A stretch of DNA of 64,000 nt from Podarcis liolepis. Its lineage: Eukaryota. The first letter of the stretch is position 1. Each line of letters starts with the position of its first letter. The position numbers were made by a program, and so were the translations under genes. The notes beneath the pieces are model-generated. The model did no database searches, was not told where the DNA came from, and saw only the letters and a list, made by a program, of their open reading frames with translations. Below are positions 1 through 64,000 of the stretch, in pieces. Location of the stretch: NCBI GenBank assembly GCA_965112155.1, contig OZ218099.1. The stretch is one strand, 5' to 3'.

Positions 1-1084
1 TTAAAAGCAAAGTGCTGCCCCTTTCATTCTCCTGTGTAGGGTAGTCAGCACGTGTTTCTGGCAGGATTCCTGTGTCTTTTAATGACTGTGACAAGTGGGT
101 ATCCAACAGCGGAATCTTGCTGGAGTCACCTGCTGAATTTCTGTTTGGATTGCTGCCGATAAGGGGCGTAGGGGCTTCTTCTGGGAAAAAGATTTGGTAG
201 CCCAAACCCTTAAGTGCTGTTCTCCTTGTCACTTCCTCCAAGATTCTGTGGTGCTTTCTGAAGTGTTGCAGACAGGTTAGTCACCAGGTGGGTAATTTCC
301 GAGGATGAGTAAATGCAACAACCTGCCACATCTCTCTATACTATATTTGCACTCATCCCTAATCACACAGACAAGTGTACAGGCATTCACAAACCACAGG
401 CAGGCCTTCCTGTGCTCCCACTGTTGTTGCCACTGCCATCCTGGGTTGGACGGAAGAAAGAAAGCCAGCAGCTCAGTGAAATAGGCAGGTGGGCAGCCCA
501 GGCAAGCCTTCCTACGTGCTCTCTGTCATTGCTACCACAATATGGGTGTGTGTAGAGGAAACAGGTCAGCGGCCCAGGCAGGTAAACTGGCAGAGTTGGC
601 CACCCGGACAGGCCTTGCTGAGCTCCCTCTGTTACCATCTGCAAAGGGGCGGCGGCGGCGGCAAGAGAATGAAGAGGCCCTCTCCCTGCTGCTGCCAGAA
701 GGAAATCTGCAAATGAAGCAGAAGTGGGGAGATAGGGGAAAGTTTACTGCCCATCTTGTGGGTGGGGATTGAGCCAGTTGTGAGGGGTTGGGTGTGGGAG
801 AGGTGTAAAACGAGAGGATTGGCAATGGGGGTGGGGTTATATAGTTTATAAGTCCTGCTTCTGATTTGGGAAATGTTTTTGGTCTTTGTGCTACTAGCTT
901 CATGCTCCCTTTCTCCTGGGTTGACTGCCTAAAAGACACGCTTGACTCTTCCACTGCCTCCATGCCAAGCTCCTTTTCTCTTTTTCTCAGGCGTGGACCT
1001 CATCCTGTTGCCTTGTGGTCTTGGTGCAGAGGGAGCAGCCATCAAATTTCCACAATCTGTATCTATCTGTAGACTGATCTAGCA

Positions 1085-1460
1085 GTACGATGTGGAGAAA
1101 GTTGATAGAGAAGTTTTCCTCCCCTTCATAAAAATAGAACTAGATGTTGAATGTTGGAAGTGCCACAGCACACAAAAGGAAGTATATCTTCATTCAGGGC
1201 ATAGTTAAACTACATGCTGTCACAAATGTTGTGATGGTCACCATCTTTAAGGCTCCTGGTCATGGTGGCTGTGTATAATCTCACGTGTCAGAGGTGATGT
1301 GCTTCTGAATACTGTTTGTCAGGAAGCACAAGGGGAGAAAGTGCTGTTGTGATCGTGACCTGGTTGTTGACTTCCCGTAGGTCTGAGTGGCCACTTTGAG
1401 AATAGGATGCTGGACTAGATAGGTCTTTGGTCTGATCCAACAGAACTCTTCTTATTCTTA
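1085..1460 (+). mobile_element. Degenerate CR1-like LINE 3' fragment
   Basis: Ends in gatgctggactagatagg...tctgatccaacag...cttcttattctta, a CR1-type tail seen in related copies at ~11760-11920 and ~41515-41730 (minus strand). Confidence 0.55.
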
Positions 1461-2861
1461 TATCAGCTAGATCTTATCCTGATTTGTTAGTTGCTCCAAG
1501 TATTTTAGGTTATCTTTTAAAATGCATTTTATTATTATGGAACAGAAACACGGAACATTTCCTGGAGTTGCTTTCTATATCTCTTAGCCCCTGCCCTTGT
1601 TGCTGTTTTGAATTGGGAAGGCAGCAAAATAAACTGAAATTTCAAGAAGATCAAGGTTGCTTATTTTCTCATATGCTGGTGGCTGCAGTAGCAACTTGCC
1701 TTCCCTTCCAGTTTTAATGTGTAAAACTGAGCATTGACCCTGAGTACTAAAATCCTTGACTAGAATGATTCGTTTCCTGATCAACCTGTTCTGTTTGTTA
1801 GTAGGTTAATCAGACCAAAGACTGTAAAGGGGTCTGTCTACTAAATTACAAAAAAGGGAAAAAAAGATTGGACATATTGCTCAAGAGAACCCTATTATGT
1901 TTAAATGGAGACAGAAGCTGTCTAAATGACAATGACAAGCTGGCTTGAGTGACTACTGCCTCTTGCTAACTTGTAGCATGCTGTAAACCTTGGTGGATAA
2001 GTGAGGGAGTATTACAAATTAGTGCATTTGTAGTTTGGGCAGGAATAGGAGAGTGGTTTGGGCATCCACAGACCAGATCAGGCACGTTCTTCAGCCATGA
2101 TGCATTTAAGACTATCAGCGCCTGGCCTGTGGAATGTTTTCTGACAATTCTAGTTAGGAGAACAAACTTGAAGTTTAACCTTCTGTTGCCCTGTGGTTCA
2201 AGTGTGGGATTGTGTTGTGAGCCATTCCACTTGTAACGTTTTTGCAAAGGAGTAATGGCTAATAATTGTATTGATCAGGTTAGATAAGACTTACAGGCCA
2301 GAGCCTTATTGTAGCACGATACAGTGATTGGGTTTTGGCTCTTTCCTGATGAATTTCTCGTACATGGAAGATTGGAAACTACAAATACTTGTGTGTTCGC
2401 TATTTATTTAGCAGCTTTTAACCTTGCTTGTTTAGACTTCAAAAGTCATTTCAGCTGACAGAATTTTTAAAAAAGAAAAAGAAAACGCAAATCATTAAGA
2501 GCAAAGAGAAAATGCAACCATTGGACATGCCTTTAACCCAAACACTCTCCTAAAAGGATCTTAAACATTATACTTTTGAAAGCTGATGCAAGACTTCGTT
2601 AAATGCATTCCCTAGGGATACTGTTCCAAAGAGTACCCCTCATCCTCCTGCAACAAACAAGGGAACTGTTAAGCATTGCTTTTCCAGTGTCCCCAAGGAC
2701 ATAATAGTGGTGGTATGCCTCTGATAACTTTGGTTCAGGGCTTTAAATATCAAAAATATACTTTGATGTGTGCTTAGAAGCACACTGGCAATGCATGCAA
2801 ATGTTTGAAAACAGATGGAATATATTGTCAGCAATCTACCCCCATTAAGAGCTTTGCTGTT

Positions 2862-3060
2862 GTATTTATTTATTACATTTATATTCTACTTCTCTAAGGA
2901 GCTCAAAACAATGTACACGGTCCTCCTTTCTTTACCCAGCCCTCCCTGTTATCTTCACAACAACTTGTTCACTAGCCCAAGGTCACCCATCAAGCTTCAT
3001 GGCTGAATGGGGGTTTGAACTTAGGTTTCTGTAGCCTGGACATTCTAACCATTACACTGT
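2862..3060 (-). mobile_element. Old SINE (Squam3/MIR-like)
   Basis: Contains cccaaggtcaccca...gcttcatggctga...tttgaac...ctaaccattacac, with a TTTA-rich tail. Confidence 0.6.
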
Positions 3061-3650
3061 CCATTGCCCAAACATAGCGTGGAGTTTAGCTATAGCTGAC
3101 ACAATAATGTATACTGTAGTTTAACAGTGCTGAACGAAAAGGAAAAAAATGGATGCTTTTTGTGCCATCTGGTGGCCATTTATTTCCTACACTAGTGAAA
3201 AGGGTCTACAAAATAATGTTATCCACTGCACCTCTACAAAACTGGGTGTTGTGGCCATGCATACTTCTTTGTACTTCAGCTGGAGAAGATGACCCTGCTG
3301 TGGATGGATGCCCCCACACTACCCTGATGGAACAACGCAAGAGAATGCTGTAGAGAAAAACTAAAAGAAGAATTAGTTTTATAAAGACATGAATTCTAAA
3401 CACGGAAGCAGTGACATGCAGTGATTTTTTTTGTAGGGGAACGCTTTGGGTCAGAAGCACCACCTTGTGAGGATGGTTGCCAGTGGGGGGGGGGGCAGAA
3501 GTCTCCTGGGCTTTGAGGAGGAGGTGCCAGGCTTTAATGCTTTAATACTCTAATTTACCAGGAACATTTAGGGGACTAGCCTAGTCCCCCTAGTCAACTG
3601 CCCGGAAGCTGGTGAGGTTGGGGAGTACAGAGGACCCTTATAACTGAAGT

Positions 3651-3998
3651 ATACCTGAAGGAGTGTCTCCACCCCCATTGTTCAGCCCAGACACTGAGGT
3701 CCAGCTCCAAGGACCTTCTGGAAGTTTCCTCACTGCAAGAAGTAAGGTTACAGGGAACAAGGCAGAGCGCCTTCTCGGTAGTGGTGCCCACCCCCCGCCC
3801 TGTGGAACACTCATCAGATGTCAAGGGAATAAACAATTCTCTGACGTTTAGAAGACATCTGAAGGCAGCCCTGTTTTGGGAAGTTTTCGGTGTTTGATCT
3901 TTTATCGTGTTTTTAATATTCTGTTGGGAGCATCCCAGAGTGGCTGGGGAAACCCAGCCAGATGGACAGGGTATGAATAATAAAGTATTATTATTATA
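3651..3998 (+). mobile_element. L2-type LINE 3' end
   Basis: ORF-end-like ...agagcgccttctcggtagtgg...tgtggaac...tttagaagacatctgaaggcagccctg, followed by a 3'UTR and an (ATT)n tail. Confidence 0.65.
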
Positions 3999-6900
3999 AC
4001 TGTGTTCAGTCACCTAGTTTTGATTTGTTATACAAACTTGAACGAAGCGAAACAGCCAATCGGGCGCAGGGCAGCAGGCCTGTGTGCTGAGGGTTCTGCT
4101 CTGGCCACGCCCTCCCAGTTCTACAGGAGATCACTGGAGATCAGACCAGGCAGGCCCGGGGCCTGATGTGCTCTGCTCGCGTTTCTTAAAAGTATGTGCC
4201 AAAGGCAGGCTCCTGGGCCTCGGAAGGGTTTGATCCTTACTCTTGTTCTTTACAGGGTCTGTCTTTAGGTCTTTTAAGCGGGCTGTTTCACTCCACCACC
4301 CCCCTCTCTGCCCCTTGGAGCTGGTCTCCCAGAGAGCTGGCAAAGCGGTAGTATGGATTGGGCCTTCTGGGGAGCCATAGGTGAAGAGAAGCCACATTCC
4401 AGACTGGCAAGATGGAGGTCGGAGGTGAGGGGGAGTAATAGGCTGGGTAGCCCGGGGAGGAGAAGAGGCTCGGAGACTATGATGCCAGCCCTCTTGGGGG
4501 TCCAAGGAGGGGGTGTTGTGGCTTTGTCTAGGGACAGGTAGCCCTGGTCTTCACCGCAGGGGAGGGAGGGGAATGTGACAGGATGAGTGGAGCTGAGAAG
4601 TAGAGAGATTTCCCACTCTTAATGTGAGGTGGCTTCCGTTTGGGCCCAATCGAGGGACTTGGGAAGGTGAAGAATGGCTTTGATTTACTTAGCTGTACCA
4701 TCTGGCTTCTGCAGGCTGATAATTTAAGAAAAGGTAGGCCCTTTGATTATAACATGCTGTTCGGTCTAACTTAACATAATCCCATCTGGTTACCTTTCCC
4801 TGTCTTGGCCTCTTGCAGGTTTGCACTGTGGCAGGTCAGAACTGGGTAGTAATTCAGGTTTACGTTCCTTGAGGGAGAGGATTTTTATTTCTGTTGGGCC
4901 AGTTTGTACAAGGCCCTAAAAATCTGTGGTTACTGTGGGACTGAGTTCTTTAGAGTGGAGCGTGGCAAGTGGCTAACAGAGGGAATGTCCACACTTTGGA
5001 TTCCTATGTTGAATTATTAAGAGAGAGCATTATTTGTTAGGGCTGGTTGATGGTCCTGGAGCTTATTGATTAAATTATGATTGTACATAAGTGTGCTGAT
5101 TGATACCCAAACTTCATATTGAGAGGTATGTGTGTTATAGTTAAAATGTGTTGAGAGGGATGCCTTTTCTAAGAATTGGGGGGAACTGGAGAAGTTCAGT
5201 GTTTCTTATGTTAAGCATAGAATACTTTGCTAATTCTCCATATAGGGAAAGTAGTACTTTGGTGCTATGCAGAAGTAGGCTGTGAAGTTTGAGCTCTGTT
5301 TCGATGATGTGCGTAATGTAGAATTAGGCTTTTCTAGAATGGAAAATAATGTTAGTGGTGTCTTTGGCAGACTGGAATGGGAATCTTGGGAAGGCGTGAA
5401 GGTTATATAAATGAAGGAGCAGATCGTTTAAGATGCAAGCAGTGAAAATAGGGAAAGTGCTTTTACTCTTGAAAAAGGAATCCGTTTTATCTTCTAGTGA
5501 GTTTTGTTTAGGATGTGTGCAAAGAAAAAACAAAGCAAACAAAACTATATAAAGGTGGTATACTTCTGGAAATCAGACTTTCATAAGTTTTTTCTTTTTG
5601 TTATACATCTTAATCTCAGCTCCTTTGCTATGGTTGTGCAGTGCGGAGATATATTTATTTTTTAATGCCCAGGAGAGAACCCAAAAGATCACACAAGCAA
5701 AATTCTTGATTTTGTTCAGCATCAGGTCCATACTGAAAATCTTTAACTGGGGTCACCAGTCAGTCATACTTGTATTGTTTGTAGCAGATGATCATTACAT
5801 GGAAGAGTCACCAGCTAACTGAATTTTGCTTTTACAGGCTTAACTGCAGTAGAGTATATGTGACCCACTCATGTAACTTTCCATGTGATGTACTTGTTTG
5901 CTTTCAGAAGCAGACTCACCGGGGTTCACTTCAAATGAATGGGTACCTTGTGATGCAGCTGTATAGCTTGGCTTGGTGTGCATTCAGCTTCCAACAGCCA
6001 GCGTATGAATAGAGTGCTGAGTGGAAGGCTTTATGCACCCTTCAGTGCTTACTCTTTATTCTTTTTAACATAGGTTGAGAGGTAACAGGTTGAGACGCAT
6101 TACTTAATTCCAACTGTGCTGCTTCCAGTTCGTGATCTGATCCACCATCTGCGAAGTACTTCAGATGAATGGAAAAGTTCAAGGGACACTTGGCCACAGA
6201 AAAGAGTTTTGAGAGAGATGTGGCCCAGCACCATTCCCTGTGGTCCAGCCACCAGAGGGGGGTGTTGCACATGGTTTCTAAAGATGGTATAATGCTGATT
6301 GGTTTGCCAGTTTCAGAATGTATGATTCGAGCATCTCTTGTTACCAATTAATGAGAAAAACCATGGGGTGTATGTCACTTGTAATTGTTGGCAAAGTGTA
6401 CCTTTTGTGCTCTGTGCTCTTTGTTCAGTCATTACTTGGTTTGGAAAAGAGAAAATGGTTGATGATACCTTTTGCAGATAAGATTATCTGTTTCTGCATT
6501 AATCACAAAAGACACAAGCATAAGAGACGCAGGTGATCTCAGAAGTTGCCTCAGTGTGCTAGAATGTGTGGAAGTGCTAATGTTGGAGTTGTAATGTGTA
6601 TTACTATGCCAGAAAATAGTCATGTCGTATATCTCCTTTTGCAAAGCTCTTAGCACATACATGTGCCTCTTGAGAGCAAACCTGTGGCTTTAGAGCTACG
6701 GTATATGGTGAGAGAGGGTGTGAAGTACATATAAAGGAATAAGGTTTCAGAAAGTGGAACACTCATTAGCAATGCATTATGTGTAGCGAGGTGCTAAAAT
6801 ATCGCAAACAGTCAGATCCTAACAATGTGTACTTTGGAAGTAAGCCTGCTTGATGCAATGAGAAATCCTTAACATGTAGATAAATCTTCCAGTTTACATC

Positions 6901-9615
6901 TAGATAAACTTTACAAAGCCATGTAAGGTTGAGGCTGCAAAGAAGGATCACTTTCAAATCCCAAATGATTGTTGCAAGAGCTATATTCGTATCTTCATTC
7001 TCTCCTTTGCAATCCTGTTCACAGAGCAAGGAGCCACTTTGAGAGAGGAATGGATTTCAGCTGATCAGCCAGCAAACATAATAGCCATGTCTTTTCTTGC
7101 TCTTCTTCATACCTAAAGCACTATCTATAGAAAGTGTGTGTGTGGGGGGGAACATATGTGTGTGTATACACATTGTGAAAACAATATACATCCAGGCCCC
7201 ATTACATGTAGATGTGTGAGTACCTAAGGTGCAGCTTATTCTGACTTGTACTTATTGTGTAGAGGTCACCGTATTGCACTGAGCCGTACTGTTTTGTTAC
7301 ACAAAGCCTTTAGGTCAGGTTGATTTCTGGTCTACCAGCTTTTGTTGGACTCCCATCTGCTGCAGTCAGCATGACCCGTGGTCGGCTAAGATGGGAGTTG
7401 TAGTCCTACTTTAGACTGGTATGCTGGGTTCAGCATTTTGGAACAGGGGACAGTCAGAAGGATGGACAGCATTGGTGAATTTAGCTGCTGGTTGACAATA
7501 CTACTATTTTATGCTTTATACCTGCCAGCTGTATTGAGAATGAAATCAACTTGTCCAGCCTGGCTGTGGAAAATGTGCATGAGAATGTGTGATATCCTCA
7601 TTGTGGGGTTCAGACTTGTGGAAGAAAAAAAATGATGTTGCTGTGAAGTTTTGCCTTTTTTTGTGGGGAAGCTGTGTAATGGGATCACCACCCTTTGCAA
7701 TCTCCTATCAGGATAGTTGTAGCTCAATATTGTTCTGTACCTTGTGTCTGAGAGGCCCTTATTTTTCACAGAATACCTCTTGATTACATTGCTGTCAGCA
7801 AACGGAGGAGGGGGGAATTAAAATTCTGACATTTATATTAAAAAAAGCTGTTTGGAGACTTCACACAGACAAAGCCCTAGCTTTCCTGAGTAGCGTGGGC
7901 TTACTGGCAAGCTTGCATTAACTATGCAAACCCTGGTATCATGTTACATTAGCGGGTATGGAACTCTGTAAGTGTGGTGCTCCAATTCTAAAGTGTTGCT
8001 CTTTGGCTTGATGGTATATCTCTTGATGTCTCAATCTAAACATTGATATGCTGGTGCTGCAAACATCAGGATAAAACTCTGCCAAAAGTTTCTAAACAAT
8101 ATTTTCCATTGAGCATAACTCATTATTTGGTAGTGGTTTGGAATTTTGAATTCAGAAGCCATTTTTAAAACATTATTGCAAGGCTTTATTGCATTTGTTT
8201 TAAAAACAAAGACTATTCACCAGTTCTCCTTCCTTTCTCTCATTAAAGTTTTCAGGTGTAATTTAAGACTTGTTTATGAAAATACATAAGACAGAAACTA
8301 TGCAGGCAAACATAACTGGAGGATTTTACAGTGAAAACTGTGGCTCTCGGCAGCAAACTTGTTAAAGTGCTGGGAATGGATAATGAACTAAAGGGACATA
8401 GCTGACTTTCATATTTTAGTTAAGTATAATAATGTGCACAGCATGTATAAGCATGTTTCCGCTCATACCATTTCTGCAACCTCCATTGGTAACCACTTAT
8501 ATTTTGTGCTTGCCAATTAATGGAGGACTCCATCTACTAGTGTTTTGTAAATAATGACAAATGTGCAGAAGCCCGCCCTCTAAAAGCACTAATTGTTGCA
8601 TATCTCACTCTATCTGGTGAGTGGTACAACTCCCACATCAAAAATTCAGGTGGTCAGTGCTACCTAATTGATTTACATCAGTTTACACCACCAGCAATTA
8701 CTGAAATGTAGGGAAAGGAATGGCCAGTAGTTAACCACAGTCTGTTAGCAGAAATTAAAAGATTCAGCTTCCCCAACCATCTTTGTTTTAACTAATTCTG
8801 ATGCAGGTCGTTATCTGATTTTTATTTGCTACCTGTTGCTCTTTACTGTGGCTTTAATGCATGCCTTTTGCACATTGTGAGCCCTCTCATGAACCATTCT
8901 GGTTAAGAGGCAGTGTTGAATATGTCAAATTAAATAATATTGCCTGGCGTGTTTTAACTGAGAAGCATTCCTCAGTGTTTCGTTTGTAGCTTCTGTGTGG
9001 GAGCTTCATGTTTCTAACCACTCTCATTCTTAGTGAAGTATTCCAGGCTGCTTGGAATGGCAGGGAGTCGTATCGTACCAGATGATTCTTTCAGCCAATT
9101 AGGGTGACCCAAGTTCCCAGGGAGTCAGCTTAACCGATTAGAGACTCCCAATATCTGACATATGAAATTGGGTTCATTGTAAGGTAGCAAAGAACAGAAA
9201 GAGCTCTGTCAAAAGAATCTGCTGGCAGAATGTGCCAAGAAAGAAAAGTCTGAAATATCCTCAGGTCCCAAATATTCACTTTCCTTTCTGAAAAGGGGGG
9301 GGGGGAGGGCTGCATCTTACTCGCAAGTTCTGAGATCCAGTTCTAAAGAGTGTTGTGACAGTCCAGTAGGTGCAGTTGGAAGAGGATGCCACTAAGTACA
9401 TTCTGGTATTGAGTTTACATAATGAGAAAATTGGTTCCATTACCTATCAATTTGGTACATTTGAAAGATATACAGTGATGAGGTGATATATTCAGACTTC
9501 AAAAGAAAGACGTGTTCCATTTCTAAGAAACAAAGCTGATGGTAGCACAGTTTGATTTTGCTTGTTCCCAAGTTGCATTGCCCCAGGACAAGTTGACCCC
9601 ATATTCAGAGTCTAT

Positions 9616-9868
9616 GAAGAAGAAGAAGAAGAGTTTGGATTTGATATCCCGCCTTTCACTCCCCTTCAGGAGTCTCAAAGCGGCTAACATTCTCCTTTCC
9701 CTTCCTCCCCCACAACAAACACTCTGAGAGGTGAGTGAGGCTGAGAGACTTCAGAGAAGTGTGACTGGCCCAAGGTCACCCAGCAGCTGCATGTGGAGGA
9801 ACGGAGACGTGAACCCGGTTCCCCAGATTACGAGACTACCGCTCTTAAACACTACACCACACTGGCTC
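9616..9868 (-). mobile_element. tRNA-derived SINE, Squam3-like, near full length, (CTT)n tail
   Basis: Reverse complement starts GAGCCAGTGTGGTGTAGTG.TTAAGAGCGG (A box), has a B-box-like GGGTTCACGTC and the core GGGTGACCTTGGGCCAGTCAC, and ends in (CTT)n. Confidence 0.8.
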
Positions 9869-9926
9869 AGTAGTATCCTGAATTTTGCTTGCCAGTGGCC
9901 ACCTCTGAGCAACTGAAGATTTGTCC

Positions 9927-9930
<4 letters not shown>

Positions 9931-9969
<39 letters not shown>

Positions 9970-11377
9970 TATTTATTAAGGTTTCAAAGAAAAGAATTAC
10001 ATGAATTAAAAAAAATAAGAAAAAGAAAGACAAAAGTAAAAATAAAAGAAAAAATACAAATACAAAAAAAGATAAAAAACACTTTAAAAAATACATCAGT
10101 CTTTCCATACCTTACATTCATTTCCTTGTTTCCCTGACCTCCTCACGCCTCCCTTTTTTGTATTCCAATTCAGTTAGTTAATTCAGCAATTTCTTTCCCT
10201 CTTTGTTTTTATCTTAGTCCTTTAACATAATATATTATAACTTTGGATTCTTACCTGTTAACAATCCATTTTTACATACACCTTTATAACATTGCTGCTT
10301 AAACCACTTAACTTCATTCTGACATCATTCTAACATTCATTAATTTTGCAGTATTTCTGTAAATAGTCTTTAAATTTCTTCCACCGACTCTTCTCCCTGG
10401 TCTCGGATTCTGCCAGTCATTTCCGCCAATTCCATGTAGTCCATCACCTTCATCTGCCATTCTTCCAGAGTGGGTAGATCTTGTGTCTTCCAATACTTTG
10501 CAATAAGTATTCTTGCTGCTGTTGTGGCATACATAAAAAAAGTTCTGTCCTTCTTTGGCACCATTTGGCCGACCATGCCCAGGAGAAAGGCCTCTGGTTT
10601 CTTCAGAAAGGTATATTTAAATACCCTTTTCATTTCATTATAAATCATCTCCCAGAAAGCCTTAATCCTTGGGCACATCCACCAAAGGTGAAAGAATGTA
10701 CCTTCAGTTTCTTTACATTTCCAACATTTACTATCGGGCAAATGATAGATTTTTGCAAGCTTGACTGGGGTCATGTACCACCTGTATATCATTTTCATAA
10801 TATTCTCTCTTAAGGCATTACATGCTGTAAACTTCATACCTGTGGTCCATAACTGTTCACAGTCAGCCATCATTATGTTATGTCCAACATCTTGTGCCCA
10901 TTTAATCATAGCAGATTTCACCGTTTCATCCTGTGTATTCCATTTCAACAGCAAGTTATACATCTTTGACAAAATCTTAGTTTTGGGTTCTAACAGTTCT
11001 GTTTCTAATTTTGATTTTTCCACCTGGAAGCCAATTTTCTTGTCCAAATTGTATGCCTCCATTATCTGATAATAATGAAGCCAGTCTCGCACTTTGTTTT
11101 TTAATTTCTCAAAACTCTGCAATTTCAGTCTATCTCCCTCTTGTTCCAAAATTTCCCAATATTTTGGCCATTTGACCTCCATATTGAGCTTTTTCTGAGC
11201 CTTCGCTTCCATCGGTGACAGCCACCTTGGGGTTTTATTTTCCAATAGGTCCTTATATCTTATCCAAACATTAAACAATGCTTTCCTGACAATATGGTTT
11301 TTAAATGCTTTATGTGCTTTGACCTTATCATACCACAAGTATGCATGCCATCCAAATACATTGTTAAAACCTTCTAA
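9931..11377 (-). mobile_element. 5'-truncated LINE-1 (ORF2 C-terminal region plus 3'UTR)
   Basis: Minus-strand ORF 10370-11443 contains the L1 ORF2 Cys/His motif CWKCKETEGTFFHLWWMC. AATAAA on the minus strand near 9972-9977. Flanking 15-bp direct repeats aagatttgtccgtgt (9916-9930) and aagacttgtccatgt (11378-11392). Confidence 0.88.
9932..9966. repeat. (TA)n microsatellite at the L1 3' end
   Basis: Directly visible. Confidence 0.95.
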
Positions 11378-12043
11378 AAGACTTGTCCATGTATAATCTG
11401 GAAGCTTTTCTTCCACTGCAAATGGCAGGTGTGGAACTCCCAATCCAGATAAGGATTGCAGCAGCAGTAAGAGGTTAAAGCTCCCTGTTCTCCTGCCAAT
11501 TCATACTGAATCCCTGTGCCTACTAAGTTCCTTTTTTAAAAAGGCCATTAATTCAATTGCTAACTGTGTGAAAAGCATCTTGTACGGCCCTAATTTTAAT
11601 GGCACATCTATCTGTACCAGCATCTAAATGTTCTCTTTGGGCTTCAAAATGTGTGTAATTAAGAAGGCATTAATTGTCCTTTAGTTGGTAGTTTATATTA
11701 CGCTACAATAGTTCTGCCAAATGGGGGGGGGGCAGGGGTTGACCCCCAAGTAGTTAATGATATAAGAAGAGCCCTGCTGGATCCAATCAAAAGCTGATAT
11801 GATTTAGCATCTTGTTTCCCACCATGGCCAACCAGGTACCAGATATTGGGAGGAGGTAGGATATGTGCACTCCAGCAACTGGTATACAGAGGTGTGCCTC
11901 CTCTGATCCTGGAGGTAGGATACAGCACCTTTCTCCCCTTTGATGTAGCAGTATTATGGTAAAGGTATTATGGGTACAGAATTTACTTGTACAGACCATT
12001 TGCTGTCATCCCAAACTGTCCATTCACTTAGCCTTTCCAGTTA

Positions 12044-12214
12044 CTGTATTTTCCGTCTATAAGACGCCCCCATGTATAAGACGCCCCCTATTTTGGGGGA
12101 CCCAGAATTAAGAAAATGGGGGGAGATGTAGCCGTGTACAGTATAAGATGCCCCCTAATTTTTGACATTATTTTTTAGGGGGGAAAACCTAGTCTTATAC
12201 ATGGAAAAATACAG
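12044..12214. mobile_element. Tc1/mariner-type MITE
   Basis: TIRs ctgtattttccgtctataagac / gtcttatacatggaaaaatacag with TA on both sides; internal tataagacgcccc repeats. Confidence 0.8.
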
Positions 12215-15062
12215 TAGGTCTTCTTCATCTGGTTGGACTCTTGCTCAGCAGCTTGCATATCTGCTTGTAGTGTTGAAGGGTAACCCTGTTAAGTCAGAGG
12301 CACGGAAATTGCTGAGGAGGGCAGAGCATCTCAAGGACTCTTCCACCTGTCCTCTTGGTGTGCCATTCCATGTCTTACACAACCATTGCTTTCTGCGGCT
12401 GTGGCTGGTTGCATTTATTCCAGCATGCTCATTAAAAAATATTTTAAGCTTTTGTGCTGAACCCGTCAGAGATTTGCCTCCTGGGATGACAAAAAAATAA
12501 TAATCACCTGATCTAATGAAGCCTCACCTGCACAATGTTTAACCCTTTCTGTGTCTTCAAAGGTGAGAACCTGTTTGTTTTTTAATGCCACAAATTAAGA
12601 TTCCTAACTTCTTGAGAGCTTGGAAACCTGGCAACTTATCTGCAGTTAGTAGCTCTACCCTGCTCTAAGTACTTGGTTTCTACTACTGCCTACAAGTCAG
12701 TCTGGGAAGGAAATTGTTTGCTCTACTTCTGCTACATATCACATTGATGTATTTGATCTGGATTGATTCAGCTGAATTGTAGTACTGTGAAGAAGAGATC
12801 ATTATTTCCTTTGTTTTTCTGCTAGAGATGCGTTAACATGCACCCAACGGATTTGCAGTATGAGCAGTAGTTGTTGTGAACTTTTGTCTTTTCTGTAAGT
12901 CGGGTCTAGAATAATTGTTTGGATTTCCAGAAATGGCATGCTTAATACTCAGTTTGAAGCATTTTCCAGCCATGTGAGAAGTTGTTCTTCCTGGGTGCAT
13001 CATTAGTCTACCTAGTTCAGTAAGCTGTCTTTGGCAGTAGTCAAATCTGACTGTTCTCAGAGGAAGTGACTATGTCCTTGCTTTGTGATCTGAATGATGA
13101 TAAAGTGTTGGCCTGCAGAGAGGCTTTCTGAACTTTATGAAATGCAGAGCAGCAAAGGGATCCTCTTTGCATTCTGAGTTAATAGTTCCGAGTTTCAGTC
13201 CTTAAGCTGGTGCATCTCAACAGTTTCAGCAGAGAGAATGGACAATGGAGGAGTGCAGTTTCCTCATGGACAACCTTTGTGTGCATGTTTTGCTGAACAT
13301 TAGTGCAGAAGATGCAAAGTTGGTAGCCTGTTCCTTTAAGGACTTTGTACAAAGCTGGCACCATGCCCAGCCTCTTCTCTTCTTCTTCCCACTTCAAGGC
13401 AGTTCCTTTGGGGCTTTTCCTGAAACAATACCGCAAGCTACCCTGCCACTCTGCTTGCTCTGCTTGCCCTGCAGACAGTCTCTGAATCAAGAGCCAGCTC
13501 TGCTTTGAGGGACAATGGAGAGTTGCAGCACAGGCAGAATGAACTATGCAGCCTGAGTCTGGATCTGTGCTGAAGGCGTAGAGAACAAGGCTGTCGTCTG
13601 CAAACAGCGATATGGAAGCTGAACCCCGTAGTCCTCAGAGTATGTGGGAAGGCGACTCCGAATTCAGCTTCCAATTTTGGACCCAGCTTTTTCTGTGGAT
13701 GCACTTGGTTGGCCGGTTGGTCACTTACGTCCTGCGTAGCTTTGGGGGGCTAAAGCAATAACTCCTTCCTGTCCCTTATGACTTGGTTGTTCTTTGGAGG
13801 TCCACTGTGACATCTAATATTTTTAGAGCTCTTTGGCAAGCAGTCCTATGAGGAAGAGACGTTGCCCTGTATTTTTTCTTCTTTCCTTTTCCTTACCTCC
13901 ATTCTTCTCTGTTCTGGATGGCCTTGCCTAAGAAAGGCTTCTTAACCTTGAGAGAAGGACAAAGCTTTAGAAGCAAGATTTCTGGTTTCTCTTCCCATGT
14001 TTATCCACACCCTCTGGACTGTGCAGTAATCTTTTGCTTCATTCAGAGAATATGAGCTTTTGGGGGCTGCTTAGCAATAGAATCCAGAAGTTATGAGGAC
14101 TGCCATTCTGCAAATGAATGTTCACCCGTGGAATGTTGTATTAGTGTTTAGAAAGAGTGATTTCTATCTCCAGAACATGGAGCATCCAAGGGGATATGGA
14201 CTTGAATGAGCTCCTACTTTGAGTTTTGGGGGGCCACACCTTGTCTTATTCCATCTACAGCATCAGAGGTTTACTTTGGCGTGCTCTAGTTTCATCAAGT
14301 TATCTGAACATCTTGGTCCCTTCCAACTCTACAATCCTATGATTCTATCTCAGTCTCCCTCTCTCCTTGAATTGTTTCTTCTTTCTGTTAAAGAATCACC
14401 TCGTTTTGGAAGATAATAGGGCTTCCCTACCTGACAATTTCCTTATTTGCCCTACCTTCAACCCTGAGGGCAAAAGAGATTCGGAGAATTTGTGAGCTAT
14501 TTTAAGCCTCATTGCATAGTCCTTGCTACTGCTGATCTGGCAGGCCTTCCTCCCTCTGTATTAATCAAATCTGCCTGCTGTTCACCCTCTGATCAGCTGT
14601 GTAAGTGACCAGGCTCCCTGTATTTCTTTCTAAACAGAGAGAATATGGAATGAACTGTCTTGGAGCCTTTCTGAGCCTTAGCGTGGGGGCTTGGGAAAAC
14701 CTGATATGGATGGCTGCCCCAGACTTGTTGCTGAACTGACATGAATGCTATGGTCCAGGGAGGTGGGTTTGATGGAAGTCGAGAGCAGTCGGCTCAAGCC
14801 AAAATGCCTGTGTGAATCACTTGGAGGGGAATGTTAAGAACTCTGCTGAATCTGGGACTGTGTCTGTTCTCCAGTTGCTGCCTTTACCCCTCTCTTCCTG
14901 TGGCGGGACAGGAAAAGCAGTTCTGCTGCCTCTACCTGTTGGCAAATAGCAATGACTGAAGAGAGTGCCCTCCTGGATCCTGACTGAGCTGCTTGGCTGT
15001 GTTTGCTCCGAGAGCAGAGCTGGGGCAGAGGAAAAGAACCGGTGATAAAATAAAAGAGAAAC

Positions 15063-15252
15063 ATGAGCCATGGAGCTGAGGTGAACTCTCAAAACTCCAG
15101 CAAGGACAAAGGGTGTAAGATGTCGGCGCTACAGAAACTGGAGAGTCTGGCAGGGCGGATCTTTTACTGGGGGCCACGGAGTGATGCTGGGGCACCGAAC
15201 GTTGGGGAGGCAGCCTATGAATCTGAGCACACGGCAGCCTGGAATGAGCAGA
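15063..15252 (+). CDS. PRKACA: PRKACA alternative first coding exon encoding a long, C-beta2-like N-terminus (C-alpha-L type)
   Basis: ATG at 15063 follows an in-frame TAA at 15051. Translation MSHGAEVNSQNSSKDKGCKMSALQKLESLAGRIFYWGPRSDAGAPNVGEAAYESEHTAAWNEQ matches recalled human C-beta2 motifs TALQKLEGFASRLF and SEHTALWDRS. It ends at A|GTGAGT (phase 1); joined to exon 2 (TG AAG) it gives ATG AAG = MKEFLAKAK, as in C-beta2. Confidence 0.9.
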
Positions 15253-15677
15253 GTGAGTTGACAAGGGAGCACGGTTTCCAGGGGTGCCAGAATCGGTGGG
15301 TTCCCCCGAGACTCTGCTCCAGAGCTGCTGCTGTTCTGTGCCTCTTGGTGCATGCGTATGCTTGTGGTTGAGTGTATAACTGGAATCTGAAATAGGGCTC
15401 TGATATTTTTCAGAGAAGCCCGCAAAAGGCTATAGCCTTAGCTCCGACAGCCATTCTGGCTATGACTGTTGACTACCTCTTTCCTCATGCTAAGCTAAAG
15501 TGTAGGGTGCTCAACTTTAATGAGGCCACAGCTGCTTGGTGTGTGGCTTTGATTTTGGCCTTAGAGAAGCCCCATCGGTTCTCAAAAGCCCACTTCAACT
15601 CACTCTTTCTTACTATTTGTTATCAAGCTGTTGGAGCCGGATGCTGCTCTAACTCTGCAAGTGTCTATTGCACGGAG

Positions 15678-15813
15678 TAGAGGTGGGGAGCCTGTAACTC
15701 TCCCAAAGTTGTTGGGCTTCTGCTTCTATCAACCCTGGCCCAAATAGCCAATAGGAAGGGATGATGTGAGTTGTAGTCTAGTAACATTGGCGGGGCACAG
15801 TTCCCCATCCCTG
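15678..15813. mobile_element. hAT-type MITE (~130-bp family)
   Basis: gaggtggggagcctg...gatgatgtgagttgtagtc...cagttccccatccctg; same family as the copies at 27267, 27500, 29500, 36740, 43434 and 48285. Confidence 0.6.
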
Positions 15814-16554
15814 ACTTAGAGAAAGGATAGCTGGAGCGTTCCTGGATGTTCTCCCACATTTTGTGGGGAGAATTGCAACTTTTTGGGAAGTTGTTGGAAA
15901 AGGTCATTATTAAGAAGCAAATTCTCTTTGCCCGTGTGTGTTTCAAAACCTTCTTCCCATTTTGACAGATTTTCCCCGGCCTCTCCAACTGATGTTGTCA
16001 CTTTAGCTGTTTTGGTTAAAATGTGTGGTCAGAGTTGTTGACATAGGGAATTTCAGTCTGAGGTTGACAGAGTGATGTGTGTGAAAATCATGGGCTGATG
16101 ATTGTTGCTTTTTCCTCTTTGCTGCCACTACCAGTCAGGATTGTAGCTTTTGTTGTTGACTTGGTGTGATGTCATATTCTATTTCCGTCACTGGCTGTAT
16201 CTTAATTCATGGTGTTGTCTACCTGTAGGGTGATGGGTTGTAAATAGATGGTAGGTCTTCTATTGTTCTGTCTGGACCACACATTACTTCTTCATCTAAG
16301 GCAAAAGGGAGTGAATGCAGTCTTTTCTTGGATCCTCAAGTATGTTTAAACAAAACTGTCACAATGTTTTGGCAATGCTGCTTGGTCTAAAATAGAACCT
16401 TGTTGAACATCTGATGCCAGATTCTTCTTTGGCCCCTTTAATCTTTTGGCATTGACACTTCCTCCATGCTGCATCTGAGTGTGTTGCACATGAAGGAAAG
16501 TGTTCAAAACCACCAGCAGCACATTTTGGAACTATTTAGCTTATACAATACACA

Positions 16555-17075
16555 TGTAGATTCTGTTCAACATCTACATGAAACTGCTGACAGAGGTCAT
16601 TTGTAGATTTTGGCTGCGGAGTCATCAGTATGCAGATGACAGCCACCTCTCTCTCATTTTCATTTGTTCCTGTAAGATAGTTGAAAGGATGAATTGCTGT
16701 CTGATATCTGTGATGGACTGGATAGGGTGCAATGAGGGCAAACATAATTCAGACAGAAGAGGTACTGTTGGTAGTTGGACTGCGTGATATGAGATTGGTT
16801 TTGCAGCCTGTTCGGGGTGGAAAGTGTGAAAGTGCAGGTGCTTAGTTTGGGGGTGCTTCTTGATCTGGGTCTGTTTCTGCAGGTGGTGAGGGGTGCCTTT
16901 TCTCAGTATCACCAGGTGCAACAGCTATCATCCTCCCTGACACAGGGGAATCTTGCCACAGTCATTCCTCCTCCTCTAGTGACCTTCAGATGACAGTACT
17001 GTAACTGTTTATGTGGGGCTGCCTTTCAAAAGTGTTTGGAAACCTCAATTAGTTGCAGCCAGAATGCAAGGCACT
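16555..17075 (+). mobile_element. Degenerate L2/CR1-clade reverse-transcriptase fragment
   Basis: Encodes FNIYMKLL...HQYADDSHL (RT YADD motif), interrupted by frameshifts and stops. Confidence 0.7.
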
Positions 17076-20000
17076 TTGAATCTGTAATTAATGTATATGA
17101 ATGCTGATTCTACATGATTTGCACTAGCTGCTGATTAATTATCATGTTCAGTTGCCTTGAACCCTCTTGTGAGGAACCCCAGGCTTTTGCCAGAGTTCAG
17201 CCTGCTCCAGAGAGGGTGCTCACCACACAACACCCTGCCTCTTCTTAGCTAGGCAGATAATAAATCAGAACTCCAGCTAACACTGCACAACCCTCTGGCT
17301 TGCTGAAGACCAGAAGGTCACTGCAGGGCTGGTCCCTTTGCATCAGCCAGTCCACCCAATCTGACACACAGCAAGGCCATTACCTGTAATGCGCATCTTT
17401 GGTTTTTTATTTATTTCAAGATCAGAGCACTTGGGAAATGTGAAGTGCTTCCGATCTCCTCCGATGTTTCCAAAACTGACAAGCCAATTGGAGCAGTTCA
17501 TTTCAACAGTATAATGTAAGACAGTAGGGGGTCATTTTGTTGCTGCAATTGGCAAGGATTTCTAATCCTTAGTTTTTAACAATCTACTATAAACCCCTTG
17601 GGGATCTGTTAGTAGAGTATCTTCAGTCCACCCCTGGCCTAGAGCATACAAATACAGGGTAACGTCATGAATGATTGGTGGCTATTTAGCTTCCTGCATA
17701 GTTTCATTTGAATTAACTAGTTAAGCAACTCTGCAGTAGGATTAGATTTCTCTGGATCTAACAGTGATCCCTGTATTTCATGTTTATTAAATCCTCATAA
17801 AGAAAGCATGCTAGTTAAATCAGGGTGGGTTTTGTCTATCCTGCTAAGCACTGAAAAAATTGTGTCTGTTTTTCAGAGATGTCCTATGTCCTTTCAAACA
17901 AGGTGTTCTCTAGATTTGTTTCATCTTCTCCAGAACTGTTGACTGGATTTGCTTGCCTACCTTGCCCTGTCCAAATCCAGGTTTAAATGTGACTGTCTTT
18001 GAGCTTATATTAGCTTGGCAACCCTAAATGCCTAAGCAACAATAAACAAGTATGTTACTTGTCAACCACCTGGCATCCACCCACTGGGGAAGATGCATAG
18101 AGTGCATCTGTCAGTGAAATTTTAGGCCTTAATCATCTGCGCCCTTAGAGCTAGGTTGGCTGGCCAATTTCATTTAAACAAGGACTCCTGGCTGAAACAT
18201 GGCAGACTTCCTTTGTTGATCACTCCTGCAAGCTTAGTGTTAGCAGAACCAGTTGCTTCTCCAGGTTTCCTAAAGCCCACCAAAGCCTTCCCATGCCAGT
18301 TATATAGAGCAGATGTCAAAGGGACTTGTAATTTGGGCAACACATGTTGTCTCTATTCCCAGGGATTCCCTTCCCTCAGTAACAATCAGATGCATAGTTA
18401 AAACCTGTGCAGACTTGGAAAGGTTGGCAGCTAGGTAGAGCTGTTTATGAGAAATTCCTGCAAGATTTGTGGTGTGCGCATTCAATGAGATGAATTATGT
18501 TCCCAAGTGTAAATATGTTCAAGTGGTCTGGTCCTTTGCTTCCTAGGTCTTGGTACTGTTGATTTAAGAATATTGATTTCTCCCACTGTGCTTTAGGCTC
18601 TAGGACAACTTGAAAGATTAGTTTGCCTCTCTTGAAGACAAGGCATAAAGCAGCAGCAACCCCACTTCTCCGTGTGGCCTGGTTGATGCAAGGACTGCAT
18701 ATTATTCTCATGGCAATTGTGCATCTAGTGTTGCAGGAGAAGTGTGATTGGTACATGCATTGAATGGTTCTCTTGTTAAATCATAGTGCAAGAAGGCATT
18801 GAAGTTAAGAATCCTTACTTTTTGTAGGAAGGCTTGCTGCTTTTTCTCTCCCTCTCCCTGCCCCCTTTCCCTTGTACCTTCCCTATCTTATGCTATGGCA
18901 AGTTCACAACACTGTGGAATAGAATGCCCCTTTGAAGCCTAAGTTGGGCTGGCACCCTCGGCTCTGAAATAGCTGATGGGCAAGTGCTAAACAATAGCTG
19001 GTGGGAGGTGCTGTTTGACTCACTGCTTGCCTGCTAATTTTGGTTCTTGGCCTGAATCGGCTGCAGTTTCCTATTGAGCGCAGCCGTGTTAGGGACATGG
19101 CTGGCTGTTCAATCTATTCCCAGGGAAATTGATTAGGGTCACTGTGTTCTGGGCCTCTGGCAAAGCTACTTTGTCCTTCATCTTCTAGACCACTGGGGCA
19201 TGGTGGTTGAAGGGTTGAAAACCAGTGTCTCTCTCCTGTAGGTGGGCCTCTTACAGAACATGACAGACTGGTATTAAAGCAACCTGTAGCTGAGATAAAG
19301 GCTTCAGGATTGAAGAGAGATGAGTGCTCAACCTTTTTTCTCTGGGTGCTGTGTTAAATTATTCTGACTGCACCTGTACACTCATAATTATTACATAATT
19401 CTGTTTTGAAGGCACTGAAGAATTCAGCAGAAATTGTGCTCGCTCCTTTCTGCTTTGATACTTTTTGTTCTTGCAATATGTCTCAAGGTACCTCCTCCAG
19501 TATCTAAAATGTCTTCATTCTGCACATATAACTTAGTGGAAGATGTTCTCAATGAGCTTCTTGCCTTAATTTTGTAATTTTGATGCTTTGCTTTAGGGTC
19601 TTATAAGCACAGCAATAGAGGGGCATGTCTGTTGTCATCCACTTTTGTCACCTACTTCCTAAAGCAACCGCCCTGTACTGTATTTGCTACTATCAGTAAT
19701 TTTTGCCTGCCTAGTTGAGGACTTGAGCACTTAACATTGCCTGTCTTTGAACCTCATCTTTGAGGTAGTATTGCAAAAGGGCAAATTGCAAACTCTTTGA
19801 TCATCGTACCATCTACCAACAAAACTTTTATCTTTTTTGAATTGGGCTACGTTTTATTGGTCAGTTTTATGGTGACCAAAGCAGCATTGGTAGCAAAACT
19901 TGGCCAGAAGAAAGATTGATTAGCTAGATTGGAGAAGCCACCACCCTCTCAAACCCCTTGCCTCTCCTCCTCAGTCCACACATCTCACCAGCCCTGCTTC

Positions 20001-22370
20001 ATGCCTTCCTCAAGTCCTTTTGCTGGCTGGAATGCATCCTTGAACTGTGATGATCCCACTTCCTCGTTGGGATGGAGAGATGTGTACTTTTGCATGGTCA
20101 GCTTCTGCATGATGTGGCTTCTGCATGGTCAGAATGCAACCTACTATGCAAAGGTAGTAAGAGCTGCATCTGTCGCTCCACCTACTTCTTGCTTCTGGTC
20201 CTGCTTCCTCTCTGGAATACATCTCTTGGAAAGCTGCTCAAGAGGGAGCAAGACTCACCTTCAAGTCACTGCTCAACCATGAAGCTCACTGGGTTGTCCT
20301 GAGCCAGTAGCTCTTCCTGCTTAACTTACCTTACAGGGTACTTAGGAGGATAAAAGCGGAGGGAGCAGGGAGAACCATATATGCTACTCCCTGGCCTTCC
20401 TTGAAAAATGGAGTATAATTTAAAAGCAACTGTATGGCAGGAATCTTTCAGCCATAAAGGTAGGAGTATTATAGTGGGACCGGGTGGGAGGTAGGAATGG
20501 AATGGTCACTTATAACACTGCACCTATCCAGTGGCAGGTGCTGGTAGCATTTGCTCAGCCCCACTGCACACAGTAGTAATAGCACCAAAGACTCCTATGC
20601 ACGGGAAGAATTGCTTTCCCCAGGCATAAATAGTAAGTGCCATCACTGGCAAAGTGCAGTAACTCTTGGAACAGAAGCACAGCTTCTGAGAAAGGCATCT
20701 CAACTGCACATGACATGAGTTGCAACTGCATACTCATTGCATAAAAAAAAAATAAAAAATTGAAGGGCCCTAACAAGAGACTTGTGCTCTATAGGCTCTA
20801 TTTTTTTTTTTTTAAATGAGCTGCATACAAGCAGATGATCATAGCCAGTGCTAAAGCAGTGAATGTGCTTTGTGGAGCCTCTGCCCCCTGCCACTGCCCA
20901 CAAGCACAGAATGGGATCTGTGTGCATAGAACGCCAACTGGTGACTATTCTGGAAGTGAGCCAGGGACTGGCAGCTTGAATGCCAGTGTTGAATGGTGTC
21001 ATTGTTTCTTATTGATACACCTGCCCAAGAGCCATAGATTCTGGAAATGCAAGAGAATGAAATTTGCGAGGAAAAAACAATGTCCAATCTTAAGTGAGAA
21101 AGGGGGCAGTATTATGATAGAAAGGGTTTGGTGGCTGCTGAGAGGAGACAATGAAGACAGCGAGAGCCACAGCAAAACTCCAGATTCCTCCACTGAGCAT
21201 GTAAGCTTCCACGTTGGCTGCTCCCAGGACTGGACTGCACTAGCAAAAAAATTCCATATCAAGTAGAAGTACAAAAGCACTTTTGCCATATTTTAAATGG
21301 AATACATAAACAGGGTTCTTACTTGTTCTCAACAAACTTCTCCTTCAGAAAGTTGAGGAAACAATGAGGGACATGCTATTTTTAGATCAGAATCTGACTA
21401 ATAGGAAGGAAATGTTTGAGTCTGTGAAAACAGTTGGCTATGTAAAAGAAAGTAACTATGAACTGCTGAAGTCCATGATCCTGAAATAGGAAGAGGAAGG
21501 GCAGCAGAATAGCAATGAATGTTTAACAGCTGAAAGCTTCAAAAAGAGCATTAGCTTTTTGAAAAGTGTTGGCTGGAAAAATGTTTTGAAAGGAGAATCT
21601 ATGATAGCAATCAAAGCCTGATGTTCTTTCCTAATATGATCAGGGCAGGAAATGGGACCTCCAAAACAAAGTTGAAAGGAAGACAACCTACCTTAATATC
21701 TGGCTCTGACTGATGGTGCAAATGGGGACATCTTGCATTGCTTCTACTGTCTGACCCTTAGAGAAAGGGAGCTCTGTTATGAGAAATGCAGCTGCCTGGA
21801 ACACCTGTGTTCTCCATGATTGCAAGTCATCATTTGGTGTGACATTCTTGGGGTCTTCTGGGAATCTCTCTTGTGCCAACCCTAGGCATTTTGCTGCCTC
21901 AAGTGGAGCCCGAATTATGTCGACTAGGGTCAGCATTTTAAAATGTCTTTGCCACCTATTCAGATACAGATTCTTGCCTTCATCCATCTCTTCATCACTG
22001 CCCCGTTGGTGCCACATACAGCAGAACTCTACCTTGTTACATGGTAGGGATGGTCATGATCCCCCCCCCCTTTTTTGGAGATCATAAATTCTAAAAAAGA
22101 TGGCATGTAGGGCTCAAACAATTTCAGACCAAATAGGTTAAAAAAATATGTAACTGTGCCTGCAGCACTAAAGGAAACCATTACTCACCTTGGAACCTGT
22201 TGGTAATTGGCCTTCTAGGGTGGTCTGATCCATCAAGAAGTATGCCATGCTGTTTTGTCTCCAACTGTAGTCCTTTGCACTACTTTACAGGTGAAACATT
22301 TCCATGTGTGTCTGAAGGTTGGAAGGATGTTTGCCATGTCTGAAAGTGGGGTATAAATATATTTAAAAAT

Positions 22371-22463
22371 AAATAAATTGTCCAGTAGCACCTTAGAGAC
22401 CAACTACCGATAAGTTTGTTCTTGGTATGAGCTTTCATGTACATGCAGACTTCTTCAGATACC
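22371..22463. mobile_element. Penelope-like element terminal fragment
   Basis: tccagtagcaccttagagaccaac...gagctttcatgtacatgcagacttcttcagatac resembles recalled squamate Penelope ends. Confidence 0.5.
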
Positions 22464-25400
22464 TTGTGAGGTTGATGGACTTGGATTTCATGGGGCTCAA
22501 TGTGGTGCCTTCCATGGTTCTAGATTCAGGTAGGTGTTGGTCTGATGCAGTAGAAATATATAAATTAACAATTGTTCAGTTGGGTAGTCACCTTCCCATT
22601 GAACAGACTTCAGTAAGAAGTGCTCCTGGCTAGCCTGGCCCGCTCCTCAAATGAAGAAACCAAGGACTGACGCCATCAGTGGTTTGATGGTATCTCCCTC
22701 CCTTCCAGTATTCTTGGAGCCTGCTGACCATCATTCCGTCAGATGCATTCAGAACCTGGCACTTTCAGACAGAGCATCCCTCCCATATGCTGCCAGAAAT
22801 CCTTGGATGCTCTTCACAGGGGCTATTACAAAATTCTGAGACAGACTCAGCCAGCTGATGCTCGAAAAGCAAAAGCTGGTGGGGGGGGGGGTGTTGCTTT
22901 TGATCCATTCTTGCTTATGAGACGCTCTGAGAAGGTTGGGCTGATCTTTGAGCATCCTCTGTATGGAGGTTATCTTTAGCTCAGCTACCGAGCAGTCATT
23001 CCTTCTGAAATCACTGTTCTGCTTTTCTCTTGAGAAATTAGTCCAGCTCTGACTTGAGGGAGCAATGTGAAGCCTTAAGCCTTCTGGCATCTCATTGTAC
23101 TTGTGCTGGATAGGACTGCTTTTATTTCCTCAAATATATATGTGTGTGTCTATGTTGTAGATTTCATTCAACTTCGTATTTCCACGTGAGTCCTGCTACT
23201 ATCTCTAGCTACTTCTGTTGGGCCACCACCTCAAGAGAGTCCTGTGCTGGATAGCTGCATATGCTTAATCTTCTAGTAAATTGGCAATTGCGGTGTAGCT
23301 GTCATGCCTTATTATCTCACTGGTCATCACCTGCAGGCCATGTAAACAAGCCTCTCTCCTCTCATCCCTTGGTATTTTCTTTTGGATTAGGAGCTGCTCT
23401 TGTATAGGTTACTTTAAGCCTGTGTTAACCTGTTTCTATTAATGAAAAGAGACACAGGGCTATCTGTTCTTGGCAAGCATGTGCTTGAACTTGCTTTCTG
23501 TTCTGGTGTTTGTTTGTTTTTAGGATCTGCTCTGGGGTGGCTGGGTTAAGAGGCGATTCCTTTTCAATCTTTGGGGCTTCCTCTCTTTTTCAGCAGCCGC
23601 ATGACACTTCAGTCACACACATCAAAGTAAAAACCTAACAAGTAATGAGGGTGAGTGAAGCAGAAGCTCAAGGTGGAACTGAGATCACTAATGGCAAAAT
23701 GAAAATCTCACGGCTGGGCTTATAAAATGTTTTCATTTCGAGGGAACAAAAGAAAGGGGTTTCTCTCGGCACCAGCTGGAGACTTGGGCTTTTACTTTCT
23801 CTGCTTACTTTCCCCTCTTAAGGAATAGAAAAGAGATGTATAGTCACCACTTGAAAACAAGCAAATGCACCGCTACCTTTCCTCTTTTAATCTGGAAAAC
23901 AAGAAGGGTGAGTGCATGCTGGCTGGTCTTGGCTTGGGTCAGTTTGCAGGGCATGGGGGGAGGATCTACGGCAGCCTTTTGTGATAGGCTTGTGAATGAG
24001 CCGCCTTTGGTGACTGGCAGTATCTTTCTCGCCACCTCCTCCTCTCTTTCTCTTTGCATTGCCATCATGTGATCCCCTGCCCCCCTTCTCCCCCCCAGCA
24101 TTGTTTCGTAACCAGCTGTCCCACTTACAGAACAGTTGTTTCTGGACTTCGGGGAAGTGTTACACTGGGGGGGAAATGGTTTGCACAGCATCTGCGATGA
24201 CTCTCTCGACCTCATCTCTAGGCAGAGGCCACGTTGGCACGGTCTAGTTCAAGCCTCACTCCACTTGGAATCTCAGGAGCTCCGTGTATGGTGGATCTTC
24301 AAGGTGGAGCCTGCTGTGTCTGAATAAGCAGCAGGTGTTCCAGAGGAGCCTTTCCAGGTGCTATGGTAGATCACTCCTGCTGGCTATAACGGTGGCCTAC
24401 ACTGATGCAGTCGAAGGAAAGGGAGAGAAGGCGAAACAGGCGTGCCCTGGAGCTGCGCTCAGCCCTTTGCTGGCTGGGGACTCTCTTTCGCTTCCAGGAG
24501 AAGTTGAGCTCCAGGCGGGGGCCGTGTTTGCTTTTGCCACCAGGGGCAAAGTCCCCCATGAGCCGTCGGGCCAGCCCTTCCCCGCCACCCGTTTTGACCT
24601 TTTAACTGTATGGTTGCAGCTACGGAAACAGCCAGGTCACCAGGTGGACCCTTGGGGTTGAGGGCCACCGAATGGATGGTAAGGAACCACGGGGTCCTGG
24701 GTGGGTGAACGGACTGCTGTCTGCTCTCTCCCTCGCTCCCTGTGTTTATTAGACAGCTGCTTCTTTCAAGGAATGTATGGTGAGAAAAGGGCTCTAAAGA
24801 CAAAGACACACATGGATCTATCTGTGACGCTGAATGTGGCACAGTAAATTTTTGAGCAGATGGGTTTGTACTCACATGCAGCCCCCACAACAAATCAGCT
24901 CTGACTGTCATAGACATATGTAGAAACTATTTAAATGGTTAGCCTTGGGGGAGTTATTCCTGATGAATTATGTTTCCACTAACTCCAGAATTTATCCCCT
25001 TTTATTTCCAGTTAAAGAACCTTGAGAGTTGAACAAAAGATGCTCAGAGCTGCTGTTTTCTCTCTAAGGGTACCATTTTTGCTTTATGAATTTGCAGCAC
25101 GTCGTAGTTTGAGCTGAGCTTTCTTGCTGCTATTACCATCCTAATTGCTGTTTTAAATGCTTATATGAAGGAAGAATCTGCCAGTTTATTCTAAGTAGTA
25201 GATTCAAAGCCTCAAAAATCAAAGGTGTTGGCACCATAAAGAGTAAGGAGGGTCAATTAGGAGAAGTCTTAAGGATCAACATGCTCAAGAGTGTGCTCCT
25301 TGCTGACAAGCTGTCTAAAGCAAATTCTGATAACTTTCACCCATTGCATTGGACATGGTTGTATTTAAATAAAATGTCTAGTCCTCAAGGTTGTGATGAA

Positions 25401-25936
25401 GTAACAGAAATAGCTGTTTAGATTCTGCTAAACACTTAGGATATGGATGAGTCTTGAAGCAGATTCTCTTGTTTCCTGGAATTCTAACATTTTATCAGTA
25501 TTCCAAACTCATGGGAGTGGCAAGGGTGGAGAAGGCTCATCATTTGTGGGGTAGGAGGGAAAGGTTAAACTTCCCTCTCTTTTTTTTTTAACTGACTGGC
25601 TTCCTAATGGTGCATTTAAGTGTTACATCTAATTTGGCTTTCAGTGACAAATGGCAGGTGAAAACATTTCCCCCTGGAAACCTATGCCTGCTCACTTTGA
25701 CCACTGGTCTTCTCTAGAGGCCTTTCTTTCTCCCCCATTAATGTCTGTTGTTACACCTTCTGACCTGGTCACTACAATCTCAGTTATAGGGTGATGGGCA
25801 GCCTATTGGTGAAGAAACTGCACCATGCTTTTTCTCAGAAACACTGTCCTGTCACTTATTAGGACCATGTTCACAGATGTCATGGCTGAGCTGAGATGTC
25901 ATGAGACTTCCTGTTTCAGCCGCCAATAAAAAAATA

Positions 25937-26170
25937 GAGCCATTGTGATGTAGTGTTACTGTATTGGACTTGGACTGGGGAGACCCTGGGTTCTAATCCC
26001 CACTCAGCTATGAAACCCACTGGGTGACCTTGGATCAGTGACTCTTAGCCTAATCTGCTCACAACTTTTGTTAGTATAATTGGAGAAAGGGGGATAATAG
26101 AATTGTGTATGGTGCCCTAAGCTCCTTGGAAGAAGAGCGAGATATAAATGTAATAAGAAAAAAATAAATA
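25937..26170 (+). mobile_element. Old tRNA-derived SINE (Squam3/MIR-like)
   Basis: gagccattgtgatgtagtg...gggttctaatccc...ctgggtgaccttgga, ending in an A-rich tail. Confidence 0.7.
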
Positions 26171-26335
26171 TTTTACATCCTCAAAAGTATCACAAGCAAA
26201 ATGAAATTTGCATAAATCTGTCCCATGGTTGATTCCAATTGCAGGCATTGGTTTACTGGTCATAGGATATTTCTTAGAAGTGTTGAGGGCATGAGGTTAT
26301 AGAACCAGATTACCTGCACTTGGCCTAGAAATTAA

Positions 26336-26520
26336 GGGCACATGCATACCATACATCCCAACACACATTTAAAGTGCATGGCTTTCCCAAAAGAATCCTG
26401 GGAACTCTATTTCTCTCCCCCCCCCGTACCTTCAACTACATATTCCAGGATTCCTCGGAGGAAGTTATGTGCTTTAACTGTGTGTTGGTTGTGCTTCAAG
26501 GGTATGGCATGGATCTGCCC
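26336..26520. mobile_element. PIF/Harbinger-type MITE
   Basis: Imperfect TIRs gggcacatgcataccatac / gtatggcatggatctgccc flanked by TAA on both sides; internal inverted gaatcctgg / ccaggattc. Confidence 0.7.
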
Positions 26521-27214
26521 TAAATCTGCTAGTCTGTATCCCATCCTTTTGCTGACTGGCTTTCTATACTAGAGAGATTACAATGGCGTCTGTTCCTGCA
26601 TAGCCACTGAAAAAGACAGGAGAATGCAAGGCTGTGTATTGATAACATCTGGCTGGCCTGTGCTTGCCTATGGCCAAGGCTCTTAGGATGTTTAAGATCC
26701 CTCTGAGATAACATACAAGTTACGCACCAAAGCCAACACTTGCCCCTCAAGAGACTTGTTAGCCAAGTGATGATGCTTTTTTGTTGTTGTTTTGGAAACC
26801 TTGTGAGGCGGGAGGCCCCTTGTGTTGGAGAATATATTGGTTTCCGTCTCCAGTTGCTAGCAGTGCAGGAGCGAGATTAAATTCTAATTTCATATCTGAA
26901 TTAATGCTGAAAAGACCCAGAGTGATAAAGTGGTGAAACAAAACCAGTAAAACATTAAATGAGGAACATTGAGGTGGCAATGTTCAGATGCAGAATCCCA
27001 CGCAGACTGCTTCCCAACAGTCCTGCAAAAAGATGTTTTCCTTGCATTTCTACAATGTCACCGTGAAAATCATTGCCACACTTCTTCTGGGAACTCATTC
27101 CAAACCTGCTAGAAAGGTCCTGCTCCTTCCAATTGAAGTTTAACTTCTGGAAGATGGGGATTTTTATCTGGGCCCAACCAGAAGTTCCTAATGGGAGGCT
27201 AGTGTATGTGTGTC

Positions 27215-27628
27215 AGGAACACAGGAAGCTACCTTCCACCAAAGCAGACAATTGGTCAGTCTAATTTAGGGATGGAGTCCCTGTGGCCCTCCAGATGTTG
27301 GACTCCATCTTCCATCAGTCCCAGCTGGCATGACCAATGACCAGGGATGATGAGAGTTGTGGCCCAACAACATGGATGGCCACAGGTTCCCATCTCTAGT
27401 CTATACTGACTGGGAGCACCTTTCCAGGATTTCAGACAGGTCTTTCCCAACCTACTCGGAGATACTAGAGATTGAGCCTGGAGCCTTCTGCATGTAAAGC
27501 AGGGGTGGGGAACCTGGGGCCCTCCAGCTGTTCTTGGACTTTTTACTCGCATCGGCCCCAGCCAGCATGGCCAATTTAAGGGACAATGGGAGCTGGAGGT
27601 GAGCAATATCTGGAGGCCCAGAGGTTTT
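27215..27628. mobile_element. Nested repeats: minus-strand SINE interrupted by a hAT MITE (27267-27398), followed by a second MITE copy (~27500-27628)
   Basis: The SINE sequence resumes after the MITE at duplicated gtcta; the uninterrupted SINE type is seen at ~55058-55190. Confidence 0.6.
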
Positions 27629-30600
27629 TCAGTTGCATGTGCCCTATTGCTATACGGGTGTCCCCCCTACTTAGGCAGAGATTATGTTTCAGGGCCCACG
27701 CACATAAGCAAAAATCGTGTAAGTGGGGAGCACCCTCTAAAAAGCCTCTGAACGCTTCCTTTTCCCTGCTCTCCAGCTCTCTCTACAATGCAGACTAAAA
27801 TATCAGCTCTGGGGCTGGTTGGAGGCTGGAGGACACGCAGGCAAGTAGTGGCGGTGGTGGCTGCTGCAGTACCCCGCCCATCAGCTGTTAGGGAGGGAGG
27901 CTGTGTGCTCGGGTCTCTTTGGGGCTTCCTCCGCCGTCACTGATGTCTTTTTCAGGCTCTAGGGAGGGTCTCCTCACAAGCAACAAGGACTGTTCAGCTC
28001 TCTCCCACGATTTCCTGCTTTGCATTTTTTTATTTATTTCCTGGCACTGCATCTATATGTGTTTGTGTACAAGTTTATTGCCTGTAGTCTTTCCCCCTTG
28101 TATGGCCAGAATGCCTAGTAACCTCCAGTTACTTCAGCTTCCCTTCTGATAGGGAGTACAGTTCATCTCCTTGAGCAGCCTGGACCTTGTTTTTACTCCA
28201 TGCAGAAGATACCATCTGCCTGGGAATGCAAATGGTGCCATACCAACAATTATTTGAAGCATGTGTGGTTCCACAAAATGTGTTCCGTAAATAACACTGG
28301 GGCTTTTAATCCCTAGTGCAGCTTTTCTTTTGTATTCCTTTCCATTTGTTTATTCTTAAGGCGTTTATATGCAGCTTAATCATAAGCATTTCCACCAAGT
28401 ATTTTGTGAGAGGACCGCAACCTAAGCTGCAGAGCAGCTAAAATAGCACTTGGAGGTGGCTTTCTCCATGGGAAGCACAAAATAAGTTTTTTTAAAAAAA
28501 TAAATACAGCACGTCCATCATACGATGCTCTAATTTGCCATGCTCATGAAAATCATATGCAAATTGTATTTCATGTGGATTAGCACTGAACTTTCAGCTC
28601 CTGCAGCTTTTCTCGAGGTGCCCCTCTTTCGAACAAGGTGCTCCACCTTGGCTGTCGCTTTGCTGATCTCCGAAGTGCAGAGATAAAAGAGGTGAATTCG
28701 TGTGTCTGATGCGAACAGCTTCTGCGTGGTGAATAAGCCTGGTGGGAAAACTCTTTGAGGACGAAAGCGTGCATGGTGGAGATCGGCGCAGTTAAAGAGC
28801 GTGCCTGCCTATGTTGCTTGAGTGCCCTGTGCTCAGTTTATCTGCCAGCAATGCAGCCTAGTAGTTGTGTTTTGGATACAGTGGGAGAAGAAGGAGATAC
28901 CGGAGGCTTTGAAAGATTACTAGGGCTGCATCTCTATTAGCCCCCCTATGCTCTGGTGTTTACCTTGGCACAGGTCAGTCTGTGAGGCTCTTGTGCAATT
29001 GGACATGGTCGATTAGTTCCATAAGCTGGATTCAGGGAGTCTGACCAAGCCAATGTGAATAGAAAATGCCTTCATCGGGTTCACTGTTTAAGGGGTGCTC
29101 TCAGCTCAAATGGTGTAATGGAGAGTTATTTCTGTGGCAAGAGATGCTTTTAACACCTGGGGCTTTGTCGTAATGAGGCAAATGGTGTGTTTCTGCTCTT
29201 TCCCCCTTGTTGCTTCTATTCAGCCAACCAATTTCTTGTTCTGTTGTCATCTGCAATTCTGGCTGCAACAGCGGTTGAAGATGTGTGGGGAGGGGAGCAT
29301 AATTAGGAAGGGAAATGGCTTGAGAATCCAACCCCCTTGGGCCAACCCAGTCTTGTATACAGCATACTGTCTCTCCCAGCAGCTAGCATAAGAAACCTAT
29401 TACAAGAAAGGTAGAAGAGCCCTCTAGTGGTCATAGAAAGGATGTTTTCACACATATATTGGGTATCTTAATCTGCAACAGAAATTTGCTGAAGCCCTAA
29501 AGCTGGGGTGGGGAGCCTGTGTCCCCCAGAAGTTGCTGGACTATAACTCCCATAATCCCAGACCATTAACCATATTGGCTGAGGCTTATGGATGGCCCAC
29601 TTTAACTGATTCCGCAGCCCCGCCCTATGCACTTCAGATCTCATGAAGGCAACCCTCTTAAAGGAAACAAGGGGCACCCAAAAATAAAGTAATGATTTCT
29701 GCATACTCAGAGGACTCTCTGGGAGACATGCAGAAGTATGTAAGTTTGTGAGCTGAAAGAACAACTTTTTGAAAAGAGGAAAAAAAGCATTGTGGGCATT
29801 TTAAGACCTTTGGAATGTCAGTGACATACAGAAAAATAGACTATTTACTGGTGCAGTTCATCTCTGTCGGAAGAGGGAAATTCTAGGTTCATGTTGCACC
29901 CCAAAAGTAAGAGGTGCTGTCTTTTTGCTGCTAGCCTCTTCTGGGAGGGGGTTGGGGGCCAGGGAGGGGGGCCATGCTGCTGTTGCTGTCCATTTACAGC
30001 AATGTTAAAATCCTGGGTTTCCTTCATTGTTTTATGTGAGCAGCTCTTAGTTCTGCCCTGGAGGATGGAAAAAGTGGGTCAGATTAGAAGTTGGGCATGC
30101 TGCGTTAGTCTAGCAATTATGTCTATGGCTGCAGGCTGTTGAGCCATAGAATGATGGTGTCAGTTAAAAGTGGCAAGCAGAGGGGGAGGTTGGGGGAGGC
30201 ATGACATGAGGCTAAAATATTTTCACCCTATATATTCCTCTATTTTGGTAATTTTTTTAAAAAAAAGAAGGTGCTTGTACTCATGTCTTGATAAAAGTGC
30301 TGTGGGTACCAGCACCAAATGGCTACCTTGGCAGCAAAAGGTGCCTGCACTCCATATTGGTGAGTGCTGCCCTCCCAGAAACAATATATGCACACATTCA
30401 GACTTATATCTCAATAAAACACTTGGGTTCAGGATTGGCAACCAGCCTTGAACCCTGGGCAAGTTAGCATTTATAGCAGACTCGGGGAATGTTTATGACA
30501 TGTGGGAAAGCAAAAATATGTGAATCTTGAATAGTACTGCTGGCCTCCTGTTTCAGGCTATGTGGAACCCTGTACATTTAGAATTATTTTCTCTGTATGC

Positions 30601-30991
30601 CCAAGTAGCTGAATTAAATCCAAAGGTGTGCCAGATACATTAAAATTGAGAAAAGGTGAAGCCCATTCCTTTGTTTTTCAGATCTAGCAAAAAGATTGTA
30701 AAATGCTGACCTACAGCTCCCATCTTTCTTGACTGTTCCTGACCATTCTGGCTCAGACTTACGGGAATTGGAGCCTAGTGACACCTAGAGGGCCACAAAA
30801 CTTAACAGAATTCTGCTGCCTTTTGCAAACTTGCTTCAAAGCGTTCCGGTCAGTGAGAGTGCTTCAGAAAGGAAAGCTGAATCTGCTCTTCCCCAGCCTT
30901 CTCAACTCAGGCTGGGGGTACCATGGCCACAGAATACAGCTCTTCACGTTGGGTCTGTAATACAGGGGGAGGGAACAGCTGTCTTTGGAAA

Positions 30992-31182
30992 GGGCCATAG
31001 CTCAGTGGCAGAGCATATACTCCTGTGTGCATTGAAGGTCCCAAATTCAATTGCTTGTACTGCTAGCAAGGTTGAAAAAGTGTCTCACCTGCCAGCCTGT
31101 GGAGTTGCTGGCAGTCAGGTGTTGCAGGCAGTGCTGAGCAAGATGGGCCAGTGGGCTGATTTTGGCACAAGGCAGCTTCTAC
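30992..31182 (+). mobile_element. tRNA-derived SINE (Squam2-like)
   Basis: tRNA-like head GGGCCATAGCTCAGTGGCAGAGCA...AAGGTCCCAAATTCAATT followed by a CR1-like tail ending aaggcagcttct. Confidence 0.65.
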
Positions 31183-31354
31183 TACTTAGAAAACATTTAT
31201 TAGATGTGCGTTCCAGCACAGAAGCCATCCGCTGCACAGAGTTCAAATAATGGTTTAAAGCAAATCTATCAAATAAGCCGCTAGACGAAATTTCATGAAA
31301 TGATAGGGGTCATTAGTGTGGGAGATGAAGAAAATGTGGGTAGAGCTTGTTGGG

Positions 31355-31663
31355 TTAAAAATAGGGCTAGCTGAACATGCCCACGCTTGCCTTGTACTGT
31401 AGGGGAGTGCTCAGACTCCCAATAACTTTTTCTGTCTTAAAAAAAGAAATCTACAAAATGGTGTGAGCATTTCTTCAAAGGCACTCTTCAAGCTGGATGA
31501 TTCAGAAGCACTGCAGAATGGCAGGTGAGCTTCAGAGTGAGCGAGCGCCTCATGTTCCACATTGGGACACACAAACTCCTGCACAGACACTGATGGGATC
31601 TAAATGAGCTGTCACTACTGCCAGCGAGGGCTTGGGGTCATGGTAGAAAGCGCAGTGACGTCA
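31355..31663. promoter_or_regulatory. Candidate intronic regulatory cluster: MEF2 site (TTAAAAATAG, 31355-31364) and full CRE (TGACGTCA, 31656-31663)
   Basis: Exact consensus matches in apparently non-repeat sequence; function untested. Confidence 0.4.
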
Positions 31664-32593
31664 TCTCAGTGTGCTGGCGCAGTGGAGGAAAAGCAAATCT
31701 GATACTGGGAATTACTATGAAAAGGGACTGAAAATGAAACGGCAAGTACGCCAGGATGAGACTCTGGTATGGCTGTGCTTGGAATGCCAATGTAGTTCTA
31801 GTGGCCTGGTTTTGAAAAAGAGATCACAGAAGGGGAGGAAAGTAAAGAAATGGGTGGCTAAAGATATTCCGGTGGATGGGACTTCCTTCGAAGAGAAGTT
31901 TAGGCCGCACACTTATTTAGTTCACAAAATTAGGAATGGTGTGAAAGAAACCAAAACATTGGAGTTTGAAGTTCTCTAATACTTTGACAGCAAGTTCAGG
32001 ACAAATTAAAGCAAGCACTGTTTTCAACTTAAGGAATTCATCCCACAGTTTGGAAGGCTACTAACACTGTCATTGTCACTGTCAACTGGAATAGGTTTAG
32101 CTCCCATAGATGGGTCTATCAATGGCTGTAGGTCATGGTTTGCAGATGCACTATATCTTTCCTTAGCAGAGGCAGCGAACAGAGGATGATTATTGAAATG
32201 TCCTAGTTATCAATTTTCCAGGGGTATGTGGTTGGTCCTGGTTAGAGACCATATACTATACTTGATGAACCTAGAATTCTGATCCTGCAAGATTATTGTT
32301 GCCAACATCCAACAAGAGGAACAAACAATTACTTGCACTTTCACACTTGTATTACGTTTTTCCAAGGAACTCAAGGTAACGTATGTGGGATTATCAGTTT
32401 TTTCCTCCCAGCAGCCTTGTGAATTAAGTTATGTTGCTTGTGTGATTTTCCCCCGCCCCACCCCGCAAAAAGACCCCTTCAAAACCATTGAGCTTCATCG
32501 TTCAAATTCAGTTATCTATCCACTACACCACAATGACTCTTACAGTGCCATTTGAAAGCTGGGAGAACAGCACATCACAATTATAGCCTTGAG

Positions 32594-32903
32594 CAGGGGT
32601 CAGCAGGGGGCTGGTCCACTGTCCCTCAGACCTTGTGGGAGGCTGGACTATATTTTGGGGGGGAAGAAATGAAAGAATTCCTATGCCCCACAAATGACCC
32701 AAAGATGCATTTTAAATAAAAGCACACATTGTACTCCTGTAAAAACACCAGGCAGGCCCCACAAATAACCCAGAGATGCATTTTAAATAAAAGGACACAT
32801 TCTGCTCATGTAAAAACCCGCTGATTCCTGGACCATCCGTGGGCCGGATTTAGAAGGTGATGGGGCCGGATCTGGCCCCCGGGCCTTAGTTTGCCTACGC
32901 ATG
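32594..32903. mobile_element. hAT-type non-autonomous element with internal ~62-bp direct repeat
   Basis: Ends caggggtcagca / ttgcctacgcatg; near-TSD gccttgag / gcccttgag; repeats at 32685-32746 and 32756-32817. Confidence 0.7.
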
Positions 32904-33254
32904 GCCCTTGAGGCCCTTGAGGAATGATGCAAGTTCACTGGGCAAGAAATTGTACAGCAGTCAGTAATGATGAGACATGTGGTCCAACACCATCTGGTAA
33001 CCCAAGAATGAGAGAGGTTGTCTTAAGGAATTTTTTTCCTGTTCCTGGTGGCCTATCTAAATTTTAGCCAAAGTGGTTTTTTAAATCACAGTTTCTCTTA
33101 TTTGAAATATACATATTGATGAGGCAGTATTGCATCTTTCTCTGATTTGGCATGTAAATGCACATGTTTGGATTGCAATGCAATGTCTTGAGTTTTGTGT
33201 GCCATAACTTGGAAGCCCATATTGCTAGGGGATATCAGCTTCATTATGGAGTCA

Positions 33255-33705
33255 GGCGAATGTTCACAGCTCACTTTCAGGCAAAATAAACTCCCAGCCC
33301 CTAAACCACACTCTGAACCTAACACTAAACCAAGGTTTATTAAACTATGGTTTATGAAACCACGGCTTAGTATTTTGTGCAAAGCCTGCCTAGTGGCTTG
33401 ACTATGGTTTGTTTACTGCTAACAAACCATGATCTGAAGCTGTGGTTCGTTGCTGGTTTATGACCCTTAGTTTGTTGTAATTAAGTTTTGCAACTCTCAC
33501 CAAGCCAAACACCCTTCCTTAACCATGGTTTGTTTGGCCTCCCCACTCCAGATGCTCACTGAACTACAAAGGCATGAGTTGAGAGCAGCTGAAAATTGAA
33601 CCAAACTTTGGAGAAAAACAAGCCATGGTTTGCTTGCTCATCTGTGAGACAACTCATGGCTTGTTTTAACAAACCGTGGTTTAGTGTTCTGTGTGAACCA
33701 GGCCT
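33255..33705. repeat. Palindrome-rich repeat (multiple AACCATGGTT-like motifs), probable foldback MITE
   Basis: Repeated aaaccaagg / aaccacgg / aaccatggttt / aaccgtggttt; aacactaaacca..gttt near the left end pairs with aaaccgtggtttagtgtt near the right end. Confidence 0.55.
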
Positions 33706-34649
33706 CTGTCTGGAGAACAGAGCAGCCATCAAGAATGCAGAATTGTTCCCTCCCTTTGCCTAGACCTCAAGACAGGGTTGTTGGTTTAGAGTGCAGTTGG
33801 AGGCTCTTGGGCATGACGCAGGAGCGACTGACGGCCTGAGGTTAGATGAGATCATAGTGCTCAGCCTGGCCTTAAGGCCTGTGGTGCTCTGTCGCTGTCG
33901 GGGGTCCCTCATGGCTTATGGAAGAGGTCAGTGTTCTGGAGATTGGGAGGGGTGATTGCTGCCCCTTTTTGGAGGGGGGCCCATGGAGCTAAAATATAAT
34001 GCTGAGATGGCCCTAGGAAGGGGGGAAGAGCTGCCAGAATTTTCTTACGTGGCAAAAGAAATCTTGAGGAGTGGGGAGGGGGCTGGGATCTGTGCAGGAA
34101 GGTGTAAGCTGGTGGCGCTCTGTAAGTAATGTGGATAAAGCAGGAGACAAAGGGAAAGTAGGTCAGACAGGCTGAGCTGCAGCTCCACGTCTGTTTGTGT
34201 GCGTGTCTCGGGGAAATCCAGCCGCTCTGTGCTGCAGCATGAAGGAATTGGGTGGGAGGATTGCTGTGAAGGTTTGGAGTGGGAGGATGCTATGAAAGCA
34301 TCCCCAGACTGCGCCTGCCCATGTTCCCTTTGTGTCAGGTACCTCTCCTGCAGGAAATAAGAGGCTGGTGCAAAGCAACCTTATTTCAGGGGCTCCTCCA
34401 TTTTACGGTCTTCTGATCTCATGCCAGGAGAAGCTGCATCTCCACGATGGGAGGGGGGAACTCAAAATGAGCTTTTTTCTGGTGGATGCAGGGGCAGACT
34501 TAACTCCACATTCTGAACTGGGAGCCAGGATCCCTGGAATCGGTAGTCAGGCTCCATTTCTGTAGATGGTAGCGAACCGTTCAGCAAATTTACCCTGGTT
34601 GAGGAGTGCTTGCTCGGCCTTTTCTGCTTCTCTTTGCTTTATGTAGATA

Positions 34650-34899
34650 CAGTCGTACCTTGGATCCCAAATGCCTTGCAACTCAAATGCTTTGGCTCCC
34701 AAACGCCGCAAACCCGGAAGTGAGTGTTCTGGTTTGCGAATGTTCTTTGGAAGCCAAACATCTGACGTGGGTTCCGCAGGTTCTGATTGCATGCCGGAAG
34801 CTCCAGCAGCCAATTGGAAGCCGCGCCTTGGTTGCTGAATGTTTTGGAAGTTGAACAGACTTCTGGAACGGATTCCATTCGGCTTCCAAGGTACAACTG
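34650..34899. mobile_element. Tc1/mariner (Tigger-like) MITE
   Basis: TIRs cagtcgtaccttgg / ccaaggtacaactg with TA on both sides. Confidence 0.82.
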
Positions 34900-35169
34900 T
34901 ATATGCTGTGCTTGGCCCCAGTGGATGATGGGATCTTGAGGGCTTAGTTTGTAAGGTTGTTGTTTCATAGAATCATAGAGGTGGCAACTGCCAACTGCAG
35001 TATTGTTGATAGGTGGCCATCCAGCCTGCTGTTCTTGATGCTGATATGTAGTTGTTTTTCTCACAGAGTGACCCGAAGAAACTTCCATTGAAAACAATAG
35101 CAAAAAACACAGCAATACAATTAAAAGGCAGGTCTGATAGATTCCTAGCCAACACGAAAAGAGGCCACA

Positions 35170-35612
35170 ATCCCCCCAATTTAAGGACCCAAAACCTGGG
35201 TGAAGAGAAAAGTCTAAATATAGATAAAGATGGCACCAGGTATGCCTCCCTAGGGAGAGCATTTCACAACAGGGAGCCACCACTGAAAAGGCCTTAATGA
35301 AAGAGAGTCATCTGCCCCTTCCAAAGCAGTCTGGTTTACTGTTGAACATGTCATGCCGTCAGGAAGTTCTTCCTGATGTTTGGTCTAAATCCAGTCCTTT
35401 TTCTTGTAGTCTAAACCCATTAATTCAGGTGCTATCTTCTGGAAGAACAGAAAACAAAGTTGCTCCATCTATGTAACAGAGGGTCTATTGCATTGCCTCT
35501 TGATAGTCTGTTCTCCAGGGTGTAAAATTCACTGACTCCTTCAACCTTCCCCCAAAGGGCTTGGTTTCCAGGCTCTTCATCATCATGGTTTCCCTCCTCA
35601 GAAAACATTCCA
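35170..35612 (-). mobile_element. Adjacent degenerate L2 and CR1 fragments
   Basis: gggagagcatttcacaacagggagccaccactgaaaaggcc (L2-like), then gtcaggaagttcttcctgatgtt and related CR1-like sequence. Confidence 0.5.
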
Positions 35613-38075
35613 GGAGTGAGGCAACCTTTTAGAAAGTGGGGGTGTGAAAATTGTTTGGGGTTCCTTCCCAGCTCAGCAAGGGGTACCAGTCTAAGAATGC
35701 ACCCAGCCCCTTCCTAGTTAATCAAGCGGTACTGCTTTGCCAGTGAACACAACCTTTTGGTGTTGGCAGAACGCTGTGTTACATAGATGGAGATGCTGGA
35801 AGAGGGAGTTTAGTATGCCAATTCTGCTTTCTAAAACCCAGCCCTGAGCTACTTCTGGAAATATCCTCTGCCAGAGTCCCCAAAACTCTGGTTTATATCA
35901 TGACAAAAAACTAAACTAAACTTGGACAATGTTCAGCTTGCATAATACACAGAATTAGCATATAATTATTTGATCACTTTTAATCAGCCAAATTTATTTA
36001 ATTAACTGATTAGATTATGACTCCAATTGTCTTCAGAACCCGCACAAGTGGTAACAGCATGGGGTATTATTTCTATTGTGCAGCTGGAGTAGAGAGAAAA
36101 GGATGGGGTTCATGGGATACAGGTGAATGATTAGGATGTGTTAAGGGTAATTTTCTCTCTCATACCTGTTTACCTCTAGATCCTTTAGAAGACACTAAAT
36201 CCACCTTCCTAAGCTTTATCTTTCTTTTGTGGCCATGACTGCTAGAAACTGTCCAATTTGAGGCAGTCACACCCAGTTGGGTGTTCTCATCTGCAGCTAT
36301 ATTTGACATGTTTCTGTCGGCAGTAGATGGGTTTTAAAGCCCAAAACCTGTTTGGACATGGAGCATTTCCTTGGTTCTGTGAATTTTCTGCTCTCAAGAA
36401 CCCTCTTTGTTGTTGTGCTTGGTGCCATTACATACCTGTAGCTTAAAAAACCCTGATTATGCAATTTAGAGAGTGTACAACTATCTACGTGGTAGCCTTC
36501 CTGCTTTGGATATATGGAGTGTGTTGGAGCACCAGGTAGTTTCTCTTAGACACAAGACTACCTTCCAGGTTGGATCTGATCTTTTGTACATTCTAGAACA
36601 CAAGGTATGCAGTGGCCATGCCATGGCTGCTGGTGTCTGCATACAGGTCATCAGTTGGTTTGCAGTCAGGATGATATTGGGAGCCCTTAGTTCAGTGCTG
36701 GTGGATGTGTGGCTCTCTAAATGTGTATTCCAGCTTCAGCTAGTGGTCGGGGAAGGTGGGAATTGCAGTCCAGCAGCATATGGAGGGCCACAGGTCCCCT
36801 CTTTTCCATGTTTCAGTCACTGTCTCAGCACATGGCAGGTGCTTTTACCATGAGTAGTTCACCTGTGACTGGGAAACCAGAGTCTCTGAGTCTTGAATGA
36901 TTCCACTTTACCTCTCATGATTGATGTTATTGGCTGAAATCCAGAAGGGCCCGTGCTTCCCCAGATTCTTCTCAGAATTTCATTCCACAGCTCCTAAATT
37001 GCTCTTTTAAACTCCTGAAAATAAGTTTGGGGGTTGTGGCATGAGAACCTTTTTGAAGGGGAGAAGCTGCCAGTACATGGAACTGCCAGTCTTGAAAGTC
37101 TCTAGTTGTGTGTGTGTATTTTGGAAACTTGCAAAGCACCTTCTGAGTTGGAAACTGAGGAGAAAATGTGTGCATGCAAACAGATGGCCCTATGGTATTT
37201 TAGATGCTTACCGTCAGGGCAGGATTCACCTAATGAACCCCATCAGTAGAAGCTCTGCACAAGGGCTTCTGCATGTGCAACAGGGCTTCCCCCTCTCCCA
37301 CGTGCACCCTGAAATTGGCTCTAAGGGGTTGGCGAACCCCCAGAACAGCATAGAGGGAGGGAGATGGTTCCATCTGGCAAGTGTAAACCCTTACATAGGC
37401 AGAGCGTCATGGTGCGGCATTGAATTTCACATCTGTATGACTCCTCAAAAGCCTTGCAAATGAGTGGCATGGATGTGGAGAGAGTGGGGCCTGCCTTCCT
37501 TTTTCATGGGTTTACTTATTCCCTGCTCTTGCTTTAAAAGGCTGGAGGTCCCAATGTGGCCCAAAGTTGTCTGTGACTTGTAAGGATTGGGCACAGGTTG
37601 GCCCCCAAAAGAAGCAACATGGTGACAGACCTAAAGCTGAGCAGCCATGATCTTTAGCAGAGGTGACCGGTTGCTGGATTTAGGGCTCCAGTGGTAACAC
37701 AGACTTCTCAGATATTGATTGTGCATATTTCCACAGGCCAGCAGTTGGCCATTTCTCATCTAGAGTCTCATGGCTGAGCCTAAAAGAGGGGGCTGTGTGT
37801 CTGCTCTCTGCCCTCCAGGGAATGTTTGCTCCTTGGGAATCCGACTTGTTGAAAGGTGTTGTCTTCCCCTTTCTGGCCTTCCTGCTGGGACTGCATCCTC
37901 CGTTCCTGGTGATTCAGCAAATAGGCCCGTCAAAGAAATGAGAGCTGGCAGACTTGAAGGGGACTCCTGTTTCCCAACATAGCCTCTTTGACTCCTAAGG
38001 AGTGCTCAGCAGCTCAGGCCTTCAGGCAACATGCTCTCTTGTCAATGCTCTTTCTCTGCTTCTGCTTACTTACAG

Positions 38076-38137
38076 TGAAGGAGTTTCTTGCCAAAGCCAA
38101 AGAAGAGTTCCTCAAGAAATGGGAGAACCCGTTGCAG
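38076..38137 (+). CDS. PRKACA: PRKACA exon 2 (62 nt; KEFLAKAKEEFLKKWENPLQ, A-helix)
   Basis: Polypyrimidine tract plus tacag| acceptor and CAG|gtatga donor; translation matches the PKA-C A-helix. Confidence 0.97.
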
Positions 38138-38561
38138 GTATGACACCTCTCTTCTCGTCTTGATATTTTGCCTTCCTTTCTTTATCTAGCCATAGCAGCC
38201 TGCGTCTTGTTGCTTCTAAGCTCTTAGGCCTGATTTGAAAGTGACACTGACCTGGTTTGCATGCAACCATCAGCCAGAGTTAAACAACTTATGGCTTCGC
38301 AGGAATGTGCATGTGTTTTGGTGCACGCGGCTTAAATCGCTCCCGTGTACCCTGCCTCCTTTTGATGTGCTGGAAAGAAAACAGACCAGGGTGCCAAGAA
38401 TACATGTGTAAAGTTTCACATAATACAGGTGTACAGTTTAAGCTCAGAATATGTGTGTACAGTTTCACACAACTGGTGTTGCATTTAAGTAAGGGATGCA
38501 CTGCCTAACTTGAATGCTATAGTGTGCCGCATGCATTGAAACAACTGCCTTGATATTAAAT

Positions 38562-38750
38562 TCATTACATCTATATCCCACCTTTCCTCAAGCTGGTTTA
38601 CATAGTTCTCCCCATTTTATCCTCACGGCAGTCTTGTGAGGGAGGTTAGGCTGAGAAACTGCAACTGGCCCATTGAGCTTCCTGGCTGAGTGGGGATATG
38701 AACCCTGGTGTCCTGGGTCCAGGTCTGACACTCTGATCACTCTGGCTCTC
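38562..38750 (-). mobile_element. Old SINE
   Basis: cattttatcctcac...gaggttaggctgaga...gagcttcctggctgagtgggga.atgaacc pattern shared with other SINE copies. Confidence 0.6.
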
Positions 38751-39995
38751 CTGTGCTGGCTGTGTGGAGGCCCATTTGGGTCTGCATTTGCTTGTTTTGT
38801 GTGTGTGTAAAATGTGACCAGTGTAACTTTTTAAAACGAGGCTTTGGAAGGATCTTGCCAAACCTCTGTTATTGCTGGTTACACCAAAGGCAAAAGTCTT
38901 GATGCTGGTGGACATCCTAAATTATCCTGCTGAAGAAATAGGCGCTGAGACAGGTGTTTCAGTCCCCAGGTTATTCTGGAACTGCCCCTTTTCTAGGAAT
39001 AATTTTGCAAGGAGGAGAGTGAGGTGTCCAAGATGGAAACACAGGAAGAGAGTCAGCTTTGGATTAGTTTACCTTTTGCAGTTCTAAGACACTTTGGAAG
39101 ATGTGTCTGACAATAAGGTTTGCCAGTGCCCGGGTTGCTTGCATGACAAGGAACAAATAGTCAAGATCTTTCCAAATTACTAAGCAAGGGTCAGAAGCCC
39201 TTCACCTATCACATATACTCTTTGGTGTTAGCAGACCATATTACAGAAAGGGGAATGCAATCTCCCTCTAGCTGAATAAGGTATTTTCTTCCCTGCAATA
39301 TCTGATGAATACCTCACTGCTCAACTAACAGGTCCGATGCTTTAGCTTTTCAGCAAATAACTCCCAGAAGGTGACTGCCAAAATAACTGCTTCATGGCAA
39401 TAAAATGACTGTGTAAATTGGCCCGGAAATTTGGGTGCTCTCGCTGTTTTGGCTTGTTCCATTTGCTGCCCCCTACGTAAAGGTGTCATTACATCTGGTT
39501 GTATTTTGCAATAAGTGTGATATTTGGGGATATTACTGTTTTTTTGTCAGGCTCTAAGGCTTAACCTGTTGCTGCTAGTTTCTAGGTTATTACAGATAGT
39601 GTAGTGAGTGTTGGGTGTATGTACAGTCCTTTTTGTGGACTGAGTTGGATTTTCTTGCTGTTCAGTATGCAGGAGGATTGTATGTCTTTCTCTCTAAAAA
39701 CTCTTGCCTTTTGCGCCCCCTCGTGGTAAAAAACCCCAAGAACGCTGCAAGTTTCAGGAAGAAGAGTTGGCACGCCACAGGGATGATCCTCTTCAATAAC
39801 AGTTGCTGCTTTAATATGGCATGGGAAGACATGGTACTGCCTGAAGGGTTATCTTTAAAATGAAACTAGTAAGCTGGCATTTTGAACCCTCACGGCCACT
39901 TAAGGGCCCCCAAAATCTGATAACTAGAGCCTGGTGTCCTTGCCAGATTGTCTTCCTCTGCTTTTTATATTATTATTTTCCAAATCCTTTTTCAG

Positions 39996-40124
39996 AATAC
40001 GTCCAGCCTGGATCACTTCGACCGGCTCAAGACCCTGGGTACAGGCTCTTTTGGGCGGGTGATGCTCGTGAAGCACAAGGAGACCGGGAATTACTATGCC
40101 ATGAAGATCCTTGACAAGCAGAAA
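39996..40124 (+). CDS. PRKACA: PRKACA exon 3 (129 nt; Gly-rich loop GTGSFG and catalytic Lys)
   Basis: ttcag| ... AAA|gtgagt; [50 protein letters not shown] is alpha-type (beta has KHKATEQ). Confidence 0.98.
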
Positions 40125-40222
40125 GTGAGTTTGAGCCTGTCGTGGAGTTCTGGGAGTTTGTGCCTGAGGTTGGCAAGAGGGAGGCCCAACTGTCTCTGGC
40201 TGACTTCCTTTCTGTCTTGCAG

Positions 40223-40321
40223 GTTGTTAAGCTGAAGCAGATCGAGCACACCCTCAATGAAAAGCGCATTCTCCAGGCTGTGAACTTCCCATTCCTTGTC
40301 AGGCTAGAGTATTCTTTTAAG
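40223..40321 (+). CDS. PRKACA: PRKACA exon 4 (99 nt; C-helix)
   Basis: tgcag| ... AAG|gtaaag; [33 protein letters not shown]. Confidence 0.98.
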
Positions 40322-42424
40322 GTAAAGGGTGTCTTTGCACTCTCTCTCCCCACCCCTGCCTAAATATTCCTTCTCTGGCTTTCTGGTCCTCTGGACACCT
40401 GCTCTGCTGCATCAGATCAAAGGCACACAGGGGCCAGCCAGATACTTAAGGGAAGCTAACCACTTTACCCTAGCACCCAGGTGATCTTTTTGCCTCTGTC
40501 TGGGCTTGTGGCTAGCTGAGCATCCACCACTGCAGGCAAGCCCAGCTGGCTGGATACTTTCTGTGCCGGTACAATAGGTGCAGCATGCTTTCCCTTTGGG
40601 AGCAGCCTGGGTGGATGGATCTCCTGGGCTAGAGCACACATTGTCATGATAGGCCCTCAAAACTCTTCCTTATGATAGGCCTTCAATATTTTGTTTTGTC
40701 CTACCTCTTTCTGGCGTTTGTGCAGCTTTGGGCAAGTAAACAAGGGGGCACTATAAGCATACAGAATGTTAAATAAAGCCAACAGTATTTTATCATTTTG
40801 TGTTTGAGATACCCAGAGAACAATCTTACTGGGTTGCCTTATATAAATACAGTAAGTAAGGCTGCAATCCTAACACCTCTTATCTAGGAGTAAGCCCCAT
40901 TGAATTCAGTAGGATTTACTTTTAAGTCAATGTGAAAGTGCTATAGGGAGCATGCAAGTCTGGACTATGTGACAAGGCAACCGTGCCTTGTCTATTAATG
41001 CAGCTCTAAATCGAGGTTCTGCAGGCTTCCGTTCATCTCAGCTACATGGAAAGGATATAAAAAGCCATTGAGTCGTACCTATTGCCACAAAGGGCAGAAC
41101 CATTTTTTAAAAATCTGCTTTGAAGGAAATATGCATGTTTATATACCCTTTGTGGCTGTAACCTAAAACCATGGACACTGTGTCTGTTTGAAAGCACAAC
41201 CAGAAGAGGAGGCCTCTACTGCTGTCTTATAGGTTCCTTCCCATTTTCCCTCTGCTATAGCAGTCCTTGACAATGCCGTGTCAGAAGCTTACCTCTCAAT
41301 CAGAATAAAGCCTGAACAAATACATTCATGCTACCTTGCAGAGATTGTTTCAGTTGTATACTTTGGGGGTTAAAAAAAAAAAAAGTATCTTAATTCTAAA
41401 TACTATTTCCTTGGCAGTAAGTCCCATTGATGTTAGTGGGACTTGCTTCCAAGCTGGTTGGTGTTAGACTGTGTGTCTAATTCATTCCCTTGGTAGTGAG
41501 AGTAATTCTGTAAGTCTACAAGAAGATCCTTGCTGGATCAGCCCAAAAGCCCATCTAGTCCAGCATTCTGCCCAACAGTCTATACTAGCCAACCAGGTGC
41601 TTATGGGGAGCCACAAACAGGATCTGAGCACAACACTCTTTTGTTTATGAACTGGTATTGAGAGGCCTGCTACCCCATAGTGGAGTTACTATAGTTATCA
41701 TGACTAGCGGTCATTATTAGTCTTATCCTACATGACCAGGTACTAAGAGGTTTGAGTTCACCTTAGTAACTGCTACTTTTGAAGTTGTTGCCTTTTTTTT
41801 AAGGTCATGGCAGGAAGAGACTCTGAGCAGAACATAGCACTAAAACCAAAACACTCTGCTATAGAAACAGTTTTGCACCAAGCAAAACTATATGATCGTT
41901 GTGCAAATAAGTTGTGCAAATGAATGGGGACTAGAGGACAAGGAACTTGTATACATTCAGATTTTAAAGAACTTGCATTTATTGAGCGGGAAGCAAGGCA
42001 ATAGTGGTAGAGAGCGATGGACTAGGGAACAAACGTGAAGATTGGAATTGGGGGCAGTTAGGAAAGTGTAGCCATGTGAAAGGAACGAAGTACTGATCTG
42101 AAATGCTGGGACCTGTTCCTTCACCACCTATAGTCTATAGGCATTGTATCAACATTTTGGTTTTTTATCTGCAACTGCAAGGGCAAGATACTTCATTTTT
42201 TTAAAGGAAATTGGCAGGAACTTGAATTCTTTCTCCCTGCCCAACAGCAAACCCAGTTTCTGTTCTAGAGTGCCCCTATGGATGTGTGAGTACACTGGTG
42301 CAAGCACCACTGCAGAAAGGCAATATAGAAGTAAATAAATTGGGGAGCTGTGGCCCTGAACATACAAGGTTGGGGTGGGTGCAAAGCAGTGCTGGCCACG
42401 ACCCTGAGTTGTTTCTGCCCTTGA

Positions 42425-42514
<90 letters not shown>

Positions 42515-43433
42515 TGAGTGTGCTCCCCTCTCATTGTAAGGTTGGGATGATGCTCTCAGTTGTGGGAACAGAAAAGCTGAGAGTTGGGCTTCCTGGGTTA
42601 GAACAGTGGAAAGGAACCAGGAAAGAACTAGGTTTCTCTTGTTCTGCACTTTAAAGTTGAGTGGAGGATATCTTCCCCTTCCAGCAAGCCCTAACTTCTG
42701 GGGTAAAGAATAGGCAGTTTAGAAAAAAGTCTAATGATAGGACAGAAGCTGCATTTGCTTTGACATTAATTCCCATCCTCCTGGATGTGAAGCTGGTGAC
42801 TTGCAAGAAGCAGATCATTCCTATCAGAGTGTGATGACAACAACACTGAGTTCCTGATTATTCTCGTTAACACTAAGGGGCAAGGGGTGACCTGGCTTGA
42901 CAGGCCCATATGAGCGGAGTGCTTTTCATCAGAGGATTGTTAGCGGAGACTTCAGTATAGAAGCTACCACTACAGAACATGCTTCTATCTTGCTTTGTAT
43001 CCATTTACTGTATGGAAAGCGGGATGCTTGTTAACATGCTCTCATTTAACTGTGTAGTTATGTGTGCTTCAGATAAATTGCCATCTTGTAGAACATTATA
43101 GAACTGGCATAGCACTGAGACTGAGCAACGGACCAGGAAGCCCCCAGTTCGAATGGTGCCTCTGCCATGAACTCAGCTACATGGCATTACGCAAAGTTCT
43201 GTCTCACAGCCTCAGCCCCACCATCTGCAGCACGGAGAGTAAATAGTAATGACTTACCTTACAGGATTGTTGCAATGATTACACCTACATAAGAACATGG
43301 TCAGAATAAGGGAAGAGATTCTGCATGCGTTCAGCCAGAGGTGGGGCAGGGAGAGCATGAGTGAAATGTGTGAGATAAGACTCAAGGTCCTGTTGAATGG
43401 GGAACAGGGGAGAGATCTGGTCTTGGTTTGTGG

Positions 43434-43563
43434 CAGGGGTGGAAACCTGAGCCCTTTTGCTGAGAGTACAGCTCCCATCATCCCTGACTGAGCTGGTTGG
43501 GGCTGATGGGAGTTGGAGCCCAACCCAACAGTGCTCTGGAGGGCCACAAGTTCTCCATCCCTG
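43434..43563. mobile_element. hAT-type MITE with 8-bp TSD
   Basis: caggggtggaaacct ... agttctccatccctg, flanked by gtttgtgg / gtttatgg. Confidence 0.75.
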
Positions 43564-43610
43564 GTTTATGGGGATCAGTGAAGGTGGCATACATTAGAGA
43601 TGGCTTATGA

Positions 43611-43787
<177 letters not shown>

Positions 43788-44296
43788 TGAGATTCTGCTG
43801 CACAGCATTTTGAGAATTCCTCTCCTTGTCAGTATGTCTAGGAATACTGTTTCTTTCCCCAGATATCTGTAACAATTAGTTTTTTAAGAAAGGACTAAAT
43901 TTTGACAAGCGTAAGTAACTTCTTAGGAAATTTTGGAGTTGACATAAAATCTAAAGGTGTACCTCTTTTTATCATTTGTGCTTTGAATATCAGGAAGTCC
44001 ATTCCCCTCCTCGCCAAAGTGGTGCCTGCTTAACCAAATATGCTCCAAACCACCAGATGCACTTTTCCTATTTTGGTGGCAAGTAGGGAGCATGGTAGAA
44101 AACATTCATTATGAGCAGTTGCTGTTTAGAAAGCGATACTTACCTTTGGAAACAAAATCTTCTCTCTTATAGATATTCCACCCGAAACATCACCTCTCCA
44201 TGTACTGGGGTTTGTGCAAGCCTCTATCACTTCCTTTGTGCTGCTGACCCTATTGGTGTGGAGAACTCAGCTTTGTTAATTTTCTCGTACCTCCAG

Positions 44297-44392
44297 GTGA
44301 CAGATTTTGGCTTTGCCAAACGAGTGAAAGGCCGAACATGGACCCTTTGTGGGACTCCAGAATACCTGGCTCCTGAAATCATTCTGAGCAAG
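44297..44392 (+). CDS. PRKACA: PRKACA exon 7 (96 nt; DFG, activation loop Thr197, APE)
   Basis: tccag| ... AAG|gttaga; [32 protein letters not shown]. Confidence 0.98.
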
Positions 44393-44514
44393 GTTAGACA
44401 CCTGTACTCAGGAACAGTTTTTTGGGCCTTGTTCAGCCCAGAAAGAAGACTGTGTTCATCTCGATATCTTGCAGTACACTGCAATTAAGTGCCGATCATC
44501 CTTGGTGTTTGTGA

Positions 44515-44790
<276 letters not shown>

Positions 44791-45938
44791 TAGCTCACAC
44801 TATACAGTGCATACATTTATAATGTTCGGTGAAGCATGGACCTGCTGTGTTTACCTGCCAAATAAATGTTGGAGTAGGTGGAATTCAGCAGACTGTGAAC
44901 GGAAACCCCCTCTGTATTTTCTTGGCAAATCTTCCAGCTATTTTTTGGTGCTGCTTGCAGCTTTCACCACAGGAACAAATGTCTGGAAATCTAGATGGCT
45001 GCAGTTATATTCACAGTCTGACCTTATTTTGAGGAAAGGGGCAGATCTGTTGGCTTCATTTGAAAACTGAGTCTCAAATTTTGTATACTTTAAACAAACT
45101 TAAGGCTCTAGTCTTCAGTGTGAAGAAGAAATTAGTTGAAGAATTCTACAGGCTAAGTGGAATATGGATTTTCTGAGTCTAGAATTCCAGTGTCTGTAAT
45201 ACTTGGCAGTTCTCCCAGGTGAGACTCCTAGAGTAATGTGAGGCCGAGCAGCACAAAAAAGATCAGAAAAGCACAAAGTGGAGTTTTATAAGTTAAACAG
45301 AGTAAAACAATGGCAAGGGGGAGACATGCAACTCAAGCTCTCTGTAACTGCAAGGCTGTGAGTTTTCAGAATATTGCTCTTAGAATTGTAACATGGCCTA
45401 AAGGAGTGAGGTGTGGCAGGGCAGTGTTGGAAGAGCTTTGCAGGAAAATGTGTAATGTCAAAGGAACATCTCCCCCACCCAAGAAAACTAAACAAAAGTA
45501 ATGGAGATCAGTGAATATATGTGCATGCTAGCTTTCAGATGGCTGGGGCTTGCTCTTGCTCTGCTGCTCCAGAACATGCATGCTCTCTTTGAGTCCAGCT
45601 GTCCTTTTCTCCCTTCCCTGCCATTTATCCTATGAATTTTCACTGGCCCTACTTGCCAACTTTGATTTCTCAGGTGGTTAATGCTAAAATAATCAGTATT
45701 AAGTTGCCGTTTGAGTGAGGCTATTAGGCCAGGAGCTGTACTGACCCAGCCTTTCTCAGTAACACCTAAGATCTTCTATTGAGTCAACTAATTGTTGACG
45801 AATAAACATGCATTGTGGATAACAGTTATTCTATGGCACTGACCGCAGTTTACTTTGGATTTGAAATTTGTGCAGGTGTGTTATGGATCTCCACAATGTC
45901 CTTCAGCAAAGGATTTGTCCTTGTTAAGATTGCTGTGA

Positions 45939-45993
45939 TACTACTACTACTATTATTATTATTACTACTACTACTACTATTATCATTATTATT
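45939..45993. repeat. (TAC/TAT)n microsatellite
   Basis: Directly visible. Confidence 0.9.
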
Positions 45994-47510
45994 AGCACTT
46001 AGTATCACGGTTGGGCATGAGGCATTACTATTAACTAGCTGAATTAATGTAAAAGCTCCCAGAACCTTGTTTGTGATAGGTTCTTGCATCAGGACAGCTC
46101 AGCTAAGGTTGCATATTAAAAACATAGTCAAAATGTTAGGCGCTTGATCAGGTTTGGTTCTCTGCAAAAGAAACTGTTGATACTTGTGCACATCTGTGAG
46201 GTGGGATTTTACATAGCTAAGTCATCCAAGTAATAATGACTGAGGGTTAAACACGGTTGGTCATGATGACAGTCTAGCACAGATCTCAGCAGAATGAATA
46301 GCAAGTAACCATTAATCAAGATTAGGTGCTCTGATTAAAAGAGAAAGGGAATCTGGGTAGAAGTAGCTCCTTTCACAATACTAAGAGGCTAAGCCAGACT
46401 CTGTGATACTTACGTTTGATCTTGGTGAAGCTTGTATAGAATTCCAGTCTTACATTTAAACTGGTACACTAAATGTACTTAAATATAGGGCATGTCTACA
46501 CTACAGATTTGAGCCAGATTTTTTCAAACTGATTCATCTGTTTCCACCACCCTGCCAAGGAAACCTAAGAGCATTGCTTGGGGATCCTCATTGCTTCATA
46601 GAATCACATTGCCTAATGCCTTAAGCCCCTTTAAAAACTATGGTGTAAATATGTGCATAACCTAGCGCCACATCCCTACTAATCTCTGCCTGATAACATT
46701 CTACCTTTTTATCTATCTATTATCTTTCTGTGGTAGAACAAAATGTAGGTTACAGTAAGTATATATACGTGAACTGCCCTGAAATCTTTGGATGAAGGGT
46801 GGTATACAAATTTAATACACAAATAAAATAAATATAGCCACTTTGCCAGTGCTTTTTTCTTTGGGCATTTGCTCCTAGGGCTTCTGATTGAAGATCTTCA
46901 AACCCACTAGCCACCCTGAATTTCATTTAGGTGAGATACATTGTCGAGAAGCAAGCACCAAGAGCACCTGTATTATTTTTAAGGGTTTTCTTGCTGTCAA
47001 CTTCTTTTGCCAAACTGCTTCTTAAATTGTTTTCAGTTTTTAAAATGTAGTTCAGGGGACATTGCATCAGTTGTACATTTGTGTGTGCATGTGAATTTCT
47101 CTCTTTCAGCAGTTCCTGTGCCAAGCCAGTCAGACCATTTTTTTAAAATTCAGAAGTTATAAATCAGTTTTTAAAGAGAGAGAGGCAAGCGTTCCAAGTG
47201 TGTTAGTAAAAGCCCTCCTTCTGTCCCTCTTGTGTTTAGAGTGTTTCCAGAGGGATGTGCACATCTCTGTCTCTGTGGCAGCTAGAAGTTCTTGATAGAA
47301 TAAATTCTAGGATTTGTGGGAACGTGCAGTGTTAACATTTAAGGACATAAGAAGAGCCTGCTAGATTCTTTTCTCACAGTGGCCAACCAGATTCATATGG
47401 GAAGTCCTCAAGCAGGGCATGGGTGCAACTTCCCAAGGCCCCAGTTTTGTGGTAGATGTTGCAATTGCAGACATATGGTGAATTAGTGCTTTGGCTACAG
47501 AGCATAATGA

Positions 47511-48059
<549 letters not shown>

Positions 48060-48831
48060 TAATGATATAGGATCTCGGGACATATTGTGATTATTAGTTA
48101 TCTGTGAAAAGATCCCAGGATCTAGTTAAATCCACTGTTGCAGCTGTGTTGGAAATTGTCATGTCTTCTCTTAGACCTTCCCTATGTGAATTTGACTGAA
48201 AGCTTCAACCCCACAGCTGCTAATGGCATCTGGATGCTAAAAACCACCTCTGGTCACGTGTTGCTTTCCACAGTATAAGCCTGCGGCTTTCCAGATGTTG
48301 TCAGACTCCAGTTCCCACCTTGCTGGTCAGGAGTTTGAATCCAGCACAGTCTGGAGGGCCATTCCTGGTATAGGATCTGCTAGTGGCCCATATGAAAGTA
48401 ATTGCCCATAGAACATGATGGGAGGGCAGGGCTGAGAAACCCCTTTGTATGAAAAAGCTGAAGGGAGGCAGGATAGGATGATGTCGTTGACTGTGTTCAC
48501 TCTTAGTTCTGCTGCCTACCTAATTTGCAAATATTCTGGAGATGAAGGTTATAAGTTTCAGTTCCTCCTAAACTGGGGGGAAATAGCAGGCCCAATTAAA
48601 TGCATCTCTGCCTTGAGAGGAGGAAGCTGAGCAGCAAGGCAGGGGTCAGTAGGTACAGCTTCCATTTTGGCTGGGCCTGATTCAGAGCCAAACAAGACAT
48701 GCGTTTTTGTTCAGTCTGTGCCTGCCTATTTGCTTGTAATGTGCAGGTGTGGGGAGAGCCATGTTTTACGTCAGGGTGGGCACACAAGTAAGGGGATCAA
48801 GGGCTACTCCGTCCTCCCTTTTCCTTTTTGT

Positions 48832-49092
48832 TTTATTATAATTATAATTTATTATTTATTGAATTTATATTCCGCCCTATATCCGGAGGTCTCAGGGTGG
48901 TTCACAAAACAAAATCAAAATATAAAACCACAAAACACATTACCAAAATAAAAACAACAACCCAATAAATACACCCCAACAAAGCAAAAAAATACTGTAC
49001 CACATTCTAAAAGGGCATAGGATGTCAATCAAATCAACCAAAGGCCTGGTTAAAAAGGAACATTTTTGCCTTGCGCCTAAAGGTGTATAATG
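48832..49092 (-). mobile_element. L2-type LINE 3' end
   Basis: TTA-rich tail, then tccgccctatatccggaggtctcagggtggttcaca...aaaggcctggttaaaaaggaacatttttgcc. Confidence 0.6.
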
Positions 49093-49869
49093 CTGCTTTG
49101 AGATTCTTTCCCCCCAAACCAGTTCCAGTATTGGAAGTAGAGTGGGCTAAAGGGAAAGGAGATTAAAGTAACCCAAGTGTGGCAAGGTGAAGGAGGGGAA
49201 AGTTGTGTTCCCCTCTCCTGCCAACTCATTTTTGATACTCAGAAAGTAGATCTCAGCCCCACCTGAGAGATAAGCAGTCAAGGACCTGATTAAAAAGCGC
49301 AGGGATGTCTGGCTTGCCCTTTAGCGGGCTTAAGCTATGAGTGAGGAAGAGCTCATGTTGCTCTCCTTGCCTGTGGAATAGGCTCAGCTGTATCCAAGGG
49401 CCACATTCCCTTTTGGGCAGCCTTCCAGGGACCACATGCTGATGGTGGGTGAAGCCAGAGACCAAAGTGAGCAAAGCAGTGGATGTGCATTTTATGGTGC
49501 AGTAGGCTCCTTTCTACAGATGTTTGCACACACCCACAACCTCTGCCTTCCATCCAGGCAAACAAGAGATATTACCAGAGCCCAAGGACCTATTCCAGTC
49601 AGGCAAGGGGGGCCAGGGAGGTGTGTGTGGTCTGGGGAGGGTCCCACAGTTCAGAGAGGAGTACATTTGCCCCCCAACCCTGAGGTTCCCCTGTATGACA
49701 TGCTCTCTCTCTCTCCTGCCTACCTATTTTTGTTTCTGGTTAAATTGAGAAGGCTTAAACCAATAACCCTGCAGGGAGCCCAATTTCACAGCGAATGGTA
49801 TTTCTCTCTCCTAAACCCATGCAGACACGACCCCTAATAACTCCTCGCTTTGTCCCCTCCCCTCCACAG

Positions 49870-49995
49870 GTGGAAGCTCCCTTTATACCAAAGTGCAAAG
49901 GCCCCGGCGACACAAGTAACTTTGATGACTACGAGGAAGAGGAGATCCGGGTGTCCATCAGTGAGAAGTGCGCCAAGGAGTTTGCAGAATTTTAG
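49870..49995 (+). CDS. PRKACA: PRKACA exon 10 coding part (AGC C-tail, stop TAG)
   Basis: cacag| [41 protein letters not shown]. Adjacency to SAMD1 matches the known PRKACA locus. Confidence 0.98.
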
Positions 49996-50962
49996 GGCCA
50001 GTCCCCCTTGCTTTGTGTGCCCAGGAAAAGGAAGGGCTGGATTTGATCAGCCCCAAGGGCCAGAGTTCCTTGCCTATATGTTAATTTGGGGAGGTGGGAG
50101 AGTGTTGGGGTTCACCTGAATCTGTTTGGGCAGAAGAGAGAAAAGGGGAGTTCGTTTTGAAGCTGTGGAAAAGGCAGCAGTCGGAGTGCCATCCATCCAC
50201 CTCCCACTGAAAGCTGTAAGGTGGCTCCCAGCCACTCTCAGGCAGGTTTTAAACAAATTCCCTTCCTCCTCATATTGACTCCAATACTCCTCCCCACCAC
50301 TACCACACACAAACCCTAATTGGACAGTCCCTGGTTTATTGGTGGCTTTATTTTATTTTTATTTTATTTTTTAGGGGAAAGGGGATATATTTGCCATTCA
50401 TCACCCCCTATGAAAGGTCTGGTTCATGGGGCATTGCAAGAATTTCTGGAGGGGGGGGGGTTAGGGCAAGAAATAACCACATCCACACAGCACTTTGGTG
50501 TTTAGACCAGCACTGAACAGGTTAATGGCCCCACCCTCTCGCCTTCCCCTATGGGACAACTCCTGTCCTTTTATCAGTCCCCCCCCCTTTCCAGGCCCCT
50601 TTTATTATCTTTAAATAAAAAGTTTAAAGAAATAGTTGACTGGCTTTATAAAAAAGGGTTTTAAAAGTCTAGGCAGGGCACAGTGCTTTTTTATACGCTC
50701 TGTCTCCCGCACCGTTAAATTAAATTCAGCCGGAATTTTAACTCTGTAAAAACAACTGAGTTTTAGCATGAAGAATTTGTGTGTGTTTTTTGGATAGAAA
50801 AACACTTTATTTCCAATCTTTGTCTCCCTATTTTGGGGGAAAGAAGGGGGCAATAGTTTTCACACCTGTAGGAGGGAGCAGTGACTGGTTGCCAGCTGGC
50901 AAAGGCATACTGAGAGAAAGAAGCTTGTCTCAATTTGTCTTTCTTAAATGTGCACACACCCC

Positions 50963-50965
50963 TTC

Positions 50966-51011
<46 letters not shown>

Positions 51012-51015
51012 TCCC
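50963..51015. repeat. (CT)n microsatellite in the PRKACA 3'UTR
   Basis: Directly visible. Confidence 0.92.
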
Positions 51016-52058
51016 TCCCCTAGTCTCCCCATCACCACCACCCTCCAATCCAAATGTCCCAACATGAGTTTCCCCACTTCAGGCAACTCTTGGAGCATCT
51101 GCCTGAACGGAAGAGAAACAAGCAGGATCTAGTCCACCCTGTGAAACATCAGATAGACTCTAGCTAGTTGCCATGCTTCAAAGGGGCCTCTCCCGTTTGG
51201 TAAGCCATCAGGGTGGGAGAAAGTCCATGTAGATACAGCTTGACCGTCGCAGGCAAAATGCATTGGCTGCTGGGATCCTACCCTTCCCAACTCAAACCTC
51301 TGACATCTGTTTTTGTAAAACAAGGATCTTTCCAGTCTGTTGGTGGAAACTCCATTGCACCGGTCCTTAAGGGCTCCATCGGCCTGCTATGTGGGGTTTT
51401 TTTTTAATGTTAAGACGGTAAGGAGGGAGTGGGAAATGTAAATCCCAGTGTAAATGGAGGTGGGGTAGGGGCTTAGAAACGAAAGTGTTGGGAAGGCCCA
51501 TTCCATTTTGACCTGCAGTTCTGACAGGGAATGAGAGGTGGCATCTGTTTTATTAGAGTCTTTTCTCATGGATGCGGAGGGAGCTGTGACTCAAAGATGA
51601 GGAGGGGGAGCCCATTTCTCTCCATTTAATTTGTTCCGACTCTTTCCTCCCCCTCCCTTTCCAATGCAATGCCTCTTTGTGTTCTGTCTTCACCTACCCC
51701 ACTCCAAACACACTCTATATTCACCAGTTTAGTTTTCTTTTGTTTTCTTTCTGTGGCTGGGGAGCAAAGCAGTCTTCTTTAGATTGATAGATGACATATA
51801 ACATACAGAAGCGCTGTCAGGAGCAGGCAAGCTTTGCTTGCCCCTCCAACTCCTCGTCGTCCTCTTCCCACCAATAGCTCATTGGCCTCTTCTGTGTTGG
51901 GTTGGGGAGACAGCGGGAGTTAAAATACCCACCAGCTCCCTGCCTCAGAAAAAAACACTTCTATGTAATCCAACAAAACTTGTTTCACTGAGAAAAAAAC
52001 AAACCCTACTTCCTCTTTAACAGTGTGCTTTGTTGTAAACATATTTGAAACTATTACC

Positions 52059-52064
52059 AATAAA
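52059..52064 (+). terminator. PRKACA polyadenylation signal AATAAA
   Basis: Context tgttgtaaacatatttgaaactattaccAATAAAgttttgttt, with upstream UGUA and downstream U-rich sequence. Confidence 0.8.
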
Positions 52065-55000
52065 GTTTTGTTTAAAAAAAACCTGAATTTTTATTTCTGA
52101 AGTGTGACTTAAGACAGAGTGGTGCGGAGAAGAGGAAGAAGCGAGGGGCTGTGATGACATTGAGAAGTTTGAACACTAATACGGGAGACAGTACTTGGGC
52201 CTTCCAAATGACAGGTGCTAAATGATGGCACTGAATGGGAAGTTATGGAATATATCTTCTTAGAGAGCAGTATGTGTGGTCACATTTGCCACTGACACAG
52301 TGAGATTCTTTACCTACGGTTTAATTGCCATGCCTGAAGGTACATAGATTGAGGGTATTGTCTGTCCTGATCAACTTTAAGGAGGTCAGCTAACAAAATG
52401 GATTAGCTAGTTTTAACTTACTAGCCAATTAATAATGCAGTAGCAATATAAGTGATATTTTGAGACTATTTAATTTTTAGTTTGTGGGAATTCTGCTAGC
52501 ATCTTAAAGATGGAAAGTTAAGATTATCAAATAGCTGTGAAAATGGGATCATGTGTCTGTTACCTAAAGTTTACACCAGCATTCCACAATTGCCAGATTC
52601 ACTGGACCTGTGTGTTTAGATAGATAGATAGAGCCCTAGAATGTTGATATTTATAGAAAGCTCCTACCCTGCTGATTACAAAAGAATACACTATTTGTAT
52701 GTGAAATAAATGTCACATGTCGAGTTACGTAATGAACTATAGTGTTGTACAAAGTCTAGTACAAAATCCATCCATTCAAGGCCATTGAAAGTTGGGCAGA
52801 CAAAATATAAACCACTTTAATGGTACACAGACATTCTTGTTCTTGTAAGAGATCAACCATTATCAACACTGTCTCTGAGAAAACTAATTGTATTAGTCTC
52901 CAGAGGTACAACTATTTTGCAAGGTCTCTGGACATTTGTGTTTTGCTTTTGGGGTCTCTGCTTATCGTCATACTTAAAGAACTTTTTCAGCAAGATGTAT
53001 GGCAACTGTAGTTGGCTATAATGTCACTCTTTCCCTTAATCTAAATTTTGCTTTTTCTATGTACTTATTTTCAGGCTTGGCTTGAAAAAGTGACAGCCTA
53101 CCAATAGCTTGTGGCACATTACAAACTAACTTTTTTGTGTTGCATTAGCTAGCTAGGATGCTAGAGCAGTTCTTCATGCTGCTACAAGACTCCTTTCTTG
53201 TTCTAGTTCGACTGAAGTTGGCTTCTAAATAGATGTCTGCTCAAGTGAAGTGATGGAATGAGGTGCACTGGAAAACTAGGGTGAACTGTTTTAAAAGTGA
53301 ATGGGTCATTCTGAGAGTAACAAGCATTAGGGACTGAACAGCAAAGGGATGCAACTTGATTTGAAGCATGCTAGCTGCTTTCCCAGTTCATACAGAGGTA
53401 AGACTTCTTGGAGCTATGAGATCCTTTTTGGTTCCTTTTTTAATTTTCTTAGCTAAACCCAGATACACTGTAGTTTGTTCACTCCACCTTCCCCCAATGT
53501 TGACGACAGTTTGGAAGAGGAATTCCACTTTCACCTCCGGTTAATAGCTGTGGTATTACTTTCAAAAACTGCAAAATCTTTTTGACCAGAGATGGCAGTG
53601 GGACAAAAATGTGTGTGTGTGTGTACACATGGGAACTGAAGCCCTTCTCAAACCACTTTTCATCTCTCAAGCGTACCTGTCTTCCTCTTAAATTGCCTTC
53701 TGATACCCTATCTGGTCCCCATTGTTTGAGCACTTTTTTCTCTTCATGATGAAGAGAAAGGCCACATCTGGTGATGAGCAAAGTCTTGCTCAGGAGGGTA
53801 GCACTTGGTTAACAGTGATCCCCAGCGTTCCAAAGCTAACAGGGTGCAGAAGTTGTAGGCCAGTGAGACTGCCTACAGTTCTTGCAGCTTCTTGGAGCTG
53901 TCTGACACCGTGCGGCCTCTCAATAGGTCCACATACAACTCATGGCTGCTATGCAAGAAAGTTGGTACAAAAGGCACTATAACACTAGAGAATGTTGAAA
54001 ACCCAGAAGCACAAAGTTACCATAAATGTCTCAAACACAGGCTTGTTAACGCAACTTGCCCCTTTTCCTGTCACGTAAGACAGGCTCCGTTGCCCTATGT
54101 AAGGAATCATACCCCAATTTCAATGTATCAGCTGTTTAGGTATCTTCAAGTTGGATTAAACTATGTGTGTGTGTTTGTGTGCAGTCTTCAGGCCATTTGA
54201 CTTGCATAATATCCTTTTTACATAAGATTTAGATAACTGATGTGTATATATGTTAAAGTTGTATACTCAAGAGGAATGCTACATTTGGCATGCTCTTGTC
54301 TCTGTTCAGGATGCCTGGAAACCTTGCATTTGCTTGCCAGCAAATACTGGAATTCTTGAACCTTGGTGTTTTAAGGAAAACCACAAATGAGAGATGTTAA
54401 GAGTAACCAAAATGCTACTGCAATTTTTCAAGGCGGTTGCTCTTGAAATCTCTCTGGAGGGCACAAATGCTTCGGTTTGGAAAAGATCATTTGTTTGATA
54501 CACTGGGAGTTTTAAAGTAAAACAAGTGGACTGGTAGTTTCAAAACATACTGAAAGCTACAGTGCTTTATTCCCACCTCTGGAAGGGAGGAGGGCTTGAA
54601 AAAGAGATGGCATGAAGGCAGTTCATTCCTGACCACTTCCTCTCACTGACTCAGCTTGTGAACATGGGCATATTGCTTCCCTTTCCAGTGCCTCTTTCCC
54701 ATCAGTAATGGGGGTGGATCAAAACCACTGCTTCCCACAGTCCACATTACTGCTTAATCGTGTTACCTGTGCCATAACTAGAAAAACTATGATTTGAGGT
54801 GGACTGGAAATTCTCACAGGATTAGCATTGGGGAAAGTATTGAGTTAAACAGGTACAGCCTAAGAAGACACAAAACCCTGTTATTCTGCCCTAATTGCAA
54901 TTTGTGGAAACTGGGAATATAACTCATGAAAGCTACCTCTTAACATATCCTTATCAGCTGTCCTCAACTTATAGAAGTAGTCTATAGCGCAATGTTAAAG

Positions 55001-57049
55001 CTCATGGTAACTTAGCATGGCTGCTCAATTTATACTATCCATTTTGCTTTTGGGGCCATAGAAAGCTACCTGATTCTGAGTCAGATCATTGGTCTATCTA
55101 ACTTAGTACTGTCTGCACTGGCTGGCAGTGGCTCTCTAGGGTTTTTGATGCAAGGTTTTCCCCCAGTCCTACCTTGAGCCACCAAGCAGATGCTTTTGTT
55201 CTCCCCCAGAACCAACAAGGAAGGGATTCTGTTCTGTAGGATCCCTTATTCACTTTTCCCCTATTCTTGCTCCTGCCCCAGGCATAAAGCAGATCACTAC
55301 TGTATTTCTCTTATGATGGTCAGTGTACTGAAGGAACTCATCCACTATATAGTTCAGTAGGTTGCTGCACTCTGCATAGACATTCAACGCATCTCTCACC
55401 GAGAACCAAGCCTGTTCCTATTTACGTTGCCTCTGTATTCTAATTCTTGGCCATGCTATTGCAATGTGTTGTTGGAAATATATATATAGAAGTTGGAGCT
55501 GCAACAATACGATGCACTGCTGAGTGCTGCTATTAAAGATTCTAACCACTCCCTCCCTCAAACCAGTTAGTCAGTCTCTGGCTCCTGAGCATGCTGTTCT
55601 CATTGGTCTGCTTTGAGATTTCCTTCCATTGGCTTTTTCCACTTTTTTTGTATTGCTACAAATCTTGGGGTTCCCCTATACCTGGTAGTAGCTCCCCTTT
55701 TGTGCAAGGGCCTGCAGCTTGAAAAGTGGAGCAGCATCCGCGTACACAACATTTTGCAGCACTGCCCTTCCTCTGCAAGCTAGCACTACCCAAGGACTGT
55801 GATGAAGATTGGTCTAGCTTGGTCAGGACTTGAGTAATTAGCAGGTAGAGAAGATGGACAATAGCACTGACTTCAACCAGACATAGCTTAAGTTGGTGGT
55901 GCTGACGTGCACTGCTGACTTTTACGTGAACAATAACTACCACACTATTTACTATGGATATGCTTTAGTGCAACTCGTATTCACAAATAAATGAAGAGTG
56001 TGGTGTGGTGTGCTAGCCTTTGGCATCTTGTGAAAATTTCACAGCCCTACAGTACATCAGTACAGAGAAAATATACTCAAGGCCTCAGTCACTCTACTGC
56101 AGATTTCCTGTCTCATCTCTTTGAAATTCAATAGTCAATATTCCTAGCATTGCTTAGCTTCTGACTTCTGGGGCTGCGGGGGGGGGGGAATCCAACTGTT
56201 ACAATTAATTGCTTAACCATAATAGAAACAGGTACAAGCTTCCCCTTTCTGATCCTACTTATCCTCTTAAACTATGTTTTAGCAGCTTATATTTTGTTAT
56301 GTCATCACATCATAAACTCTGGGGTCCTGGCCAAAAAGAAGAGTACAGTAATCAAAATGCAACCTATTGTGAAATCTAAGGGCCTCCTTTCTAACATTTC
56401 TAGTATATGAGAACAAGAGTCGGAGGAGGGTACCCAAGACTGTGAGAGTTTACAGCAGGACATCCTAGTGTGACCAGAGGCCAACTGGTTGTGACAACTG
56501 CAAGAGTTCAGTTCAGTCTGACCTCTGTGTATTTACTTGGATGTAAGTCTCACTATGCTCAGTGGAGCTTGCTTCTCTGTGCACAGAACTGAAACCTTAA
56601 TGGTGTAGCCTAGGGCTGCAAAAGCAAATGTCATAGGAAGTGAAGGAGTGGTGGCTGGGAGGGACATTTTTCCTCTCTTTACAGCCGCCTTAAAAAAAAA
56701 AACACAAAGCAAAACATAGAGGTTCTGATCTCCTTCCATATTTGAGCGCTCGCATTTATCTGCTGTAGTCAGGAAATACAAGTGTACAGGGGCAGGCAGG
56801 ACAAACCTTCAGCGATCGGGATTAAGCAAGGGCGTGGACGCTGACCGCTGTAGTTTTGAGTGAATAAATGTGGACTAGGAGGAAGTCAGGTTCGTAAATT
56901 GGGCAAATGAAGACGAGCGTTTGAGAGGAAAGCTAAGCGTTGCAGGCTGAGGGAAAAACTTCTATTCCACTTTCCGCTAAAATCCGCCGCTGAAACTCCT
57001 GCTGCTATAAATGGAACAGCCAGCGAGTTGTTTTTTTTTAAAAAAGAAT

Positions 57050-58800
57050 TATGTACTCGCCGGATTCCTGCTGTTGACTTCTGCCTGAGGCGGCCAGAGA
57101 GCGCCCTTTCCAGCCGGCGCGGCCGCTAAGGGGACGCTGCGAATTCTCCTGCTCCACCTTAAGCCGCCAAGTGTAGGGAGGCTACGGGAGGCAACAGCGC
57201 CTCCTTAAGCGGCTGCGGGTCCCGCTCGGGCGGTGGTGGAGGCGGCGGCGCGTGCGGCTGGGGGAAGGGGAGGGAGGAGCTCGCGCTGCCCGGACCAGCC
57301 CGCGCGCCGCCGCTTCCAGCAGCAGCAGCGCCTGCCGGGCGGAGGGTCTAGTTGGCGCCGCGCGGGCAAGAGCTGAGGCCAAGGCGGAGCGGCGCACGGG
57401 GGCAGCGAAGCCCCGGGGGAGGCGGCAACACCATGGCCGGGCCCCCGCCGCCGCCCCCGGGCCAGGAGGCGCCGCGCTACCAGGAGTGGATCTTGGACAC
57501 CATCGACTCGCTGCGCTCGCGCAAGGCGCGCCCGGACCTGGAGCGCATCTGCCGCATGGTGCGCCGGCGGCACGGCCCGGAGCCGGAGCGCACCCGCGCC
57601 GAGCTAGAGAAGCTCATCCAGCAGCGCGCCGTGCTCCGCGTCAGCTACAAGGGAAGCATCTCGTACCGCAACGCTGCGCGGGTCCAGCCGCCTCGGCGAG
57701 GCGGAACGCCCGCCGCCAGCCCCGCGGCCCCGCAGCGGCCGGCCCGCACTTCCCCGCCCAGCGCTCCCGCCGCCGCCGCCGCCACCGCGACGCCCCGGTC
57801 CTCCCAGCGTGCAGCGCCCCGCGCGGAGCCAGCCGCGCCGCCGCCGCCACCTCCTCCGCCGCCACCGCCGCAGCCGCCGCCTCCTCGTCGGACCGGCCGG
57901 GAGCGACCGCCGCCGCCTGCCCCCGCCCCGGAGGAGCCCTCCCCCGTCAGCCTGCGAGAGATTGTGCGCTACTTGGGCGGCGACGGCGCCGCGCCGGGGG
58001 GCGGCCGAGTGACTCGAGGCCGAGCGCAAGGGCTGCTCCAAGAGGAGCGGCTGGAGAGGACCCGCTTGGGTGGCGGCGGGGGCGGGGGCGGCAGCGGCAA
58101 CAGCGTCGCCTTGCCCAGGGCGGAGAGAGGCGCGCAGGCCCGGGCGCCCAGCGCCAGGGCTTACAGGAACAAGGTGAGGGGCTGCCGCGGCGCGCGCGGG
58201 GGGAGGGGGTGGGGGCGGGGCGGCGGGGGCGCACGGGCTAGGGGGAACAGGTGAGCTTCCCCAGGACGGAAACGGACCTAGCGGAGGAGTGCGCGCGCAG
58301 GGGGTGCCCGAACACTGGGCGCGCGGGGGGGGGCGGAGGGGCGGGCGCCGGAGAGGAGCCGCTTTCGGGGAGGGCAGACGGCGCCCAGCCCCCCGAATGT
58401 TGTCAGCGGGCGCTCGCGCAGGTGTGCGTGTGTCTGGGAGGAAGAGTTATGGGCAGCGCCCAATCAAATCGCTTTGGCACGGGAGGGGGCGCCACGATTG
58501 GTGCCTGGGCTTCGACGGGGCGACATTCTCCCGTGCAGTTCCGAAGTATTGTGGGAAGGTGAGCGGAAAGGCCGCCGCTGGATGGCACAACTCCGCTTGG
58601 TCCGCGGGGAACTTGCGTGGCCGAGTTGGGGAGCGGGTAAGAACCAACCCCGGGCGTGTGGAGAGGCTCCGCTCACCTGCGTGCGTGGCCCTCCGGTGAC
58701 ACTTGTGCGGCGTTGAGGATGCACGTCGGGCCCTGGACAGTGGCCCCTTCTCCGACCTCGCCACCCCCCCCCCCCCGCCAAACTCAGGCCGTGCCAGGCT
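57050..58800. promoter_or_regulatory. CpG island: SAMD1 promoter, exon 1 and start of intron 1
   Basis: Very high GC and CpG density against a CpG-depleted background; spans the SAMD1 start codon. Confidence 0.92.
57433..58173 (+). CDS. SAMD1: SAMD1 exon 1 coding part (winged-helix CpG-binding domain, Pro-rich linker)
   Basis: Kozak caccATGg; MAGPPP...YQEWILDTIDSLRSRKARPDLERICRMVRRRHGPEPERTRAELEKLIQQRAVLRVSYKGSISYRNA is the SAMD1 WH domain; donor AAG|gtgagg (phase 0). Confidence 0.96.
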
Positions 58801-59275
58801 CCGTATAAACACAGAACAAAGAGTCAGTTTGTGCTTGACCTAAAGGGTTCTGTAACCTCCAATAAGGTCGGGAGGTGGTGGGAGTAGTAAGGCAGCGAAT
58901 GCAAACGGGGAGCGGAGGGGGGAGCAGAAAAGGAGAAATCATGTGGTGTTGGTCAGGAGGGTGACCAGCTCTGGAATGTAACCCAATCCAGTAAGGATCA
59001 GAGCAATTATCAAGGGTAGAATACAATTACAGTCCAGTAAAAAGAAGCCCCTTTCGGTTCTCTTATTTTTGGCAAGTTTTCTGTTACAAGGATGGCAATA
59101 GATTTCCATAAATCTAGGCGTATCTGCCCAACAAAGCCAAGTGGAGGGATGGTGTGGCTGAAGTTTGATTCCATCTCTTCTTGGATTAGAAGGCTCCTGC
59201 TGTGTTTCAAAGAGCATTTTGCGGTAGTATTTTGGAGGCCTTTACCCAGACTAGCAACACCACTGGTTCCAAGTA

Positions 59276-59501
59276 CAGTGGTACCTTAGGTTACATATGC
59301 TTCAGGTTACAGACTCTGGTAACCCAGAAATAGTACCTCGGGTTAAGAACTTTGCTTCAGGATGAGAACAAAAATCGTGCTCTGGCGGCGTGGCAGCAGC
59401 GGGAGGCCCCATTAGCTAAAGTGGTGCTTCAGGTTAAGAACAGTTTCAGGTTAAGAACGGACCTCCGGAACAAATTAAGTGTGTAACCAGAGGTACCACT
59501 G
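59276..59501. mobile_element. Tc1/mariner (Tigger-like) MITE in SAMD1 intron 1
   Basis: TIRs cagtggtacct / aggtaccactg with TA on both sides; internal caggttaagaac repeats. Confidence 0.82.
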
Positions 59502-59920
59502 TACAGTGACTCATTTTGAACAAATAGGGGAAACTGAAGCAGGATTACAAGAAATGGCTCTGAGTAAAATTACATTGTAACCTGGAAGTAGATTGGCTTA
59601 GTTGTCAAAGTGTGCAATCCTGTTTATATGTCTAGACAGAAGTAACAGCCACAGAGGTCAGTGGTACTTAACTCCCAGGAAAGTTGGCATAGGATTTAGC
59701 AAAAGACCACAATCCCATACACCCTTAGCCTGGCAGTAAGCACCATTAACAACAATTATGTGTAGGACAGTACTGTAAAGTCAATAAAAATGAAACAAGG
59801 AACTTGAGGCACCAGCATTGAGTAAGCCTGGAGAGTTAGACACAGGGGTGATTAGTCTGGGGTGCTGTGGAAGCAGGGCCTGGATTTGTAAATATATATG
59901 TATTCTTTTTATGTTTGCAG

Positions 59921-60299
59921 AAGGCAGGTGAGGAGGTCAAAGGTGAAGAAGAAGAGGAGGAGGAAGAAGAAGAAGAGGATGAAGCCTCCACCATGTCTGA
60001 AGGTTCAGAGGTGGCACAAGATTATGAGGCCAGCAACTACAGCAGACCTGGGATGGGCCAGGTGAACGGGGACTGTAAGGACAGCAAGCATGGTGGGAAA
60101 GAGATCCCACCCAGCAGTGCCCTCACCAGAGACCTGCGCTCCCTCGAGGAGCAGCCCTTGAACAAAGGATCAGAGCGTCCCCACCATGAAGGAAATGAGC
60201 AATGTCATACAAAGGCCTCTTGGCCTGGAGAAAGTGCCTGTCACCATCTGGGGGGCAGCAAGAAAGATGGCAGCGCCTATCAGCAGCCAGACAGAGCAG
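59921..60299 (+). CDS. SAMD1: SAMD1 exon 2 (379 nt; poly-Glu acidic tract)
   Basis: tttgcag| KAGEEVKGEEEEEEEEEEEDEASTMSEGSEV... G|gtatag; phase 0 to 1, consistent with neighbouring exons; SEGSEV matches recalled human SAMD1. Confidence 0.88.
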
Positions 60300-60768
60300 G
60301 TATAGGGTATAGGGTGGGCGAGAGGGCGGTGGGGAGTAGTTGGCTAAGCTTGACTTTTCTTGGGAGACCCAGGCCCTAGAGGGATATGGCAAAAGATCCT
60401 AATGGAGGAACCATTGGAGATGGTGATAAGATTATTGCACAGGTTTTTCCAGTGTAAATAGACCCCTGGGGTCGTTGTGCAACTCACTATTGAGAATTAT
60501 GCCTAGGAGCCCTAGGCCAGGTCAGTGGTATTATGGGTGGATGAGGAGCGGGGGGGGGGTCAGATTGTGGGAAGATGGCTTTGGCTCTCAGGTGTTTGGG
60601 CCATGGGAATTAAAACTGGCTTCTTGTTCTCTGCCTCAAAAGGGCTCCAGGCACATACACATGCACAAATTCATTCACCAGCTAGTTAAAGCCTCATTGC
60701 TATGTAAGAGAACCAGGCCCATTCCCATTTGTGTGTTTTTTTTCTCCCTCTCTCTTACTTTCTCCCAG

Positions 60769-60859
60769 TGTCACCAGCTGTTGCAGGTACTGAGCCCTCT
60801 GTGCCCTCATCCCCTGGGAGACCTGGCATCCAGGCAGATGGGAGACCCTTCAGCTGCAC
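60769..60859 (+). CDS. SAMD1: SAMD1 exon 3 (91 nt)
   Basis: Long pyrimidine tract cccag| (V)SPAVAGTEPSVPSSPGRPGIQADGRPFSC(T) |gtaagt; phase 1 to 2; resembles human PGKPALPGADGTPFGC. Confidence 0.9.
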
Positions 60860-62207
60860 GTAAGTTTTGAGTGGGCACCGAAAACCCATTTGTTTAATGA
60901 CAGCTAGTTCACCTATGACCCTCTGTAAGGAGAGAACACTTGAGTCCCCTGCCATCAGTGCCACCACCTATTTAGAAAAGGACCAGACAAGACGTCTTCA
61001 GCAGTGAGTAAAGGCTGACTGCATCTAGAAGGGCTTTCATCTGGGTAAGCTTGCCCCTAATTCTGCCCTGGTGCTTATGGAATTGAGGGAGGAGCTGTAG
61101 CTGCTGCCTCACCCCAGCTGGTTCTTAAGAGAAGGAGCAGCAGCAGCACTTAGCTTTTGCACACTCTGGGAAATGAAGCTGCTGTCAGAGTGAATGAGGG
61201 GCTGCTGAGGTGGTGGCAGTAGAGGAGGAAGCAATAAGTTAGTCCTGCAAGTTTCTTCAGCTGCCTCCCTCCTTCATTGGAGGAAATGAGTTGCTGCTGC
61301 CCTTCAGATTCCCCAGCAGGCACAGTGGGGTTGAAATACTTAGACGTCCTCATTAGGCTGCTTTGCACATTGCCATATTCGTGTGACTGTGATGCCATAT
61401 TGGTGCCTCTCAATGGGGGCCTTCCCTTCCTGTTTGCTGGGCTAGGCTTCCTGTTAGCCTGGCCTCTGTCACCCATGTTCTGGGAACCTCCAAGATAGAC
61501 TGCTGGAATGCACTGTCTATAGAGCTGCCTTGGGAAACTGTTCAGAAGCTGCAGTTCGTATAGAATGCAGCTGCTTGATTGCTGCCTGGGACTGGGTGTT
61601 AGGATCATGTTTTGCCTGTGCTATGCGGCTGCACTGGCTTCCATTCCATTAGTGGGTCCTGTTCAAAGGGAACTTGAAGGGCCACCTGTCTCCAGATATG
61701 CCTCACTGACTGAGGTGAGGTGGGTGGCAACCAGAGAAAGTTTATTTTTGCTGGTGGATCCCCAGCAAGTGATGGAACATCTTCTGCCCAAAGATGTTTC
61801 CCTGACAAGATGCTATTTTTCCTTTCAGCTCCAAGCAGGTGTTTTTTTTATTTACCCAAGCTTTTGAGATGAAGTTCTTGCTCTCTGTCATTTTGCGGCA
61901 TTTGACTTTATTATTCACATTTTGTTTTACTCTTGTAACCCCTCCCCTTCCCACAGTATATTTGAAGTGTGGTTTAAAAATACACATAATAAATTACTGG
62001 GGTGGTGTTTGGGTGGCCCCGTACAGAAAAACTTGTCTCTTGCTCAAGTTGGGTTCTTTTTATGATCTGCCCCCCTCCCATTCTGGATCCATGCATGCAC
62101 TCTCTTCTTTTTAACCCCTGGTGAGAAGTCCCCTTCTCATTGTGGAGCAGGAGGCCATTGGATGGCTGGGGTATGAATTCTCTTTTCTCTCTCTCTCCTC
62201 CTTGTAG

Positions 62208-62316
62208 CTCAGTGAAGGAGAAGCCTTCTGACCCAGTGGAATGGACTGTGAGTGATGTTGTGGATTATTTCACAGAAGCTGGTTTTGCTGAGCAAGCATC
62301 TGCCTTTCAAGAACAG
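62208..62316 (+). CDS. SAMD1: SAMD1 exon 4 (109 nt; start of SAM domain)
   Basis: tgtag| [36 protein letters not shown] |gtgaga; phase 2 to 0. Confidence 0.96.
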
Positions 62317-63144
62317 GTGAGAACCTTGGGATACCAAGTGAAAGATTTGGGGATTAATGCTCAAGCGGAACTCTTAGTGAAATAGAAGGCCCTGAATGGC
62401 ATGGGCACTGAATGTTTAACAGGGTAGGGACTTGCATGTATGCACACTCGGTTCCTAGTTGCTTAGGGGCTCTTTGTCAAATGTAAAACACGAGCCAGGG
62501 TGCATATGATTGTACATCAAAGCAGCAGTCACCGTGGGGTTTTCTTGCGTGCTAAAAAACCTGCCTTGCAAATAACAGAGGTGCTTGCCAATGATTAGAG
62601 ATCTGTTTCAGTTATCCATATTGCCACTCCCCACCATTGCTTCCGACTGGTTATTTGCTTCAGGAAAAATAGTTACTAGAGCTCAGCAATCCTATTTGAA
62701 TGTGTGTTTATGTTCATAGGAAGCATCCAGAGTGTTCTCCCACACACGTCTTCCCCATCCCTCTCTGCATGTTGCATCATGGGCCTCTTTCCCTTAGTAT
62801 AGGATTTGGCTCCTTCAGCCCTCTCTCCTCTTGTAATCAAGGCTCTCTGCCTGGTCCAACTACAGCTGTCAATGGCACCAACCAAGGCCAAAGTCAGGCT
62901 TCCCTCTTCAGGGATCTGCACCTAATTAGAAGCATCCCACCTTGTGAGCTGGATGCTGTCTATGGACATCTGCACCTTCAAGCCACCTTTCCATATGCCC
63001 TGTTGCGACCTAAGCTCAACAGAGAGCGGGGTTGTTGTGCTTCCTATGCGCTGTGTTCAGATAGAAAAGACTGAAAAATACTCTTGTGACTATTTCAAAA
63101 TATGAAATTCTGCTTAGGATGGGCATTTCCTGGTGACTTGTGTT

Positions 63145-63234
63145 CATAGCTGTCAACGTTTCCCTTTTTTAAAGGAAAATTCCCTTATTCCTAATAGGAT
63201 TCCTTGCAAGAAAAGGGAAAAGTTGACAGCTATG
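63145..63234. mobile_element. 90-bp hAT-type MITE in SAMD1 intron 4
   Basis: Perfect 13-bp TIR catagctgtcaac / gttgacagctatg and perfect 8-bp TSD cttgtgtt (63137-63144, 63235-63242). Confidence 0.85.
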
Positions 63235-63488
63235 CTTGTGTTGGAGGCCTAATGGGTTGATGGCCGGGTGTTAAACCAGTGGCATGAATCGTAATTGATA
63301 ATGCTTAAATATGTGTTAAAAGGACTAAGCATTCAAGATAGGCAAAAAAATGTGCATAAATTCAATCATATCCATTCCTCAACCTGGAAGCTCGTCTAGA
63401 TTTAAAGAACACTTTCCTTCTTCCCTCCAGTTCACTGAGGAGGGGGATTCCTTCTTAATACAGATCTCTACTATTGCTTTCTTACAAG

Positions 63489-63489
<1 letters not shown>

Positions 63490-63522
<33 letters not shown>
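63490..63522. repeat. (TG)n microsatellite
   Basis: Directly visible. Confidence 0.95.
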
Positions 63523-63525
<3 letters not shown>

Positions 63526-63605
63526 CTATATTCTGTCTCTTAATGGGGGGAGTCCCTGTGCCCTAAACGCCCTGTTGTTTTGTCCCTCTGTTGCTCCCGC
63601 TGCAG

Positions 63606-63764
63606 GAGATCGATGGGAAGTCTCTTCTGCTGATGCAGCGCACCGATGTCCTGACCGGCCTCTCCATCCGCCTGGGGCCTGCTCTCAAGATCTACGAGTA
63701 CCACATCAAGGTGCTGCAGCAGTGCCACTTTGAGGAGGACGAGGGCGACTCCTTCATGGGCTGA
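63606..63764 (+). CDS. SAMD1: SAMD1 exon 5 coding part (SAM domain end, stop TGA)
   Basis: tgcag| [52 protein letters not shown]. Joined CDS is 1479 nt = 492 aa. Confidence 0.96.
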
Positions 63765-64000
63765 GGAGGACGGGCGCAGCTCGCGAAGGGTGTGGAGAGC
63801 TTGGGTGGGGAGAAGTGAACGGGGACTCTGCCAACCGCTACTGTCTCAAGTCATTTCAGCCTTTCTCTGCCTCCATGAAAAGAGAAGCAGCTGTGTGGGA
63901 AGGGGAAGAAGGACTTTGGCCAGATTTTTGTGAAAATGGTGGGGAGGACAGAAATGATGATCCAGGCTTTGCGGCTTCTCTACCCTGATTGTCCAGAGAT

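Follow-up and report, generated by a model that had tools for sequence, protein, structure and literature searches.

Organization of the PRKACA locus

The stretch of DNA analyzed here (hereafter, the window) comprises 64,000 nucleotides of contig OZ218099.1 from the Podarcis liolepis assembly GCA_965112155.1. Its plus strand carries exons 2-10 of PRKACA, the first exon of SAMD1 downstream of them and, 22.8 kb upstream of exon 2, a 190-nt segment at 15063-15252 that is very probably the coding part of an alternative first exon of PRKACA, exon 1-L. Exon 2 (38076-38137, 62 nt), to whose acceptor exon 1-L is joined, is followed by exons 3-10 and the stop codon (39996-49995), which were recognized as the kinase core by kinase motifs and open frames. 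These are exon 3 (39996-40124, 129 nt), exon 4 (40223-40321, 99 nt), exon 5 (42431-42513, 83 nt), exon 6 (43637-43763, 127 nt), exon 7 (44297-44392, 96 nt), exon 8 (44539-44661, 123 nt), exon 9 (47604-47768, 165 nt), and exon 10 (49870-49992, 123 nt, stop TAG), all on the plus strand, and AG/GT borders were found throughout exons 2-10.

PDB searches with the exon peptides returned solved PKA Cα chains, matched over residues 36-78, 255-309, and 310-350, and no chain named as a beta subunit was returned, so that these matches do not separate alpha from beta. The subfamily call was therefore based on published signature sites (PMC3625193). Six of the seven alpha-invariant residues are present (Gln35, Thr37, Glu64, Gly66, Ser109, and Glu334), including Gly66, the sole signature site without overlap between the two subfamilies (PMC3625193), and none of the three beta-invariant residues Asp42, Gln67, and Arg319 is found, their places being taken by His, Asn, and Lys. 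The single departure from the alpha signature is Tyr68 in place of His68 (40089-40091); the 2013 signature set contained no reptile Cα (PMC3625193). As a separate observation, the residue preceding the VTDFG motif is Glu181 (43761-43763), and residue 318 is Cys (49894-49896). Mammalian Cα has Gln and Phe at these two positions, which, like position 68, are otherwise highly conserved.

The first exon of SAMD1 (57352-58254, plus strand) encodes WH and SHD domains (Pfam E-values of 1e-27 and 4e-18) and lies about 7 kb downstream of the PRKACA stop codon on the same strand, within the only CpG island of the window (56801-59100). The gene is PRKACA, as a preliminary description of this DNA had proposed from SAMD1 synteny and alpha-type residues.

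The canonical first exon of PRKACA, exon 1-1 (MGN...), is absent from positions 1-15062 in all plus-strand frames, and no CpG island is present in this interval; the first exon of Cα1 and its promoter are therefore located outside the window, over 15 kb upstream of exon 1-L. The published exon order is 1-1, 1-L, 2, where exon 1-1 encodes 14 residues with a myristoylated Gly1 that fills a hydrophobic pocket (PMC5526564). The intronic position ascribed to the segment in the preliminary description follows from this order and not from the window, which shows no exon 1-1 upstream of it. Elsewhere in the same upstream region, the minus strand carries a 357-residue open reading frame (ORF) at 10370-11443, which has no Pfam match and a Cys/His-rich C-terminal part, CWKCKETEGTFFHLWWMCP. 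We take this part to resemble the end of an L1-type retrotransposon ORF2.

Borders and reading frame of exon 1-L

The coding part of exon 1-L (15063-15252, plus strand), delimited by its ORF, an RNA contig, and orthologues, starts with an ATG at 15063 and contains 63 codons plus one base (A), with the translation MSHGAEVNSQNSSKDKGCKMSALQKLESLAGRIFYWGPRSDAGAPNVGEAAYESEHTAAWNEQ. This ATG has an A at position -3 and is the first in frame past a TAA at 15051, directly 5′ of it; a second in-frame ATG occurs at 15120. At the 3′ border, aga is followed by the splice donor GTGAGTTG (15253-15260, plus strand), a phase-1 site with the consensus GTGAGT after 15252. The donor is kept in orthologues, whose read-through ORFs all start with SE(L/W)(T/G) past this point, and the RNA contig has a loose end behind 15252. 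The border of exon 2 reads tttctctgcttctgcttacttacag on the intron side and TGAAGGAG... on the exon side, with a good acceptor and an exon start at 38076. Joining the two exons creates the split codon A+TG, which encodes Met and is followed by KEFLAKAK. With the exons checked singly and the length obtained by arithmetic, the 190 nt of exon 1-L and exons 2-10 sum to 1197 nt, or 399 codons. All of these elements had been named in the preliminary description and are borne out in the window: the ATG-started 190-nt segment with a GTGAGT donor whose phase fits exon 2, the split Met codon and the 399-residue frame across exons 2-10, for which borders and summed lengths agree, and the second ATG at the start of a conserved helix block.

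Upstream of exon 2, the plus strand holds 18 GTRAGT sites, four of which lie in the required phase at the end of an ATG-open segment of 100 nt or more. Exon 1-L is the longest of the four; the other three (27586-27718, 30206-30359, and 33983-34121; 133-154 nt), located between exon 1-L and exon 2, are probably due to chance. The pattern of exon 1-L, taken from the sequence alone, is not decisive, and it rises above chance because of the RNA junction and the conserved orthologues described below.

Transcripts and the 5′ leader

Contigs assembled from public sequencing runs were compared with positions 14300-15700. In one run (X1), an 810-nt contig with a depth of 154 covers 14761-15252 and continues after 15252 with TGAAGGAGTTTCTTGCCAAAGCCAAAGAAG, the first 30 letters of exon 2, which occur once in the window, at 38076. 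The junction 15252^38076 is used in transcripts; its detection in this contig, from a run whose type, RNA, is a guess of the index, answers the search for this junction that the preliminary description had called for. An RNA origin is favored by the contig total of the run, about 130 Mb, and by the spliced contig as such. Across the coding part, the contig is identical to the window; it differs from it at four leader positions (14840, 14869, 14922, and 14924).

Furthermore, 14 small RNA-like contig runs from six studies and under four organism labels contain 67-100% of the sampled words of 14950-15252, and their contig sets total 65-148 Mb, which is transcriptome-like, in contrast to about 1260 Mb for four genome-sized runs. 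Another run (X8) has low-depth contigs only, one of which passes the exon 1-L donor to 15308 and stems from DNA or from RNA that was not spliced. In raw bulk RNA-seq data of the same species, two runs, of which about 12% each was sampled, gave 0 reads on exon 1-L. The exon is therefore not expressed ubiquitously, and its expression in these samples is low or restricted.

The 5′ leader extends over at least 302 nt (14761-15062, plus strand), a minimum set by the start of the X1 contig. It has a CpG observed/expected ratio of 0.28, which is not that of a CpG island, and contains four upstream ATGs at 14772, 14804, 14831, and 14952, which open ORFs of 21, 3, 42, and 11 codons, respectively. An additional out-of-frame ATG at 15070, 7 nt past the main start and in the strong context gccATGg, opens a 4-codon ORF (MELR) that stops 35 nt before 15120. 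Given the four upstream ATGs and the strong ATG at 15070, translation of the main ORF may be inefficient.

A minor, longer form of the leader starts with 14638-14695 (plus strand) in a low-depth X1 contig (depth 4.4), in which the letters of 14237-14266 are joined to 14636 onward. Owing to a shared AG, this corresponds to a canonical plus-strand junction, 14268^14638, with GT at 14269 and AG at 14636-14637, suggesting that a minor upstream non-coding exon ending at 14268 feeds the exon 1-L leader. Between this form and the contig of the coding part, positions 14696-14760 have no contig coverage. In the same region, a 35-nt stretch at 14314-14348, ggtcccttccaactctacaatcctatgattcta, is covered at very high depth by each of the four runs compared and carries many different flanks, often with ...GGTTGGACTAGA... 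in front of it. The stretch has the appearance of the end of a repeat that is dispersed and transcribed, and it presumably resembles the 3′ end of a CR1-type LINE/SINE.

Conservation of the encoded peptide

Nine relatives of the exon 1-L peptide were found, comprising seven run-derived ORFs and two turtle proteins; their E-values are as low as 1e-26 for a database of 5.8 billion proteins. A HMMER search against 1.84 billion representatives returned three relatives, all CαL fragments, and a word-indexed search among proteins of 35-110 residues returned eight. One run-derived read-through ORF, from another individual, is 100% identical to the peptide, and the six others show 75-84% identity. The turtle proteins are a protein of Platysternon megacephalum (P0003), named "protein kinase, cAMP-dependent, catalytic, alpha", and a partial protein of Caretta caretta (P0002, CAM4681303.1), in which the exon 1-L peptide is joined to exons 2-3.

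Frameshifts or stops in related exons, which the preliminary description had put forward as evidence against its reading, were not found: across the 63 codons, none of the seven read-through ORFs has an indel or a stop. The Caretta model is the sole relative with an insertion, of one residue near the 3′ end of the exon. It ends with ...HLSQPDTVSQLEEFLAKAK, without a SEHTAAW block, Trp, or junction Met, all of which the turtle-like ORF P0008 keeps; this end could reflect a different donor, a frame slip of the model, or real divergence.

Conservation is distributed unevenly along the peptide. Mean pairwise identity is 62% for residues 1-19, in which MSHGAE and a K-x-K-G-x-K pattern are common to lizard-like and turtle-like sequences, and reaches 94% for residues 20-37 (MSALQKLESLAGRIFYWG; 15120-15173, plus strand), the most conserved block. 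It is 53% for residues 38-53 and 75% for the second conserved block, residues 54-63 (SEHTAAWNEQ; 15222-15251, plus strand). In the alignment of ten sequences, M20, S21, L23-E27, L29-R32, and F34-G37 are invariant. The helix and SEHTAxW blocks that had been singled out beforehand are thus the two with identities of 94% and 75%.

As the measure of selection, identity within the exon was compared at the protein level with that of the read-through sequence. In the seven read-through ORFs, the exon shows 76% identity and the four donor-encoded residues (SELT) 81%, and the value falls to 23% past the donor. This drop across the donor places the coding boundary at 15252, and the comparison argues for selection on the exon 1-L peptide.

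Features of the N-terminal extension

The exon 1-L peptide has no match in Pfam, PDB, or the ESM Atlas. AlphaFold, supplied with the alignment, predicts a single helix at residues 22-34 and low confidence elsewhere (pTM 0.32), with mean pLDDT values per ten-residue block of 48, 61, 85, 70, 57, 55, and 53, the value of 85 belonging to residues 21-30. The best hydrophobic moment, 0.57 for SALQKLESLAGRIF, was reached by 88 of 2000 shuffled sequences; the conserved segment is thus amphipathic, though not extremely so. Within the predicted helix, Lys25 and Phe34 lie nine residues apart and are invariant in all ten sequences. Trp60, which precedes the split Met codon by four residues, is found in nine of the ten, the Caretta model being the one that differs.

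N-myristoyltransferase requires a Gly2. In the exon 1-L peptide, Ser follows Met1 and likewise Met20, and there is no Gly2; N-myristoylation is therefore impossible. This fits the long non-myristoylated N-terminus that the preliminary description had attributed to the product, namely 63 residues with Ser rather than Gly next to Met.

Relation to known catalytic subunit isoforms

Exon 1-L and its product, CαL, were named by Søberg, Moen, Skålhegg, and Laerdahl in 2017 (PLoS One 12:e0181091; PMC5526564), who reported the exon in reptiles, amphibians, and fishes and its loss in birds and mammals. In the same study, it was found to be paralogous to PRKACB exon 1-2, which encodes the N-terminus of Cβ2, with an origin before the gene duplication (PMC5526564, Fig 2D); the preliminary description had inferred the same. 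The features described for the CαL/Cβ2 N-termini include a conserved putative inducible helix in which position 21 is always Lys/Arg and position 30 always Phe (Cβ2 positions), a conserved Trp59 (Cβ2 numbering), predicted disorder, and the absence of a Gly for myristoylation, and a partner-binding helix on a flexible tether as well as a Trp lid over the hydrophobic pocket were proposed (PMC5526564). A 2018 review repeats the description of exon 1-L, with CαL known at the mRNA level only (PMC6143667).

The exon in the window shares with the published one the gene, the site 5′ of exon 2, the phase-1 junction, and about 60 extra residues, along with the lack of Gly2, a helix with the Lys/Arg-Phe spacing of nine, the Trp, and predicted disorder outside the helix. 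There is no difference of kind, and the exon represents an orthologue in one further reptile genome. Beyond the published description, the present data add the extent of the leader (302 nt or more) and its upstream ATGs, the minor upstream non-coding exon, and the invariance of the Met20-Ser21 pair in the sauropsid sequences found. Exon 1-L was thus already described in 2017, including its proposed functional motifs, and the present identification is correct but ordinary. Consequently, "hidden", as the preliminary description called the exon, is overstated, the exon having been published (PMC5526564). Its remark that the class was not wholly new is right as far as publication goes and understates a prior description that is complete with respect to name, distribution, helix, Trp, and lost myristoylation.

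Like exon 1-L, PRKACB exon 1-2 encodes a non-myristoylated N-terminus of 62-63 residues and forms a split codon with exon 2, and Cβ2, like CαL, has an amphipathic helix and a Trp at equal distance from the core. Unlike CαL, it derives from the other paralogous gene and occurs in every vertebrate class, mammals and birds among them. In residues 1-19 and in the linker, the exon 1-L peptide does not appear to resemble human Cβ2. Taken with the feature check, the published analysis (PMC5526564) supports exon 1-L as the alpha counterpart of PRKACB exon 1-2. Cβ2 itself is a catalytically active, lymphoid-enriched 47-kDa kinase (PMC1557514).

Cα1, encoded from exon 1-1, shares with CαL the gene, exons 2-10, and the phase-1 junction to exon 2, whereas its N-terminus is 14 residues long and myristoylated and its expression is ubiquitous. 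Cα2/CαS (mammalian PRKACA exon 1-2) and the non-mammalian exon 1-S resemble exon 1-L in being alternative first exons without a myristoylation site; they differ in having at most 8 codons and in leaving the pocket empty, and the mammalian form is sperm-specific.

Proposed mechanism and alternative readings

We consider it highly probable that positions 15063-15252 form the coding part of PRKACA exon 1-L and give CαL in the following manner. The exon 1-L transcript, which reaches at least from 14761 to 15252 and is spliced to 38076, would start from a separate non-CpG promoter situated upstream of about 14761; its frame runs on through exons 2-10 and specifies the 399-residue kinase CαL. Translation would begin at 15063, and the 63 residues, predicted to be mostly disordered, would replace the 14-residue myristoylated N-terminus of Cα1. 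Following the model of Søberg et al., the helix (residues ~21-36) may fold on binding a predicted partner or membrane and would place a separate PKA catalytic pool there. The segment from the helix to the core could serve as a flexible tether, and Trp60 may act as a lid on the hydrophobic pocket, which in Cα1 is occupied by myristate.

Translation mainly or also from the second in-frame ATG at 15120 seems unlikely to us; the protein would in that case start with Met-Ser right at the conserved helix, and residues 1-19 would be a dispensable or regulated extension. The Met20-Ser21 pair is invariant in 10 of 10 sequences, residues 1-19 are less conserved (62%), the ORFs of P0009 and P0003 (Platysternon) begin at this Met, and the 4-codon ORF at 15070, which ends 35 nt earlier, could favor reinitiation. 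However, the ATG at 15063 has its A at -3 and comes first in frame after the TAA at 15051, and MSHGAE with K-x-K-G-x-K is kept between lizard-like and turtle-like sequences, well above the 23% of the read-through control; the short P0009 and P0003 ORFs, for their part, may stem from the ORF caller or gene model. Somewhat less probable still is that the sauropsid exon encodes two proteins, the 63-residue form from 15063 and a shorter form from 15120 beginning with Met20-Ser21. The upstream ATGs and the out-of-frame ORF at 15070 would then set the choice of start, and a helix at the very N-terminus of the shorter form could anchor to a membrane or partner, replacing myristate; if true, this would be a regulated switch absent from the published description.

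It is very improbable that exon 1-L, while spliced, serves only as a non-coding or poorly translated leader of a regulatory or decay-target transcript. All seven read-through ORFs preserve frame, length, and phase-1 donor, identity falls from 76% to 23% at the donor as expected of a coding exon, and the paralogous Cβ2 is an active 47-kDa protein (PMC1557514); these observations stand against a long leader (at least 302 nt) with four upstream ATGs, the report of CαL at the mRNA level only (PMC6143667), and the 0 reads in two RNA-seq runs, which such a transcript would accommodate. Finally, the segment could be an intronic pseudo-exon, a chance ORF with a chance donor, as might be suggested by the three further segments, ATG-open over 100 nt or more, that end in a phase-1 GTRAGT before exon 2. 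This reading was rejected and retains a negligible probability in view of the spliced contig, the nine relatives with E-values down to 1e-26, and the published exon type (PMC5526564).

Biological significance

PKA Cα is the model protein kinase, and its N-terminus controls its cellular location. For exon 1-L, the window adds annotation and no new concept: it provides a genomic example in which the borders are exact, the junction is supported by a transcript, and the leader has a minimum length, together with orthologues from several sauropsids, and these data are usable for the design of probes, antibodies, and knock-outs in lizard. In the wider family, CαL shows that vertebrates other than mammals and birds retain a further pool of Cα that is not myristoylated, in parallel with Cβ2.
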